Origin: Candidatus Woesebacteria bacterium GW2011_GWB1_39_12
GTDB taxonomy: Bacteria > Patescibacteriota > Microgenomatia > UBA8517
Assembly: GCA_000993405.1 (NCBI GenBank)
Contig: LBWB01000009.1
Coordinates: 13,848 to 77,847, forward strand
Reading direction: 5' to 3'
Length of the DNA: 64,000 bases
Shown here piece after piece: positions 1 through 64,000 of the stretch (positions within the stretch are counted from its first letter, which is position 1; every line of letters begins with the position of its first letter). Below the pieces are notes generated by a model that saw only the letters and a program-made list of their open reading frames with translations, ran no database searches and was not told the DNA's origin. Both the position numbers and the translations under genes were made by a program.

Positions 1-338
1 CTGCGTCTTTTACAATACGCCCGTAGTGCTCAACGTGCGCGGCGGTCGGAACTTTATTGGCAACTTCAACCAAAAAGCTCACTCCGCCAATTTTTTTGAG
101 TACCTTTCTTTTTTTCAGACGTTCTGAAACGGTTAAAACGTCAATCGGAATTCTGTCTTCGTAAAGTTCAAGTGCACACTCGTAAATTTCTCTGTGTCTA
201 TCATCATAAAAATCATCAGACTTTAAAAATTCGGCAACAGCAATTATTGCGTCGCGATCCAATAAAAGCGCACCCAGCACCGACTCCTCTGCTTCAGGTG
301 AATGGGGCGGGATACGAACTTGAAGTTGATCAGCCATA
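1..338 (-). CDS. dnaB: Replicative DNA helicase DnaB, N-terminal part (gene continues beyond window start)
   Basis: Reverse-strand translation from ATG at 338: MADQLQVRIPPHSPEAEESVLGALLLDRDAIIAV... matches the conserved DnaB N-terminal motif (PPHSxEAEQSVLG). Confidence 0.8.
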
Positions 339-466
339 ATAAATTAAACTCTAAATTCTAAGCACAAAATTCGAAACAATATCTAATGTCAAATTTTCAA
401 AATTCAAAAAAGTTTTAATATTGGAACTTTGAGTTTTGAATTTGTTTAGAATTTAGGATTTCGGAT

Positions 467-1117
467 TTAGGATTTCTTTTCTAACACTACCACCTTCATC
501 TCTTCTCCTAATTCATTTTTCTTTATACTTAATTTTTCCAATCTTTCCACAGGTAAGCTGACTTCCCTCAGAAAATCATCAACAGTTGCTAATTCTCCGA
601 AGACCTCCTGATTAATCCCGGAAATTTTATAGTGCATAGGAATCGTAATTCTGGGTTCAATGTCTCGAACAACTTCTCCTGCTTCGCTTGGGCCAATAGT
701 ATATATTCCTCCTACAGGAATCATAAGAACATCAACCTCTCCCAACTCTCCAAGCACATCTTCAGTCAGTCTATGACCCAAATCTCCCAAATGGACAAGC
801 CTCAAATCGTCCATCTCGATAACATAAATTGTATTTTTTCCTCGCTCAACACCCTTTTTTGAGTCATGGTAGGTCCCAAAACCAATTATAGATACACCCG
901 AAATCTCATATTCACCCGGTCCATCAATAACTTTTTTTACATCTGATACCGCTTGAACAAAACCATGGTCATCGTGCGCGTGAGAAACCGTAACTAAATC
1001 CGCCGATATTTTAGGAAACTTTAATCCTACCTTTTTCGAATCAAACGGGTCGGATACAAGACTTAAAGACTTACCCCTAAGTTTGAAAGATGAGTGTCCA
1101 AGATAAGTAATATCCAT
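467..1117 (-). CDS. MBL-fold metal-dependent hydrolase (UPF0173-like)
   Basis: 216 aa; HAHDDH metal-binding motif and overall beta-lactamase-fold signature. Confidence 0.75.
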   Translation of the reverse strand: MDITYLGHSSFKLRGKSLSLVSDPFDSKKVGLKFPKISADLVTVSHAHDDHGFVQAVSDVKKVIDGPGEYEISGVSIIGFGTYHDSKKGVERGKNTIYVIEMDDLRLVHLGDLGHRLTEDVLGELGEVDVLMIPVGGIYTIGPSEAGEVVRDIEPRITIPMHYKISGINQEVFGELATVDDFLREVSLPVERLEKLSIKKNELGEEMKVVVLEKKS

Positions 1118-1298
1118 AGAACTTGTTTCAAAACTCGCCAGGCGGGCTCGTTTTGAGGCCTTATGGCAAGTTATATGAAGTGTTTTGAAACCACTTCATA
1201 ACCCTTTCGTCATCCTACCAAAGAGAGCTTAAGTTGACAAGGGGCTTTATCTCAATTATATTAACGCTGACCGGCCAGAAATTTCTCCTGCCACAATA

Positions 1299-2306
1299 AT
1301 GCGTAAAGAACTCATAATTGCTATAATCGCTGGAATCATAGTGGGACTGACAATCGCCTTTGGCGTCTGGAGAGCAAATTCTGCTTTAAAAAAAGTTAAG
1401 GTTGTAACAAAAGAGCCTACTTCGTTAGATCAAAAAAGGTCGGTCAGTCAAAATGGTTCTTCTAAAATTACTCTTGCCGCGCCTGAGGCAGAGGACGTAA
1501 TAACCCAAAATCCGACCAAGGTATCAGGAATTACATTAAAAGACGCATTAGTCGTAGTTTCATCAGAAGAAGAAGACTATATATTGAAAGCTGACGCTTC
1601 GGGGTCCTTTGAACAGGAAGTCGAGCTTATTGGCGGGATAAATCAGTTAATTGTAGCCTCGTTTGATGAAAGTGAAGGGAAATCTGAACAAGAATTAACG
1701 GTTATCTTTTCGAGGGAATTTAAGGTCAGTGAAGAAGGTTCCGGAAATCCTACTGCAACCGACGAGGGTGACCCTATCCGCGAAAAAGTAAGAGAAAAGC
1801 TTGAGGAGGTTAAGAAAAATCCTAAAGCTTATATCGGAACAATAACAGATAAGCTTGAAACATCTCTTCAGATTAAAAACGCTCTTGGTGAAATTCAATT
1901 AATATCTGTTGACAGCGAAAACGTCGACTTCGTAAAAACAAGTAAGAGTCAAACCACCATTAAATACAATGACTTGGCAATCGGAGACTTTATAATTGCC
2001 ATGGGTTTTGCGACTAACTCGAATGGAGTTTTGGCTGCTCAAAGAATACTGGTTTCTCCCCAACTTGAAGCTCCAAAAAGGGAAATAGTATTTGGTCAGG
2101 CTACAGGTATCGCCAAAAACGTGCTTAGTCTAAAAGACAAACAGGGAAAAGAATGGAAACTTACATTTCCCAAAAAATGGAAGGGTCCTGAAATAAAAGA
2201 AATCAAAGAAGGAGAAAAAGTCGTGGCTATAGTTGAGCAAGAAGAAAATATCTATAATATAAGAACCATAGAAATTACGTCAAAAGTTGAAACTTCCTCA
2301 AATTAA
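1299..2306 (+). CDS. Hypothetical membrane-anchored protein
   Basis: 335 aa ORF with an N-terminal hydrophobic helix (IIAIIAGIIVGLTIAFGVW); no recognisable domain. Confidence 0.5.
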   Translation: MRKELIIAIIAGIIVGLTIAFGVWRANSALKKVKVVTKEPTSLDQKRSVSQNGSSKITLAAPEAEDVITQNPTKVSGITLKDALVVVSSEEEDYILKADASGSFEQEVELIGGINQLIVASFDESEGKSEQELTVIFSREFKVSEEGSGNPTATDEGDPIREKVREKLEEVKKNPKAYIGTITDKLETSLQIKNALGEIQLISVDSENVDFVKTSKSQTTIKYNDLAIGDFIIAMGFATNSNGVLAAQRILVSPQLEAPKREIVFGQATGIAKNVLSLKDKQGKEWKLTFPKKWKGPEIKEIKEGEKVVAIVEQEENIYNIRTIEITSKVETSSN

Positions 2307-2317
2307 TTTTTCTTTAT

Positions 2318-2839
2318 ATGATACGGCTGCTAACGGAAAAGGACGCAAATCAATATCAAAAGATTAGATTACAAAGTTTAAAAACCGATCCGGAGGCATT
2401 TTTGTCTACTTTCGAAAGCGAATCAAAGTTACCTCTAGAATACTTTCAGCATAAAATTCGAAATGCCGAAAAAGATCCAACTTTCGGATATTATGGCCTC
2501 TTCGAAAGCTCAAGACTAATAGCCTACGCTCAAATTTCTGACGGCTACTTAGCTAAAAAAAAGCACGTTGCCTATTTCTATGAAGTGTATGTTGATCCCG
2601 ACTTCAGGAAAAAGGGGTATGCTACCCAACTGATAAATTTTTTAATAGACAAAGTCAGGAAATATAAAGAAATCGAACAGATAGAACTAAAAGTTAATTC
2701 AAGAAATAAAAGCGCCATTGCCTTATACGAGAAACTTGGGTTTAAAAGAATTGCTCAGCTCCCCCACGCTGTCAAAGAACCCGACGGAACTTATCAAGAT
2801 GAATTTATTTACAGTTTTTCTTTAAAAAACTTCCATTGA
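2318..2839 (+). CDS. GNAT family N-acetyltransferase
   Basis: 173 aa; acetyl-CoA binding signature (RKKGYATQLINFL...ALYEKLGF). Confidence 0.8.
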   Translation: MIRLLTEKDANQYQKIRLQSLKTDPEAFLSTFESESKLPLEYFQHKIRNAEKDPTFGYYGLFESSRLIAYAQISDGYLAKKKHVAYFYEVYVDPDFRKKGYATQLINFLIDKVRKYKEIEQIELKVNSRNKSAIALYEKLGFKRIAQLPHAVKEPDGTYQDEFIYSFSLKNFH

Positions 2840-2872
2840 CAAAAAATCTTACACGAAGCATTATTTTACTAA

Positions 2873-3062
2873 ATGAAGATGAGTTTACATAGAATTGTTA
2901 CAAAATCTTTCAGTTATCCTATTTTAAAAGAACTTAGAGAAATCAAAAAAATAATAAGGGAAACTAATAAAATTGCAAACTCCAGATACAAAAATTGATG
3001 AAGAAGTTTATAAACTCTACGGATTAACTCAAAAAGAAATTGAAATTATAGAGAAAGGTTGA
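2873..3062 (+). pseudogene. Decayed 3' remnant of a type II/IIG restriction-modification (N6-adenine MTase/REase) gene
   Basis: Two short frames joined by one frameshift. Frame 2 (2873-2998): MKMSLHRIVTKSFSYPILKELREIKKIIRETNKIANSRYKN*. Frame 0 (2958-3062): GKLIKLQTPDTKIDEEVYKLYGLTQKEIEIIEKG*. The second is the characteristic ...IDEEVYKLYGLTEEEIKIIE C-terminus of Eco57I/MmeI/PglX-type enzymes. No upstream catalytic part is present. Confidence 0.5.
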
Positions 3063-3132
3063 CACGCACATTTTCGTTTATTGCTTGATTAAGTTTTGTG
3101 GTAGTAGTATAAGTAAAGTATAATAACTTTTC

Positions 3133-3384
3133 ATGCCTAAAGCATTGAGGAAATATATCAAAACTGACCCGAAAATTTTAGGAGGGGCTCCTGTTATAGC
3201 AGGAACAAGGATTCCCATTGAAAGAATTTTTCATTTAGTAAGACAGGGTTATACTACAAAAACACTGGAAGAAGAATACCCGCAGTTGGAAGCTCGGAAA
3301 ATACAATACCTCTTATCCTACTTAATGGAAGCCGGCCTCGATGCCTTCAAGAAAACACAAAAGATACAACCTTCTACTCGATGA
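3133..3384 (+). CDS. DUF433 domain protein (antitoxin-like partner of a DUF5615 protein)
   Basis: 83 aa; GGAPVIAGTRIPIERIFHLVRQGYT core typical of DUF433. Confidence 0.7.
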   Translation: MPKALRKYIKTDPKILGGAPVIAGTRIPIERIFHLVRQGYTTKTLEEEYPQLEARKIQYLLSYLMEAGLDAFKKTQKIQPSTR

Positions 3385-3745
3385 GGGATTGCCTCCGAGA
3401 CAAAACTACCATCGACTGAACAATCTTCATGATGTTAAACACATTAAGCATGACTCCAAATTGGGCGGGGCTGCAGATAAAAAAGTGTTGGAGAAAGCCA
3501 AGAAAGAATCGCGTATTCTTGTAACATTTAATATAAAAGACTTTAAATTGCTTATCCATGAAGATACTCCCTCTATTATTGCCTTGTCGCCCAAACTTAC
3601 TAATTTACAGGCAGATCTTAAGATTTGTAAGTTATTAAGAAAGTTAAAAACAGGTGAAAAGAAAGGGTATCTTATTTCCATTTCCAACAGCGGAATAATT
3701 TTAAAAAGAAGATTAATTAACCAAGATAATAAACTTAAAATCTAA
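3341..3745 (+). CDS. DUF5615 (PIN-like, Mut7-C-type) protein; start uncertain, overlaps the upstream DUF433 gene
   Basis: LLLDEGLP...LGHDV-like N-terminus (NLHDVKHI), ...VLEKAKKESRILVTFNIKDF; the ORF-track start overlaps the DUF433 stop by 44 nt. Confidence 0.6.
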   Translation: MPSRKHKRYNLLLDEGLPPRQNYHRLNNLHDVKHIKHDSKLGGAADKKVLEKAKKESRILVTFNIKDFKLLIHEDTPSIIALSPKLTNLQADLKICKLLRKLKTGEKKGYLISISNSGIILKRRLINQDNKLKI

Positions 3746-3835
3746 TTTGTACAAAGTATCTGCCTCCGAGGTGGTAAGTCAAAATCATAAACTAATAAAT
3801 TGTCTAATCAACTTATTATTGCTATCATTTAAAGT

Positions 3836-5086
3836 ATGGACAAGACGAAGTTACAGACCTTAAAAGGTTTTAGGGATTTTTTGCCAAAGGAGGCAAGAAA
3901 AAGGCAGTATCTAATTGACAAACTAAGAAGCATTTTTGAACTCTTCGGTTTTGAACCTTTAGAAACACCAGCTCTGGAATATAAAGAAATATTGTTTGGA
4001 AAATCCGGAAGTGAAACCGACAAGTTAGCCTACTCTTTTAAAGACCAAGGCGGTCGTGAGGTGGCACTTCGCTATGACCAAACAGTTCCAACAGCCCGTG
4101 TTATGGCTATGTATCAAAATTCTCTTCCAATGCCTTTCAGAAGATATCAGATCCAGCCTGCGTGGCGAGCCGAAAATCCTCAATCAGGCCGCTTCCGAGA
4201 ATTCCTGCAGTGTGATGCAGATATTTACGGATCCCAATCCCCCATTTCGGATGCAGAGATAATCTCTCTGACAAATTACATTTTTACAAACTTGGGTTTT
4301 ACGAAATTTAAAATTTTTATAAATGACAGGAAATTACTTTTCGAATTGATGACTTTTGCCTCTATTCCTCCGGAATTACAATTTCAAGCGATAAGCGCTA
4401 TTGATAAATTAGACAGAAAGAGAGAGGACGAAGTGGGCGTCGAACTTAAAACAATAGGGCTTAGCGACGAATCAATAAAACATCTCTTTCATCATCTTGC
4501 AGAGTCTAAACCGAGCGAGAATCTTCTAAGTATCATAAAGTATGCCAAATCCCTTGGTGTTGATGAAGACAAACTCATCTTTCAAGCAAGACTAGCAAGA
4601 GGACTGGATTATTACACGGGAACTATATTTGAAGTAAAAATTGATGAATATAAAGCGGGCTCTGTTCTTGGTGGAGGCCGCTACGACAAACTTATAGAAA
4701 GCCTTTCAGGTATAAATATTCCGGCAGTCGGGTTTGGATTGGGATTTGACAGAACAATTGAGGCAATGGAACAATTTAAACTTTTCCCGGAAGAAGGAAG
4801 AAGATTTGGATCACTAATTGCCGTTTTTAATTCCGAACTCTTGGGGAAATCATTAGAGGTTACGCAAAAATTAAGAGATCAAGGAATTCAAGTTGAAACA
4901 TTTCCGGACGAAACCAAGGATTTAACAAAACAATTAAAATATGCCGACAAAAAAGGGGTCAAGTGGTTTATCGTAATCGGACCCGACGAAGCGGAAAAAG
5001 AAAGTGTAATACTTAAAAACTTGGAAACGGGTCGTCAGGAAGATTTACCTCTCAAAAACTTGATTTCTAAATTAAAAGAAGGTTAA
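3836..5086 (+). CDS. hisS: Histidine--tRNA ligase
   Basis: 416 aa; class II aaRS HisRS motifs (GFRDFLP, ALRYDQTVPTARV, GGGRYD). Confidence 0.95.
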   Translation: MDKTKLQTLKGFRDFLPKEARKRQYLIDKLRSIFELFGFEPLETPALEYKEILFGKSGSETDKLAYSFKDQGGREVALRYDQTVPTARVMAMYQNSLPMPFRRYQIQPAWRAENPQSGRFREFLQCDADIYGSQSPISDAEIISLTNYIFTNLGFTKFKIFINDRKLLFELMTFASIPPELQFQAISAIDKLDRKREDEVGVELKTIGLSDESIKHLFHHLAESKPSENLLSIIKYAKSLGVDEDKLIFQARLARGLDYYTGTIFEVKIDEYKAGSVLGGGRYDKLIESLSGINIPAVGFGLGFDRTIEAMEQFKLFPEEGRRFGSLIAVFNSELLGKSLEVTQKLRDQGIQVETFPDETKDLTKQLKYADKKGVKWFIVIGPDEAEKESVILKNLETGRQEDLPLKNLISKLKEG

Positions 5087-5089
5087 TCC

Positions 5090-5947
5090 ATGGCCCCAAA
5101 AAGAGTTAAAGCATATATCTACTTATTATTGGCAGCTCTTATCTGGGGTATCGCCGGTCCAGTTATTAAATTCACGCTTGATGGAATTGATCCCCTACCA
5201 TTCATTTCTTATAGACTTGCAATATCCGCTGTTATTTCAATCATTTTTTTTATCTTAAAAATTAAAAAAGGTAAAAAATTTAGGCAATTAAGGGTTCATT
5301 TACCTTTGGTTTTTCTTTACGGATTTTTGGCCGTTCCGGCTGCACTTGGACTACTTTTTGCCGGACTTGATAATGGAGCGGCATTCTTCAGCGAGCACAT
5401 AACTAAAAGGGAAAGGATCGGGGTTTCTATCGTGCTTTTGGGTGTTTTACTTAATTCCCTATACCCTATTATTAAAGCCGAGGGAGTCAAGCTTACTGCA
5501 AACATCTTGCTCTTTGCATACCTTTTAGCGGATTCCGGCTCAATTCTTATTGCCAAGAAACTTTCGCGTTTCAAAATTAATTCCGCCAACCTCACAAACC
5601 TGGCATTTATTATTGGTGCTATTACTTTACTTCCTTTAACGCTGGTTTCTTATGGCTGGGAAAATTTTTTTAGTCAAATTGTAAATCTACCTTTAAAATA
5701 TCATCTCGGTGTATGGTATATGGCTATTTTCTCAGGCAGCATAGCTTATTATCTTTTCGTGAGAGCTCATAAATCAATAGAAGTGTCCGAAGCGGTTCTA
5801 TTTAACTATCTCCAGCCGGTAATCACAATTCCCTTGGCAATTTTCTGGCTCCACGAAAGTATATCCCCATCATTTATCACCGGGGCTATTCTTATTACAA
5901 TTGGTCTTATAATTGCCGAATACAAAAAGAAACGCTATAATACTTGA
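5090..5947 (+). CDS. EamA/DMT family transporter
   Basis: 285 aa, ~10 predicted TM helices, two EamA-like halves. Confidence 0.75.
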   Translation: MAPKRVKAYIYLLLAALIWGIAGPVIKFTLDGIDPLPFISYRLAISAVISIIFFILKIKKGKKFRQLRVHLPLVFLYGFLAVPAALGLLFAGLDNGAAFFSEHITKRERIGVSIVLLGVLLNSLYPIIKAEGVKLTANILLFAYLLADSGSILIAKKLSRFKINSANLTNLAFIIGAITLLPLTLVSYGWENFFSQIVNLPLKYHLGVWYMAIFSGSIAYYLFVRAHKSIEVSEAVLFNYLQPVITIPLAIFWLHESISPSFITGAILITIGLIIAEYKKKRYNT

Positions 5948-5950
5948 ATC

Positions 5951-6274
5951 GTGAAAGCAAACATACATCCAGAGTGGTTTCCGGAAGCGCAAGTAACTTG
6001 TGCCTGCGGAAATACATTTAAGGTCGGGAGTACCTTACCCAAAATCGAGGTCGAGGTATGCTATAATTGCCATCCTTTTTATACGGGCCAGATGAAATAT
6101 GTCGATACCGCAGGACGTGTTGACTCTTTTGAGGCAAGACGTAAAATGGCGGTCGAAGAAAGAGTTTCCAAGACCGAGAAAAGAATGTTGAGGCGGGAAA
6201 GAAAGATTCAAAAAGAACTAGAACGACCGGATACATTAGCCGAGCTTCGAAAGATATCTAAGAAAAAAAATTAG
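5951..6274 (+). CDS. rpmE: 50S ribosomal protein L31 (GTG start) with a basic C-terminal extension
   Basis: IHPEW...CxCG...[10 protein letters not shown] zinc-ribbon signature of L31. Confidence 0.85.
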
Positions 6275-6307
6275 CAGTTTCTAACAATTAATAATCACTC
6301 ACCCCGT

Positions 6308-7024
6308 GTGATTTTATTTATGAATAACGATATCCAAAAAGTATACATCGAAATCCGGGGCGCAACTGGTGGAGATGAAGCTAAACTCTGGGGGGGCGAC
6401 CTTCTACGCATGTACATGCGCTATGCTACCAAAAAGGGTTGGCGCTCTTCCCCTATTGACGAAAAAACTCTATTAATTTCCGGCTCTCGTGCGTTTGACT
6501 TGCTAAAAAACGAATCGGGCGTCCACAGGGTCCAGCGAGTTCCAACCACAGAAAAGAGGGGCCGAATTCACACCTCGACTGCAACAGTTGCCGTTTTACC
6601 TGAAATAAAAGAAACTGAAGTACAAGTTAACCCACAAGACCTGGAAATATCTTTTTTCCGATCAGGTGGGCACGGAGGTCAAAACGTAAATAAAGTCTCG
6701 ACCGCTGTGAGGTTGGTACATAAACCGACAAGCATTGTCGTAACCGCTTCCGAAGAGCGATTTCAGGAAGCCAACAGGCAAATTGCCCTTGCCCTTCTCC
6801 GTTCTAAACTTTGGGAAAGGGAGGAAGAAAAAAAGATGACAACAATCGCCGGATACCGCTCTCCCATCGGCCGCGGCATGAGGGCTGAAAAAATCCGCAC
6901 CTACAATTTCCCTCAAGATAGGGTCACCGACCACCGAATCGGCAAATCATTTGGTAACCTTGAGTCCATAGTTGACGGGAATTTGGATAAATTGGTTACT
7001 TATCTTCAAACGGCCAATATATAA
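6308..7024 (+). CDS. prfA: Peptide chain release factor 1, N-terminally truncated (domains 2-4 only)
   Basis: 238 aa; begins at the region equivalent to E. coli RF1 residue ~110 ([23 protein letters not shown]); PTT codon-recognition tripeptide (RF1 PxT), GGQ motif ([11 protein letters not shown]), [16 protein letters not shown]. Confidence 0.8.
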
Positions 7025-7054
7025 AATTCTCCAATAATATTCTACGTACAGATT

Positions 7055-8278
7055 TTATGAATTAAACCCCATACTTAATGTAGCAAGAGCCTCGCGCAAC
7101 CGCATTTCTCTTGGATCCTCGGCAAGAGGAGGTATCATTATCTTTACTTCAGACGGAATATCCTCTGGTGTAATAATTGCAGGTTTAATTTTTTCCGGAG
7201 TTAGACCAATTCTGGGATTAGGTAGAATGACCCCTTCTGGTTCAAACCAATTCCTTCTTCCATACATTTCGTCCCTTATGCTTTTTTTCTGGATTAGTCT
7301 AAACCATTGGGTTTCAAATGTCCGCTCTCCAACCTCATCCTTCCATACACGACGTGATGACAACACATTATCCACTTGGCTGATGAATGGTTCACCAAGC
7401 CGATGAATAAAGTCTTCAAAGCGTGGGAATGACAGAGGAATTGCCCCAATTTCACGACATCTTTTTACAACTAAGTCAAATCTGGGATGGTCCCTCGCAA
7501 TATGAATTCCGAACGGGCGTAGAAGTGAATATTTGTGTAACCAGTGTCTATCAATTTCTTTACTTTTTTTATCAAAACTGCCTGATGGACAGATGTAATC
7601 ACAATAAGGTGAATAAGAAATAAGTGACGTTCTCCAAAAGGTATTTAAGTATGGCGTACTCCCTGCATCAGTAATCTCTTGGTTGGTATCCGCAACTACA
7701 ACCGTAACCATATCTTCGTACCTAATTCCATAAAGCAGTGCCACATCTTCTTCTGTATCAGTTTGAGCATATATATGACCAGGGTGTGGAATTGTATTCC
7801 ATTTTCCATGGAGTAAAAGAACTTTTAAGTTGGGGTTAAATTTTCTCCTTCGTTCTATATCAAGAGCTACTTCTTCCACCGACCCTAAAACTTTATTTCC
7901 AAGTAACTGATTTGCTGGTCCTAAATAGATATCTCTTTCCGATTGGGCTAAATTCTCTCGGGGCATTTTTCCTTGCATGAGAAGAGGGATATCTGATCCC
8001 AATAAAAAGTCGTGGAATATACCATAACTGATAGCATTGAGTTGAAACTGTTTACTGGGGTGATGATGATATCCTTCTTCATCGTAAAAACCATTGCTTG
8101 TCATAAGGAGAAGTGTTCTAATTGCCTTTGGTGAGGCTCTAACCCCAAGATGTAATAGATTGTAATTATCCTCTACTGCCTCACCGAGAGATCCATAGAC
8201 TATATCAAGAGGTAAATAGGCTTCTGGTAAACCTTTTTCAATTGCGTTTTTAAGGTCGGGGTGCACCCTCTCTGTCAC
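7055..8278 (-). CDS. Hypothetical protein (possible nucleotidyltransferase-like HxGH motif)
   Basis: 407 aa; LLLHGKWNTIPHPGH and IHIARDHPRF motifs loosely reminiscent of ATP-sulfurylase/cytidylyltransferase-fold enzymes; no firm assignment. Confidence 0.45.
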   Translation of the reverse strand: MTERVHPDLKNAIEKGLPEAYLPLDIVYGSLGEAVEDNYNLLHLGVRASPKAIRTLLLMTSNGFYDEEGYHHHPSKQFQLNAISYGIFHDFLLGSDIPLLMQGKMPRENLAQSERDIYLGPANQLLGNKVLGSVEEVALDIERRRKFNPNLKVLLLHGKWNTIPHPGHIYAQTDTEEDVALLYGIRYEDMVTVVVADTNQEITDAGSTPYLNTFWRTSLISYSPYCDYICPSGSFDKKSKEIDRHWLHKYSLLRPFGIHIARDHPRFDLVVKRCREIGAIPLSFPRFEDFIHRLGEPFISQVDNVLSSRRVWKDEVGERTFETQWFRLIQKKSIRDEMYGRRNWFEPEGVILPNPRIGLTPEKIKPAIITPEDIPSEVKIMIPPLAEDPREMRLREALATLSMGFNS

Positions 8279-8319
8279 GGTACGTAATTATACACAAGAA
8301 CTGATGAATAAAAACTTCG

Positions 8320-8412
8320 ACTGCAATCAAAGAGGGCTCGAGGCAAATGTAGATGGGAATTTGGATAAAGTAGTCGAACTTCTTCAAGAGAAATTAAAAT
8401 AAAATAACTCTT
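8320..8412 (+). pseudogene. Fossil 3' end of a second release-factor gene
   Basis: Frame-1 translation ...NFDCNQRGLEANVDGNLDKVVELLQEKLK* parallels the C-terminus of the intact prfA at 6960-7024 ([27 protein letters not shown]); no start or upstream domains. Confidence 0.45.
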
Positions 8413-8415
8413 CTC

Positions 8416-9387
8416 TCATTCGACAAAAAGTGACTCATTGTAACCAATACGATTTAAGTCTTTTAAAAAATCACCCTTAAGATACTCAGATATATCCCAT
8501 TTTTGCGATTTCAATCCTGCATTCTCTACCCCAATACTTAATCTTTCTACTCTCGTTGAAATTGACTCAACCGGCAGATCAGGAATTACTCGTAAATTTT
8601 GTCTAACAAAAAGATTGGTAATTTCTTCTATACTCATAGTTCCAGGCGTAAGTTCTTGCACGGCTTCTGTTGTACTTAGTAGAGGATAAGGATGGGTGAT
8701 CCTACAATCTAAATCCTGTTCTCCCCTTGCCAACTTTTCCGTTAGATACGGATCCTTCTCATGAACAAAAAAATATTTAGCACCGGAACCTAAAAACAAC
8801 CCATTATAGTGGTCGTTATCTGGTAAATCCCGAGTATTTCTTGGCAGTACTGTAAGATGAGTTAATGTCCCTTCGTGAACCCACATAGAAAGCCTTAAGG
8901 GAAGTGAAAGAAAAGGCGCCTTGCGGTCCTTCCTTTGCATATATTCATCCTGTTCAAATCCCCAAATTGTCACAGGAACAACACGTGCCATATACTTTGC
9001 CGCATGCACATGACCTTTGTGGCCTTCAGCCCCGGCAACAAATAACATGCCGGTATTTTCATCCCTGTATTTTGTTTCAAGTAAGCTGGATAAATCTTCG
9101 AACTTAACTAATTTATCTCCGGATGACACCAATCCTGTTCCTGATTCTAGCTGAGGTGCTTTTAGCAAATCCTTCCAATAGCCAAACCATTCAGGTGCGA
9201 GCACCTTTCTTCTTGCGAAATTTGGGCCGGGATGAGTAACTAATAATTGTTCAGCCTCCTTAAGCGCAGCAAGTACATTTTGGGGCGCAAAGACAACCTT
9301 TTTATCAAGCATTTCTTGCCAAGTTATTTTGGGTAAAGCTTCGGACTCGAAGTTAATGAAGAACCTCGGTTTGTTTTCCGCCGTCAT
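8416..9387 (-). CDS. Hypothetical protein (possible HxGH nucleotidyltransferase-like motif)
   Basis: 323 aa; FVAGAEGHKGHVHAAKYMA motif; adjacent to and co-oriented with the 407-aa unknown. Confidence 0.45.
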   Translation of the reverse strand: MTAENKPRFFINFESEALPKITWQEMLDKKVVFAPQNVLAALKEAEQLLVTHPGPNFARRKVLAPEWFGYWKDLLKAPQLESGTGLVSSGDKLVKFEDLSSLLETKYRDENTGMLFVAGAEGHKGHVHAAKYMARVVPVTIWGFEQDEYMQRKDRKAPFLSLPLRLSMWVHEGTLTHLTVLPRNTRDLPDNDHYNGLFLGSGAKYFFVHEKDPYLTEKLARGEQDLDCRITHPYPLLSTTEAVQELTPGTMSIEEITNLFVRQNLRVIPDLPVESISTRVERLSIGVENAGLKSQKWDISEYLKGDFLKDLNRIGYNESLFVE

Positions 9388-9432
9388 TTGAGGCGATTAT
9401 ATCACTTGCGAAAAGGTTGAGAGGGTGCTATT

Positions 9433-9792
9433 TTGGCGGAAATGGAAAGAATACTTAGAAAAGGCAAAGAAATAGACCCAAAAAATCAATCTTTTATAAT
9501 AGAATTTGCAGGTACACCTCTTTGGAAACGTGGAGAGAAAATTCAAGTATATGGAGATTATTTAAAACATTCTTTTGGTTTCGATGTAAGATATAACGCA
9601 ATCGACCCGACACAAGAGACAGAACTTATAACTACTGAGGATGTTTTAATACTCGCACTGTCAACAGTAGACCGAGTTGCGAAAAGTTCAAATAAGGGTA
9701 GATACACTGGAGTTTTACTTCCTGGGGGCATTCTGGAAGAATTGACAAAAATATGTTATTACAATATAGAGAAAAAATTGGTTTGGCAATAG
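9433..9792 (+). CDS. Hypothetical protein
   Basis: 119 aa ORF with no recognisable domain; overlaps the next ORF by 40 nt in a different frame (possible split gene). Confidence 0.35.
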   Translation: MAEMERILRKGKEIDPKNQSFIIEFAGTPLWKRGEKIQVYGDYLKHSFGFDVRYNAIDPTQETELITTEDVLILALSTVDRVAKSSNKGRYTGVLLPGGILEELTKICYYNIEKKLVWQ

Positions 9793-10163
9793 TTGTATTG
9801 CTTTCACCCACCACTTCTTTATCTGAAGATACCATTGCTTCTTTGCATTACGAGAAACACGACCAATATGAGTTATTATCCTCGTTAAGTTCTAAACCCA
9901 GAAGAATAATGAACGAAGGAAATTTAATAGAATTAAACGGGTGTTTTGTAGATACAATACGAGAATATGGGGGAGGGTTTAACAAAATTCACACAGTCGA
10001 CTTAAGAGATATTGAGTTACCTTTTCGAGAAGAAAAAATAGGACTCGCATTTGCGGGGGGGATTTGGACAGGACTTTTTACCCTTTACCCGGTTCGTTTC
10101 CGCTTCGCGAATACAAACCTCTTCCTAAAACACCACTTCTTGTACAAAAAACAGACTAATTAA
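9753..10163 (+). CDS. Hypothetical protein
   Basis: 136 aa ORF with no recognisable domain. Confidence 0.35.
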   Translation: MLLQYREKIGLAIVVLLSPTTSLSEDTIASLHYEKHDQYELLSSLSSKPRRIMNEGNLIELNGCFVDTIREYGGGFNKIHTVDLRDIELPFREEKIGLAFAGGIWTGLFTLYPVRFRFANTNLFLKHHFLYKKQTN

Positions 10164-10197
10164 CACCGTGCGCTGATTAGGTTCTAACTTGGGGTAA

Positions 10198-11376
10198 TTA
10201 TTCGCTGAATTCGGAAAGAGTTGCGGAAAGTTGAAGTGTTTCACCATCGCGCCAGACTTCTAGCGTTATTGATTGACCGGCTTTTTTCTTGGAAATTAAA
10301 TCAGCCAGTCCGCCGTCGTCCCCTTTTACTTCTTCGCCGTCGAATTTAGTAATGATATCGTTTGGCTTAATCCCTGCACTTGCGGCAGGAGAATTTTCAA
10401 CCACCTCAACAACATAAGCTCCCTGCGGAACTTTATTTAAAATTGCAGTCTCCTGATCGACCATTTGGTACTGAACACCCAAGAAAGGCTTGGAGGCAAA
10501 CGATCCCGATTTTTTAAACTGATCCAGCGCATCTCTGACCAAATTAATAGGAATTGCAAATCCGATGTTTTCTGCTCCTTGAGCAACGGCAACATTAACC
10601 CCAATTACCTGTCCCGCACTATTTAGAAGCGGCCCACCCGAATTTCCGGGGTTTATGGCCGCGTCTGTTTGGATAACGTCATCTAGTCTTTCGACAAATC
10701 CCTCAAAAGCGCTACCCGCAGTAATTCCCCGACCAAGTCCCGAGATAACTCCGGTCGTAACCGTATGCCTGAATTCTCCCAAAGCAGTTCCAATGGCAAT
10801 CACAAACTGACCAACTTTGAGGTTACCCGACTCACCCAGTTCAACCGGTTGAAGCGCTTGCCCTGAGCCCGCCGAAGGGTCTATCTTTAGTACGGCTAAA
10901 TCATTCGAAGGATCGCGACTGACTTTTTGAACCTCATACTCTTTGCCGTCTTTGGTTATCACCTTATATTTAGAATCCGTATCCGAAACTACATGTTTAT
11001 TCGTTATGATAAGTCCGTCTTCGGAAACGACAAAACCGGACCCTATATCCTGAGGTTGTCCTCCCTCGATGCGAGATCTAAATCCCCCGCCAAAAGGATT
11101 AAACTCCAAAATTCTTCTCTGGGGCGTCTGGATAGAAACGGTTACCACGGATGGGGAAACGCGATCTGCAACATTTATGACAACCGATTCTTCGCTCAAG
11201 ACTTTCTGTTCAATTGTCCCGGTTCTAAAACCGCCTGAGCTATCTCTTGCAACTAAAAGGTCTAATGGCTTAATCACAAAAAATCTGTCAGCTAAAGCAC
11301 CGCCCAAGGCAGATACCAGGACAACAAACCCGACCACAAGACCTATCACTAAACCTTGAAATTTTGATCTATTCAT
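10198..11376 (-). CDS. htrA: Trypsin-like serine protease HtrA/DegP family with C-terminal PDZ domain
   Basis: N-terminal TM anchor; catalytic triad context (ITNKHVV, DLAVLKI, GNSGGPLLN); PDZ domain at C-terminus. Confidence 0.9.
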   Translation of the reverse strand: MNRSKFQGLVIGLVVGFVVLVSALGGALADRFFVIKPLDLLVARDSSGGFRTGTIEQKVLSEESVVINVADRVSPSVVTVSIQTPQRRILEFNPFGGGFRSRIEGGQPQDIGSGFVVSEDGLIITNKHVVSDTDSKYKVITKDGKEYEVQKVSRDPSNDLAVLKIDPSAGSGQALQPVELGESGNLKVGQFVIAIGTALGEFRHTVTTGVISGLGRGITAGSAFEGFVERLDDVIQTDAAINPGNSGGPLLNSAGQVIGVNVAVAQGAENIGFAIPINLVRDALDQFKKSGSFASKPFLGVQYQMVDQETAILNKVPQGAYVVEVVENSPAASAGIKPNDIITKFDGEEVKGDDGGLADLISKKKAGQSITLEVWRDGETLQLSATLSEFSE

Positions 11377-11425
11377 ATACCCACTTTACTATAACTTATC
11401 TATTCTGAGAATTTCCTGAAATTAT

Positions 11426-12697
11426 TTAAGATCCGAGTAATTCAACTGCCTTTTCCAGCTGTTCATCCTCTTCCGTATCCTCTTTATCCTCTATCTCTAT
11501 ATCCGGTTTTAAACCTCCCTCATTCACCCAGAGTCCATTAGGAGTAAGCCACTTGGCAATTGTAATATGAAGTCCTGCTCCGCCGTCAACATCCATAGGC
11601 TCTTGAATAGTTCCCTTGCCGAAAGTCGTTTCGCCTACAAGCTCTGCCCTGTTATTATCTCTTAAAGCTCCTGCCAAAATTTCCGATGCCGAGGCCGACC
11701 CTTCATTAATTAAAACAACCACATCGACCTTTCTCAGTCTTCCAATTTTTTCTACCTTGTATTCGTTTCTGGTTCCGTCTCCTCCCTCTTCGATTACGAC
11801 CGTATCTTTATTTTCCAGAAAATCGGAGGAAAGCTCTACCGCCTTCTCCAAATAGCCTCCCGGATTATTGCGCACGTCAAGAATTACACCTTTCAGGTTA
11901 GTCTTCTTGACTAGTTCTATTACCGCCTTCTCCCATTCGCTGCTCGTTTCTGCTGAAAATTTTAAAACCTTGATATAAGCAATGGAATCACCGTCACCCC
12001 TATATTCGAGAACTATACTTGGCACATTTATACTTTGTCTTACAACTTCAACCTCAAACGGCTCATCCTTGCCTTCCCTTAATAGGGTAAGAGTTACGGA
12101 GGTCCCAGCCGGACCTCTTATCGCTTCAACCGCATCCGTAATTGAAATCCCGTCTGTTCCCTCATTAATTTTTCTGGATTCGTCCTTTATGACAAGTATC
12201 AGGTCTCCCGCTCTAACACCCGCTTTTTCCGCAGGCGTGCCGGGCAAAGGCGCAATCACTGCCAACCGAGTTCCTTTAAAGCCTATTTGAATTCCAACTC
12301 CCTCGAATGTTCCTTGTAGATCCTCCTGAACTACCTTCTTCTCTTGAGGAGGCAAAAAGACTGTATAAGGGTCTCCCAAGGCAGAAACCATTCCGCGTAT
12401 TGCGCCGTAGACCATTTCGGACGGGATTATTTTTGATTTATCGTAGTATTTTGCGCCTAGGGTGTCCCAAACTTTCCAAAAAAGTTCAAAGTCTACATTT
12501 TGATTTTGAGGAATCTCTCTTGAGATTTTTACTTCTGGAAAGCCAAGGCTGGCCTTATAGCCTTTAAAACCTGAGGTATACCCTAATCCAAAAGAAACAG
12601 AAACTATAATAGCGAGAGTCAAGGCGTTTCTAACAAGACGCAGGTTAAACTTGAGAAAATTTATTTTTGACATACCAACCATTTTATACGCTTCCAC
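11426..12697 (-). CDS. ctpA: Carboxyl-terminal processing protease (S41 family) with PDZ domain
   Basis: 423 aa; S41 tail-specific protease core (GVGIQIG, NEGSASASEI). Confidence 0.85.
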   Translation of the reverse strand: MEAYKMVGMSKINFLKFNLRLVRNALTLAIIVSVSFGLGYTSGFKGYKASLGFPEVKISREIPQNQNVDFELFWKVWDTLGAKYYDKSKIIPSEMVYGAIRGMVSALGDPYTVFLPPQEKKVVQEDLQGTFEGVGIQIGFKGTRLAVIAPLPGTPAEKAGVRAGDLILVIKDESRKINEGTDGISITDAVEAIRGPAGTSVTLTLLREGKDEPFEVEVVRQSINVPSIVLEYRGDGDSIAYIKVLKFSAETSSEWEKAVIELVKKTNLKGVILDVRNNPGGYLEKAVELSSDFLENKDTVVIEEGGDGTRNEYKVEKIGRLRKVDVVVLINEGSASASEILAGALRDNNRAELVGETTFGKGTIQEPMDVDGGAGLHITIAKWLTPNGLWVNEGGLKPDIEIEDKEDTEEDEQLEKAVELLGS

Positions 12698-12740
12698 GCT
12701 AGAAAATCTAGCTTAAGTTACGGAAATTACACTCTTTGCC

Positions 12741-12989
12741 TCAAGCCGAGGGTGTAAAGGGAAGTAAACCCAGATAACGCGCCCTTTTAATCGAAAGCGA
12801 TAATATTCTTTGGTGTCGGGCGCATACTCCGCTTCGGTCACGACCTAAAATTTTTCCTCTGTCGGATAAAAACCTCTCTAATCTTTTGTAGTCCTTGTAA
12901 TCGGGAACCAAATGCTCTTCACAAAAGGGACACTTTAAATCTCTTTTAATTTCGCGTGTTTGCCGTTTTTGCTTGTTTTTTTTCAGCAT
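12741..12989 (-). CDS. rpsR: 30S ribosomal protein S18
   Basis: CPFC...DYKDYKRLERFLSDRGKILGRDRSGVCARHQRILSLSIKRARYLGLLPF. Confidence 0.9.
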   Translation of the reverse strand: MLKKNKQKRQTREIKRDLKCPFCEEHLVPDYKDYKRLERFLSDRGKILGRDRSGVCARHQRILSLSIKRARYLGLLPFTPSA

Positions 12990-13004
12990 AATATGAAGAA
13001 GGCT

Positions 13005-13523
13005 CTAAAAGGGGATGTCTTCATCAACTTCTTTTTCATTACTTTCTTCATTCTTAGATTCTTTTTTGTCTGTGGTTTTTTTCTTGGCTGGTTTAACGGA
13101 AGACGGCGTCTCCTCGGTAACCGGTTCGGCAGTCGTTGTCTCCCCAACTTCCTCAGGGACGTCAAAATCCTGTACTTCGTGCGGGCCCATGCGGGAGTCC
13201 AGTATAATCATGTCACTTGCCACAATTTCAGTGGTTGTTCTTTCATTCCCGTCCTGAGCCGTCCAGCGCCTCGTCTGAAGCCTACCCTCGATATAAACTT
13301 TTCTTCCTTTTGCCAAAAGTTGGGCACAAAGTTCGGCTAATTTATTCCAGGCAACAATTCTATGAAATTCAGCGTCTTCTTTCTTCTCACCCGACTCAGT
13401 TGTCCAATATCTATTGGTCGCCAAACCAAACGTACAAACAGCCGTACCCGCCGGTGTATATCGAAGTTCCGGGTCGCGAGTCAGGTTTCCAATTAATTCG
13501 ACTTTATTTAAACTCCTAGCCAC
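13005..13523 (-). CDS. ssb: Single-stranded DNA-binding protein
   Basis: OB-fold SSB core (KVELIGNLTRDPELRYTPAG...FHRIVAWNKLAE) and acidic C-terminal tail ending DEDIPF. Confidence 0.95.
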   Translation of the reverse strand: MARSLNKVELIGNLTRDPELRYTPAGTAVCTFGLATNRYWTTESGEKKEDAEFHRIVAWNKLAELCAQLLAKGRKVYIEGRLQTRRWTAQDGNERTTTEIVASDMIILDSRMGPHEVQDFDVPEEVGETTTAEPVTEETPSSVKPAKKKTTDKKESKNEESNEKEVDEDIPF

Positions 13524-13540
13524 TTTGTCTTACCGTATCC

Positions 13541-13840
13541 TTAAGCGGAGGCGGATAATTCCTTTCTAACTATCAAGTACCTAATTATATCACCTTCCAT
13601 CTTTAACTTTTGGTTCAAGGTTTGAGTAGATTGCGACTCCAATTCTAAATTAAAATGTAAAAACATTCCAGAACTATTCTTGGCAATCTTATGGGATAAC
13701 TCAACTTCTCCCCAATCATCTACCTTAACTACTTTACCTTTTAAGGTCTCTATAATCTTTCCCAACTTTTCCTGAGAAGTTTTTTTCTTGGCAGCCGTTG
13801 CCTTCCCGGGCAATATAACAGTTAATTCATACTTATTCAT
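13541..13840 (-). CDS. rpsF: 30S ribosomal protein S6 (start placed at MNKYELTVIL)
   Basis: S6 signature; classic rpsF-ssb-rpsR arrangement. Confidence 0.85.
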   Translation of the reverse strand: MNKYELTVILPGKATAAKKKTSQEKLGKIIETLKGKVVKVDDWGEVELSHKIAKNSSGMFLHFNLELESQSTQTLNQKLKMEGDIIRYLIVRKELSASA

Positions 13841-13895
13841 AACGCTTGAAAGTATAACATAAATAAATATCAAACTCGATGCGAAACTACGAATA

Positions 13896-14825
13896 CTATT
13901 GTCCTACTTTGAACTCTATAACGTCTTTATCTTGGACAACGTAATCTTTTCCTTCGAGTCCAACCCTACCTTTTTCCTTTGCATCTTTCCAACTACCAAT
14001 ATCAAGAAGGCTTTTAACATTAATCACCTCTGCTTTAATAAATTTTTTTGCAAAATCAGTGTGAACCCGTCCGGCCGCGTCTAACGCGGTTTCTCCCTTT
14101 TTTAAACTCCACGCACTTACCTCTTTCTCACCCTTAATCGTATAAAAAGTTATTAAATCAAGTAGTTTATAAGCTTCAAGGATCAGCCTTTCCAAACCCG
14201 ATCTCTCCCACTGAAGCATCTTAAACATTTCTGCCTTTTCAACATTATCCAAGTCGATCATCTCCTCTTCAAGTTTTCCCGCAATAGCCAAAACTTCTCC
14301 TTTAAACTTTTCCTCGATTAGCTTAGTTAACTGACCAACTTGATTTACTTTTTCCTCATCTACATTGAGCACATATATTGTCGGTTTCTTCTCAATTCCT
14401 CCAAGTTCGAGTTCCAAGTTTACAAGTTCTATATCTTCCAAAATCTGATGCTCGCTTCCCACTGGATGCGAAGTATGCGGATGAGAAACTTTTTCATCGC
14501 TAAATGCGCGAACAACATGGACAATTGCATCAACCTCGCGAATTTTGCCTAAAAACTGATTTCCCAATCCTTCTCCCTTATGCGCGTCCTTAACAAGACC
14601 CGCAATGTCTATAAATGTAACCGTTGCAGGAACACACTTCTCGGGCTTAATAAGATCACAAAGTCTATGGAAATCCTCGTCGTGCACAGGAACAACAGCC
14701 TCATGGGGATCTATTGTCGTAAAAGGACGGGGTGCGGTTTCAGATAACCGACGAGAAGCCAGCGCGTTAAAAAGCGTGCTCTTCCCCGCATTCGCAAGAC
14801 CCACAATTCCAACTGATAAACTCAT
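13896..14825 (-). CDS. ychF: Ribosome-binding ATPase YchF (Obg family GTPase)
   Basis: G1 motif GIVGLANAGKSTLFNAL; FTTIDP; C-terminal TGS-like domain. Confidence 0.9.
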   Translation of the reverse strand: MSLSVGIVGLANAGKSTLFNALASRRLSETAPRPFTTIDPHEAVVPVHDEDFHRLCDLIKPEKCVPATVTFIDIAGLVKDAHKGEGLGNQFLGKIREVDAIVHVVRAFSDEKVSHPHTSHPVGSEHQILEDIELVNLELELGGIEKKPTIYVLNVDEEKVNQVGQLTKLIEEKFKGEVLAIAGKLEEEMIDLDNVEKAEMFKMLQWERSGLERLILEAYKLLDLITFYTIKGEKEVSAWSLKKGETALDAAGRVHTDFAKKFIKAEVINVKSLLDIGSWKDAKEKGRVGLEGKDYVVQDKDVIEFKVGQ

Positions 14826-14884
14826 GAAGCTATTGTACTGCAAACACAAATATATTTCTTATAGTTTCGCTGATTTGAGCATAA

Positions 14885-15685
14885 CTACACTAATTCTCTT
14901 GCAATGCTTTCAGACTTAGTATTGTAAATTATTGGATTTAACCTTCTTCGGATATCACTTGCAATTCGTAATGCAACTTCTCCTTTTGGTGCAGACGCAT
15001 CGATGTTAATCACTTCAGTATTTGGAAAAACTTTTTCAACAACCAAAGGAATTTCCTGGAACGCTTCACTTAGTAAGGTTAAACCTTGGACAGTTTCGTG
15101 TCTGTGTTGCCATAAAGGTTGGCCGGTTGGTTTTACTCGCTCTTCAGCAATACGTCCTTCTATTATTTTATATGCCGTTAAGGGATCGATCTGCATAAAA
15201 TAGATTTGATCATAATCGGGCAGTCTTGATATTTGTTTCATAAAACGCAAACGTTCTTCAATGGTTAATGCAGTTAGTTCCGGAGCGTAAAATTGTGCAT
15301 AGGCTGTAGGATCCGTAAAGTAGTTTCTTCCACTCAAATACAAATCGGGCTTAAATGAATCATTTGATATCCTCCTGACAACCCATCCTTGCATCATCAC
15401 ATTTGCTGTATTAGCTGCTTGAACCAAACGAATATTCGCGTCTCGATCCCCCACCTTGTGTACGTGATTAATAAATCTAAAAAAAGGAACAAAGAGCTTT
15501 CGGGTCATTCTATTACCATCTTTATCTTGCCAGATATACATCGGAGGCCTATCAAGGCGTACTATTCTAAGATCTTCTTCAAACGTTTGAAATAACAAGT
15601 CAAGTACTCCCAGAACTACAGTGTCTTTTCCGGAACCATCAGGTCCTGAAAGTGATGTGTCGAGAGGTTTTAATCGCTCAGCCAT
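14885..15685 (-). CDS. P-loop kinase-like protein (uncharacterised)
   Basis: 266 aa; N-terminal GPDGSGKDT Walker-A-like motif (atypical Asp after Lys). Confidence 0.4.
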   Translation of the reverse strand: MAERLKPLDTSLSGPDGSGKDTVVLGVLDLLFQTFEEDLRIVRLDRPPMYIWQDKDGNRMTRKLFVPFFRFINHVHKVGDRDANIRLVQAANTANVMMQGWVVRRISNDSFKPDLYLSGRNYFTDPTAYAQFYAPELTALTIEERLRFMKQISRLPDYDQIYFMQIDPLTAYKIIEGRIAEERVKPTGQPLWQHRHETVQGLTLLSEAFQEIPLVVEKVFPNTEVINIDASAPKGEVALRIASDIRRRLNPIIYNTKSESIARELV

Positions 15686-15887
15686 AGTAATATCTTAAAT
15701 ATAGAATTTGGATTTGTTATTCTATACGAACCCCAACAAACAATGACATCTTGAGGCAATTTTACTCTGAAAAAGTTTCAAAACAAAATCTGAAAGGTTA
15801 GAAGCTAATCAACCCGACGGGCTAGAACTCACTAGGATACCTACTTGAAAAGTGCCATCAGTTTTTTGTAATCTTAGAAGATCAAAA

Positions 15888-16379
15888 ATGAATAAATTTT
15901 TAGTAGTTGTGTCCGTTCTAGCAGTAATTGGGGTAAGTGTTTTTTATTTTAATAAAAATTCCCAAGTGAATAATTCAACCAATTCATCCTTACCAACCCC
16001 AACAACAATTACGCCAACTCAGGAACCGACACAAGATGTTACAATTACACCCATGCAGGAGGAATTAACAACCGAGGATTTAAAAATAGGAACAGGTGCA
16101 GAAGCTGTTGCCGGAAAAACTGTGACCGTAAATTACAAAGGAACTTTAACAAACGGCACCCAATTTGATAGCTCCTATGACCGTGGTGAACCTTTTAGCT
16201 TCGTCTTAGGTTCAGGTTTTGTAATCAAGGGTTGGGATCAGGGTGTAGCCGGAATGAAGGTTGGTGGAAAAAGAAAGCTTACTATTCCTCCTTCTCTGGG
16301 GTACGGCGCACAAGTTGCCGGAACAATTCCAGCTAACTCGACTCTGATCTTCGAAATAGAACTTCTAAAAGTTGAATAA
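15888..16379 (+). CDS. FKBP-type peptidyl-prolyl cis-trans isomerase, membrane/secretion-anchored
   Basis: FKBP core ([57 protein letters not shown]); the ORF track extends to a GTG at 15852. Confidence 0.85.
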
Positions 16380-16380
16380 A

Positions 16381-16412
16381 CTACCGAGGGTTAAGAGCCC
16401 TCGGTATTCTCG
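16381..16412 (+). terminator. Stem-loop downstream of the FKBP gene (TACCGAGGG-N-CCCTCGGTA)
   Basis: 9-bp inverted repeat seen directly; weak U-tract. Confidence 0.4.
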
Positions 16413-16553
16413 CCCTTTGGGCTCAACAAGTTTGTTTCTTTGCGTTCGCTTCATCCGAGCGTTATAACACTCGTTATTCGCGAATGCTCGAAATAAACAA
16501 AAATCCGATGGATTCGAACTCAATCGACTGTTCTGCTTGATTTCTACAAAATT

Positions 16554-17369
16554 TTGTTCGATTTTGATATAATAATATATATGACCCTGGAGGCGGAAAG
16601 TACTCTATCTGCGTTGGAAATAAGGGGTCTTTCCGTTGATCGTGACCAGCCATTTTCTCCGGCAGTCACTTCCGAAAATCTTCCTGAACTAAACTGGAAA
16701 AGGACAGAGCCTCTAAATGGCGCAAATCTTACTGAAGCAGTAATATCCGCAGGAAACAAAGGTCCTCTTATTGTAGCCCGATACATAAGAAACAACTCTG
16801 GAAGAGAGAGTATGGATATCAGTTTAAGAATTCCGGCAGAAGATGCTACATGTTTTCTCCGGCACGACGCTAACGCAGACCCAGAAGGTTATAAAGATTG
16901 GGAACTTATAAAGACAGTCTCCGGAGTTAATCCAAATGGGGGTAACAAAGTTGAACGGGTTGTTTTCAAGGAAGTGTCAACCGATCCAACTTTTATTCTT
17001 GATGACCCATTAGAGGCTCGCGAGTGGCAAAAAGTTTTAGAGAATACCAGAATTTTATTATCATCACTTCCCAATGATTATCCCGAAAAAGAAATCCTAT
17101 CGGCTGCATGGCAGCAAGTTAGTGTGACAGATGAAGCTACTCACACAGCTTTACTTGAGCAACAAGGAGCCCTAAAGAAACAAAGTGAGCAGGAGGAACA
17201 ACGAAGACAAATGGAAATACTATTTCCTCCAACAAAAAAACAAACTTTCATTCAACGAACTCTCGGACGCATAACTACCTTTCTCCAAGGACCGAATGGT
17301 TACGGAAGCGAGAGATCACAACCGCAAGACCCCGGGTCATTCCACGACAAGCAATATTACAGACGCTAA
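16554..17369 (+). CDS. Hypothetical protein (compositionally GC-richer than neighbours)
   Basis: 271 aa ORF, no recognisable domain. Confidence 0.5.
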   Translation: MFDFDIIIYMTLEAESTLSALEIRGLSVDRDQPFSPAVTSENLPELNWKRTEPLNGANLTEAVISAGNKGPLIVARYIRNNSGRESMDISLRIPAEDATCFLRHDANADPEGYKDWELIKTVSGVNPNGGNKVERVVFKEVSTDPTFILDDPLEAREWQKVLENTRILLSSLPNDYPEKEILSAAWQQVSVTDEATHTALLEQQGALKKQSEQEEQRRQMEILFPPTKKQTFIQRTLGRITTFLQGPNGYGSERSQPQDPGSFHDKQYYRR

Positions 17370-17380
17370 AAATAATCTTT

Positions 17381-17806
17381 TCATTTTTTATATAACGATT
17401 TCTCAAATTTATAGTGCGGCGAATCGGGATAGGTTTTCACTAATTCTAATTTATTTCCTTCGGGATCAAATAGCCAAACATTTTTATTATTATCACGAGT
17501 ATCAAGAATTTCAGAATCAAATACTACCCCCTTTTGTTCCATTTCTTCTTTAGACTTAGCTAAATCGTCAACCGTAAAACTTATATGCCGAACTCCAACA
17601 CTTTTACTATCGTCAAAAGAAGGTTTTTCCTCTCCACCCAAACATAATTCCAAATATTGCCCTTCAGATATATGAAGATAAACTATACGCAAACTTCCGT
17701 CATCATTATTAATTCTAAAAGCTTCCTTAAACCCCATGCCTTTACAATAAAATTCCAACATCTTATCGATATCCTTTACTCTTATTGCAACGTGTCCAAA
17801 TCTCAT
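17381..17806 (-). CDS. VOC family (glyoxalase/bleomycin-resistance fold) protein
   Basis: MRFGHVAIRVKDIDKMLEFY... typical VOC N-terminus. Confidence 0.75.
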   Translation of the reverse strand: MRFGHVAIRVKDIDKMLEFYCKGMGFKEAFRINNDDGSLRIVYLHISEGQYLELCLGGEEKPSFDDSKSVGVRHISFTVDDLAKSKEEMEQKGVVFDSEILDTRDNNKNVWLFDPEGNKLELVKTYPDSPHYKFEKSLYKK

Positions 17807-18048
17807 ATTTTCTCAACTCTTTCTTTAAACTCATCAACCGCTCCCTTCCAACCCCACTTAGTAAGGTAAGGAGGTAGAACTTCTTTAATATCAACCTCTC
17901 CAATAGCAGCTTTCTTATAATCGCCTTTGAAGAACGGGAGTATCTCTTCAATCGGAACATCATAATCCTGCGAGTAAGTCTCACTGAAGTATTTATTTCG
18001 AGGTCGAATCACAACCCCATCTGCATCTAATAATAAAAATTTACTCAT
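17803..18048 (-). CDS. Small protein with HAD motif I (DADGVV); possible truncated HAD hydrolase
   Basis: 81 aa; LLLDADGVV only, later HAD motifs absent. Confidence 0.35.
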   Translation of the reverse strand: MSKFLLLDADGVVIRPRNKYFSETYSQDYDVPIEEILPFFKGDYKKAAIGEVDIKEVLPPYLTKWGWKGAVDEFKERVEKI

Positions 18049-18054
18049 TTATAT

Positions 18055-18645
18055 TTAAGTTAAATACTTTTCTGGAAAGTCTCCAGAATTTTCCATCACA
18101 AATCTATTTCTATTCTCGAAAGCTTTTTTGACTTCTGGTAGAACTATTTTCCTGTTCCAATCTTTTAATGCTTTTCCTTTATTATCTTCCATCAATTCCT
18201 CAAAAGTTTTGTGTGGACTTTCTAACCACCAAAGTGAATAAAATGGACCAACCATATGTGATGCTGCATCTGCTGAAGATGTTATTTGAACCTCGATTGG
18301 AGCTTTTGTTAACTCAAATTCCATTTTGCTTTCAAAAATTCTTAAGTACTGAATAGCTTTATCTGTAAATTCTTGCTCGAATCCAATTTCTTCCATTAAT
18401 TTTGCAGTTACTTCAGTAATCTTTTCCACGCCATCTCGAATGCCAAGAATTTTTCCATAATCATGAATCCAAATAAGAGTTTTAACTAAGTTTCTGTTTG
18501 CATTTTTATATATGTCACAAAGTTCAAGAGCGATTTGTTCAACTATATTTAGGTGATATTTAACAAACCATTTATGATGAATAAAGTCGGGGTTAAAAGA
18601 CGCTTTCGTAACTTTCGCTCTCAATTTGTCGATTAAATGATCCAT
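18055..18645 (-). CDS. HD-domain phosphohydrolase
   Basis: H...HD motif (HHKW...WIHDYGK). Confidence 0.7.
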   Translation of the reverse strand: MDHLIDKLRAKVTKASFNPDFIHHKWFVKYHLNIVEQIALELCDIYKNANRNLVKTLIWIHDYGKILGIRDGVEKITEVTAKLMEEIGFEQEFTDKAIQYLRIFESKMEFELTKAPIEVQITSSADAASHMVGPFYSLWWLESPHKTFEELMEDNKGKALKDWNRKIVLPEVKKAFENRNRFVMENSGDFPEKYLT

Positions 18646-18661
18646 AGTTACAAATGTAAAT

Positions 18662-19036
18662 TTATTTAATTGGGTGGGAGTACATCTTTTCGTTATATGC
18701 TGGTATAGAAATTAGAAGCAGGGTTCCTTTGCCATATATTTCATATTTTGATACACCTTTTAAGTAGACATATTCCTTGTTTCTTAGTACTTGTTCCTCA
18801 AAATTCCCCTTGTCATACAATGTGAACTTAAATTCTCCAGCCACTACAACATATAATGCAGTAAATCCTTCATAGAGTTGTATAATTACTTTCTCGTCTG
18901 ACGGATCCCTTGCATTATCAAGGTCCATATAGGCCAAGGAGTATTCTTTAGATGTGGGATCTGTAATCTCTAGATCAAATCCTTCTCCCTTATGCACCTT
19001 CTTAAAATCGTCTATTTTAATTATTTTATGGCTCAT
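18662..19036 (-). CDS. Hypothetical protein
   Basis: 124 aa ORF. Confidence 0.45.
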   Translation of the reverse strand: MSHKIIKIDDFKKVHKGEGFDLEITDPTSKEYSLAYMDLDNARDPSDEKVIIQLYEGFTALYVVVAGEFKFTLYDKGNFEEQVLRNKEYVYLKGVSKYEIYGKGTLLLISIPAYNEKMYSHPIK

Positions 19037-19045
19037 AAAATGAAA

Positions 19046-19618
19046 TTAATCCAAAATTTCCTCTAACAATTCAGGAAACTTGTGAGATTTCATATCTTCA
19101 TAACAGAAGTGTCCGTAATTATGAAATTCCTTATATTTAAGTCCTTTTACTTTTGCACGAACAATTTCTACTGTCTTTTGAACGCTTTCTTGATCGTTGT
19201 CCGAAGCAAAAATCGTTACCCCTTTTGTTCTCTTTGGAAAATCAGGATCAATCTCAAAATCATCAAAGAAGTCTTTTGTTTTATCGTGATGTGGATCAAG
19301 CCAAGGAGCAACTAATACTACTTTTCCAATTTTTAATTTTGGATGAATACTTAAATATTTAATGAAGTAACCACTGCCTGTGCTATGTCCTACCAATATA
19401 GTTTCAGGTGTAATATCAAAACGTTCTACTTCTTTTGTCCAAACCTTCCAGTTCCTATCGTATGAATTTGGAACTTCTGGTGTTGCTGCTGCAATATCGT
19501 GTTTTAAGAGTTGTCCTTGAAGCCAAGGGATCCAGTGAGCATTGCTCATACTTGGAGCTTCAGGATCGTAATACTCCTTCTTACTCGGACCACCGTGTAA
19601 GATAATTGCGTTTTTCAT
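19046..19618 (-). CDS. Alpha/beta serine hydrolase, YdeN/RBBP9-like
   Basis: GHSTGSG nucleophile elbow; 190 aa. Confidence 0.7.
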   Translation of the reverse strand: MKNAIILHGGPSKKEYYDPEAPSMSNAHWIPWLQGQLLKHDIAAATPEVPNSYDRNWKVWTKEVERFDITPETILVGHSTGSGYFIKYLSIHPKLKIGKVVLVAPWLDPHHDKTKDFFDDFEIDPDFPKRTKGVTIFASDNDQESVQKTVEIVRAKVKGLKYKEFHNYGHFCYEDMKSHKFPELLEEILD

Positions 19619-19685
19619 ATTAAATTTTGTTTTTCTAAGAAACTCCTGACAATTTTAACAATAGGATAGTTCATATAATTTCTTA

Positions 19686-20426
19686 TCAGCCGAGGGTAAT
19701 TAAACTCATACCTCCATCAACAGTCAATATTTCACCGCAAACTGCATCATTTTTTACAAGGTAAACGATACTTTCTGCAATTTCTTCAGGTTGAATCATT
19801 CGTTTGATTAAATGAACTTTTCCTAATTCTTCTTGTTCTTTGTCATCAGGATTACCCCACATTGGAGTTGCAACTCTGCCAGGAGCAATTGCATTAACAA
19901 GTATCTTAGGAGCTAGTTCTTTTGCTAAATTCTTAGTATAACTTTCAAGAGCAGCTTTAAAAGCTGAATAAGCAATTGCTTCTGAACTTCCGTGTCCCAA
20001 TCTACCATGAATCGATGAAACATTTACAATCTTCCCTTCATTCATTAACTCCAAAGCATATTTAGTAACAAGTACACAACTTAAAAAATTATTCTCATAA
20101 ACATTTTCAAATGCTTTAATATTTGTTGGGCTATCATTACTATCAAATATCCCAGCATTATTAACCAAAACATCAAGATGGGTGAATTTATCTTTTATCT
20201 TCTTAAATATTCCTTTTACTTCATTCTCGTTAGTTACATCTGCCTTTATTGTTATATTTCCTTTAGAGTATTTATTACATTCATTTAAAACCTCCTGAGC
20301 TGATTTTAAATCCGATTTGAAGTTAATAACTACAGAACAACCCTCTTTTGCGAAAGCAATTGCAGTTGCTCTTCCTATTCCCTTTGAAGCCCCCGTAACA
20401 AGAACGACTTTATTTTTGAGATTCAT
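19686..20426 (-). CDS. SDR family oxidoreductase (3-oxoacyl-ACP reductase-like)
   Basis: TGASKGIGRATA, NNAG, YxxxK (YSAFKAAL). Confidence 0.9.
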   Translation of the reverse strand: MNLKNKVVLVTGASKGIGRATAIAFAKEGCSVVINFKSDLKSAQEVLNECNKYSKGNITIKADVTNENEVKGIFKKIKDKFTHLDVLVNNAGIFDSNDSPTNIKAFENVYENNFLSCVLVTKYALELMNEGKIVNVSSIHGRLGHGSSEAIAYSAFKAALESYTKNLAKELAPKILVNAIAPGRVATPMWGNPDDKEQEELGKVHLIKRMIQPEEIAESIVYLVKNDAVCGEILTVDGGMSLITLG

Positions 20427-20529
20427 ATAAATCTTAATTTACAAACCCAATTATACTAGAAACATTTCTGGTTGTTTATTGGGAATTATTTGTGAGCTAA
20501 TGGAGGAAATTTGGAGTCGAGCTTCTCGC

Positions 20530-21294
20530 CTACTTTCCGGAATCAAAACCCGTATCCCACACTCTTTGATATGCCTGCATTACTCTTTCAATATCTTCGG
20601 AAGTAACTTCAGCATCTTGTGGTAAACGTAGTACAGCTCTTACAAACCCGGGTACGTCGTTATTTTCAGCATATTCATCCGCTAACGTATTTGTTAATGG
20701 AAAAAGTTGAAGCGTAAGTTTGCCTATATCAAAATATCTTTGATTTTCTACCTGATAATCACCCAAACCTGCAGCGTTCCTTTCCGCCATTCCCTCCTCA
20801 AATAATCTAAAGTATGTCTCTTCTCCTGAATTTAAATGGACTTTAATTGACAACCCATGATATCCGATTATTAAACCGCCACTAAAAAGAAGCGGCTCGG
20901 GTAAAACAGTTTCTTCCTTCGGAACACAAGCATGCGTCATTGCGTGACGAACTATATCATTAGGATCTGTGGCATCCGGAGATATAAATATTTCTCCTGG
21001 TATTGCCATTTCTGTCGTATCCGATGTTAATAATTCCTCCAAATCGTCTGGCAAATCTAATAAAGGCATTACGGTAATATCTTTAATACATTCATATTTA
21101 TCGTGCCACTGCCGAGCACCCTTCTGAATTTCAGCCGAAAATTTCTGACCAAAACCTTTGACTGTAACACCTAATTCTCTGCCGGGGGCGGTGGATGTTA
21201 TTTCAATTGACCTTATTTCTGGAGGCTTTACCACGGAACAACCAGCTAAAAGCGATCCTATTAATATACTATTTAGTCCTTCAACACGTCTCAT
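20530..21294 (-). CDS. Hypothetical lipoprotein
   Basis: Signal peptide with lipobox LLAGC; no known domain. Confidence 0.55.
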   Translation of the reverse strand: MRRVEGLNSILIGSLLAGCSVVKPPEIRSIEITSTAPGRELGVTVKGFGQKFSAEIQKGARQWHDKYECIKDITVMPLLDLPDDLEELLTSDTTEMAIPGEIFISPDATDPNDIVRHAMTHACVPKEETVLPEPLLFSGGLIIGYHGLSIKVHLNSGEETYFRLFEEGMAERNAAGLGDYQVENQRYFDIGKLTLQLFPLTNTLADEYAENNDVPGFVRAVLRLPQDAEVTSEDIERVMQAYQRVWDTGFDSGK

Positions 21295-21373
21295 GTAGGG
21301 GAGATTATAATAACCCGGGAGGTACAAATCAAATTTTCAGTTATTTCTCAGCTTCAGAGGTATAATTTAAATC

Positions 21374-22048
21374 ATGCGGATACTCGTTGTCGAAGATGAA
21401 CATAAGATTGCAAACTCGATTAAAAAAGGAATGGAGCTGGAAGGATTTGCTGTGGACATTACTTACGACGGGATAGAAGGCTACGATATGGCTTCTAGCG
21501 AAGAATATGACGTAATAATATTAGACTTGATGCTCCCCGGAATGGACGGAGTAACTCTTTGTAAAAAACTTCGTGAAGAAAAAAATCACACACCGATTTT
21601 GATGTTAACCGCAAAAGGGCAGGTTCAAGATAAAGTTTTGGGGCTTAACTCGGGCGCCGATGACTATTTAGTAAAACCTTTCGCTTTTGAAGAACTTCTG
21701 GCTCGCGTCAAAGCTCTGACGCGAAGGCCTAAAAACGGTGGCAATATAATACTTAAAACTAAAGACTTAATATTAAATACTGTAACATACGAAGTGAAAA
21801 GATCTGGGGAAAAAATAAGTTTGTCCAGAAAAGAATTCTCACTTCTCGAATATTTAATGCGTAATCCTGACAAAATTATTAGTAAAGACCAAATTATTGG
21901 CCATGTATGGGATTATGATGCAGACATTTTGCCTAATACTGTTGAAGTTTATATTGGATATTTAAGGAAAAAAATAGACTTGGCATTTCCAAATTCCACT
22001 CCCCTAATTCATACGGTGAGAGGATTCGGATATAAGATAGGAGAATAA
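21374..22048 (+). CDS. OmpR/PhoB-family response regulator (receiver + winged helix)
   Basis: VVEDE...DVIILDLMLPGMDG...LTAKG; C-terminal Trans_reg_C. Confidence 0.9.
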   Translation: MRILVVEDEHKIANSIKKGMELEGFAVDITYDGIEGYDMASSEEYDVIILDLMLPGMDGVTLCKKLREEKNHTPILMLTAKGQVQDKVLGLNSGADDYLVKPFAFEELLARVKALTRRPKNGGNIILKTKDLILNTVTYEVKRSGEKISLSRKEFSLLEYLMRNPDKIISKDQIIGHVWDYDADILPNTVEVYIGYLRKKIDLAFPNSTPLIHTVRGFGYKIGE

Positions 22049-22134
22049 ATTGTTAGATAGCTAAATAGCTGATGGTAAGATAACTTTTAGAAATTTAACA
22101 ATATAGCCATATAACCATCTAGCTATTTCTAATC

Positions 22135-23181
22135 ATGTTTCATTCAGCACGCATCAAACTAACTTTCTGGTACTTGGTCATAATCATGTTGGTAAGCGGC
22201 TTTTTCAGCCTTATTGTTTATCGTGGTTTTACAAAAGAACTCGGTCGAGGATTTCGCTTCCAAGCTCTTCACACTGCGCCAGAAAGAAGAGTTGTAGTGC
22301 AGGAACGCAACGGTTTCTTTAGAATTTTGCCTTTTATGATTTATCCTGACGAAATAGCTCCTGAAGAGTTTGTAGAGATTATTAATCTTGCAAAGCGGAG
22401 GTTCGCGCTTCAACTTTTGATTATAAATGGGGGCATTTTATTTTTAGCGGGTACGGCGGGATATTTTTTGGCCGGGAAAACGCTTCAACCTATTGAAGTT
22501 ATGGTTGACGAACAAAAACGCTTTGTTGCAGACGCATCGCACGAACTTCGTACTCCCCTGACTTCGATTAAAACCGAAGTTGAAGTTGCGTTAAGAGACA
22601 AAAAATTAAAATTGGTTGATGCAAAAGAATTGTTAAAAAGTAACTTGACGGAAATAGACAAAATGAAATATTTTTCCGATAATCTTCTGGCCTTAAGTCG
22701 CTATGAAGCAAGTGGACGAGATTTATCAATGGAAGACGTTGATTTAGCTGAAGCAGTAAGACAAGCGATTGAAAGAAATGCACCTCAAGCCAGAGAAAAG
22801 AAAATATCCATAAAGGAGGATTTGTCTGCCGTTACAGTCAAAGGAAATCCCCAAAGCTTAGTAGAACTCATTTCGATACTAATTAATAATGCGATTAAAT
22901 ACAGTCCTGAAGGTAAGGAAGTAAGAGTAAGTGTAAGGATAAAAGGAAAAAAAGCTGTAATCGAAGTTAGGGATCAGGGAATTGGTATATCCGAAAAAGA
23001 AATTCCTCACATTTTCGACCGATTTTATAGGGCAGATAGCTCGCGAAATAAAACCATAGTAGATGGCTATGGTCTTGGCCTTTCTATTGCAAAATCCATT
23101 GTTGATGCGCATAAAGGAGAAATCAAGGTTGAAAGTGAAGTTGGGAAAGGATCCAGATTTATAGTAGTTCTTCCAAGATAA
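22135..23181 (+). CDS. Sensor histidine kinase (2 TM, HisKA + HATPase_c)
   Basis: H-box VADASHELRTPLTSI; N, G1, G2 boxes. Confidence 0.9.
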   Translation: MFHSARIKLTFWYLVIIMLVSGFFSLIVYRGFTKELGRGFRFQALHTAPERRVVVQERNGFFRILPFMIYPDEIAPEEFVEIINLAKRRFALQLLIINGGILFLAGTAGYFLAGKTLQPIEVMVDEQKRFVADASHELRTPLTSIKTEVEVALRDKKLKLVDAKELLKSNLTEIDKMKYFSDNLLALSRYEASGRDLSMEDVDLAEAVRQAIERNAPQAREKKISIKEDLSAVTVKGNPQSLVELISILINNAIKYSPEGKEVRVSVRIKGKKAVIEVRDQGIGISEKEIPHIFDRFYRADSSRNKTIVDGYGLGLSIAKSIVDAHKGEIKVESEVGKGSRFIVVLPR

Positions 23182-23201
23182 CGTTTTTAGAAACTATTCA
23201 A

Positions 23202-23225
23202 AACAGATTAGTAATTCTGTTTTGC
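23202..23225 (+). terminator. Intrinsic terminator after the histidine kinase gene
   Basis: AACAGAttagtaatTCTGTT followed by TTTGC. Confidence 0.5.
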
Positions 23226-23339
23226 ACCTTCGGTGAGTTTACCACGCCTTGTGTGGCCAAGCTTTGCTTATATAACTTGGTTCAAAACTCTTGTTCGTTC
23301 CGTTAAAATACGGAACTCACGGATTTTGAAACAAGTTAT

Positions 23340-23356
23340 AAGCCTTTTCTCAGAAT
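23340..23356 (+). promoter_or_regulatory. Copy 1 of the conserved AGC(C/T)TTTTCTCAGAAT motif upstream of the Spy-like gene
   Basis: agccttttctcagaatg; see copies at 23931, 27438, 27961. Confidence 0.45.
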
Positions 23357-23417
23357 GAAGTAGTAACTTATCAATATCAAGCCCGCCTACGCTAAAAGCT
23401 ATGGCGAGGTAAAGGGG

Positions 23418-23864
23418 GTGAGAAAAATGAGCAAAAAACTTTTAATATCATTACTTACTTTAGGCGCAGTAATTTCTCTGGCTACATATGGTGTAAGTTC
23501 TATTCGAGCAAGCGAAACCGGAACTGCTAATCCGGTAATTTCTCGTCTGGCCGAAAAATTTAATTTAGAAGAAAATGATGTCGAGGCTGTATTTGATGCA
23601 GTTCACGAAGAACGCCAGGAAGAGATGAGAAAGGCAAGAGAAGAACGCTTAAACGAAGCTGTTTCCAATGGCGTGATTACAGAAGCTCAAAAGACGGCTT
23701 TGTTAGATAAGTGGGAAGAAATGCAAAACAAAAGAGAGCAGGAAAGGCTGGAAATGCAAAATTGGTTTGAGCAAGAAGGAATTGACCCAACCAAACTTGC
23801 CCCATACGGAGGTTTTGGTCACCATGAAGGATTTGGCAAAATGGGCATGGGCATGATGCACTAA
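23418..23864 (+). CDS. Secreted Spy/CpxP-like (LTxxQ-type) periplasmic protein with a Met/His-rich C-terminal tail
   Basis: Signal peptide; ITEAQKTALLDKWEEM LTxxQ-like motif; tail GGFGHHEGFGKMGMGMMH; strong RBS AAAGGGGGTGAG. Confidence 0.5.
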   Translation: MRKMSKKLLISLLTLGAVISLATYGVSSIRASETGTANPVISRLAEKFNLEENDVEAVFDAVHEERQEEMRKAREERLNEAVSNGVITEAQKTALLDKWEEMQNKREQERLEMQNWFEQEGIDPTKLAPYGGFGHHEGFGKMGMGMMH

Positions 23865-23886
23865 AATTTCTTCGCTATCGTAGAAA

Positions 23887-23919
23887 CACTCCCGCAGTAA
23901 TATGCGGGGGTGTTTTTTT
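23887..23919 (+). terminator. Rho-independent terminator
   Basis: CACTCCCGCAgtaatatGCGGGGGTG + TTTTTTT. Confidence 0.7.
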
Positions 23920-23930
23920 AGATCAAGTTC

Positions 23931-23950
23931 TTCAGCTTTTTCTCAGAATT
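23931..23950 (+). promoter_or_regulatory. Copy 2 of the conserved motif (TTCAGCTTTTTCTCAGAATT), 20 nt upstream of the adaptor gene
   Basis: Identical 17-mer to the copy at 27961. Confidence 0.5.
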
Positions 23951-23971
23951 CGATTCTACACTTAGGCTTGT

Positions 23972-25186
23972 ATGAATAAAATAAAAGCCATTTTTTCGTG
24001 GTTTTTAAAGGACAAGAAAAGAATTGTCATCGCCGTCATTATTATCGGCGTCTTGATTTTCGGTTACGGAGAAATCTTTGGCAATAAATCCAATCAAACT
24101 CAAATCCAAACCGCAAAAGCAGAAAAAGGAACAATCGTTTCTACTGTTTCCGCATCCGGTAGCGTCATCTCATCAAATATTACCAGCGTTACGACCCAAA
24201 CGAGCGGCCTTGTCAAAAAAGTATACGTAAAAGAGGGCGATAATGTGGCAGTAGGACAAAAATTAGCCGAAATTGAACTTGATTTAGACGGTGCCCAACA
24301 AAATGCATCTGCATATTCAAACTACGTCAGTGCTGTAAATTCTCTTAATTCAGCAAACAATAATCTACGAAGTGCCCAAGCATCTTTGGATGTAGTCTAT
24401 GACGAAATTAAAGGACATGATAATGACGAGTCGCTTACCATTAAAGAGACAAGAACTAAAACTGAAGTTGCGAAAGACAATGCCTACAACTCCATAATAA
24501 ATACTAAGGCAAACCTAACATCTTCTAGTTATAACTTACGCTTAAATTCGCCTGTAATTACCGCACCGACCTCTGGAAAACTAATCAGTTTAACAATTGC
24601 CGAGGGAATGTCTCTAAGCGCACTTACCTCCTCAAGCGGCACAAGAACCGGTCAAAGAGTTGCATCAATTGTTACGGAAGGAAAATCCCTCATTTCGGTC
24701 AATATTTCCGAAATTGACGTTCCGAATGTAGAAATTGGCCAAAAAGCAACCGTAACCTTCGACAGTATTACCGACAAAACTTTTTCCGGCCAGGTGGTTA
24801 CTATCGACAGAGTCGGATCAACAATAAGTAATGTCACTTCCTACCCAGCGATTATCGCTCTCGACACAAATTCCGACCAGATTCTGACTAATATGGCGGT
24901 AACTGTAAATATCATTACCCAGATTAAAAACGATGTACTTCTTATTCCAACATCTGCAGTCCAATTGCAGGGAACCGAGTCTTCCGTCAGGGTTATCAAA
25001 AATGGTGTTCAAGAGAATGTTATTGTCCAAACCGGACTTACCTCTGATTCACAAACTGAAATCACCTCAGGCCTTTTTGAAGGAGATGAAGTGATTACCT
25101 CGACCACAACTTCAACCAGCGGCACTCAAACAAGATCTGTATTTAGTACTGGCGGATTCGGTGGAGCACGATTTATCGGCAGATAA
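23972..25186 (+). CDS. HlyD/MacA-family periplasmic adaptor subunit of an ABC-type efflux pump
   Basis: N-terminal TM; biotin-lipoyl-like and beta-barrel regions (VKKVYVKEGDNVAVGQKLAEIE). Confidence 0.75.
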   Translation: MNKIKAIFSWFLKDKKRIVIAVIIIGVLIFGYGEIFGNKSNQTQIQTAKAEKGTIVSTVSASGSVISSNITSVTTQTSGLVKKVYVKEGDNVAVGQKLAEIELDLDGAQQNASAYSNYVSAVNSLNSANNNLRSAQASLDVVYDEIKGHDNDESLTIKETRTKTEVAKDNAYNSIINTKANLTSSSYNLRLNSPVITAPTSGKLISLTIAEGMSLSALTSSSGTRTGQRVASIVTEGKSLISVNISEIDVPNVEIGQKATVTFDSITDKTFSGQVVTIDRVGSTISNVTSYPAIIALDTNSDQILTNMAVTVNIITQIKNDVLLIPTSAVQLQGTESSVRVIKNGVQENVIVQTGLTSDSQTEITSGLFEGDEVITSTTTSTSGTQTRSVFSTGGFGGARFIGR

Positions 25187-25202
25187 ATCAGGAAGAATTA
25201 AT

Positions 25203-25901
25203 ATGATTGCGGTAAATCATCTATCAAAAATCTACAAAACCGATTCTGTCGAAACAATGGCTCTTTCCGATGTTTCGTTTAATATTAAAAAGGGGGAATT
25301 TGTAGCCATAATGGGCCCTTCTGGTTCGGGCAAATCTACCCTCATGCATATATTAGGAGCCTTGGATTTACCCACAAGCGGATCCTATACTTTGGACGGC
25401 GATAACGTCTCCAATCTTTCTGAAGATGAACTCGCTGATATCAGAAACAAAAAAATTGGCTTTGTTTTCCAAGCTTTTAATTTGCTTCCTCGCACAACCG
25501 CCTTGAAAAATGTCCAGCTACCTATGATCTATGCCGGAATAAAAAAAGAAGACCGCATCAAACTCGCCGAGAAATATTTAACATTGGTTGGCCTTGCCGA
25601 TCGCATGGAACACACGTCAAGCCAGCTCTCCGGTGGTCAACAACAGCGCGTCGCAATTGCCAGATCTTTAGTAATGAATCCCTCAATAATTCTCGCCGAC
25701 GAGCCAACAGGCAATATCGCTACAACCCAAGCCGAAGAAATTATGGAAATCTTCGAGCACCTAAATGACGAGGGGCACACAATTATTATGATTACTCATG
25801 AGCAAGATATTGCCGAACATGCCAAACGCATCATCACCATCCGAGACGGCAAAATTGTTGGAGACATTAAAAACGGCAAAAGAAGAAATTTAAAATCGTA
25901 A
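25203..25901 (+). CDS. ABC transporter ATP-binding protein (MacB/LolD-like)
   Basis: Walker A GPSGSGKST, signature LSGGQQQRVAIARSL, Walker B ILADEPTG. Confidence 0.9.
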   Translation: MIAVNHLSKIYKTDSVETMALSDVSFNIKKGEFVAIMGPSGSGKSTLMHILGALDLPTSGSYTLDGDNVSNLSEDELADIRNKKIGFVFQAFNLLPRTTALKNVQLPMIYAGIKKEDRIKLAEKYLTLVGLADRMEHTSSQLSGGQQQRVAIARSLVMNPSIILADEPTGNIATTQAEEIMEIFEHLNDEGHTIIMITHEQDIAEHAKRIITIRDGKIVGDIKNGKRRNLKS

Positions 25902-25904
25902 ATT

Positions 25905-27128
<1,224 letters not shown>

Positions 27129-27133
27129 GATTA

Positions 27134-27385
27134 TTCTCCTTCTACTCTACGAAATCCTTCAAGAATTTCTGCTTTTTTAGGGGTAAGTCCGAAACTTTTT
27201 AATGCCCCATCACTTCCCCCCAGATTGATTCCTAGTTCTTACATTCTTTGGTTTATTAAAGGGCTATCTTCAGTGTCAAGTTCTCTTCCCAACCCTTCTT
27301 CAATTGCCTTAATAGTATCTCGAAGTAGAATATGATCAGAACCAGTTAGTCCTTGTTTTTTCCAAAAACGATAATCAAAAGACAT
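27134..27385 (-). pseudogene. Small ORF interrupted by an in-frame TAA (possible decayed small gene)
   Basis: MSFDYRFWKKQGLTGSDHILLRDTIKAIEEGLGRELDTEDSPLINQRM*ELGINLGGSDGALKSFGLTPKKAEILEGFRRVEGE*; coding-like on both sides of the stop. Confidence 0.25.
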
Positions 27386-27437
27386 AAGCTATTTGATTCA
27401 AATCTTATTTTATCACTGATTTGTTACAAAAGCTTCA

Positions 27438-27457
27438 TTCAGCTTGTTCTCAGCAAT
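27438..27457 (+). promoter_or_regulatory. Copy 3 of the conserved motif (TTCAGCTTGTTCTCAGCAAT)
   Basis: Upstream of the 27496 gene. Confidence 0.4.
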
Positions 27458-27495
27458 GAAACTTAAAATCTAGGTCAAGAACTGAGGTGATATTT

Positions 27496-27954
27496 ATGAC
27501 AGACGAAGAGAAATCTAAACCAAATAAAAATAGTTTGCTAGTTATATCAGTAGTTGCGTTGGTTGTTGGAGTTGCAGCCTTCCTTGGCGGAATGAAATAT
27601 CAACAAACTAAATCGACAACTCGTTTTTCAGGTTTTAACGGCGAAAAAGGCCAATTTGTGCAAAGAATGGGTGGACCAAGTGGGAATGAAGCAAATTTTC
27701 AACCCATAAACGGCGAAATTATCAGCTCGGACGAGACATCAGTAACAATTAAGTTGCAAGACGGCTCGAGCAAAATTGTTCTTTTGAGTGATTCTACTTC
27801 TATCAATAAAGCGGAATCTGGTTCAAAAGAGGATTTGAAAGAAGGCGAAAAGGTTCTAGTCTTGGGAAATTCTAATTCCGACGGCAGTGTTTCTGCTCAG
27901 TCAATTCAACTCAACCCACCGGATCGAGTGATTTTCAGGCAGGAAAACCAATAA
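27496..27954 (+). CDS. Hypothetical membrane-anchored protein
   Basis: N-terminal TM, Ser/Gly-rich. Confidence 0.5.
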   Translation: MTDEEKSKPNKNSLLVISVVALVVGVAAFLGGMKYQQTKSTTRFSGFNGEKGQFVQRMGGPSGNEANFQPINGEIISSDETSVTIKLQDGSSKIVLLSDSTSINKAESGSKEDLKEGEKVLVLGNSNSDGSVSAQSIQLNPPDRVIFRQENQ

Positions 27955-27960
27955 GAAGCT

Positions 27961-27980
27961 TTCAGCTTTTTCTCAGATTT
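27961..27980 (+). promoter_or_regulatory. Copy 4 of the conserved motif (TTCAGCTTTTTCTCAGATTT), followed by TATAAT
   Basis: Upstream of the S9 peptidase gene. Confidence 0.5.
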
Positions 27981-27994
27981 CTTTTCTATAATTT

Positions 27995-29143
27995 TTGCTT
28001 TCGGTTATAATGGATTTTATGTTTTTGAAAAGCAAATTAATCATTCTTCTTCTTGGAATTTTTCTTATCGTCGCGGGAATCGTTTACCTTTCAAGAGATC
28101 GAAACATACCAAAAGTCATAGATAATCTCACTGATAACCCTAACCTCAATTTAGAAGACGAAGGGGGGTTGGAAAGCTCACAACATCCTCTTTCTATAGA
28201 AGCTTTAAGATCCGGTGAATATCCCGGAAGCGATATCGTAATTGAACAAACTCTTGAACCAGGTTCAAATTATAAAAGATATATTGCTTCATACAAATCC
28301 GAAGGCCTAAAAATTTATGGACTTTTGACCGTTCCTTCGACAGGCTCAGGACCATGGCCCGCCATCGTTTTCAACCACGGCTATATTCCCCCAACCCAAT
28401 ATCAAACAACGGAGCGATATGTAGCTTACGTCGATGGGTTTGCAAGAAACGGATATGTCGTTTTCAAACCCGATTACAGAGGTCATGGTAATTCAGAAGG
28501 AGAGCCAACAGGAGCATACGGATCAAGTGGATATACTATAGATGTTTTAAACGCAGTTTCTTCTCTAAAAAGATTAAAGAACCCCGAAAACCAGACAAGT
28601 TTATCCCGAGCGGAGTCGAGGGACTCAGGACGACTTGTTGACTCAAGTCGCATAGGTATGTGGGGACATTCTTTGGGAGGCTATGTTACTTTAAGAAGCA
28701 TGGTAATTTCCAAAGATATTAAGGCAGGTGTTATTTGGGCCGGAGTTGTCGGATCATACGAAGATCTTTTAAATAACTGGCGAAGAAGAAACACTTCTCC
28801 CCCACCCGGAATTCCAACTGGAGCAAGAAGATGGCGCCAAGAATTACAAGAAAAATTCGGAACGCCCGAACAAAATCCCGAGTTTTGGAATTCTATTTCC
28901 GCAAATTCATATTTGACTGACATTTCGGGTCCGCTACAGCTTCATCACGGAACTGCCGATGCGTCTGTTCCAATCGAATTTTCCCAAAAATTAGAAACAC
29001 AGCTGAAAGAAGCTAAAAAAGTGGTTGAATTTTATTCATATAGCGGAGATAATCATAATCTGTCGAATAATTTCTCTCTGGCAATGAGAAGGTCGGTTGA
29101 ATTTTTTGACAAATACTTGAAAAATGGCCCCGCACCAAGTTAA
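27995..29143 (+). CDS. S9 family peptidase / alpha-beta hydrolase (prolyl oligopeptidase-like), membrane-anchored
   Basis: GMWGHSLGGY nucleophile elbow; C-terminal Asp/His (HHGTADASVP). Confidence 0.7.
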   Translation: MLSVIMDFMFLKSKLIILLLGIFLIVAGIVYLSRDRNIPKVIDNLTDNPNLNLEDEGGLESSQHPLSIEALRSGEYPGSDIVIEQTLEPGSNYKRYIASYKSEGLKIYGLLTVPSTGSGPWPAIVFNHGYIPPTQYQTTERYVAYVDGFARNGYVVFKPDYRGHGNSEGEPTGAYGSSGYTIDVLNAVSSLKRLKNPENQTSLSRAESRDSGRLVDSSRIGMWGHSLGGYVTLRSMVISKDIKAGVIWAGVVGSYEDLLNNWRRRNTSPPPGIPTGARRWRQELQEKFGTPEQNPEFWNSISANSYLTDISGPLQLHHGTADASVPIEFSQKLETQLKEAKKVVEFYSYSGDNHNLSNNFSLAMRRSVEFFDKYLKNGPAPS

Positions 29144-29278
29144 TAGAAAATATTACATTGATTTTGAGTTTGCTTTTAATTTAAATCTAAAGTTTATTGA
29201 AAATATTAAATAATTAATAAACTCATATTTCATATTTTAAAAATCAACTATTAATTTGGTGCGGGGGAGGTGATTAGT

Positions 29279-29791
29279 ATGGAAGAAAATCAAGAAACAC
29301 AAAATAGCGAGATAAAAAATCGAAAACCGATGAACCCAATTCTTCTAGGCGGAATTGCCATTGTCGTACTTTTAGTCGTAGGTGGATTTTTATTTAGCCA
29401 GAGAAGAAATCAACCCGTGAGTGATGTAATGCCGGCGACTGACGAGAATGTGCAAGGAGTGGAAACCGAAGTAGATAATGCGATTGTCAAAGACGCATTG
29501 CCAACGGTCGAAACAGAACAAGTTATAAATATTGAAGCGGGATCGTTTTACTATTCACAAAAAGAAATTCGGGTTAAAAAGGGACAAACCGTAAAAATTG
29601 TGCTAACCGCCAAAGATATGATGCACGACTTTAATATTGACGAATTAGAAGTTGACGGTCCTATTATTAAGGCTGGAGAATCAACTACGATTGAATTTGT
29701 TGCGGACCGGGTTGGTGAGTTTGAATATTATTGCTCAGTCGGCCAGCACCGCGCAAACGGCCAAGTAGGAAAATTAATTATCGAGGAGTAA
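29279..29791 (+). CDS. Cupredoxin-domain (type-1 copper, plastocyanin/CoxII-like) protein with N-terminal TM anchor
   Basis: MHDF...YYCSVGQHRANGQ: His...Cys-x4-His with a Gln axial ligand. Confidence 0.65.
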   Translation: MEENQETQNSEIKNRKPMNPILLGGIAIVVLLVVGGFLFSQRRNQPVSDVMPATDENVQGVETEVDNAIVKDALPTVETEQVINIEAGSFYYSQKEIRVKKGQTVKIVLTAKDMMHDFNIDELEVDGPIIKAGESTTIEFVADRVGEFEYYCSVGQHRANGQVGKLIIEE

Positions 29792-29811
29792 AGTACTCCC
29801 CCCTTTCACCA

Positions 29812-29856
29812 AAAACCCCACCTTAAAGAACAGGTGGGGTTTAATTATTTTTTAAG
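29812..29856. terminator. Bidirectional intrinsic terminator between convergent genes
   Basis: AAAACCCCACCttaaagaacaGGTGGGGTTT, flanked by an A-run upstream and a T-run downstream. Confidence 0.7.
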
Positions 29857-30232
29857 CTCTTACTTGTACTAATTGAAAATAATTTCCGTCAGGATCCTCG
29901 TAAGTTACGATCCAGCCGTAACCTTCAAGGTGATATTTATCCTGAATCTTTTTGACCTTCTTACCGTCTAATTTCTTAACCTCCTTATCAATATCATCAA
30001 CCTCAAAATTAAGTAAAATCCTATTGGGATCTTTTGCCTCACCCTTAACTTTCGAGTGATCCATTATATAAAAGCCACTACTTCCTTTAACCTCAAAAGC
30101 AAAAAGGTTCTCGTTATTCTCACCCATTTCAGCCTCAAGAGTGAGCTTTAAACCTACAACGTCTTTATAAAAACTCGCTAATTTTTTTGCGTTGGCACTT
30201 CCTAATACAACGCTTTCTAATCCCTTAAGCAT
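29852..30232 (-). CDS. VOC/glyoxalase-fold protein
   Basis: MLKGLESVVLGSANAKKLASFYKDVVGL. Confidence 0.65.
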   Translation of the reverse strand: MLKGLESVVLGSANAKKLASFYKDVVGLKLTLEAEMGENNENLFAFEVKGSSGFYIMDHSKVKGEAKDPNRILLNFEVDDIDKEVKKLDGKKVKKIQDKYHLEGYGWIVTYEDPDGNYFQLVQVRA

Positions 30233-30335
30233 CTTTCTCACCCCCTTTCCAATAAAAATTAATAATATCCTAATTGTCAACTCCTTGCAAAACATTCATA
30301 TGGTTGAAAGTTCACCTTCTGATTAATACAATCTA

Positions 30336-30665
30336 ATGATGACTAAATATAAAGAATACGTTGCCAAAATGCTCAAGGAGAACAAGGAAATTTTTGAGAG
30401 TTTTAGAAATCTCCACGACGATTATGCATTAAACCCAGACGGACTCCAAGATAGATTCAATACTGAAGGTAAAAAAGTTTTAGAAATTATCCACGAGTAC
30501 GAAAACAGGCTTTGCGCAAATACGGAACGCGGAATGTACAATAAGTTCTCGCAAGGTTTAGCCGAGAAATTCCAAAACGAAGTTAGAAAAATCTTCCCCA
30601 AAATCGACTATATCGGACTTATTACCACACAAGAATTCGTTCTTAAGAAAATAAACCTCTCTTAA
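30336..30665 (+). CDS. Hypothetical protein
   Basis: 109 aa ORF. Confidence 0.45.
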   Translation: MMTKYKEYVAKMLKENKEIFESFRNLHDDYALNPDGLQDRFNTEGKKVLEIIHEYENRLCANTERGMYNKFSQGLAEKFQNEVRKIFPKIDYIGLITTQEFVLKKINLS

Positions 30666-30679
30666 ATTCTACAACTTAA

Positions 30680-31171
30680 TTATCTTGCAACCGAGATGCT
30701 TTCACCACCTTCTGCTGAACAGGAAGCTACTGTGACAATTCCATTATTTACTCTTAATGTATATTCAGTGTGATCTGTTGTAACTCCTCCCGGATCAGAC
30801 GGTAAAGACGCAAGATATGCCTGATTGGTAACCAATTCTGTTTCAAGGTCAGCACAGTTACCTGTTGCAGCTACTCCACACCCTGCAACAGCATTACACC
30901 CTGTGGTAATTCCTGTATTAACGATCTCGCGCACTGTTCCATCATTAGTCAGTCCACAAGTTGCATAAGTGCCACCATTATCAACCAAACACTCATGTAC
31001 TGCGGTCAAATATTGATTTACATCGTTCCAGCGTCTGGCATTTCTAGTGTCCGCTAGTCTGGTTGCCGGATTAAGAGCGGCAAAGACCACCACCAATAAA
31101 ATTGAAAGAATAGCAACGACTAAAAGAATTTCTATTAAAGTAAAACCTCTTTTTATTTTGGGCAGAATCAT
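30680..31171 (-). CDS. pilA: Type IV pilin (major pilin PilA-like)
   Basis: Prepilin leader MILPKIKRG|FTLIEILLVVAIL; Cys-rich C-terminal region. Confidence 0.8.
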   Translation of the reverse strand: MILPKIKRGFTLIEILLVVAILSILLVVVFAALNPATRLADTRNARRWNDVNQYLTAVHECLVDNGGTYATCGLTNDGTVREIVNTGITTGCNAVAGCGVAATGNCADLETELVTNQAYLASLPSDPGGVTTDHTEYTLRVNNGIVTVASCSAEGGESISVAR

Positions 31172-31226
31172 TCTTTTCACCCCCAATCTGAACACTTCTA
31201 GTATAGACATAAATGAGAGCCTTATG

Positions 31227-32306
31227 TCAATCCCGTTTCTTCCCAACTATCACCACAACGTCATATTCTGAGTCTTCTGCTAAAGTTTCATCTGATTTAA
31301 CGACTTCATAATCAACAAGAGCCTCTTTTATCAACACAAGTACTTGATCATTTATACCCTCTTTCATTTTCACTTGTGTCTCAACATAATCACTTTTATC
31401 AGCATTGCCTGTATCAACCGTGCTAAAACCAATCGGATCGAGAAGCACTTTCACACTGCCCGCTTCTCCCACCACACCCGAACCGTTTTGAACTTGAACT
31501 TTATAGCCGGATACATCTACTTCCTCTTCCGGAGTGGGTTCGACTGTCGGCATCGGTGCCAAGGTTGGTGTCAACGTAACCTGCGGCGTTTCAACACTCT
31601 CTTCCGGCTTTTTGAAAAGAAACATTTTAGCCAAAACTATAAGTCCTATAACGAATAAAATAAGTAAAATTAATGTCGTAAAACTCATTCTGAAAGTAAG
31701 AACTCCTTTTTTTTCCGACTTAGTCTCTTCCTCCTTAGAAACTTCTTGAGTTTCACCTTCGGTTTCGGTCTCGGTAGCCTTCTTCCCATCTTTTAGGGTT
31801 ATGTTTAAAACTTCTTCATCACGCCCTGCAATATCTTCTTTCATTGCAAGGCCGATAATGGGATTGGCGTCGCGCGTTTTGGCCACAACCTCCGGCTCAA
31901 TTGCTTCAACCATAAGTCCTACATTTTCAATGGACGAGGATAAGGTTTTGTAAAAATCGCCAACAAGAGCAAAGACTAAAGCCGATCCTACGCCAACTTC
32001 TTTATAATCCCATTCACCGGCCTCCAAAGACTCCGGAATTTTTTCTTTCAACTGATCGGTAATATAATCCCTCTTGGCTTCGTGAGAAAGATTTTCATCA
32101 ACATCTAACCTGACTGCATACGAAAACTCGTCGGCAACCAAAATCCTAAATTTCTTGGTTTTAAATCTTTTGACAATTTCTGCAAAAGCCAAATCCAGAG
32201 TTTCCGACGTCCAGCCAAATTCGTAAGATTGAAGAATCTTTTCCTTTGCGCCCGGATTAATTTCGGCGGTAATAATTTTATCTTTGGCAATCGCAATTAT
32301 TATCAT
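31227..32306 (-). CDS. PilM/PilN-like pilus assembly protein with C-terminal LytR_C-like domain
   Basis: N-terminal degenerate PilM-like segment, central TM helix, Pro/Thr/Glu linker, C-terminal YKVQVQNGSGVVGEAGSVKVLLDPIGFSTVDTGNADKSDYVETQV (LytR_C pattern). Confidence 0.5.
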   Translation of the reverse strand: MIIIAIAKDKIITAEINPGAKEKILQSYEFGWTSETLDLAFAEIVKRFKTKKFRILVADEFSYAVRLDVDENLSHEAKRDYITDQLKEKIPESLEAGEWDYKEVGVGSALVFALVGDFYKTLSSSIENVGLMVEAIEPEVVAKTRDANPIIGLAMKEDIAGRDEEVLNITLKDGKKATETETEGETQEVSKEEETKSEKKGVLTFRMSFTTLILLILFVIGLIVLAKMFLFKKPEESVETPQVTLTPTLAPMPTVEPTPEEEVDVSGYKVQVQNGSGVVGEAGSVKVLLDPIGFSTVDTGNADKSDYVETQVKMKEGINDQVLVLIKEALVDYEVVKSDETLAEDSEYDVVVIVGKKRD

Positions 32307-32308
32307 AG

Positions 32309-32680
32309 TTATGGAGCCTCCTTCCAGCTTGTTATAGATACTGTTGACGTTCGAGAGGCCGTTACCCTTATCTTTTTAGTATACCCTTCATTTGCAGCCT
32401 CTACAGTAAAGTCCCAATTATCACCTACCTGCGAACTCGTAACCGTACATGTTTTACCGGCAATAGTTATTGAACCGGGAATAAAATTTTCTTCATTCAG
32501 TCTTAACAGTGCGTCTTCTACACACGCTTCGACCAAGTTTAACGTTTCTTCGTTTCGCATCGCGGCAAATGAAGACTGCAGATCGTTTATCGATAAGGCA
32601 GATACCGAAATTCCGATAAGAATTACAAGTGCCGTGACAACAATCAAGCTGGTTAGGGCGATATATCCTTTTTGGTTCAT
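32309..32680 (-). CDS. PilX-like minor pilin
   Basis: MNQKGYIALTSLIVVTALVILIGISVSAL resembles the PilX N-terminal domain. Confidence 0.55.
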   Translation of the reverse strand: MNQKGYIALTSLIVVTALVILIGISVSALSINDLQSSFAAMRNEETLNLVEACVEDALLRLNEENFIPGSITIAGKTCTVTSSQVGDNWDFTVEAANEGYTKKIRVTASRTSTVSITSWKEAP

Positions 32681-32689
32681 ACAATTATT

Positions 32690-32715
32690 GTCATCCTGAA
32701 TTTATTTCAGGATCT
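32690..32715. repeat. Palindromic element GTCATCCTGAAtttaTTTCAGGATCT immediately upstream of the PilX-like gene start (second copy at 62732)
   Basis: 8-bp perfect inverted repeat ATCCTGAA/TTCAGGAT; 24/26 nt identical to 62732-62757. Confidence 0.6.
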
Positions 32716-32768
32716 AAGATTTCGAAACTAGTTCGGAATGACTATTCCATAGTCCATTGTCCACTTTT

Positions 32769-33290
32769 TCACTGTGATCGTAATTCAACCGATGTTTCAT
32801 AAGTTTCACTTTTCTGAAACTCCTGTCTGTCACCTGTTGCTTCAATAGTTATCGAAAACCTGACGTTGGTTGAGCCGGCAGTAGAAAAGTCGGTAAAATT
32901 TAAGGCTGTAACAGTTACTTTGTTGCTTGTCAAAAAATACTGGTTACCCCCATATCCGATCCTCAGGCGTCCGCTCGAAACATCTCTATCTATAACAGTT
33001 GGATTTCGACCAGCATCGGTTGACGCCAAAGAAATTGATGATGCCGAGACAGAATTAACTCCCGAAGCATTTCTGATCTCATACATTATTATTTTTACGG
33101 CGAGTCTCATGTTTTGGTTAACTTCCTGATGCACCTGCGATCTGACTCTTCCGTAAACTATATCCGAAGTAAAATAAATTACTCCGGTCATAAACATCGT
33201 CACAATGGCGATATATAAAATAAGCTCAACCAAAGTAAAGCCTCTTGAGAATTTGGAATTTGGAACTTGGAATTTGGAATTATTCATCAT
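32769..33290 (-). CDS. Prepilin-type minor pilin (start ATG overlaps the upstream stop as ATGA)
   Basis: Leader MMNNSKFQVPNSKFSRG|FTLVELILYIAIV; ORF track extends to a TTG at 33302. Confidence 0.75.
   Translation of the reverse strand: MMNNSKFQVPNSKFSRGFTLVELILYIAIVTMFMTGVIYFTSDIVYGRVRSQVHQEVNQNMRLAVKIIMYEIRNASGVNSVSASSISLASTDAGRNPTVIDRDVSSGRLRIGYGGNQYFLTSNKVTVTALNFTDFSTAGSTNVRFSITIEATGDRQEFQKSETYETSVELRSQ
33248..33280. repeat. Heptanucleotide tandem repeat (GAATTTG)x4.7 inside the prepilin leader coding region
   Basis: gaatttg gaatttg gaacttg gaatttg gaatt; period 7 is not a multiple of 3. Confidence 0.8.
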
Positions 33291-35125
33291 GGATTTCTCC
33301 AATAACCAAAATAAAATGGACTGGTAGTGCTTTGGACTAGATTAGCTTCCAAAGTCGTTCCATCTGCATACGTCGGATTGGTCCAAGTAAATACACCGGC
33401 GCTGTCCATTTCGAGCCGTTTGGCAAATAAATCATTCACAGAGTTAGATACAAGAAACATCAATTTATCTTTATTTTTTGGATCTGTCTGGATGTCGTAC
33501 CATCTCGGAGTTCCAAACAACGGAGTTGGCGTAAACCAAGGAGTACTATCAGTTCCCTGCCTGACAAAGGTGCTGCCATTCCATACAAATCCATGAATTC
33601 TTTGTGATTGAGTACTACTATTATCAAAAACCACAATTCCACGGGTAGTAGCACCATTAATCAACCATCCGGTTGCTACAAAACTTGCACCAGCTACAGG
33701 AGTCAGGGCAGAAGTATCAAGATCATTTGTTCCCGTCCAAGCCGAACCAGACCAGCGTGCGGCTTGCAAATCGCTTCCTCCATCGCCAATTGATGCAAAT
33801 AGAATTTCGTCAGAGTTTGGATTTGATGAGATATCAAGTGACGTTGCATCATTTGCCATACTTGTAATTGCCGTTCTACTTGCATTCCACGTACATGAAG
33901 GGGGGGATCCACCGTCGCACTTGTTATACCACGCACCATTTGCCGTACCAGATCCTCCAGATCCCCAAACGACCATCAAATGCCCAGATAATGACTCAAA
34001 ATCAATATCGAAACTATCTCCATTTGGAATAGTGGGAGAAGAAGTACAATTTCCTCTACATTCAAGTGTAGTCTCCAGAGCAGACGTCCTTTGAGTCCAA
34101 GAAGAACCGCTCCAAATAGCTGCTTGCAGATCTCTATTCATATCAGCCCAGGCTGCAGCTATGACATCTGAACTAGCTCGGCTGTCTGCTGATAACTTTA
34201 CCCACGTCACCACTCCGTTTGTTCCCGGAGAGTCAAAAGCCGTCTGATCTACCCAATTGGCGCTCCCGCACCCTAAAGAACCAGATTTAGTTTGATAGTC
34301 AAGCTCGCCAGTACCAGCATCTGTAGAATAAAGCACTATCGCATCCCCCGACTGATATTCATAGGCTATATCAAATCTTCTGGTAGTACCGGTTCCCCCG
34401 ACTGTCACACTCCACTCATTCGTCCAGGTTGTTCCGTCAAAGCATAAAATCCGTAAAGTGCTAGAATCAACATAAGCAGCGATTGCTTCCTGTTTTGTCG
34501 GCGAAGTCTTGATAACAAAGTTTCTTCCAGGTGCACCAGCCACCGTATCGCTGTTTGCACTAAATGTATTACTGGCATTGCTATAAACGTTAAATCGCGG
34601 AATGGAACTTCCTGTTCGACCATACACCAAAAGTGCGTCTCCGGCTGAAGAAATTGCTTTTCTGAAATTAGTTAAATATGTCGCAAGAGTAATACTTCTT
34701 GCTCGGACGTCGGAAAAATCCCAGTCAACTGTGGCGTCAATTTTTTTAGCGTCAGGGTCAGGAGTCCCACCTGAGGCCACAATATTTCCGCCCACATCTC
34801 TTTGCACGTCAGAAATTACAATAGTTCTTAAAAACTTTCCAACATTATCTGGTCCTGCATCAAAACTCCAGACGTTTCCGGTCGTGTCTAAACCATATGT
34901 ACCCGCGGTTAAATTCCCCCACGACTGATTTTTAATCGACCTAACTCCTTCGATTCCCTCTTGGGCAATAAGTGTAGCCTGTGTTTCTTCCTCGGCTTGT
35001 CTATTAACCGAAAAGCTGTGTATTACAGTCGCAACTCCTGTCGCCGCTATGATTATAAACATAAAAACGGCGAGTATCACTTCGACTACTGAAAACCCTT
35101 TTTTAACAGTTTTTCTTTTAAACAT
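33287..35125 (-). CDS. Large pilin-like protein (prepilin N-terminus; putative pilus tip/adhesin), GC-rich
   Basis: MFKRKTVKKG|FSVVEVILAVFMFIIIAA; 612 aa Gly/Thr/Ser/Trp-rich; local GC ~55-58% versus ~40% surroundings. Confidence 0.65.
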   Translation of the reverse strand: MFKRKTVKKGFSVVEVILAVFMFIIIAATGVATVIHSFSVNRQAEEETQATLIAQEGIEGVRSIKNQSWGNLTAGTYGLDTTGNVWSFDAGPDNVGKFLRTIVISDVQRDVGGNIVASGGTPDPDAKKIDATVDWDFSDVRARSITLATYLTNFRKAISSAGDALLVYGRTGSSIPRFNVYSNASNTFSANSDTVAGAPGRNFVIKTSPTKQEAIAAYVDSSTLRILCFDGTTWTNEWSVTVGGTGTTRRFDIAYEYQSGDAIVLYSTDAGTGELDYQTKSGSLGCGSANWVDQTAFDSPGTNGVVTWVKLSADSRASSDVIAAAWADMNRDLQAAIWSGSSWTQRTSALETTLECRGNCTSSPTIPNGDSFDIDFESLSGHLMVVWGSGGSGTANGAWYNKCDGGSPPSCTWNASRTAITSMANDATSLDISSNPNSDEILFASIGDGGSDLQAARWSGSAWTGTNDLDTSALTPVAGASFVATGWLINGATTRGIVVFDNSSTQSQRIHGFVWNGSTFVRQGTDSTPWFTPTPLFGTPRWYDIQTDPKNKDKLMFLVSNSVNDLFAKRLEMDSAGVFTWTNPTYADGTTLEANLVQSTTSPFYFGYWRNP

Positions 35126-35134
35126 AGTCCACGA

Positions 35135-36028
35135 TTAATTTATATCCAATCCCCCTGCTGCATTTAAACCAACTGTAGTAGATCCCAAATCGTTACTTAT
35201 GGTGATATTTAAAACACTTGAAGGCTCTCCCCTCTGACCCGAAGTACCCGAAAAAGTTGTCTCGCTTAGTCCCGATACACTGACACCAGTCAAGTCGTAA
35301 TCTTCACTGTAAGTAGGACTTGCACACGAACCGCTGAATAAACGTAAATTAGCCCCGCTCATGCAAACTCCCCAAGTAGTGTTGCCTTTACCATCCATTG
35401 CATAGCTTTGGGCCTTACGAATTGCGCTTATTACTTTATCGCTTCCTACCTCCAAATTGTTTGTAATAAGAAGCCGCGTTAAAGAAGGGCCGGCTGAAGC
35501 AGCTAGAATGGCAACTATCGCGATTACCAAAAGAAGCTCGATTAGGGTAAAAGCCGCTGATAAACTCCGATGAGAACGCAGATTAACGCTTTTATTTATT
35601 AGTGTTTTTCTCTGTTCTCGAGAATACTTACTTCTTACAGTGTCATATACTCTACGAATAATATCCAATTTTTCCTCTCCAAAGTTAATCAAGAAGCCCA
35701 ACTTGTAAGGAGTACCTCTCAGATAGTTCCAAAATTGTTTCTTATCTGATGCTGTTATAAAGGGTTTAGATTTCAGCTCAATTATTATCCTTTCATTTAC
35801 GACAAAATCGGGGGTATATATTCCAACCGTGACATTCTTATATGCAACTGTGATTCTTTTCTGGGTTTCAACTTGTAACTTACGATCCTCTAATTCTTTT
35901 TTCAAAGCTCGTTCTACTATCTTTTCTTTATGAACACCAGCAAAGGCTTTCCATACTTCAAAACATGCTCCTCTTATAGAATATGATTCTTGTTCATATA
36001 AAAAATTATCGACTCTTTTTTTTGGCAT
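35135..36028 (-). CDS. Fusion protein: N-terminal GxxExxY (PD-(D/E)XK-like) domain + C-terminal prepilin-type pilin
   Basis: Residues 1-~140 match the GxxExxY family (LYEQESYSIRGACFEVWKAFAGVHKEKIVERAL...GFLINFGEEKLDIIRRV); residues ~155-297 are a pilin (SAAFTLIELLLVIAIVAILAA...). Confidence 0.55.
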   Translation of the reverse strand: MPKKRVDNFLYEQESYSIRGACFEVWKAFAGVHKEKIVERALKKELEDRKLQVETQKRITVAYKNVTVGIYTPDFVVNERIIIELKSKPFITASDKKQFWNYLRGTPYKLGFLINFGEEKLDIIRRVYDTVRSKYSREQRKTLINKSVNLRSHRSLSAAFTLIELLLVIAIVAILAASAGPSLTRLLITNNLEVGSDKVISAIRKAQSYAMDGKGNTTWGVCMSGANLRLFSGSCASPTYSEDYDLTGVSVSGLSETTFSGTSGQRGEPSSVLNITISNDLGSTTVGLNAAGGLDIN

Positions 36029-36099
36029 ATGGACATTTTCAGCGTTTCTCGGCGTTATTTATCTGCATTCAGCGTACTCATCAGCATTGATCAGCGTTA

Positions 36100-37173
36100 T
36101 TATCTGCGAATTGACCCAGTCAATTGGTAGATCGGTGAGATTATCGACAAAGCCACAAACCCCACAACTAACCCTATCACAATAAGGAGAGCCGGCTCTA
36201 AAATAGTGGATAGATTGCGACTTATGTCATCGACTTCGTCTTCAAAAAAATCTCCCAAATATAAGAGCGTTTCGTCGAGTTTTCCTGTTTTTTCACCAAC
36301 AGAAATCATTCTTCCTACAAGTGGTGGAAATTCTGAGTAACCTTTACGCATTGACTCCCCGATGTTTTTTCCCTTTGTTAAAGACTTTGAAAGAGTTAAA
36401 ACGTCACCTCTAAAACGCAGGTTTGAAAGAGTATTTGCCGTTACTTCAAGACTTTTTGTTATCGGAACTCCGCTTGTTATAAGGGTTCCAAGATTTCGGG
36501 TAAAACGTGCGAGTTGGCCGTATGCAATAAGTTTTCCCATTACCGGAGTTTTCAGTAGGGCGGCATGCCAGAGCGGTTTAACTTTAGGAAGCTGTGATAC
36601 TATTCGAAAGAGTACAACAAAAATGACGATTCCTACAGCAATTAGCGACCCATAATTTTTCATCATCTCCGCAAAAAAGATCAGAATTCTTGTGGTTAAA
36701 GGAAGTTCAATATCAAACGACTTAAAAAAATCAACAAGTTGTGGAAGTATATAAAACGAAATAAAACTTCCCATTATTACTGTTGCGAAAAGTACTATTG
36801 CCGGATAAGTCATCGCGCCTTGAACTTTCTTTCGGAGTGAATAGTCTTTACCAAGTTGTTTTGCCAAAAAATCAAGGTTCTCCCCCAAAGTACCCGAACT
36901 CTCCCCGACTTCAATAAGACTTACGTAAAACTGGTCAAACACTTTAGGGTGTTTTCTAAAAGAATCAGCCAAGTTTTTACCGTTTTTGACGTCTTCCAAA
37001 ACTTGAGCGAGAACTTTCCTGAAGTATGCATTTTTACTCTGATCAACCAAAGTCTCCAAGGCCTCGGTAATTGATATTCCGGCCTTCATCATTGTAGCCA
37101 GATGCTTGGTAAATAAAAGCCGCTCCTGAATGCCCACTCTTTTCAAAAATGTAACTTGGGTAGTAAATATCAT
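36100..37173 (-). CDS. pilC: Type IV pilus assembly platform protein PilC (GspF family)
   Basis: T2SSF domain repeats, 3 TM helices. Confidence 0.85.
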   Translation of the reverse strand: MIFTTQVTFLKRVGIQERLLFTKHLATMMKAGISITEALETLVDQSKNAYFRKVLAQVLEDVKNGKNLADSFRKHPKVFDQFYVSLIEVGESSGTLGENLDFLAKQLGKDYSLRKKVQGAMTYPAIVLFATVIMGSFISFYILPQLVDFFKSFDIELPLTTRILIFFAEMMKNYGSLIAVGIVIFVVLFRIVSQLPKVKPLWHAALLKTPVMGKLIAYGQLARFTRNLGTLITSGVPITKSLEVTANTLSNLRFRGDVLTLSKSLTKGKNIGESMRKGYSEFPPLVGRMISVGEKTGKLDETLLYLGDFFEDEVDDISRNLSTILEPALLIVIGLVVGFVALSIISPIYQLTGSIRR

Positions 37174-37242
37174 ATGTTTATACTCGACACGAATTTAAAT
37201 ATTCGCATAATTCGCATGAATTCGTATATTAGCATCGCTTAT

Positions 37243-38919
37243 TTATTCTTTCGTCACCCTAATTATCTCATCAATGGTTGTTATGCCTTGTTTTACCTTT
37301 CCGATGCCATCCTCCAACATGGTTGTCATTCCATTTTTAACTGCAATTTTTTTAATTTCAGATGACTCTTTTTTGGCAACAATTGCAGTCTTCATTTCGT
37401 CGTCGACTAAAAGTACCTCAAAAATTCCCACGCGACCAACGTAGCCTGTCCCGTGGCACAAATCACAACCCTTACCCTTATATACTCTCAGATTTTTTTC
37501 ATTTGGAAAATACTTTTGCATAATACTTTCCGAAATTTCGTTAATTAAAATGCCGCTAACTTCTTCTGAAACGCGACACTTAAGGCAAATTTTTCTTACC
37601 AAACGCTGGGCAATTACCACATTAACGGTCGTTGCAATAAGAAAAGGTTCAACCCCAAAATCAAGAAGTCTCGGGAAGGCTGTTGCAGCGTCGTTCGTGT
37701 GCAGGGTCGATAAAACCAAGTGTCCTGTCATAGCGGCGTTTATAGAAATGTCTGCGGTTTCTTCGTCACGAATCTCCCCGACCAGAATTATATCGGGGTC
37801 TTGCCTAACTATGGACTTCAAGCCTGCCGCAAAAGTTAAGTTCGTATTCGGATTTACCTGAATTTGATTAACCCCTTCCATGTCGTATTCAACAGGATCT
37901 TCTATTGTCATTATATTCACATTCCTTTTGTTCAAGAGTTTCAAAACCGCATAAAGGGTCGTGGTTTTACCGCTTCCGGTGGGCCCTGTTGACAAAATCA
38001 TCCCGTGAGGCTTGTTGTAAGCGCTTACGACCTTTTTCAGATCGCTTTCGGAAAAACCAAGATCCTGAAGTGAAAATTGGCGACTTCTCTCGGATAAAAG
38101 CCGCATGACAACTTTTTCACCGTTAGTCACTGGAACAATGGAGATCCTGATATCCAAGTTTTCCTCGGCGAGCTCGACACTTATCTTCCCGTCCTGGGCT
38201 GATTGATGTTCGTCTGTTCTTAAGCGGGCCATAACTTTTACCCTGGTCACTATCTGCGGATGTATCACGGAAGGCAAATTTATAATGTCGTGAAGCATTC
38301 CGTCTATTCTGAAACGTACGGTCGAACCGTCATCCGTTGGCTCAATATGAATATCAGATGAGCGGTTTTGGTAAGCATAGGTGATAATTGTATCTACGAT
38401 TTTAATAATTGAAGGTTCGGCAACCTTGGTACCCTTAGCCTCTTTGACACTTTCCGCAATAATTTCATCAAAGACTTTTGCAATATCTTTTGCATAAAGA
38501 TTGAGGGCATCCTTTATACTTCTTTTGGATGCATAATAGGTTTTTACCGGAATCCCGATCTTCTTGCCTATAAAATCCGGCACTTGTTTGTCAGATGGGT
38601 CATTTAAAACAATGTGCAGTCCTTCCTTATCTCTCTTAAATGCAACGACCATCTGCTTTTTTGCATAAACCTCCGGAATTGTATTTAATACACCCTCATC
38701 TATTGCCGTTTCGGAAAGATTAACAAAAGGATAATTAATAAGATCCGCAATAATCTTGCCGATATTAGTGTCTGAAATTAAATCCTTTTGGACAAGTAAT
38801 TCTTCTAAAGAGATTTTTTTAAGACTCGCTTCCTCAAAGGATTCCTTTAATTTGTCCAAGGGAATGACGTCCAATTCTTTTAAAGTATCAAAAAGTTCCT
38901 GCTCGCTAAAAAGCCTCAT
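37243..38919 (-). CDS. pilB: Type IV pilus assembly ATPase PilB (GspE family)
   Basis: Walker A GPTGSGKTTT, Asp/His boxes, C-terminal CxxC...CxxC zinc site. Confidence 0.9.
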   Translation of the reverse strand: MRLFSEQELFDTLKELDVIPLDKLKESFEEASLKKISLEELLVQKDLISDTNIGKIIADLINYPFVNLSETAIDEGVLNTIPEVYAKKQMVVAFKRDKEGLHIVLNDPSDKQVPDFIGKKIGIPVKTYYASKRSIKDALNLYAKDIAKVFDEIIAESVKEAKGTKVAEPSIIKIVDTIITYAYQNRSSDIHIEPTDDGSTVRFRIDGMLHDIINLPSVIHPQIVTRVKVMARLRTDEHQSAQDGKISVELAEENLDIRISIVPVTNGEKVVMRLLSERSRQFSLQDLGFSESDLKKVVSAYNKPHGMILSTGPTGSGKTTTLYAVLKLLNKRNVNIMTIEDPVEYDMEGVNQIQVNPNTNLTFAAGLKSIVRQDPDIILVGEIRDEETADISINAAMTGHLVLSTLHTNDAATAFPRLLDFGVEPFLIATTVNVVIAQRLVRKICLKCRVSEEVSGILINEISESIMQKYFPNEKNLRVYKGKGCDLCHGTGYVGRVGIFEVLLVDDEMKTAIVAKKESSEIKKIAVKNGMTTMLEDGIGKVKQGITTIDEIIRVTKE

Positions 38920-38978
38920 ACTTCCATATTACCAAGCCCGAAGAGGTTTGACTAGAGACCCGAAGGAGGAAGTGGGTT

Positions 38979-39851
38979 GTGATGGAATTGTGGGTCATAG
39001 AAAATGGACATATAAAGTGTTATATTTCGGTTGTGCCAAAAGAATATCCAATACTTGACTACATCGACGACCCAAACATTTGGAAATACTGGTTAATGGA
39101 AGGAATTCCCAAACCTCACGTTGCAGCAGCCCTTTTAACTAATTGGCTCTCGCAATTTGAAACCGGCACACCTGAACATAACACAGGCTTTTGGACCCAA
39201 AGAGCTGCGATGTTTTATACTTCTGTTAGATGGATTAACTACAATATACGAGGAGAATGGGGTGAGAGAGCGGAAATTGTTAACTGGAATGATTTTCTCT
39301 CAAAGATTTCAGCAATTCCAAAAGATACTGGATTCATATTTTTTCCCGGAAAATTTAGAACACTTCCGACACTCAACCAAGTAGAAACCGTCTATTTTGG
39401 TCTGGAAAACTTAAAAACTAAGAAAATTGTTAGTGCTTTAATTTATGAACCTCGTGAGAACGTATCAACAATTGAAGGTGAGAAAATTGTACTTGATGAC
39501 CAAATAAGGAAATGGGCTTATTCACAATTACCCGTTAACGCAGTTACCAGTTTTCCCATTATTAAAGAAGGAGAAAACGTTACTCAGTTTTACACCGATA
39601 GATACAAAGAAATACGAAATGCTAAAAGAGGTTATGTTGGGGTTGCGGTGGGAGCTAGCATTCACAGAAATGAGATAATTAGACTAAGTCAACAATACGA
39701 CATAGAGGTTGTGGATACATCAATAGGAGTAGACGATAGTTTTAAACCTATCTCTTCACTTGATACAACCGACTTCGACAATCTTTCATCTAAATCAGAC
39801 TTAGCCAATGAGCTAATACTCAAATATCTGCAACATATGGGACAGATTTAG
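38979..39851 (+). CDS. Hypothetical protein
   Basis: 290 aa ORF, no recognisable domain. Confidence 0.45.
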   Translation: MMELWVIENGHIKCYISVVPKEYPILDYIDDPNIWKYWLMEGIPKPHVAAALLTNWLSQFETGTPEHNTGFWTQRAAMFYTSVRWINYNIRGEWGERAEIVNWNDFLSKISAIPKDTGFIFFPGKFRTLPTLNQVETVYFGLENLKTKKIVSALIYEPRENVSTIEGEKIVLDDQIRKWAYSQLPVNAVTSFPIIKEGENVTQFYTDRYKEIRNAKRGYVGVAVGASIHRNEIIRLSQQYDIEVVDTSIGVDDSFKPISSLDTTDFDNLSSKSDLANELILKYLQHMGQI

Positions 39852-39875
39852 CTCATCTATAAGTAGATTGGCCAC

Positions 39876-39891
39876 GAAGGAAATGGGTTCT
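39876..39891. repeat. Family-Y element GAAGGAAATGGGTTCT at the 3' end of the methyltransferase gene
   Basis: One of five copies of GGAGGAAATGGGTTC (39876, 40657, 42404, 42736, 43325; loose copy 20502). Confidence 0.6.
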
Positions 39892-40614
39892 CTATTGTTT
39901 AACTCCAATTAATAATCCTCTTTCCTTCATAAGTCCATTTTTAAAATATTTTGAATCTAATCCCTCTTGCTTCATCAACTCTAAAGTTCTATCTATTTCA
40001 AACATCCCAAGTTCGTGTCTGTCAGAAAAATGGATAACACCTTTACCTTTCTCTGCAACCAAATAATGCATATCCATCACTGATAAGTTTCCATCAGCAG
40101 AAGACACATTTAATCTTGCTATTTTGATATCGGGAGCGTCATAAGTTGTCATATGAGGTGCACCAACTTTATAGGTCTTTTTTGTAAACCAGGGTTCAAT
40201 TATAACTACACCGCCCCTTCTTAAATGCCTAGCAAAGTTTTTTAACGTCCTTTGTAAATTTTCATAAGTTTTAACATATCCTATTGAACTAAATAAACAA
40301 GTAATTATGTCAAACTGTTTACCTAATTCCATATTAATCATGTCTGCTTGCCTAAAATCGATATTTTTTAGCCGCTGTCTTGCCATTTTTAACATACCGT
40401 CATTTATATCTACTCCTACACATTTAAATTCTTTCTTTAAATGTTCTAGATGTTTACCAGTTCCACAAGCAACTTCTAATAGCTCGTTTCTACTGGATTT
40501 CTTAAACCGTCCGATTAGCTTTTTAACTTTTAAAGCCTCTTCCCGATAATCTTTAAAAGAATATATAAGGTCGTAGTATTTGGCTGAATTTTTATATAAG
40601 AGTTGTTTTTTCAT
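39892..40614 (-). CDS. Class I SAM-dependent methyltransferase
   Basis: Motif I LEVACGTGKH; 240 aa. Confidence 0.8.
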   Translation of the reverse strand: MKKQLLYKNSAKYYDLIYSFKDYREEALKVKKLIGRFKKSSRNELLEVACGTGKHLEHLKKEFKCVGVDINDGMLKMARQRLKNIDFRQADMINMELGKQFDIITCLFSSIGYVKTYENLQRTLKNFARHLRRGGVVIIEPWFTKKTYKVGAPHMTTYDAPDIKIARLNVSSADGNLSVMDMHYLVAEKGKGVIHFSDRHELGMFEIDRTLELMKQEGLDSKYFKNGLMKERGLLIGVKQ

Positions 40615-40656
40615 TAACTGAAGTATATCAAATTTACAGAATTATCAAGAAGCCGT

Positions 40657-40670
40657 GGAGGAAATGGGTT
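40657..40670. repeat. Family-Y element GGAGGAAATGGGTT
   Basis: Downstream of the ZIP gene stop. Confidence 0.6.
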
Positions 40671-40684
40671 ATCAACTTCAATTA

Positions 40685-41506
40685 TTAACCCAGAGCAACG
40701 TCTAAAATCATCATTATTGTAAAACCCAGCATTGCGCCGATTGTGGCAACGTCGGTTGAATTTTTCTGTGATTCGGGAATGATTTCTTCAACCGATACAT
40801 AAATCATTGCTCCTGCTGCAAATGCAAGCGCATAAGGCAAAAGCGGGCGCATAGCCAAAATACCGACTACTCCGATAACCGCAGCAATAGGCTCAACAAT
40901 CGCCGATCCCTGACCAAAGAGAAAACTCTTTAATTTCCCTACACCCACACGCCTGAAGGGCATTGAAACCGCAAAGCCTTCTGGAAAATTCTGGATTCCG
41001 ATGCCTATGGCCAGAGCAATTGCACTAGCAATAGTTGCTCCGGGAATACCGGCCGCCGCTGCGCCAAATGCAACCCCCACCGCTAGCCCTTCGGGAAAAT
41101 TATGAAATGTTATTGCCAGAAACAGAAGAACGGTAGTATGCCAGCCTGTGGGTAAACCCTCAGGACGCGATCGCGATTTAACAATATTCAGGTGCGGCAG
41201 AATTTTATCCACAATCCATAAAAAAGCCCCTCCTGTTAGAAAACCTATTGCAGGAGGCACCCATTTTATTACACCCAATTGCCCACTGAGAACTATGGAC
41301 GGAGCCAGGAGAGACCAAAAACTGGCAGCGATCATAACGCCGGCCGCAAACCCAAGCATCGCGTCAAGCAACTTTTGTGTAACAGTGCGAAAGACAAATA
41401 CCCCTCCCGCACCGAGTGCCGTCATTCCCCAAGCAAAGAGACCTGCAATAAGTGCAGCAAATATTGGATGGTTGACTAGTACTGTTTGATCCATTAAATT
41501 GAACAT
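40685..41506 (-). CDS. ZIP family metal transporter (ZupT-like)
   Basis: HNFPEGLAVGVAF signature, 8 TM helices. Confidence 0.85.
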   Translation of the reverse strand: MFNLMDQTVLVNHPIFAALIAGLFAWGMTALGAGGVFVFRTVTQKLLDAMLGFAAGVMIAASFWSLLAPSIVLSGQLGVIKWVPPAIGFLTGGAFLWIVDKILPHLNIVKSRSRPEGLPTGWHTTVLLFLAITFHNFPEGLAVGVAFGAAAAGIPGATIASAIALAIGIGIQNFPEGFAVSMPFRRVGVGKLKSFLFGQGSAIVEPIAAVIGVVGILAMRPLLPYALAFAAGAMIYVSVEEIIPESQKNSTDVATIGAMLGFTIMMILDVALG

Positions 41507-41624
41507 ATTTTACTCTAAGAACTTATATTTACTATACTAGTTCCAAATGAAGATATCACAGGTTAAAACCCATGATATCTTCTCGCTAAATATTGATTTT
41601 TGCTTCATCCCCTAGTTGTGGTAT

Positions 41625-42317
41625 TTAATATTCTTCTACTACTCTGGGTCTATCTATATACAGGAGGGTTTTACTATTTACGATTTCAATAACCTCGTCC
41701 ACTGTTGCAAAAACATTTTTTAATTTTCTATATTCTTTCTCACTCATCCAAATGTTTCTACCTTCAGGAACAAGCTTCTTTAATTTTCCTTTAACATTAT
41801 CCACCCTATAAACCCAGAAGTATTTATCCTCCAAAAGTCTACCGTCTTTATGGAAATGGTGGTAATGGATAATTCCTTTCAATTCGAATTTTCCTGTCAA
41901 ACCGGTTTCTTCAAGAAACTCTCTCTTGGCACAATCTTGTGGATTTTCTCCCCATCTTATTTTTCCGCTATGGCTGCCGTACCAGCCGTAAAAAGGTTCT
42001 TTCAATCTTTGGTGCACAAGATACTCTGTAATTCCTTTATGTTCTCTTACTGCATGAAGAGCAACGGCCAGTTTTGCTTGCCTTTCGAGTTTCAAAGCAT
42101 CGGTGTCCATTCTATTAGCAAACTCCTTGCCGTCATCCGTAAGAGAATACCTTCCGTTTGTTTTTACCACTAAACCTTCTTTTAATAAGTGTTTAAGGTG
42201 GAAAGTAAAATGGTCGTTTGTTATGTCAACCTTTTTGAGGTCTCTAAATCTTGCGTTGGGTTTAAAAAGAAGTTCCCGTAAAATTGAAATTTGAAATTCG
42301 TGAATTTTGATTTCCAT
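41625..42317 (-). CDS. NUDIX hydrolase with N-terminal winged-helix DNA-binding domain
   Basis: HTH-like N-terminus; Nudix box GKIRWGENPQDCAKREFLEETGL. Confidence 0.65.
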   Translation of the reverse strand: MEIKIHEFQISILRELLFKPNARFRDLKKVDITNDHFTFHLKHLLKEGLVVKTNGRYSLTDDGKEFANRMDTDALKLERQAKLAVALHAVREHKGITEYLVHQRLKEPFYGWYGSHSGKIRWGENPQDCAKREFLEETGLTGKFELKGIIHYHHFHKDGRLLEDKYFWVYRVDNVKGKLKKLVPEGRNIWMSEKEYRKLKNVFATVDEVIEIVNSKTLLYIDRPRVVEEY

Positions 42318-42403
42318 GTTTACCGCTATTATTTACCACAAAATTCCAGAAGTCTAGTATAGTCAACTTAACCAAATGGATATTATCTAGTTTTCTAAGG
42401 CTG

Positions 42404-42418
42404 GAGGGGAAATGAAGT
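42404..42418. repeat. Family-Y element variant GGAGGGGAAATGAAG
   Basis: Immediately 3' of the 42420 gene stop. Confidence 0.45.
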
Positions 42419-42419
42419 A

Positions 42420-42719
42420 TTATGCAGTAGGGTGAATTTGAACTTTCTTCTCAACCTTTTCCATTCTTGGTTCAAGGTCATCATAAACCTTACTCGTCAA
42501 TACAATCTGTTCTTCTCTCATCGTTTTCAGCTCGGTCATTATCTCATCCATTTTGCTAAAGAAGTCTTCCTTAGACGGAAAATGCTTTAGTTTTTCATTA
42601 AGTTTCTCTTCCAATTCTTCATCAATAGTAATTTTCATCAAATCTTTAATTGCGTTTAAATCCTTATCTGTAAGTGCCATATTGCTATTTAAGTATATAA
42701 AAGAAAATCTGTCAATCAT
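42420..42719 (-). CDS. Hypothetical coiled-coil protein
   Basis: 99 aa charged/helical ORF. Confidence 0.45.
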   Translation of the reverse strand: MIDRFSFIYLNSNMALTDKDLNAIKDLMKITIDEELEEKLNEKLKHFPSKEDFFSKMDEIMTELKTMREEQIVLTSKVYDDLEPRMEKVEKKVQIHPTA

Positions 42720-42735
42720 TTAAAATCACATCTCT

Positions 42736-42750
42736 GGAGGAAATGGGTTC
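42736..42750. repeat. Family-Y element GGAGGAAATGGGTTC overlapping the stop of the NUDIX gene
   Basis: Seen in sequence. Confidence 0.6.
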
Positions 42751-43275
42751 TTATCCATTCTTGTCTACTCTCTGATTGAGAGATTTTACCAGTTGTGAGT
42801 TTTTCCATTGGATGTTTGTGTACAAAATACCTGGTTTGTCGTTAAGTACGTGGTCAAAATAATATTTCGCTGGCGGAAAAACGTTATCCATAACAAGTAG
42901 TTCTTCAAGTGGTATCCATTTGGCATTTCCTTCCAGATCTTCTTTTTTTTCCTTTTGGTTTTTCTTGATGGTTGCCAGAAAGACAAAAGATACCCAGACT
43001 TCTTTCCTATCCATGTGGTGATGAAGAGCTATACCCTTCAATTTTATGTCGTCTAAATCAACTTTAACTCCAGCCTCTTCGTCTATTTCTCTTACAGCTG
43101 CCAAAAGAGCATCTTCATCATGATCGATATGGCCACCCGGTCCAATCCAAAAACCCGGAAATTTACTGGCAGTGTCGCTTCTTTTGAACATCAATACTTT
43201 GCCATCTTTGATTACATAGCACTCCGACGCAAGCATTATCTGGCCTAGCTCGTCTAAATGCTTTGATTCATTCAT
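42751..43275 (-). CDS. NUDIX hydrolase
   Basis: Nudix box GPGGHIDHDEDALLAAVREIDEEAGV. Confidence 0.8.
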   Translation of the reverse strand: MNESKHLDELGQIMLASECYVIKDGKVLMFKRSDTASKFPGFWIGPGGHIDHDEDALLAAVREIDEEAGVKVDLDDIKLKGIALHHHMDRKEVWVSFVFLATIKKNQKEKKEDLEGNAKWIPLEELLVMDNVFPPAKYYFDHVLNDKPGILYTNIQWKNSQLVKSLNQRVDKNG

Positions 43276-43324
43276 ACAGAATTAATTATATAATACTTTA
43301 GGCAATATAATGCGAAAATGCTGC

Positions 43325-43339
43325 GGGGGAAATGGGTTC
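43325..43339. repeat. Family-Y element GGGGGAAATGGGTTC overlapping the EamA gene stop
   Basis: Seen in sequence. Confidence 0.6.
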
Positions 43340-44221
43340 TTAAGTTCTTCTATATAAAACAGCATTTATATTTGGAAGTATTGCGGCTGAAATTATTAAT
43401 AAACCACCAAGATATGTCGCAGGTTGAGGATACTCCTTGAAAACAAAATAGGAAAATAGTGTTGCGAATATAATCTCGACCGGTAGAATAATGCTTCCTA
43501 CCTGGGCTTCGATATTTTTAAACCCGTAAACTATCAGGCCGACATTTACTGTTTGGACAAGTGCATAGACAAATATCCAAAACCATTTAACTGAAGAGGA
43601 TTCCATTGGCAGTTTTTCTTTAAAAAGCATGGATCCAATAAGTGCAGCAATTACCCCCCCCGCCGCATCCATCATAACTATTTGGTTATTAGAATAATGA
43701 TCAGAGAACTTCTTCGAAATCGTATTCCAAACACCTGTCATAAATCCGGATGTAAAAGCCAGAATAACATAAATGACTTCGTTTGAGCTAATACTAAATC
43801 TGTAAATTATTACAAGTCCCAGAAAGCAAAGCACCAAAGACGCAGTTTTTGAAATATTTAACTTCTCTTTAAAAAATATCTTCCCGGAAATGAATCCTGC
43901 AGCAATCATCGACGAATAAATTATCAAATATGTCGTTCCGATTTGGAGATTGTTAAATGCAATAAATGTTAAAACCGTCACCCAAGATCCGGATAAAAGC
44001 CATAAAATAATCCATTTCAGATCTTCCTTTCGAATTGCCAGAAGCTTGGTCTTTCTTATGACTATCACGCCAGCAATTAATGCGAGAACAATCAGGTTTC
44101 TTACCCAGTTTTGACTAAAACTTCCAAAAGAAGTTCCAATTAATCTTGAAAATATCCCATAAAGTCCATAAAATCCCGCAGCAGTAAAAAGTGAAATTGC
44201 ACCAAACTTCTGATTCTTCAT
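43340..44221 (-). CDS. EamA/DMT family transporter
   Basis: 293 aa, ~10 TM helices. Confidence 0.7.
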   Translation of the reverse strand: MKNQKFGAISLFTAAGFYGLYGIFSRLIGTSFGSFSQNWVRNLIVLALIAGVIVIRKTKLLAIRKEDLKWIILWLLSGSWVTVLTFIAFNNLQIGTTYLIIYSSMIAAGFISGKIFFKEKLNISKTASLVLCFLGLVIIYRFSISSNEVIYVILAFTSGFMTGVWNTISKKFSDHYSNNQIVMMDAAGGVIAALIGSMLFKEKLPMESSSVKWFWIFVYALVQTVNVGLIVYGFKNIEAQVGSIILPVEIIFATLFSYFVFKEYPQPATYLGGLLIISAAILPNINAVLYRRT

Positions 44222-44241
44222 TACAAATTAAATTTTATCAC

Positions 44242-44313
44242 GATCCTGAGTGAAATCGAAGGATTATAATCCTGAGTTCATCGAAGGACTCCGGAGTTAA
44301 TTTGAAGACAAAT
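44242..44313. repeat. Extended family-X element (72 nt): direct repeats ATCCTGAGT..TCGAAGGA x2, palindrome AGGATTATAATCCT, CTCCGGAG, AATTTGAAGACAAAT
   Basis: ~95% identical to 46013-46083; contains a TATAAT hexamer inside the palindrome. Confidence 0.7.
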
Positions 44314-44819
44314 TATTTATTGATTTTATACCTGTTAAATGCCTCCACAAATCCCGGTGGAAAATCTTTTGGGTTATCTTCCATCATTTTTTCCACAGTA
44401 GCCAAACTAAACCATCGCCCGCCACTCAGCTCATTCTGGTCCAACATTATCGCTCCGTCAAAAATAGTTGTGTAAAGAGTACTAAATTCTTTTAGTAACT
44501 GTCCCTTAAAATCTTGCTCTTTGTAAAATTTTGTAATCCTATCCAGTGTCGAGGTGCTAATCCCCAATTCTTCTCTCAACTCACGCATTGCAGCTTCATC
44601 GTAAGTTTCACCCTCATCAACATGTCCGCCCGCTGATTGATCCCATGTGTCAGGGTAAGTTGTCATACTAGCACTCCTCCTTTGAAGGTACATCTCACCC
44701 TTACTGTTAAATACAAATATTCTAACAATTCTTCTTATTAAACCATTTTTAAATGCAGTCTCTTTATCCTCCGAGCCAACGACATTATCATTCTTATCAA
44801 CAATTACCACTTTCGACAT
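44313..44819 (-). CDS. NUDIX hydrolase (IPP-isomerase-like fold)
   Basis: Nudix box SAGGHVDEGETYDEAAMRELREELGI. Confidence 0.75.
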   Translation of the reverse strand: MSKVVIVDKNDNVVGSEDKETAFKNGLIRRIVRIFVFNSKGEMYLQRRSASMTTYPDTWDQSAGGHVDEGETYDEAAMRELREELGISTSTLDRITKFYKEQDFKGQLLKEFSTLYTTIFDGAIMLDQNELSGGRWFSLATVEKMMEDNPKDFPPGFVEAFNRYKINK

Positions 44820-44841
44820 AATGAAATTATATCATTTTCTT

Positions 44842-44864
44842 CTGGAGTCAATTTGAAGACAAAT
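44842..44864. repeat. Family-X core CTGGAGTCAATTTGAAGACAAAT
   Basis: Between the DUF5615 stop and the NUDIX start. Confidence 0.6.
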
Positions 44865-44880
44865 ATTCTTTCCTGAAATT

Positions 44881-45258
44881 TTAACTAACTATCCTAAAAC
44901 CTGTTTCCTTGACTACAGTTAGTTTATTGTTTAAGTTTATTGAGGGTTTTGGATTCTCAATAAACCTTCTGAGAATTTCATTGACGTTCTCGGGTGTTTG
45001 ATTTTTTGTTCGTACATGTATTATTCCAATCTTGCCCTTCTCACGGAAATACCATAGATCCGCAAAATCACGGTCAAAGGTAATAATAATTCTTGCTTCC
45101 CTTTTAGCTTTCTTCACTACCTCTTCATCAGACAAATAATGAAGCTTTTGCTCAAGAATTGAGGTAGCATCAAAATTAAGATTTCTCAAAAATTCTGCAG
45201 TAAGTGGAGAAAGATTTGCATCCAAAAGAAATTTAGGCAAAGTTGTAGTTTTCCTCAC
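44881..45258 (-). CDS. DUF5615 (PIN-like) protein, second copy
   Basis: KFLLDANLSP...ARIIITFDRDF. Confidence 0.65.
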   Translation of the reverse strand: MRKTTTLPKFLLDANLSPLTAEFLRNLNFDATSILEQKLHYLSDEEVVKKAKREARIIITFDRDFADLWYFREKGKIGIIHVRTKNQTPENVNEILRRFIENPKPSINLNNKLTVVKETGFRIVS

Positions 45259-45460
45259 GATTTAACTTCTCTGCTGCAAATGCGAGCGCTGCCTCAATTT
45301 GCTTTCTGGTAATAGGTGGGTAAGCTTTCGCTATTTTTTCAAAAGTGTATCCATTTGCAAGAAGGTTAAGGATAGTTCCCACAGGAATCCTAGTGCCTTT
45401 TATGACGGGCTTACCAACCATCACCTTCGGATTGATTTCAATATACTTATCGTATTTCAT
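45233..45460 (-). CDS. DUF433 protein, second copy (overlaps DUF5615 gene by 26 nt)
   Basis: VMVGKPVIKGTRIPVGTILNLLANGYT. Confidence 0.7.
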   Translation of the reverse strand: MKYDKYIEINPKVMVGKPVIKGTRIPVGTILNLLANGYTFEKIAKAYPPITRKQIEAALAFAAEKLNREENYNFA

Positions 45461-45516
45461 ACCCGTTATTGTAGCACTTCAATCAAGACGTAGTAAGTGC
45501 AGAACTTCCACAAAAC

Positions 45517-45541
45517 CTCCGGAGCTAATTTGAAGACAAAT
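45517..45541. repeat. Family-X core CTCCGGAGCTAATTTGAAGACAAAT abutting the HIT gene stop
   Basis: Seen in sequence. Confidence 0.6.
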
Positions 45542-45996
45542 TATAAATTTTCCTTTAATTCTTTAATGATCTTTATTAGAACGTCTTCGGGTTGTAAAAA
45601 GATTCTATCTTGCCCTCGAGCATAATGTGAGCCAAATTCAGGATCTTTAAAGGTAAGTCCTGCAAACTTCACGTCTCTTTCATATCTTGGCCTTACATGC
45701 CAATGAATATGCGGATTAGCCGTTTTTTCTTTAAAAGCATTATTCATTAAACAGGACCAATTGATGAGTTTCGCATCAAAAGTTCTTTTAAAACAACTTT
45801 CAAGTTTTCTTACTAATTCAGAAAAATCTAACCATTCGTCTTTTGTTAATTCAGAAAGACTTCCGCAATGCCTTTTTAAAGAAACAAAAGAACGTCCTAA
45901 ATATTCCTGATTTTCATTGATATCAACTTTCCAAAATTTAGTTTGAGTAATCGTTCTACCGAAATTATTCAGAAAAGGGCAAACATCGCAGTTCAT
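45541..45996 (-). CDS. HIT family hydrolase
   Basis: HIHWHVRP histidine triad; N-terminal CxxC. Confidence 0.7.
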   Translation of the reverse strand: MNCDVCPFLNNFGRTITQTKFWKVDINENQEYLGRSFVSLKRHCGSLSELTKDEWLDFSELVRKLESCFKRTFDAKLINWSCLMNNAFKEKTANPHIHWHVRPRYERDVKFAGLTFKDPEFGSHYARGQDRIFLQPEDVLIKIIKELKENL

Positions 45997-46012
45997 GAGC
46001 CAATTTTACCAT

Positions 46013-46083
46013 GATCCTGAGTCAAATCGAAGGATTATAATCCTGAGTTTACCGAAGGACTCCGGAGCTAATTTGAAGACAAA
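46013..46083. repeat. Extended family-X element, second copy, in the divergent region between the HIT and SGNH genes
   Basis: ~95% identity to 44242-44313. Confidence 0.7.
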
Positions 46084-46113
46084 TGATTATTTCAGATACG
46101 ATACAATGGTTGG

Positions 46114-46971
46114 ATGGATATTCAAAAAAAGGATGTTTTCATACGATTGTTATCTCTTTCTGTTCTTTTTCTTATTTTCGTCGCCTCCTTATCAAATGTT
46201 CAAAGACCTCAGAAAGTTAATCCTGCGCGGGGATTCAACCCGACATACACGCCCACTCCTATCCCTTTTAATCCTTTTCCTTACAAAATTCCAACCATTC
46301 CTTATTCCCGTGCGTATCGAACGATGCTCGTCGGAGATTCAATAGTCGGCTCTCTCGGGCCAAACGCAGACCGCCTGCGCCAACACCTGATAGTTTTTTA
46401 CCCGAGTCATGAATTTGTTAACTATAATTACGGTTTCGGCGCAACCAGTATAGAAACGTTACCAGAGAGACTCGCTGAAAATACTGTTTATAGAGGTCAA
46501 AGTTATCAGCCGATTTTATCCCAGGGCTTTGATCTTATCATTGTAGAATCATTTGGCTACAATCCCCTCTCGCAGTTAAATGAAGGGGAAGGCCTTGCAA
46601 AACACATGCAAATTTTGGACGAAAACATAAAGAAAATTATCATAGAAAAACCCCACTCAGTAGTTGCAATAATGACCCCAATTGCTCCGAATAAAAGTTA
46701 TTTTGCGAAGGGCGTCTATGACCTTTCCTCAGAGGAAAGAATTAAGTGGGCAAATGAGCGGATTTCATATATCGAAGCCGTAATTGTCTATGCGAAGGAT
46801 AACGAAATTCCTCTCATTAATGTTTATGAGAAATCTTTGACCGCCCAAGACGACGGCAATCTAGCCTACATCAATCCGGATGATTATGTTCACCCCTCAG
46901 CCGAGGGTATTGAACTTATTAGTAGAACTATTGCGGAATTCATCTTTAGCGCTAAAATCTTCCCGGAGTAG
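46114..46971 (+). CDS. SGNH/GDSL-type hydrolase, secreted
   Basis: Block I LVGDSIVGS; block V DDYVHPS; N-terminal signal anchor. Confidence 0.65.
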   Translation: MDIQKKDVFIRLLSLSVLFLIFVASLSNVQRPQKVNPARGFNPTYTPTPIPFNPFPYKIPTIPYSRAYRTMLVGDSIVGSLGPNADRLRQHLIVFYPSHEFVNYNYGFGATSIETLPERLAENTVYRGQSYQPILSQGFDLIIVESFGYNPLSQLNEGEGLAKHMQILDENIKKIIIEKPHSVVAIMTPIAPNKSYFAKGVYDLSSEERIKWANERISYIEAVIVYAKDNEIPLINVYEKSLTAQDDGNLAYINPDDYVHPSAEGIELISRTIAEFIFSAKIFPE

Positions 46972-46975
46972 ACAA

Positions 46976-47539
46976 TTACTTAAACATAACCACCCATTTA
47001 TAATCTGGAAGAATCAGAAGCGGAAGTTTTTCCTTGTAAGAAGCTAGTTTTTTGATTATCTTTATATCCCCTTGCTTATAATGACAATACGACTTTATAT
47101 CTAGAATTCCCAAACCTCTCTCAATTTTCTGAACTTCGTTTCCGTAATAATACTTAGCCAGACAATTTACTCCAGCAGACGAACCTCCAACAACCTTACC
47201 CTCAAGTAACTTACCAAGATTTTTTGTTACCGCAAGTTTCTTGATCAACTTATCTGTTGCAAAACCACCCGCAAGATAGATAAGATCAGCCCATTTCACC
47301 TGCTCAGGGAAGTTATTAACTTCTGCTAATTTAAACTCGACATTTTTACCCTTAGCAAAATACCTGAATGTCTCGCTGTGCCGTTTAAATTTATCTTCAA
47401 CTTTATTCTCGTCGCTTGCAAAATAAGTCATAAGAAGATTGAGGTTTTCTTTATTTCCGATAGTCATTTCTTTAAAGAAACCGTAGTTGTCTTGATTTTT
47501 GTCGCCAAGATTCCCGCCGTGCAAAACAAATTTAATCAT
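46976..47539 (-). CDS. Peptidase S51 (dipeptidase E/cyanophycinase-like) family protein
   Basis: GGSSAG nucleophile motif. Confidence 0.6.
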   Translation of the reverse strand: MIKFVLHGGNLGDKNQDNYGFFKEMTIGNKENLNLLMTYFASDENKVEDKFKRHSETFRYFAKGKNVEFKLAEVNNFPEQVKWADLIYLAGGFATDKLIKKLAVTKNLGKLLEGKVVGGSSAGVNCLAKYYYGNEVQKIERGLGILDIKSYCHYKQGDIKIIKKLASYKEKLPLLILPDYKWVVMFK

Positions 47540-47561
47540 TAGCGAATTATATCAAATTTCT

Positions 47562-47583
47562 CGAAGCTAATTTGAAGACAAAT
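47562..47583. repeat. Family-X core CGAAGCTAATTTGAAGACAAAT
   Basis: Between the receiver gene stop and the S51 gene start. Confidence 0.6.
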
Positions 47584-47602
47584 CTTAATATGGAGATTGC
47601 AT

Positions 47603-47977
47603 TCATTGGGCTGGGCCGATGAGGGATTGGAGCTTGGCGACCAAACCCGTTATTGCAAAATCAGTTTTGACAATGTAGTCTTTAGCTCCCAAGCCCATTG
47701 CTTTCTCTATATCTTCTTTTTGACCTAAGTTAGAGGCAACAATAACAGGAATATTTTTCCACTCGTCATTTTTCTTCATCTCGGAAAGAACCGAGAAACC
47801 GTCCTTTTTTGGCATTACCAAGTCCAATATAATAAGATCGAATTTGCCCTTTTGAAGCGCCGCAAGTGTTTCCTCACCGTCTGCAACCAAAGTTACGTCG
47901 TATGAAGCTTTAGTAAGTTTTACTCTATAGGCATTTGCTAAAAATTTATCATCTTCGGCAACAAGTATTTTCTTCAT
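47603..47977 (-). CDS. Single-domain response regulator (CheY-like receiver) 3
   Basis: ILVAEDD...DLIILDLVMPKKDG...K; 124 aa. Confidence 0.85.
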   Translation of the reverse strand: MKKILVAEDDKFLANAYRVKLTKASYDVTLVADGEETLAALQKGKFDLIILDLVMPKKDGFSVLSEMKKNDEWKNIPVIVASNLGQKEDIEKAMGLGAKDYIVKTDFAITGLVAKLQSLIGPAQ

Positions 47978-48357
47978 GAATTCTTAAGTGTCTCGCGAAC
48001 CTTGGCAACAACTTCATCTAACTTCCAATCAGTCTTTACTAGATAGGAGTTGACTCCTTTATCTTTGCTTTCTTCAATGGTTGATGCATCGCTTAAGTTT
48101 GAAAGAATTATTACGGGAACATTTTTCCCCCACTCATCTTCCCGAAGTCTATCAAGAAGCGTAACCCCGTCCATAACCGGAAGAACGATGTCTAAAAGTA
48201 CCAGATTGGGATGTTTCTCTAAAGCTGCCGCCAAACCTTCTCCACCATCAAAAGCCTCCAAAACTTCAAACCCTCCTTTTTCCAGCTTTCTTTTTATCGC
48301 CTTAGAAAGAAGCCTCTCATCTTCTACTAATAATACGATTGTCTTTTTATCACTCAT
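47974..48357 (-). CDS. Single-domain response regulator (CheY-like receiver) 2
   Basis: 127 aa receiver domain; ATGA overlap with the next gene. Confidence 0.85.
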   Translation of the reverse strand: MSDKKTIVLLVEDERLLSKAIKRKLEKGGFEVLEAFDGGEGLAAALEKHPNLVLLDIVLPVMDGVTLLDRLREDEWGKNVPVIILSNLSDASTIEESKDKGVNSYLVKTDWKLDEVVAKVRETLKNS

Positions 48358-48389
48358 ACTACTTGCTCTTAGCCATTATAGTTTTACAC

Positions 48390-48776
48390 TCAGTTCTTTT
48401 CAACGGTTTCCCGAAGTATTTCTATAATGTCCTCAAGTCTATATTGCGCTTTTAATAAATACTGTTTTACTCCAAGTTCGAGCATCGAATTTTTCTTTTC
48501 GTCGCTGGCTGAATTACTGACTACAACAACAGGTATTTTTGCCCAGGCTTCTTTTTTCTTCAATTCCCGCATAAACTCCAATCCGTTCATGTCCTCAAGA
48601 TAGTAATCGAGCCAAATAACGTCCGGAAATTCTGTTATATTAGTTAAATAATCTATCGCTTGCTTGGCCGAAGTACACGTAATAGGTTCAAAACCCTTGC
48701 TTGTTAATTTTTTGGAAATAGCCTGAAGAAGCAGCTCTTCATCTTCAATTACCATCACTTTTATCGTTTTTTCCAT
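48390..48776 (-). CDS. Single-domain response regulator (CheY-like receiver) 1
   Basis: 128 aa receiver domain. Confidence 0.85.
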   Translation of the reverse strand: MEKTIKVMVIEDEELLLQAISKKLTSKGFEPITCTSAKQAIDYLTNITEFPDVIWLDYYLEDMNGLEFMRELKKKEAWAKIPVVVVSNSASDEKKNSMLELGVKQYLLKAQYRLEDIIEILRETVEKN

Positions 48777-48796
48777 TTCTTTTATTATATATTATC

Positions 48797-50452
48797 CTAT
48801 ATATCTATTGTAACCTCTCCTTCTTTTTGAACACTACCCGAAAGCGGTACGGCAAACCAAAACGTAGTACCCTTACCCTCATCGCTTTCAAACCAGATTC
48901 TCCCTCCTGATGATTCGACAATGGCTTTAGTCAAATATAGACCCAAGCCGGTTCCTTCGGTTTCGATCTTGATCACGTTTTCTGCTCTGAAGAATTTTTT
49001 GAAAACCTGCTCGTGCTGGCGCCTCGGAATACCGTATCCACTGTCTGAAACTTGAGAGACAACCTCGCCATTCTTTACAGATATAATAATAACGATTTCA
49101 CCCCCATCCGGCGTATATTTTATCGCATTTGTCAGAAGATTCATGTAGACGTGCCTAATGAGTCTGGGATCGATATTCACCAAAGGAAGATTCTTATGGA
49201 TGGAAATTGCTAAATGCTGTTTCTTTTTATCAAATCTTGGTCTAACTTCAAGAATCACTTCGTCAAGAAGTTTTCTTAAATCAGTCGGCTTGGGATCAAT
49301 TATAATCCTCCCTGATTCAATTCGTGAAATATTCAAAAGTGTATTCACCAGTTGAATCATGCGCTCATTAGATTGATATATATTTGTAAGAAGTTCTTCT
49401 TGCTCCTTATTCAGGTCTCCCGCGTCGCGATCTAAAAGAATTTCACAAAACCACTTCATTGCAGAAAGAGGAGTTCTGAGTTGGTGTGAAGCAAGCGAAA
49501 TAAACTCAGTCTTCATTCTATCTATTTCCTTTTCTTTGGTGATGTCTCGAAATACATCGACTCCTCCGATAACTCTGTCAAAGACTATTACGGGTGTTGC
49601 AGTTATAGAAACCGGAAATTTACTGCCGTCGCGTCTAACAAAAAAATAGTTGGTGCTCTCGATTTTTTTCTTTAGAAAAAGGGCATTTCTGATGGGACGT
49701 TCATTTACGCTTACCTCTTTATCGTCTTTGTCAAACATTTTTATCGAATACCAAATTGGTTTTCCGATGAGTTCATCTTGCTTTAGACCAGTCATGTATT
49801 CAACTTGTTGATTTGTAAAGATTATTTCCCCTCTATCGTTTATTCCAACCACGCCGTCTCCAATATTCGCAAGCATTGCGTCATCCATCGCTTTTTCCTC
49901 GGCAAGTTCTCTATTCTTACTAACAAGCTCTTCCTGAATTTTTTTCTGTTCAAGGGAAATCTGATAGGTTAACGAACTCCTCAAAAATTCCACATCTACC
50001 CAGGTAGATAAGTCTTTTAAGGTTGAGACTTCTAAGTCAGAAAATTTCCTAGGCAAGCGGTCTGCCAAAAAAAGACTCCCGACGACCGAGAGGTCCGAAG
50101 CTCTTATGGGTACGCCCGCAAAAAATCGTATTTTAGGTCCATCGGTAACATAAGGATTACTCTTAAATTCCTCATTTTGAAGAGTATCCTCAATAATAAC
50201 CATCTCTTCTTTTAAAACGACGGCGTTAGAAAAAGAAGTGCTTCGATCTTCCGTCAAGTGGTCAAGTCCCTGTATAGACTTAAACCATACCTTTTGAGCG
50301 TCAACCAAAGAAATTCCGGCGACGGGAACGGCAAAAATTTTTGAAGCAAGACGCGTAATTATTTCAAATCTCTCTTCTTTCGGAGTATTAAGAAGGTTCA
50401 AACTCGTTAGGGCTATTAATCTTTTCCTTTCTTTTTCTTTCTCAGGATCCAT
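48797..50452 (-). CDS. Cytoplasmic sensor histidine kinase (GAF-PAS-HisKA-HATPase_c)
   Basis: No TM helix; GAF N-terminus, PAS, H-box SLASHQLRTPLSAM, ATP-binding N/G boxes. Confidence 0.9.
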   Translation of the reverse strand: MDPEKEKERKRLIALTSLNLLNTPKEERFEIITRLASKIFAVPVAGISLVDAQKVWFKSIQGLDHLTEDRSTSFSNAVVLKEEMVIIEDTLQNEEFKSNPYVTDGPKIRFFAGVPIRASDLSVVGSLFLADRLPRKFSDLEVSTLKDLSTWVDVEFLRSSLTYQISLEQKKIQEELVSKNRELAEEKAMDDAMLANIGDGVVGINDRGEIIFTNQQVEYMTGLKQDELIGKPIWYSIKMFDKDDKEVSVNERPIRNALFLKKKIESTNYFFVRRDGSKFPVSITATPVIVFDRVIGGVDVFRDITKEKEIDRMKTEFISLASHQLRTPLSAMKWFCEILLDRDAGDLNKEQEELLTNIYQSNERMIQLVNTLLNISRIESGRIIIDPKPTDLRKLLDEVILEVRPRFDKKKQHLAISIHKNLPLVNIDPRLIRHVYMNLLTNAIKYTPDGGEIVIIISVKNGEVVSQVSDSGYGIPRRQHEQVFKKFFRAENVIKIETEGTGLGLYLTKAIVESSGGRIWFESDEGKGTTFWFAVPLSGSVQKEGEVTIDI

Positions 50453-50512
50453 ATATAGAGTATATCGTTGAAACTTTAAACAAAAAAGTGGATTTTGAAA
50501 ATACCGGTAATT

Positions 50513-51889
50513 CTAGCGAGGGATGAGTTCAAATATGGCTGCTGAATTTGTCTGGAAAAATTGTTCTGTCGTCCAACTTAGACTATTTGTTGAGACTTCA
50601 GTTTCAATTGTCTGTCCCAAAAAATTAGATCTTCTGAATGTAAAATTTTTGAAAGGCAAATTATTAAATGTTATGGGAACACTTTCTGAATGACTTAAAT
50701 ATGGATCATAGTTAACTACCAAAATCTTTACCACATTTCCAGAAGCACTCTTGGTAGCAATCGCTTTTACCCATGTCCCCGATCCTTCCACTGGATAGTA
50801 TTTCCAGTCTAAGTTATTTAAAAAGTCTATTGCCTTATATCTTGGTTTTTCCTCCGGATCACCGAAACTTTCGTTTGTAAGTATTCCCCATCTTCCCCAA
50901 TTTTTGGTTTGACCTCTGCCGTCTTTTATTTCAAAAAGAAATACTATTGGAAGTTTTTGAAATGTGGCAGCATACATGGCCAGTGTTTGAATTGCACTAA
51001 AGTTAGTATCGTAACCCTCGTCAATCTCAGAATTATGGCCACTCTCGCTTATTATAAACTGTGTATTCATATACTTAGGATATCGGGTTATCCACAGGTT
51101 TACATTCTCTATATCATTTTCAAAATCATCAACCTCTTTTGAATATCTATGCCAGGAGTAAAAATCAACCCTTAAATCATTTTTAAGAGCATAATCAAAA
51201 AAATCCTGGAACCAACCCCCAAAGGCAAAAGGCAATACGTCTTGGGCGTCCTTAGCACCTTTTTCAGCATACTCATAAAGAGTTAAATAATTCTTTGGCC
51301 CTGACAATTTAAATCCGCCAAAAAGATCGGGCTCATTCCAGACTTCGTAATATACCCCCGCAATTGCCAATCCCCTATTTCCACTTACGTGCTCAATCGT
51401 CCTTTGGACAACAGTTTTCCATTCATCCCAAGAATAAGGTAAGTCGGTTTCTGTCCGTTGCGACAAAGCTTTCGGCATGTAGGAAAGCGATAAAAACGGC
51501 CTTGCTCCCATTGCCTGTATAATTTTTATCTGGATGTCCAACCTTCCCCAATCGAAACTTAAGTTTCCGCCTGTATCTTTGGAAATGGGATCATAAAAAT
51601 CATAAATATGATCAATCCGGATATAATAAGGTTCAATCTTTTTGACTTTTTGTATTACAGGTGTCAGCATATCATTCTTATCCTCACCGCCCTGAGCCAA
51701 ATATTTCCAGTGGGGAACAAAAGAGTATGATCTTGATAAATCTACAACTAAATTTGCTTCCCTTCCTGAAAAATTAAAATAGGCTTTTTCAAAAAATGAA
51801 GTCTTTCTATTCAACAAAAAAATCGTGACCGGCAAGCTCAAGGTTATGACAAAAATTGCAAAATACCTAAAATTACGTCTTTTTCGCAT
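50513..51889 (-). CDS. Glycoside hydrolase, clan GH-A (GH39/GH5-like), membrane-anchored
   Basis: VYYEVWNEPD (NEP acid/base), ISESGH (nucleophile Glu); N-terminal TM. Confidence 0.6.
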   Translation of the reverse strand: MRKRRNFRYFAIFVITLSLPVTIFLLNRKTSFFEKAYFNFSGREANLVVDLSRSYSFVPHWKYLAQGGEDKNDMLTPVIQKVKKIEPYYIRIDHIYDFYDPISKDTGGNLSFDWGRLDIQIKIIQAMGARPFLSLSYMPKALSQRTETDLPYSWDEWKTVVQRTIEHVSGNRGLAIAGVYYEVWNEPDLFGGFKLSGPKNYLTLYEYAEKGAKDAQDVLPFAFGGWFQDFFDYALKNDLRVDFYSWHRYSKEVDDFENDIENVNLWITRYPKYMNTQFIISESGHNSEIDEGYDTNFSAIQTLAMYAATFQKLPIVFLFEIKDGRGQTKNWGRWGILTNESFGDPEEKPRYKAIDFLNNLDWKYYPVEGSGTWVKAIATKSASGNVVKILVVNYDPYLSHSESVPITFNNLPFKNFTFRRSNFLGQTIETEVSTNSLSWTTEQFFQTNSAAIFELIPR

Positions 51890-51890
51890 G

Positions 51891-52535
51891 CTACTCTTCA
51901 GTTATTATTTTCAGTTTTCCAGATTCGTAAACTGCCGTGTCGGCGGTTAGGGTCTTTGCCTGAACAATATAGTGATTATACCCTTCCCACAAAGATACTT
52001 TTCCGGATGAAACAAAAACTGAAGTCTGACTTGTGGTTTCAATTTGACTACCCCCAACTCCGATAAAATGGGTCGTATCGTATATTCTAAAAAAGGCTTT
52101 ACCATTAGCGTTCAACAATTTTATATTCGCCTCAAAATAGACTTCCAGAAGGCCTGGGAAATCGTTTTTGCTTAAATAAAAATCGGTACCGGAAAGATTA
52201 GTCCAATCTGTCGCCAACGTGCTTCCCGATCCCGGAATCGGAACGTAGTATGTACGGCGAGATTTCTTCGTTGGAACTAATCTTGGAGTCGGAGTTGACG
52301 AGATGACTTCTTTCGTATCCAAGGTTAACTCAGAAACTTTAAGCTCTATGTAGCGCTTACATTCCTCCCCACATTCATCTTTTGACTCTTCATTTTGGGA
52401 AGAAATCTCCTGAAGTCGTTCTATATTAGAATCTTCATCTGTCAACTTAAACTCATTCTTGTATATCAAAAAACCAAGAAGTGCATTTATAAGAATTAAG
52501 TCGATCGCCACAAAAACTTTGAGTAGATTTTTCAT
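51891..52535 (-). CDS. Hypothetical membrane-anchored protein
   Basis: N-terminal TM. Confidence 0.45.
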   Translation of the reverse strand: MKNLLKVFVAIDLILINALLGFLIYKNEFKLTDEDSNIERLQEISSQNEESKDECGEECKRYIELKVSELTLDTKEVISSTPTPRLVPTKKSRRTYYVPIPGSGSTLATDWTNLSGTDFYLSKNDFPGLLEVYFEANIKLLNANGKAFFRIYDTTHFIGVGGSQIETTSQTSVFVSSGKVSLWEGYNHYIVQAKTLTADTAVYESGKLKIITEE

Positions 52536-53146
52536 TTAAAACTCACGTTGTAATCTAGGTTTGGGGGTATAAGCTTATCTTCGCGAAGGTTGCTTCCCGA
52601 GATTTCTCTCTCAAGGACATTTATGTCTTCTTCGAGTTGCAAGATTTCGGGATCATTCGCATAGACTGATGGTTTATAGGGTTGATACAATGCCGGGGTT
52701 GGACTTACTTCATTTCTGGGTACCTTCACCTCACCATCCTCCTGTAAAAGTCTGAAAAGTCTTATGCCTATAAAGACCAAGATCATCAAAAAAACCAAAA
52801 TGAGAAAGGTCCTTACGAGTCTTTTAATGAATTTATTTTCAAATGCTCCTTTTACAGAAGAGGTTAATACAGAACCGGTCGCCAAACCCTTGGAAGTGAG
52901 AGGCTTAGATGAAGTAGAAACTTTAGTGATACTTTTTCTAACAAAAGTTTTAAATTTTTGGACGTCTTGCTTAACGCTGTCTTCTTCGGGTGGAACCTGT
53001 TGCGAAGAAGTGTTTGGTTGTGAAGTCTCTTTTGAAACCGGAGATTTACCCGTAAGCGAACGAATCCAACCAGTAAGTCCACCCATGCCGCTAAAAATAC
53101 CCTTTACTCCTTCTTTATTTTCTGTTTGATTTTGTATCGTTCCCAT
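52532..53146 (-). CDS. Hypothetical single-pass membrane protein
   Basis: Central TM (LVRTFLILVFLMILVFIGI). Confidence 0.45.
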   Translation of the reverse strand: MGTIQNQTENKEGVKGIFSGMGGLTGWIRSLTGKSPVSKETSQPNTSSQQVPPEEDSVKQDVQKFKTFVRKSITKVSTSSKPLTSKGLATGSVLTSSVKGAFENKFIKRLVRTFLILVFLMILVFIGIRLFRLLQEDGEVKVPRNEVSPTPALYQPYKPSVYANDPEILQLEEDINVLEREISGSNLREDKLIPPNLDYNVSFK

Positions 53147-53148
53147 TT

Positions 53149-54024
53149 TTAATCCTCTGCCGTTTTGACTTCCCGTATTACCTCTTTCAAAAAGGTGTTT
53201 GCTTCTTTCAAGAAAAGCTGAGATTCGCCCAAAACGCCAATCATATTGTTAAAGTATTTGAGAACATCTTTTCTCTGTTTGACAATAAGAACGAGCATAT
53301 TATCAACCTCGACCTGTTTTTCTTTGCTTCTTACAATCTTCTCTTCCGTCTCAAAAATCCAGCGGTCCAAAACTTCAAACTTTTCATTGCTAAATTTATA
53401 CTCGTCTCTATCTTCCTTGCTAATAATTTCAAGTTTATTTTTAACGGCAGTTAGTGCTCCTTCAGATCTCACGGTAAAATCGGATATCTTCCCGTAAGCG
53501 GTTGTGCCTAAAATTTCGTAAACAAGGGGCTCTACTCCCTCCCACCGTTTCTTTGCAAGATCTGAATCTTTTACAAGATCTTCCAGTGTTCCTGCAGAGG
53601 GAACGGTATCTTTGTGATCGGTAAACCAACCTACTTCTTCATTTACTCTCAAGGTAAGAGCTTCTTTTCTGACTTCATGAACTCCAATTCCTTCAGAGAG
53701 TCTCGCTAAAAGAGTGGTTAAGTAGGTAATTACTACTTCATCTCTAGCCTGAAGCATTTTTACCGTGGCTTCTTGGGCATCTTGCCTACTTTTCAGGGAC
53801 TGGAAACGAAGATATTGAGACCTTCTTAAAATATATTCTTCATGAACCTTTTGATAATCTTGAAGTTTTAAAATGTATTCTTGATATGCCTGATCAAAAC
53901 CTTTTTCTTCTTCTTTAATCTCGGATGATTGTGTTGCCTCGGGAGATTGCGAAAAAACTTGTTGAACTGAAATTAAACTCAAGGCGACAAAAAAAATAGT
54001 GGGCAGAATCAAAACTTTCCTCAT
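53149..54024 (-). CDS. Hypothetical secreted coiled-coil protein
   Basis: Signal peptide from MRKVLILPTIFFVALSLISV. Confidence 0.45.
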   Translation of the reverse strand: MRKVLILPTIFFVALSLISVQQVFSQSPEATQSSEIKEEEKGFDQAYQEYILKLQDYQKVHEEYILRRSQYLRFQSLKSRQDAQEATVKMLQARDEVVITYLTTLLARLSEGIGVHEVRKEALTLRVNEEVGWFTDHKDTVPSAGTLEDLVKDSDLAKKRWEGVEPLVYEILGTTAYGKISDFTVRSEGALTAVKNKLEIISKEDRDEYKFSNEKFEVLDRWIFETEEKIVRSKEKQVEVDNMLVLIVKQRKDVLKYFNNMIGVLGESQLFLKEANTFLKEVIREVKTAED

Positions 54025-54084
54025 GTATTTTAAATTTACACTTTTACCTTCAGGACTACAACTTTTTTTGTGTATCAAGTAAAA

Positions 54085-55524
54085 TTAGGGGCCTTGAGAT
54101 TTTATCTTTGGCCCTTCTGACGTATCCTCAACCTTAAGTCCTTTCTTTTCTATATTTTTCCTTATCTCATCAGCCTCTTTAAATTTACCTTCTTTTCTCA
54201 ACTCTTCTCTTTCCTCAATTAATCCTTTTAATTCTTTTGATACCTTTGGTACTTTTGATACTTCTGATACCTCTCCAAGTTTTAATCCTAACACCTCGTC
54301 AAATGAAAGTGCTAAATCATATTTATCTTCGGAAGGGATATTGCTTTTCATAGCTTCCCAAAAAACCGCAAGAGCCTGGGGCGTATTTAAGTCATCCGTT
54401 ACTGCTTCACTAAAGCGCTTACTGTAATCATCAACTTTCTTGCTTTTCTCGCTGGATAAAGAGGTTCTCGAACTTTGAATTTTTGCAGCTAAAACTTGTT
54501 CACGCAGATTATTTAAAGCTTTCTGGGCACTAGCCAAAGAATTCCAAGTAAAATTTAAGGAATCTCGATAATGCGCAGTTAAATAAAGATATCTTAGAGA
54601 AAGCGGACCGAAACCTTTTTTTACAACATCATGCAAAGTATACGCATTCCCTAACGATTTCCCCATCCGACCGCCATCAACTTTTAAAAACTCCCCATGC
54701 AACCAATATTTTGCGAGAGGCTTACCCGTAGCACCCTCGCTTTGGGCAATCTCATTGGTATGATGTAATGCTACGTGATCAATTCCACCGGTATGGATAT
54801 CAAAGCTCTCACCCAAATATTTCATTGACATGGCAGAACACTCCAAATGCCAACCAGGAAAACCCCTTCCCCAAGGAGAATCCCATTCCATATGTCTTTT
54901 TTCATCAGGCTTAGAAAATTTCCAGAGAGCAAAATCAAAAGTATTTCTTTTCTCTTTATCTTCTTTCAACTCTTCCCTGCTGGCTTTCCTTTTATCAATC
55001 AATTTCTGTCCACCCAGTTTTCCATAATCAGGAAATTTTGAAATATCAAAGTAAACCCCCATTTTTGTTATGTAAGTCAGACCTTTTTCTTCAAGTCTTT
55101 TAATAAGACTAATTTGCTCACTTATATGATCTGTTGCTCGGACAAAATAAGTGGGGGCAAGAATATTAAACTTATCACGGCTTTCGATAAAATCTTTTAT
55201 GTAAAAATCAGCAATTTCCCAAGCGGTTTTGTTTTCCTTTCGCGCTTCTTTCTCCATTCTGTCTTCGCCCAAATCCGCATCCCCAATGTTATCTCCCGTC
55301 AAATGTCCAACATCCGTAATGTTCATAACATGTTTCACTAGATATCCGTTATAAACCAATACTCTCCTTAAAATGTCTTCAAAAACGAAAGTTCGCCAGT
55401 TGCCAATTTGCGGGTAAAAATACACTGTCGGACCACAGGTGTACATTCCTACATTTGGAGGATCAATCGGAATAAACTTCTCCTTTTTACGAGTGAGTGA
55501 ATTTGTAAGATAAAGATCTGACAT
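54085..55524 (-). CDS. cysS: Cysteine--tRNA ligase
   Basis: MYTCGPTVY (HIGH region), KMSKS-type RMGKSLGN; 479 aa. Confidence 0.95.
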   Translation of the reverse strand: MSDLYLTNSLTRKKEKFIPIDPPNVGMYTCGPTVYFYPQIGNWRTFVFEDILRRVLVYNGYLVKHVMNITDVGHLTGDNIGDADLGEDRMEKEARKENKTAWEIADFYIKDFIESRDKFNILAPTYFVRATDHISEQISLIKRLEEKGLTYITKMGVYFDISKFPDYGKLGGQKLIDKRKASREELKEDKEKRNTFDFALWKFSKPDEKRHMEWDSPWGRGFPGWHLECSAMSMKYLGESFDIHTGGIDHVALHHTNEIAQSEGATGKPLAKYWLHGEFLKVDGGRMGKSLGNAYTLHDVVKKGFGPLSLRYLYLTAHYRDSLNFTWNSLASAQKALNNLREQVLAAKIQSSRTSLSSEKSKKVDDYSKRFSEAVTDDLNTPQALAVFWEAMKSNIPSEDKYDLALSFDEVLGLKLGEVSEVSKVPKVSKELKGLIEEREELRKEGKFKEADEIRKNIEKKGLKVEDTSEGPKIKSQGP

Positions 55525-55528
55525 ATAT

Positions 55529-55981
55529 TTATCCTGAAATCTGTTTTCCCATTTCCTTAGTTCCTTGTTTCTTCTTCAGAAATCCCATAAATCCGCGTCT
55601 GGGCTTTGTCGTTGGCTCAATAAAAGGTTGATGGGATCCAACACTATCTTGAGTAGTACCCATCTTCTGCTGTTGTAACTGCGACCATTCCTCCTCTTTT
55701 TTCTCTCTCTCATGTCGAATCCTTTTCAACTCTTCTTCCAATTCCTCTATCCGCTTTCTTTTTTTTGCCTCAATTTCGACTTTTTGAGTCTCCGAAATTT
55801 CTCCCGATTCTCCATTGCCGCTTACCATCTCTTGAACCAGGCGAGAAGTATCGCTTTCTTGTCTCAATACTTGAGATTTGGACGTCTTTAAAAGTTCGAT
55901 CGGTTCTCGAGCAATTTGCTTAGCAACTTTCCTTGCAGCATCGGACGCAGATATTTTAGTTTGTTTAACGAAACTATCCAT
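55529..55981 (-). CDS. Hypothetical basic coiled-coil protein
   Basis: 150 aa. Confidence 0.45.
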   Translation of the reverse strand: MDSFVKQTKISASDAARKVAKQIAREPIELLKTSKSQVLRQESDTSRLVQEMVSGNGESGEISETQKVEIEAKKRKRIEELEEELKRIRHEREKKEEEWSQLQQQKMGTTQDSVGSHQPFIEPTTKPRRGFMGFLKKKQGTKEMGKQISG

Positions 55982-56611
55982 CTACATTTCCCTTCTTCCT
56001 TCGATTGCTTCTCTTAATGTTGTTTCATCCGCATACTCTAAATCGGCTCCGGTCGGAATTCCCATTCCCAGCCTTGTAACTTTCAATTCTTTTCCATTTA
56101 AAAATCTTTCTCTTAACTTTTTAGCTAAATACATTGCGGTTGCGTCACCTTCCATTGTGGGATTTGTTGCAATAATTATTTCCTTTATTTCATAATTCTT
56201 GCCTCTTCTATCTAACTCTAACCTTTTGAAAAGATCTTCTATAAAAAGTTCGTCTGGTCCTATATTCTCCAGCGGATTTATTGCTCCATGGAGAACATGA
56301 TAAGTTCCATCATACTTTCCTGTTTTTTCAAATGCCAGAACTTCGAGAGGTTCTTCAACAATCATTACTTGACTTTTGTCTCTTTTAAAATCGGAGCAGA
56401 TTGGACATGGGTCTTCCTCGCTAACGTTCTTGCAGATCGAACAGATAATCGTGTTTTTCTTCAAGTTCGATAGAGATTCTGCAAAATATTCGAGTTCGGT
56501 CTGAGGAACGTGCAAAAGATAATAAGTTAACCTTTGGGCTGTTTTCGGCCCGATTCCCGGAAGTTTTTGAAAAGACTCAATTAAATTATTTAAAGCCTTA
56601 GGTATTCTCAC
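55982..56611 (-). CDS. recR: Recombination protein RecR
   Basis: HhH (LPGIGPKTAQRL), C4 zinc finger, Toprim. Confidence 0.9.
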   Translation of the reverse strand: MRIPKALNNLIESFQKLPGIGPKTAQRLTYYLLHVPQTELEYFAESLSNLKKNTIICSICKNVSEEDPCPICSDFKRDKSQVMIVEEPLEVLAFEKTGKYDGTYHVLHGAINPLENIGPDELFIEDLFKRLELDRRGKNYEIKEIIIATNPTMEGDATAMYLAKKLRERFLNGKELKVTRLGMGIPTGADLEYADETTLREAIEGRREM

Positions 56612-56671
56612 AGCTTCATTTTATCAGAACAACAGCCTAATGTCATTGAAGTAATCTTTGAAGTTTAAATT

Positions 56672-56956
56672 CTAACTCATTCCACCAAGAAGTCCTGAAA
56701 GTCCACCGCCCATTTCCATCATTTTTTTGGCTGCTTTTTTCTGGACCTCCTTCATTGCGCGATTTAGAAGATCAATTATTTCCGTCTTGTCTTCACCACC
56801 GATTTCCAAAGCAACAATATTTTGCGTTCCGTCCACGGTTACCTTCATACCGTCCCTTTCTTCGGTATGCCTTATGTCTTTTAATTCGTCCTGAAGCTTT
56901 TTAGCCTGCTGACGAAGCTTAATTAATTCCTTTGCTTGTTGTAATTTGTCAAACAT
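56672..56956 (-). CDS. ybaB: Nucleoid-associated protein YbaB/EbfC
   Basis: 94 aa YbaB signature. Confidence 0.9.
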   Translation of the reverse strand: MFDKLQQAKELIKLRQQAKKLQDELKDIRHTEERDGMKVTVDGTQNIVALEIGGEDKTEIIDLLNRAMKEVQKKAAKKMMEMGGGLSGLLGGMS

Positions 56957-56959
56957 ATT

Positions 56960-58594
56960 CTAACTCCCAAATATCTCTTTGGCCACCTTAATTATATCCT
57001 CATCTTCTCCTTCAGTCAAAACCGCGTCGGAAGCGGCTGGGGCCGAGTGAGACGCGGCTGGGGCCGAGTCCGACTCGGTCAAAACGACATTTGATTCATT
57101 GTTAGATTGAACTCCTCCAATAATCTTTCCGTCCTTTGGACGAAAAGGGGGTTCTGTTAATGTACAAACAATCCTAACCCTATTACCAAGAACTCCCTCT
57201 ACGACTTCCTCAAGTATATCTCTGTGGGGATTTGCCTCGAGTCTCTCTTTATGAAATCTATAATAAACGCCCAACGTTAAAACGCTTCCGTCTAAACCCA
57301 ATGGCCTTGCCGCCCTAAGAAGTGCCTCTGTTGAAGAATTTTTTGGCTTAATTTGGGTTAATATTTGTCCCCAAGTCTCATCACTAAAACCATTGACATG
57401 AACACTTTCTGAATTTGTATGCTTAGAAACACCAACTTTTGTATGTTCTTTCTTAGTTCTACCAATTTCCGTCACCTCTGTCTTATTTTCGTCATCGAGA
57501 AAATCGTTATTGTTGTCATCTTTGATATTTGATTTTTCATTTTTAATATTTACTTCTCCCCACTCTACAACCACAAGTTCTAGTGGAATCTGCTCCAAAT
57601 AAGAATCCGATATATCGCTATATGCCTGCGAGAATAGTTTAATTAAACGAACGATTTCTTCCTTATTAAAATACTTTAGATCTTCACCTTCTATGCCTAT
57701 TTTATTCATTAAAGCACTCCGTAATCTTGTAATAATCTGTTCTGTAATATTTTTTAGTGATATCCCTAAACTAGCAGCGGATTCGATTGCTAAAAGATTT
57801 TTCTTAACGTCTTTTTTTGATAAAACCAGGAGGAATTCTTCAACATCAAATGCTTTTTTATTGAAAAGGTAGTCTTCAATTTCTTTTCTTTCCAATTTTT
57901 GGACCTCTATTACCACAGTTTCCAAAAGTTTGGTAGCATCTCGAAAAGAGCCGTCCGAGTACTTCGCAATTAGTTCAAGGACTTCCTTCCCGGTCTTTAT
58001 TTTTTCCTCTCTGGAAACTCTTTCCAACGACCTTACAACTTCGACTAAATTCGCCTTCTTAAAAATTACATTTGTACACCTCGACCGAATAGTTTCTATC
58101 AACTTTTCAGGATTTGTGGTTGCCAAAATAAACATAACGTGCTCTGGAGGTTCTTCCAAAGTTTTAAGAAGTGCGTTCGAGGCTTCAGTTGTCAACATGT
58201 GTGCCTCATCAATGATATAAACTTTTTTTCTGGAGTTGGCGGGTGCAAGTTTGACGGCATCTCTTAAAGTTCTTACATCGTCGATTCCCCTGTGAGACGC
58301 AGCATCAAGTTCGATTACGTCTACATTCGTTCCTTTTGATATGGAAATACACTGCCCACACTGATTACATGGCTCAAATTTCCCTGGTCCTCGAAGTGCT
58401 GGCGTTGTGGACTCACAATTTACTATCTTGGCCAAAATCCTGGCCGCAGAAGTCTTTCCAATTCCTTTTGGGCCCGAAAAAAGAAAGGCGTGTGGAATAT
58501 TTCCTGACGAAACAATCTTTTTTAAAGTTTCTCGCGCACCTTCAGAATCCAGCTCGTCTAGAGTTTGGGGGCGGTATTTTAGATATAATGTCAT
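56960..58594 (-). CDS. dnaX: DNA polymerase III subunit gamma/tau
   Basis: AAA+ motifs (FSGPKGIGKTSAARI, DEAHML); contains an in-frame 21-nt tandem duplication at 57033-57069. Confidence 0.9.
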   Translation of the reverse strand: MTLYLKYRPQTLDELDSEGARETLKKIVSSGNIPHAFLFSGPKGIGKTSAARILAKIVNCESTTPALRGPGKFEPCNQCGQCISISKGTNVDVIELDAASHRGIDDVRTLRDAVKLAPANSRKKVYIIDEAHMLTTEASNALLKTLEEPPEHVMFILATTNPEKLIETIRSRCTNVIFKKANLVEVVRSLERVSREEKIKTGKEVLELIAKYSDGSFRDATKLLETVVIEVQKLERKEIEDYLFNKKAFDVEEFLLVLSKKDVKKNLLAIESAASLGISLKNITEQIITRLRSALMNKIGIEGEDLKYFNKEEIVRLIKLFSQAYSDISDSYLEQIPLELVVVEWGEVNIKNEKSNIKDDNNNDFLDDENKTEVTEIGRTKKEHTKVGVSKHTNSESVHVNGFSDETWGQILTQIKPKNSSTEALLRAARPLGLDGSVLTLGVYYRFHKERLEANPHRDILEEVVEGVLGNRVRIVCTLTEPPFRPKDGKIIGGVQSNNESNVVLTESDSAPAASHSAPAASDAVLTEGEDEDIIKVAKEIFGS

Positions 58595-58597
58595 TCG

Positions 58598-58678
58598 TTA
58601 GTGAATAGTGAATAGTGGATAGTGAATAGTGGATTTCTAATTCTGTATTACCAACCACCAATCACTAATCACCAAACA
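58598..58678. repeat. Two heptanucleotide arrays in inverted orientation filling the ybeY-dnaX intergenic region
   Basis: Left: AGTGAAT AGTGAAT AGTGGAT AGTGAAT AGTGGAT. Right: CACCAAT CACTAAT CACCAAA CACTAAT (approximate reverse complement). 16-nt spacer. Confidence 0.7.
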
Positions 58679-59065
58679 CTAATTATGGTGCTTTCCCATC
58701 AAATGTAGCGCACCGTGCTCGACTAATTCAAGTACCTTTTCGTCTATCAGCTTACCCTCGCTTTCTGCTTCCTTGACGACTTTGGGGTAACAAATGACAA
58801 TGTCTCCCAAGTGAATAGTCTCATCTGGCGGCTCGATAAAAGCCTGGTCACCTTCGAGGTAAGGGAATGTCAAAACGTCATGAACCTCTCTTTCCCTTAA
58901 ATACTTTATGGCAAGATTAAGCATATGTTTTTGGCTAACAAAACTAACGCTTACATCTGCCTTCGAAACAATTCCCTCCTTTGTCAAAACTTCCTTCAAA
59001 ATTTTTTTGACTTTTGGAGCACTAACCGGGCAGTTTGTAAGTTTTTTGACATAAACCTGTATCAT
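58679..59065 (-). CDS. ybeY: rRNA maturation endoribonuclease YbeY
   Basis: HGALHLMGKHH zinc-binding motif. Confidence 0.85.
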   Translation of the reverse strand: MIQVYVKKLTNCPVSAPKVKKILKEVLTKEGIVSKADVSVSFVSQKHMLNLAIKYLREREVHDVLTFPYLEGDQAFIEPPDETIHLGDIVICYPKVVKEAESEGKLIDEKVLELVEHGALHLMGKHHN

Positions 59066-59505
59066 GGCTCGAGCTTCTTTTTTACCAATGCTGAAACTTT
59101 ACTACCTTCTGCTTTTCCTCCTGCTTTTTTCATTACATCGCCTATTACTCTCCCCATATCTTGCATTGTTTTTGCTCCCAAGTGCTTTATAGATTCACTG
59201 ATTAACTCATTTAATTCTCCCTCAGGCATCTCGGCCGGTAAAAATTCTTTTAAAATCTCCTGTTCTTTTTTCTCTCTTTCTGCCCGATCTTTCGCATCAA
59301 CTTTTTCATAAGCCTCAATTGCATCTTGGCGCTTTTTGGCTTCCCGGCGAACAACGACTATTTCTTCATCGCCGGAAAGATCGTGTTGTTTAGCGATCTT
59401 TTCATAATTTAAAGCCGACGATAGCATCCTTAAAGTCGATAATCTTACCTCGTCTCTAGCCTTCAGGGCTTGTGAAATTTTTTGATTAATTGTATCTGTA
59501 ATCAT
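59062..59505 (-). CDS. GatB/YqeY domain protein
   Basis: 147 aa YqeY signature. Confidence 0.8.
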   Translation of the reverse strand: MITDTINQKISQALKARDEVRLSTLRMLSSALNYEKIAKQHDLSGDEEIVVVRREAKKRQDAIEAYEKVDAKDRAEREKKEQEILKEFLPAEMPEGELNELISESIKHLGAKTMQDMGRVIGDVMKKAGGKAEGSKVSALVKKKLEP

Positions 59506-59556
59506 ATCTATTATATTGCACCTTAGAGGTGAAATGGCTTCACACCTTTGGTATTT

Positions 59557-59976
59557 TCAAACTCTTTCTCTGATTTTTCCAGAAATTTCTTTCATCTCTT
59601 CCTCACTTATTTGTTTTTTGGGAATTTCAGGCGGAATAATATCCAGTTCCCCTCTCACATTACTCGTGCCTACTTCAGTCATGCGAGGCAGAATATGGAT
59701 ATGAGCGTGAGGAACCGCTCCATACGTGTAGTAATTCACATAAACTGGGTTTAGTGTTTTTTGCATAGCTCTGGTTATTTTTAATACTCTCATCCAATAC
59801 TCATCAAATTTCGGCACGTCATATATCCAGCGATAATGCTTTTTAGGAATTAGTAACGTGTGTCCTTTTACAGCTGGAGCTGTATCCAAGAATGCCATAT
59901 ATTCCTCATCTTCATAGACTTTGTAGCAAGGAATTTCGCCTCTGACTATTTTGCAAAATACGCAAAGTGATTTCAT
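59557..59976 (-). CDS. HIT family protein
   Basis: HAHIHILPR histidine triad. Confidence 0.8.
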   Translation of the reverse strand: MKSLCVFCKIVRGEIPCYKVYEDEEYMAFLDTAPAVKGHTLLIPKKHYRWIYDVPKFDEYWMRVLKITRAMQKTLNPVYVNYYTYGAVPHAHIHILPRMTEVGTSNVRGELDIIPPEIPKKQISEEEMKEISGKIRERV

Positions 59977-60293
59977 GCTGCTCGTTCTGGTGTAATATCG
60001 GCCAAGAAGTGAATCTGCATGTGCGGAATCGAGGCAGCGTCTCCTGAATTATGAATCAAACGAAATCCTTTTGCGCTTCTATCTCGTGCAATTAAGACCG
60101 CTACATCTTTTATTTCCTTCCAAACTTTATCATCAACTTCACCCAAATCCTTAATGTGTTTTTTGGGAACAATGAGAAGATGGATTGCGGCTTGAGGATT
60201 TATGTCGCGAAAAACTACAAGATTATCAGTCTCTTTTTCAAGCTTAGTGTCCGTTTTTCCTTGTACAATCTGACAAAATACGCAATCTTCCAT
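59973..60293 (-). CDS. HIT-like protein (Hint-type)
   Basis: CVFCQI...HLLIVPKKH...HMQIHFL. Confidence 0.7.
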   Translation of the reverse strand: MEDCVFCQIVQGKTDTKLEKETDNLVVFRDINPQAAIHLLIVPKKHIKDLGEVDDKVWKEIKDVAVLIARDRSAKGFRLIHNSGDAASIPHMQIHFLADITPERAA

Positions 60294-60373
60294 AGTTCTT
60301 TCTCCTTTCTCCTTTTATCCTTCACCCTTTACCTTTAATTAAATATACCAATTTGTGAAAATTCTTACAAGAC

Positions 60374-61363
60374 CTAAAGAAGAGAAATTATGGCTTTGGC
60401 TAATATTTCCGGGTCGTGGCGAACGAGACTCCGAGTGAGCTTATCAGCACTATGTTTTTTATAAATTTCCGAATAGACAAAATTATCTCTTATAACTTTT
60501 ACTCCTTTTAGGCTCTTCAAATCATCCTCTACCGGTTCAGCATTCGTCTTCTTATACCATTTAAGGGCTTTAGCCGGAATCTTTCCGTCATTCACCAAAA
60601 GATAATCAATGGCATCTTTCCCAAGATATTTTTGCATTTCGGCCAAGAAATCTGATGTTTTAAATCCATTTGTTTGGCCAAAACGCGTCATAAGGTTAAC
60701 TATATAAGCAACTTTTCCTTTCGACGACTTTACGGCTTCTTTTATTCCGGAAACAACAATATTAGGCAAAATACTCGTGTAAAGATCTCCGGGGCCTAAT
60801 ACTATTAAATCTGCCTCCTTAATTTTCTTTACTGCTTTTTTATTTGCAGAAGCTTCCGGAAAAACCGAAAGTTCAACAATTCTCCTTTTACTCAAATCCT
60901 CATCAGGCTCATCAATTGCATGTTCTCCTAAAATCTGTCTTCCGTTATCGTAAACAGCAACAAGATTCGTATTATCATAGGTAATCGGAATAATTTCCCC
61001 TTTTACATCCAGAAATTCGCAGGTCTTTTCGATTGCTTTTTCCTGTGATCCGTAAATATCTGTAAGTGCAGCCATAAAAAGATTTCCGAAAGTCATGCCC
61101 GTAATTCCGGTTCCGGCGTTGTAACGGTAAGTGAAAAGTTTCCTTAAAATATCCCTGGGTCTTTCTTCAGAGAGTGCAACGATACACTGACGAATATCAG
61201 AAGTCGGAAGAAGTCCGAACTCGTCTCTTATCACACGATTGCTTCCTCCCGAATCCATCATTGAAACGATAACAGAAAGATCAACCGGATATTTTTTTAG
61301 ACCAATTAAAACTGTATAGGTTCCCGTACCTCCACCAACAACAACGATCTTCTTCCTTTTCAT
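60374..61363 (-). CDS. YvcK/CofD-like (UPF0052, gluconeogenesis factor family) protein
   Basis: VVVGGGTGTYTVLIGLKKY N-terminus. Confidence 0.8.
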   Translation of the reverse strand: MKRKKIVVVGGGTGTYTVLIGLKKYPVDLSVIVSMMDSGGSNRVIRDEFGLLPTSDIRQCIVALSEERPRDILRKLFTYRYNAGTGITGMTFGNLFMAALTDIYGSQEKAIEKTCEFLDVKGEIIPITYDNTNLVAVYDNGRQILGEHAIDEPDEDLSKRRIVELSVFPEASANKKAVKKIKEADLIVLGPGDLYTSILPNIVVSGIKEAVKSSKGKVAYIVNLMTRFGQTNGFKTSDFLAEMQKYLGKDAIDYLLVNDGKIPAKALKWYKKTNAEPVEDDLKSLKGVKVIRDNFVYSEIYKKHSADKLTRSLVRHDPEILAKAIISLL

Positions 61364-61445
61364 TTAGAAAGTTTTTTTACATCTCATTTCAAAACCTTGA
61401 AATGAGATGCTATAAGCTGTCGCCAAAGGCGACTCAAAACCGAGC

Positions 61446-62726
61446 CTACAGACGAGATTTTGTAATAGCTTCTATCACTTGATCGATTGTGAGAAGCTCG
61501 GTTTTTTCGGAAGCCCTGCTTTTCCACTCAATTTTATCTTTAGTTTTTTCTGAAGTTACCAATCTCACAGGAATACCTATAAGATCCGCATCTGCGAACT
61601 TCTCTCCGGCTCCAACATTTCTATCATCCCACAGAGCTTCAATACCCGAATCCTCTAATTTCTGGTAAATCTCCTTTGCTCTTTGGCCTTTGTCGTTTGT
61701 CCTGATGTCCAATAAATGGACATCAAAAGGAGCAATGGTCTTATTCCATATTATTCCCCGCTCATCATGGCTAACCTCAACCCATGTACCCATTACCCTT
61801 GTTGAGCCAATGCCGTAAGAACCAAACCAGACAGGTTTTCTCATTCCCTTTTCATCGGTATAGTAAACCCTCATTCTCTCAGAATAATATGTTCCGAAAG
61901 GGAAAATATTACCTACTTCAATCGATTTGGATTGCCTGATCGAACCTTTCTTACAAACCGGGCACGTAATTACCCCTCCGGGCCCGAGGCCCTCCGGGCC
62001 GGGGGCTTTAAAAATTTCTTGATTTTGTGCAAAGTCGCATTTTTCGCAATAGTAAATTGTGTCTTCTCCTCCTTCTGCTAAAACTTGGAACTCATGAGTA
62101 TTATTGTCCGTAAATACGCCCCCTGCTGCCTCTGTAATTTTGAAATCAAAACCTAATCGCTTAAATACCCGGCAGTAAGCTTTCTTTACTTCCTCGTAAT
62201 ATTTCCAAAAATCCTCTTCTCCCGCGTGAATAGAATATAAATCCTTCATCATAAATTCCCGTCCCCTTAAGATTCCAGACCGAGCTCTTGGCTCATTCCT
62301 GAACTTCGTTGAAAAATGATAAAGTGCCAAAGGCAAATCCTGATAGCTTGTTATGTGTTTTCTTACCAAATCCAAAACTATTTCCTCATGAGTGAAACCT
62401 AGTCCCAAGTCCTTATTCCGACTGTCTTTAAGTTGATACATTATTTCGCGAGCGGTGTCCCATCTTCCGGTTTCTTGCCAAACTTCTTTGGGATGCATCA
62501 AAGGCATTAATATCTCCTGAGCTCCGGTTGAATTCATCTCTTCTCTTATAATTTGATTTATTTTATTAACCACTCGCCATCCCATTGGAAGAAGAGTCCA
62601 GCTCCCGGCCATCAGTTGATCGATAAATCCTGCGCGGACCAGAAGTTTATGATTAATGCTTTCCGCGTCTTTAGGAGCTTCTTTTTTTGTTTTTGGAAAA
62701 AGTGACGATTGTCTCATAAGCGTCAT
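61446..62726 (-). CDS. proS: Proline--tRNA ligase (bacterial type lacking the editing insertion)
   Basis: Class II motifs, zinc-binding CPVCKKG; 426 aa; GC-rich low-complexity insert at 61982-62015. Confidence 0.9.
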   Translation of the reverse strand: MTLMRQSSLFPKTKKEAPKDAESINHKLLVRAGFIDQLMAGSWTLLPMGWRVVNKINQIIREEMNSTGAQEILMPLMHPKEVWQETGRWDTAREIMYQLKDSRNKDLGLGFTHEEIVLDLVRKHITSYQDLPLALYHFSTKFRNEPRARSGILRGREFMMKDLYSIHAGEEDFWKYYEEVKKAYCRVFKRLGFDFKITEAAGGVFTDNNTHEFQVLAEGGEDTIYYCEKCDFAQNQEIFKAPGPEGLGPGGVITCPVCKKGSIRQSKSIEVGNIFPFGTYYSERMRVYYTDEKGMRKPVWFGSYGIGSTRVMGTWVEVSHDERGIIWNKTIAPFDVHLLDIRTNDKGQRAKEIYQKLEDSGIEALWDDRNVGAGEKFADADLIGIPVRLVTSEKTKDKIEWKSRASEKTELLTIDQVIEAITKSRL

Positions 62727-62731
62727 CCTGA

Positions 62732-62757
62732 ATTCATTTCAGGATCTCTGGATATAA
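62732..62757. repeat. Second copy of palindromic element GTCATCCTGAAttcaTTTCAGGATCT, spanning the GIY-YIG stop and the proS upstream region
   Basis: 24/26 identical to 32690-32715; followed by a second hairpin ATAAATCCctgaatccAGGATTTAT (62762-62788). Confidence 0.6.
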
Positions 62758-63024
62758 ATCCCTGAATCCAGGATTTATTGATTTTACCAAATTTAACTTC
62801 CACTCTCTATGCCAATTTTTCATTTGCTTCTCCCTCTTAATTGCCTCACTTGGAGTATCGAATATTTCATAAAACAACAGTTTATGAATTTTGTATTTCT
62901 TTGTAAATCCTTCAACAAAACCGTTTTTATGCTGATAAACTCGTTTTACTAAATTTGAAGTTGTCCCAATATAAAGCGTAAGTCTGTTGCTACCCAAAAT
63001 GTAGACAAAATATTTTTTCTCCAC
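62734..63024 (-). CDS. GIY-YIG nuclease superfamily protein (stand-alone)
   Basis: KYFVYILGSNRLTLYIGTTSNLVKRVYQHK. Confidence 0.8.
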   Translation of the reverse strand: MEKKYFVYILGSNRLTLYIGTTSNLVKRVYQHKNGFVEGFTKKYKIHKLLFYEIFDTPSEAIKREKQMKNWHREWKLNLVKSINPGFRDLYPEILK

Positions 63025-63064
63025 TTTAAGATGCTGAAACTAGTTCAGCATGACAAAATGAGTA

Positions 63065-64000
63065 TTATTTAAAAACCGATTCGATATAGCCCGAAATTCC
63101 TCCGCCTAAAATAAGCTTTTGAATATCGCTTGCCGTTATCGCAAGTATTAGTAAAATTAGAATTATCATTCCAACCGTATGAATTGTAGCTTCAACTTTT
63201 GGAACAATTCTCTTGCCAAAAAAGGATTCAATCACAACAAAAAGAAGTCTTCCTCCATCCAGTGCCGGAAAAGGAATCACATTTAGAATCGCCAAATTAA
63301 CCGACAGAATTCCTATAAAATTAATTAAAGGCAAAATGCCAAATTTTGCCGCCTCGCTGGTTAGTGCAAAAATTCCAACCGGTCCTGCAATGTCTTTGGG
63401 AACGACGCCTCCGAAAAGATCTCTAAAAAGCTTTATAAATCCTCCAATAACAATCCCTGACCAAAAAATGCTTTCCTTAAAACCGTAGTAAATTCCAATA
63501 AAAGGCCTCTGCCATATCGGCGGAAAATAAATTTCCGTTGTCGAGATTAAAACTCCCAGTGCTCCCTCCCCTTCCGGAGGATTTTCGCGGGGAATCACCT
63601 TTGTCTCAAATATTTTATCGCCTCTTTGGACATCTAAGGTAATCTCTCTTCCCTTATTTGCATCAACAGTTTGTATCAAGACGGCATTTGAAGTAATTTC
63701 GACTCCGTCGATTTTTCTTACTATATCATCTATCGTTAAACCCGAAGAAGCTGCAGGAGAATCCTCTCTAATCTCAACTACTTTTACATTCTCTGTTTCT
63801 TTTGGAATTCCGGTAAAAGAATAAACAAGCGAAAATGCCGTTATTGCTAAAATAAAATTCATTACAACACCTGCTAAAATTATTACCGCCCTTACCCGTT
63901 TATTTTTATTAAGAAATGCCTTTGAGGTGTCAGTTACCGTATCTTCCGTGGTTTCTCCGTGAAGTTTGACAAATCCCCCAAAAGGTAACAGGTTAAGGGA
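63065..64000 (-). CDS. rseP: Site-2 protease RseP (M50 zinc metalloprotease), C-terminal part; gene continues past window end
   Basis: PDZ region and PALDGGRL motif; upstream translation continues (LPFGGFVKLHGE). Confidence 0.8.
   Translation of the reverse strand, partial: SLNLLPFGGFVKLHGETTEDTVTDTSKAFLNKNKRVRAVIILAGVVMNFILAITAFSLVYSFTGIPKETENVKVVEIREDSPAASSGLTIDDIVRKIDGVEITSNAVLIQTVDANKGREITLDVQRGDKIFETKVIPRENPPEGEGALGVLISTTEIYFPPIWQRPFIGIYYGFKESIFWSGIVIGGFIKLFRDLFGGVVPKDIAGPVGIFALTSEAAKFGILPLINFIGILSVNLAILNVIPFPALDGGRLLFVVIESFFGKRIVPKVEATIHTVGMIILILLILAITASDIQKLILGGGISGYIESVFK

What the first reader, a model, noticed from the sequence alone, without database searches (positions are those of the whole stretch)
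47603..50452. Cytoplasmic GAF-PAS histidine kinase followed by three tandem stand-alone CheY-like receivers
An operon-like run on the minus strand contains a 551-aa soluble kinase (GAF-PAS-HisKA-HATPase, no TM) and three consecutive 124-128-aa receiver-only proteins. There are 4-nt or short gaps between them and they are mutually divergent paralogues.

No output-domain regulator is present. This suggests a branched phosphorelay or phosphate-sink arrangement rather than a classical two-component pair.
Basis: partly seen in the sequence, partly recalled or inferred. Interest (0 to 1): 0.55.

Follow-up and report, generated by a model that had tools for sequence, protein, structure and literature searches.

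The report
Pilus-linked kinase with three receivers
A soluble sensor kinase and three small CheY-like receiver proteins in a Woesebacteria (CPR) genome are real, and they belong to a signalling module that across the ultra-small Patescibacteria usually sits directly in front of the type IV pilus motor genes, so they probably control pili rather than gene expression.

Summary
On the minus strand lie a 551-aa GAF-PAS-HisKA-HATPase kinase with no membrane segment and three receiver-only proteins of 128, 127 and 124 aa. The gaps are 20 nt, 32 nt and a 4-nt overlap. All catalytic residues are intact and all four genes are under strong purifying selection.

The missing output is probably found. In 80 related Patescibacteria loci the same kinase core is followed by one to three stand-alone receivers, then usually by pilB and pilC. 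The receivers fall into classes:
- **REC1:** class A, always first.
- **REC3:** class B, the gene next to pilB. PilB follows in 33 of 42 loci with class B, against 1 of 23 without.
- **REC2:** a rarer class C, inserted between A and B.

The closest relatives have HK-A-C-B-pilB-pilC contiguous. In the window, 8.7 kb of variable accessory genes separates REC3 from pilB.

The best reading is PilG/PilH- or EmvR-like post-translational control of the pilus motor by a non-CheA kinase. This rests on gene neighbourhood only. No Hpt protein was found.

The kinase family also carries Gln instead of Glu/Asp next to the phospho-histidine. As an engineered change this kills kinase but not phosphatase activity in model kinases.

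The parts
48797..50452 (-). Soluble sensor histidine kinase, GAF-PAS-HisKA-HATPase_c, 551 aa. H-box SHQLRTPL (His323, Gln324, Thr327). N box at 438, G1 at 470, F at 484, G2 at 500.
   Evidence: ORF. Pfam. No TM segment and motif positions. H323, Q324 and T327 invariant in 21 orthologues. Closest solved core is T. maritima HK853 (3dge_A, 7e-43). GAF closest to 4zmu (1e-20). dN/dS 0.057.
48390..48776 (-). REC1, a stand-alone receiver of class A. This class takes the first position after the kinase across Patescibacteria. Acceptor Asp57.
   Evidence: Pfam Response_reg 8e-19. Residues. Class A by clustering (57-69% identity to first-position receivers of other CPR lineages). Class HMM built without the window: 197.5 bits against at most 89 for other classes. 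dN/dS 0.022.
47974..48357 (-). REC2, a stand-alone receiver of class C. This is a rarer type inserted between A and B in a few lineages. Acceptor Asp56.
   Evidence: Pfam 6e-22. Class C, 8 members in 80 loci. Class HMM 177.9 bits against 109.5. A-C-B order also in L007, L008, L010 and L038. dN/dS 0.048.
47603..47977 (-). REC3, a stand-alone receiver of class B. This is the receiver that lies immediately upstream of pilB in relatives. Acceptor Asp52. Its start overlaps the REC2 stop (ATGA).
   Evidence: Pfam 6e-24. Class HMM 180.5 bits against 110. Class B tracks pilB (33/42 against 1/23 loci). 100% identical to UT24_C0009G0077 of Ca. Woesebacteria bacterium GW2011_GWB1_39_12, annotated as hypothetical protein. 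dN/dS 0.072.
38920..47602 (.). Variable accessory region that separates REC3 from pilB in this genome. It holds an S51-like peptidase, a GDSL-like gene (+ strand), a HIT-like gene, a DUF433/PIN-like pair, three NUDIX genes, EamA, Zip, a methyltransferase and an unknown + strand gene.
   Evidence: Gene list with Pfam. The same interval is 89-135 nt in L007/L008. In sister species L089-L091 it is about 4.4 kb with different genes.
37243..38919 (-). PilB-type type IV pilus assembly ATPase (MshEN N-domain plus T2SSE), 558 aa.
   Evidence: Pfam T2SSE 1e-130, MshEN 4e-12. Homologues directly follow the receivers in 37 of 80 related loci. It is the only T2SSE-family protein in the window.
36100..37173 (-). 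PilC-type platform protein (T2SSF).
   Evidence: Pfam T2SSF 2e-59. It follows PilB in nearly all of the 37 PilB-carrying loci (L071 is an exception).
30680..36028 (-). Rest of the pilus cluster. It holds a pilin-like ORF with an in-frame N-terminal PDDEXK_3 part (35135-36028), a conserved 612-aa unknown (33287-35125), a pilin-like gene (32769-33302), a 123-aa unknown, a 359-aa LytR_C protein and a pilin-like gene (30680-31246).
   Evidence: Pfam N_methyl and PDDEXK_3 hits. Translation. Homologues of 33287-35125, 32769-33302 and 30680-31246 recur downstream of PilC in related loci.

Best explanation
The four genes are this genome's copy of a signalling module found across Patescibacteria, and its ancestral place is at the head of the type IV pilus operon. 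The genome is Candidatus Woesebacteria GW2011_GWB1_39_12 or a near-identical strain.

Proposed mechanism:
1. The cytoplasmic GAF and PAS domains sense an unknown intracellular ligand or state.
2. The HisKA/HATPase core sets the phosphorylation level of three CheY-like single-domain receivers. These are REC1 (class A), REC2 (class C) and REC3 (class B), phosphorylated on Asp57, Asp56 and Asp52.
3. The receivers have no output domain, so they act by protein-protein contact. The class B receiver, and perhaps its relative class C, acts on the pilus motor (PilB and/or PilC) to tune pilus extension. The precedents are Xanthomonas EmvR and DrdR, and functionally PilG/PilH.
4. The class A receiver is always next to the kinase, and is also found where no pilB follows. 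It most likely competes for or shapes phosphate flux, or feeds back on the kinase.

Shown here: domain make-up, intact catalytic residues, purifying selection, receiver classes, and conserved gene order with pilB-pilC in relatives.

Inferred: phosphotransfer from this kinase to each receiver, binding of any receiver to PilB or PilC, and the division of labour among the three.
For: - **Domains and residues:**
- **Constraint:** dN/dS 0.02-0.07.
- **Family spread:** kinases with the same PAS-DHp-CA core (53-65% identity) occur in Woese-, Levy-, Roizman-, Ames-, Curtiss-, Davies- and Shapirobacteria, WWE3, Saccharibacteria and Nomurabacteria. They are followed by one to three stand-alone receivers.
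- **Gene order:** the usual order is HK(1-3) > A > B > PilB > PilC > pilins. PilB/PilC homologues are present in 37 of 80 loci.
- **Tight spacing:** of 50 loci with enough downstream sequence, 28 have PilB within the next genes. The gaps are mostly -10 to 135 nt, and 5 of 5 three-receiver loci have PilB.
- **Class B tracks pilB:** PilB follows in 33/42 loci with class B, against 1/23 without.
- **Closest relatives:** L007 and L008 have HK-A-C-B-PilB-PilC contiguous. Sister species L089-L091 have a different 4.4-kb insert at the same spot.
- **Sampling from the pilB side:** same-strand HK-REC upstream of PilB was found only in low-GC contigs, and in none of the roughly 50 loci with GC of 0.5 or more. 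The receivers found there score as class B/C, not A.
- **Precedents:** EmvR, a single-domain regulator fed by a classical kinase, binds PilB and represses its ATPase (PMC11973254). DrdR binds PilB and PilT (PMC13507683). For PilG/PilH, PilH is a possible phosphate sink (PMC11656802).
- **Closest solved pair:** HK853 and RR468, a kinase with a stand-alone receiver partner.
Against: - The link to pili is guilt by association only. No interaction or phenotype is known.
- In this window the receivers and pilB are 8.7 kb apart with two opposite-strand genes between them, so they cannot be one transcript here.
- Nine loci with both class A and class B show no PilB downstream. At least four of them are too short to tell.
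- Many low-GC PilB loci in the pilB-side sample lack an upstream HK-REC.
- The related loci are phylogenetically non-independent, so the counts overstate the statistical weight.
- The H-box has Gln at H+1. As an engineered change in CrdS and NtrB this abolishes autokinase activity (PMC3510030), so the direction of phosphate flow is uncertain.
- No PilT is present in the window.
Confidence: 0.5

Rival explanations
1. This is a generic branched or phosphate-sink two-component node with no special tie to pili. One kinase feeds three receivers that act on unknown, unlinked targets such as the kinase itself, a protease adaptor or cell division. Adjacency to pilB in relatives would be inherited gene order without functional coupling.
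For: In the window the operon stands alone, 8.7 kb from pilB, with opposite-strand genes between. Class A receivers occur with the kinase in 13 loci that have no PilB nearby. Single-domain receivers have many known targets (DivK, CpdR, Spo0F; own knowledge).
Against: The order B > PilB is kept across phylum-level lineages whose other flanks differ entirely, often with overlapping or very short junctions. Class B presence predicts PilB (33/42 against 1/23).
Confidence: 0.2
2. The 'kinase' is mainly a signal-controlled phosphatase, or uses a non-canonical catalytic mechanism. The receivers would be phosphorylated by acetyl phosphate or another donor, and the GAF-PAS protein would set their dephosphorylation rate. 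This concerns the direction of flux and is compatible with a pilus output.
For: H+1 is Gln in all 21 orthologues and in 92 of 99 kinase H-boxes in the related loci. It is also Gln in independent PilB-adjacent kinases, while the window's classical kinase has SHELRTPL. CrdS E372Q and NtrB E140Q lose kinase activity but keep phosphatase activity, and the phosphatase residue Thr at H+4 is present here (PMC3510030).
Against: The N, G1, F and G2 ATP-binding boxes are all strictly conserved, which is hard to explain without ATP use. Active kinases lacking an acidic H+1 exist, such as PhoQ with Ser (own knowledge, not checked here). One of the two search patterns contained SHQ, which biases part of the count.
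Confidence: 0.17
3. This is a multi-step phosphorelay: kinase to one receiver, then an Hpt or Spo0B-like protein, then a DNA-binding regulator that controls transcription.
For: Stand-alone receivers such as Spo0F serve this role elsewhere (own knowledge). Several window proteins have no Pfam match and could hide a divergent four-helix phosphotransferase.
Against: No Hpt or Spo0B-like family is recorded for any gene of the window. No conserved extra small gene travels with the module. The only output-domain regulator in the window is paired with its own kinase beside an ABC exporter.
Confidence: 0.06

Closest known systems
Pseudomonas aeruginosa Pil-Chp system (ChpA kinase with single-domain regulators PilG and PilH)
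   Same: Two or more CheY-like receivers without output domains are fed by one kinase and encoded beside type IV pilus genes. One promotes pilus function and the other is thought to act as antagonist or phosphate sink (PMC11656802).
   Different: The kinase here is a HisKA-type GAF-PAS protein, not a CheA-type kinase with Hpt domains. No MCP, CheW, CheB or CheR genes lie in the window or in the conserved loci. Sequence orthology to PilG/PilH was not tested. Public annotations of the homologues never use those names.
Xanthomonas oryzae ColS-EmvR and X. campestris DrdR
   Same: A classical histidine kinase feeds an output-less receiver protein, which binds PilB (and PilT for DrdR) and changes its ATPase activity (PMC11973254; PMC13507683). 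This is the mechanism proposed here.
   Different: EmvR and DrdR are orphan genes, not encoded at the head of a pilB operon. There are three separate receivers here rather than one protein or a tandem-REC protein. The lineage is unrelated and no interaction data exist for the CPR proteins.
Thermotoga maritima HK853-RR468
   Same: It is the closest solved structures for both partners: kinase core 7e-43, REC3 5.8e-18 and REC1 2.7e-13. It is a HisKA kinase whose cognate partner is a stand-alone receiver.
   Different: HK853 has Glu at H+1 and is membrane-anchored. It has one receiver partner and no known pilus link. Similarity does not establish orthology.
Multi-CheY phosphate-sink systems (e.g. 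Sinorhizobium CheY1/CheY2) and DivJ/PleC-DivK
   Same: Several single-domain receivers share one kinase, and competition for phosphoryl groups shapes the output (own knowledge).
   Different: Those act on flagellar motors or cell-cycle kinases. Nothing here points to either, and no flagellar genes are in the window.

Membership tests
HisKA-type sensor histidine kinase (Pfam HisKA + HATPase_c) | HisKA and HATPase_c domains above Pfam gathering scores | tested here: met
   HisKA 66.5 bits (cut-off 26.9) and HATPase_c 102.7 bits (cut-off 26.4).
HisKA-type sensor histidine kinase (Pfam HisKA + HATPase_c) | Phospho-acceptor His in the H-box, with N, G1, F and G2 nucleotide-binding boxes | tested here: met
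   H323. NLLTNAIKYT at 438, DSGYGIP at 470, FKKFFRA at 484, GTGLGL at 500. These are invariant in 21 orthologues.
HisKA-type sensor histidine kinase (Pfam HisKA + HATPase_c) | Acidic residue (Glu/Asp) immediately after the His, required for autokinase activity in CrdS, HK853 and NtrB | tested here: not met
   Gln324, invariant in the family. The requirement is described in PMC3510030.
HisKA-type sensor histidine kinase (Pfam HisKA + HATPase_c) | Thr/Asn at H+4 (phosphatase residue) | tested here: met
   Thr327 in SHQLRTPL. Its role is described in PMC3510030.
CheY-like single-domain response regulator (receiver only) | Response_reg domain above gathering score covering nearly the whole protein, with no other domain | tested here: met
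   68.3, 78.4 and 84.7 bits (cut-off 30.2). Proteins of 124-128 aa.
CheY-like single-domain response regulator (receiver only) | Acidic pair, phospho-acceptor Asp, Thr/Ser87, Lys109 equivalents | tested here: met
   ED/ED/DD pair; D57, D56, D52; Ser in the SN motif; Lys in the K(A/T) motif. Aligned with CheY, Spo0F and DivK sequences typed in from memory, not fetched or checked here. The residue after Lys is Ala/Thr instead of the usual Pro.
Pil-Chp (PilG/PilH) chemosensory pilus control | CheA-type kinase (ChpA) with MCP (PilJ) and CheW-type coupling proteins | tested here: not met
   None is recorded among the window genes. No such conserved neighbours appear in 80 related loci.
Pil-Chp (PilG/PilH) chemosensory pilus control | Single-domain receivers encoded with type IV pilus genes | tested here: met
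   Directly adjacent in relatives. In the window they are on the same strand but 8.7 kb apart.
Pil-Chp (PilG/PilH) chemosensory pilus control | Sequence orthology to PilG or PilH | not tested
   No verified PilG/PilH reference sequences were available in the tools. NCBIfam's top 25 hits for each receiver list no PilG/PilH model.
Pil-Chp (PilG/PilH) chemosensory pilus control | Receivers change pilus extension, retraction or polarity | not testable with these tools
   Needs genetics or biochemistry.
His-Asp-His-Asp phosphorelay | An Hpt or Spo0B-like phosphotransferase, and a terminal regulator with an output domain lacking its own kinase | tested here: not met
   No Hpt/Spo0B family is recorded in any window gene. 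The only output-domain regulator (21374-22048, OmpR type) is adjacent to its own kinase. Only 64 kb of the genome was seen.
Patescibacterial HK-receiver A-receiver B-pilB module (defined in this analysis) | Kinase core of the EFISLASHQLRTPL / LLNISRIESG type, followed by a class A receiver and then a class B receiver | tested here: met
   The kinase is 53-65% identical over the core to 80 loci. REC1 scores 197.5 bits to the class A model and REC3 scores 180.5 bits to the class B model, both built without the window.
Patescibacterial HK-receiver A-receiver B-pilB module (defined in this analysis) | pilB-pilC immediately downstream of the last receiver | tested here: not met
   In the window, 8.7 kb with two opposite-strand genes intervenes. 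The feature is met in the nearest relatives L007/L008, with gaps of 135 and 89 nt.

The most novel reading that the evidence does not exclude
Patescibacteria, whose type IV pili are needed for attachment to host cells, carry a phylum-group-wide and so far undescribed pilus-control pathway.

- It is built from a dedicated family of HisKA proteins with interchangeable sensor domains. These have a natural Gln at the catalytic H+1 position, so they may be phosphatase-biased or mechanistically atypical.
- It has two dedicated CheY-like receivers. The class B receiver is coupled to PilB.
- The Woesebacteria lineage in this window adds a third receiver, class C.

This would be the sensory input deciding when an ultra-small episymbiont extends pili.
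Probability: 0.35. Interest if true: 0.72.

Novelty: new variant of a known kind. Interest (0 to 1): 0.55.

Why it matters
Type IV pili are the main known tool by which Patescibacteria (CPR) move and bind their hosts. In cultured Saccharibacteria the pilus genes of locus one are essential (PMC12206443). That paper does not mention any kinase, regulator or receiver, and none of my literature searches found a paper linking these genes to pilB.

If the conserved HK-receiver-receiver-pilB order reflects function, it names the candidate signalling genes that decide when these organisms deploy pili. Genetic tools now exist in Saccharibacteria to test this.

The family-wide Gln next to the phospho-histidine is also a natural experiment on a residue held to be essential for HisKA kinase activity.

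For this window specifically, it turns an apparently output-less operon into one with a plausible output 8.7 kb downstream.

Tried and rejected
- **RNA genes:** Rfam and tRNA scans of the window found nothing.
- **Promoter and terminator scans:** counts were at chance level (27 against 26.3 expected; 9 against 8.5), so they say nothing about operon limits.
- **Hpt or other phosphotransferase:** none found by Pfam in any window gene.
- **Hidden output domain in class A:** C-terminal tails in some Saccharimonadales (L028, L032, L012, L029, L044) have no Pfam domain.
- **Extra genes in Saccharibacteria:** the two conserved genes between kinase and receivers (L019 8146-8946 and 8918-9283) have no Pfam match.
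- **Second motor ATPase:** no PilT or other T2SSE paralogue in the window.
- **Census from the pilB side:** It serves as a control, not a census.
- **Literature:** nine searches and several papers on CPR pili and signalling gave no description of the module. The closest was one line on 'chemotaxis response regulators' guiding twitching in a Saccharibacterium.
- **Not attempted:** structure prediction, because only single chains can be modelled and the fold is not in doubt. Membership in PilG/PilH by sequence could not be tested for lack of reference sequences.
Full report
**1. The observation**

The minus strand between 47603 and 50452 carries four ORFs exactly as described: a 551-aa protein at 48797-50452 and three small proteins at 48390-48776 (128 aa), 47974-48357 (127 aa) and 47603-47977 (124 aa).

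Pfam places GAF (26-152), PAS (190-306), HisKA (313-381) and HATPase_c (428-538) on the large protein. It places only a receiver domain on each small one, all well above the curated cut-offs.

The junctions read from the sequence are 20 nt, 32 nt and an ATGA overlap. There are 60 nt to the upstream GH39-like gene and 63 nt to the downstream S51-like gene.

The large protein has no stretch hydrophobic enough for a membrane helix. Its maximum 19-residue hydropathy is 1.55, against 2.26 for the classical kinase elsewhere in the window.

The three receivers are 22-28% identical to each other. Each keeps the acidic pair, the acceptor Asp, the Ser at the Thr87 position, the switch Tyr and the Lys.

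Compared with a sister species, dN/dS is 0.057 (kinase), 0.022, 0.048 and 0.072 (receivers). This is like PilB at 0.057, so none is a pseudogene (dS is close to saturation, but pN is far below pS).

**2. The organism**

REC3 is 100% identical to UT24_C0009G0077 of Candidatus Woesebacteria bacterium GW2011_GWB1_39_12, where it is annotated as a hypothetical protein. The kinase is found with identical sequence on Rifle aquifer metagenome contigs. Woesebacteria belong to the Microgenomates group of Patescibacteria. G+C is about 38-39%.

**3. Relatives and their gene order**

The kinase has full-length GAF-PAS orthologues at 45-66% identity. It has many more relatives that share only the PAS-DHp-CA core behind other sensor domains: extra PAS, HAMP with membrane segments, or dCache.

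A scan of one genome per species returned 80 loci. They come from Woese-, Levy-, Roizman-, Ames-, Curtiss-, Davies- and Shapirobacteria, WWE3, Saccharibacteria and Nomurabacteria/Paceibacterota.

In most loci the kinase is followed directly by one to three stand-alone receivers, typically one of about 130 aa and then one of about 121 aa.

Clustering all ORFs of these loci showed the next most common neighbours:
- homologues of window 37243-38919, present in 37 loci, which is PilB (T2SSE 1e-130 plus the MshEN N-domain);
- homologues of window 36100-37173, also in 37 loci, which is PilC (T2SSF);
- then pilin-like genes.

The usual order is HK(1-3) > receiver > receiver > PilB > PilC > pilins. 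Of 50 loci with at least 2.5 kb downstream of the last receiver, 28 have PilB within the next genes on the same strand. Gaps are mostly between -10 and 135 nt. All five three-receiver loci have PilB.

**4. Receiver classes**

Average-linkage clustering of 123 downstream receivers gives two large classes and some small ones.

| Class | Members | Mean pairwise identity | Position | Window member | Score to own class model | Next best |
|---|---|---|---|---|---|---|
| A | 54 | 56% | always first after the kinase | REC1 | 197.5 bits | 89 |
| B | 48 | 50% | usually the last receiver | REC3 | 180.5 bits | 110 |
| C | 8 | 48% | between A and B when both are present | REC2 | 177.9 bits | 109.5 |

The class models were built without the window sequences.

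PilB follows on the same strand in 33 of 42 loci that contain class B, but in 1 of 23 loci without it. The A-C-B order recurs in L007, L008, L010 and L038, each followed by PilB.

The core module is therefore kinase-A-B-pilB. The window's third receiver, REC2, is the lineage-restricted extra.

**5. Why the link is hidden in the window**

In the nearest genome-collection relatives (L007, L008; kinase 65% identical) REC3's orthologue is 135 and 89 nt from pilB. In a closer sister species (L089-L091; REC1 91% identical) the upstream synteny is identical, but about 4.4 kb of unrelated genes (EamA, MOSC and unknowns) lies between the third receiver and pilB.

In the window the same interval is 8.7 kb. 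It holds an S51-like peptidase, GDSL-like and HIT-like genes, a DUF433/PIN-like pair, three NUDIX genes, EamA, Zip and a methyltransferase. Two of the genes there are on the opposite strand.

The receiver-pilB junction is thus a variable spot in this lineage. The ancestral adjacency has been broken here.

**6. Control from the pilB side**

Same-strand kinase-receiver pairs directly upstream of PilB appeared only on low-GC contigs: L092, L100, L101 and L113, plus a receiver alone in L097. None appeared among the roughly 50 loci with G+C of 0.5 or more. A few of those instead had PilS/PilR-like kinase plus NtrC-type regulator on the other strand.

The PilB-adjacent receivers in this independent sample score as class B or C (119-150 bits), not class A (68-89).

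The arrangement is therefore not a general property of pilB loci. It is also not universal among low-GC ones.

**7. Search for other outputs**

No Hpt or Spo0B-like family is recorded for any gene across the window. No further conserved small gene travels with the module.

The window does contain one OmpR-type regulator (21374-22048). It is paired with its own membrane kinase (22135-23181, H-box SHELRTPL) and sits next to MacA/MacB-like exporter genes. A phosphorelay is therefore unlikely, though only 64 kb of the genome was visible.

**8. An anomaly in the kinase**

The H-box is SHQLRTPL. Gln at H+1 is invariant in 21 orthologues. It is found in 92 of 99 kinase H-boxes in the 80 loci, including the tandem paralogues in Saccharibacteria. 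It is also found in the independently sampled PilB-adjacent kinases L092, L101 and L113.

Part of the first count is biased, because one of the two scan patterns contained SHQ.

Willett and Kirby showed that the acidic residue at this position is required only for kinase activity. CrdS E372Q and NtrB E140Q lose kinase activity but keep phosphatase activity, while Thr/Asn at H+4 is the phosphatase residue (PMC3510030).

Here Thr327 and all ATP-binding boxes are conserved. Either these proteins autophosphorylate by a modified mechanism, or they are phosphatase-biased. From my own knowledge, PhoQ is an active kinase with Ser at this position. I keep the phosphatase-biased reading as a rival about the direction of flux, not about the output.

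**9. Comparison with known systems**

The closest solved structures are T. maritima HK853 for the kinase core (7e-43) and its stand-alone partner RR468 for REC1 and REC3. The GAF domain is closest to a GAF-GGDEF protein, 4zmu.

Functionally the nearest models are these:
- **PilG/PilH:** the kinase ChpA phosphorylates two single-domain regulators. PilG promotes PilB polar recruitment and PilH counteracts it, possibly as a sink (PMC11656802).
- **EmvR:** a single-domain regulator downstream of the classical kinase ColS. It binds PilB and represses its ATPase (PMC11973254).
- **DrdR:** an output-less tandem-receiver protein that binds PilB and PilT (PMC13507683).

The module here differs from Pil-Chp in having a HisKA kinase and no MCP or CheW. 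It differs from EmvR and DrdR in being encoded at the head of the pilus operon with two or three separate receivers. I therefore say it probably works like these systems, but I do not file it as a member of any of them.

**10. Literature**

Papers on CPR and Saccharibacteria pili do not mention kinases, regulators or receivers next to pilB (PMC12206443; 10.1101/2022.03.25.485537).

[quoted passage not shown] Another notes that CheY-like genes are enriched in sediment-attached ultra-small genomes (PMC9938205).

Public names for the class A and B homologues are generic: CheY-like, OmpR family, PhoP, response regulator, hypothetical. Within the library searched, the module is undescribed. I cannot exclude a description in papers outside it.

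**11. Verdict**

The finding is real.

The more informative result is that these genes are the local, three-receiver version of a conserved Patescibacterial kinase-receiver-receiver-pilB module. That gives a concrete and testable output, the type IV pilus motor.

Confidence in that mechanism is about 0.5, because it rests on conserved gene order and precedents, not on interaction data. The window's own copy is a new variant of a known kind. Interest is moderate, 0.55. It is raised by the CPR-wide conservation, the relevance of pili to episymbiosis and the atypical H-box. It is lowered by the purely comparative evidence.

Noticed in passing
window 35135-36028 (-): The gene right after pilC is a 297-aa ORF. 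Residues 13-125 match PDDEXK_3 (1e-27) and residues about 155-180 are a type IV pilin signal/N-methylation motif (AAFTLIELL...). Relatives have a plain 151-157-aa pilin at this position. So a PD-(D/E)XK nuclease-like gene sits in frame, without a stop, in front of the likely major pilin. The same ORF is called on an independent ENA contig.
   Followed up: partly
window 49474-49497 (-), H-box of the kinase; also kinases in L007-L086, L092, L101, L113: The residue after the phospho-histidine is Gln (SHQLRTPL) throughout this kinase family. The classical kinase in the same window has SHELRTPL. Engineered Glu-to-Gln changes abolish kinase but not phosphatase activity in CrdS and NtrB.
   Followed up: partly
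window 38920-47602: The interval between REC3 and pilB is a variable spot. It is 89-135 nt in L007/L008, about 4.4 kb with other genes in sister species L089-L091, and 8.7 kb here. The window copy has three NUDIX genes, a DUF433/PIN-like toxin-antitoxin-like pair, EamA, Zip and a methyltransferase. I did not look for repeats or integration scars.
   Followed up: partly
window 21374-27128 (+): A classical OmpR-type regulator (224 aa) and membrane kinase (348 aa) lie next to MacA-like, ABC ATPase and FtsX/MacB-like exporter genes. This looks like a self-contained sensing-plus-efflux unit.
   Followed up: no
window 48403-48375 (-): The best sigma-70-like match in the 11 kb scanned (TTGAAA, 17 nt, TATAAT; 11 of 12) lies at the 3' end of REC1, 18 nt upstream of the REC2 start. 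It could be an internal promoter for REC2-REC3. In sister species L089 the REC1-REC2 spacer is only 10 nt, so it may not be conserved.
   Followed up: no
window 51891-54078 (-): Three tightly packed genes of 309, 204 and 214 aa, with hydrophobic segments and no Pfam match, lie upstream of the kinase. Here and in the sister species L089-L091 they are separated from the kinase by a GH39-like gene. Similar genes lie upstream of the kinase in Woesebacteria relatives L007, L008 and L089. Their function is unknown.
   Followed up: no
L019 8146-9283; also L024, L042, L044, L051, L054: In Saccharibacteria the last kinase and the class A receiver are separated by two conserved genes, of about 266 aa and about 121-129 aa, with no Pfam match.
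   Followed up: partly
L028 8278-9048, L032 8178-8894, L012 8284-8901: Some Saccharimonadales class A receivers carry C-terminal tails of 75-125 residues with no recognisable domain.
   Followed up: partly
L008, L010, L015-L017 and others (record titles): Many contigs with typical Patescibacteria gene content, and close homology to Woesebacteria or Saccharibacteria genes, are titled 'uncultured Gammaproteobacteria bacterium' in their records. Single ones are titled Methylomirabilota or Weeksellaceae. These are probably mislabelled or misbinned.
   Followed up: no
window 3341-3745 (+) and 44881-45460 (-): There are two copies of DUF5615/PIN-like genes in the window. The second is paired with a DUF433 gene, suggesting toxin-antitoxin-like modules.
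   Followed up: no
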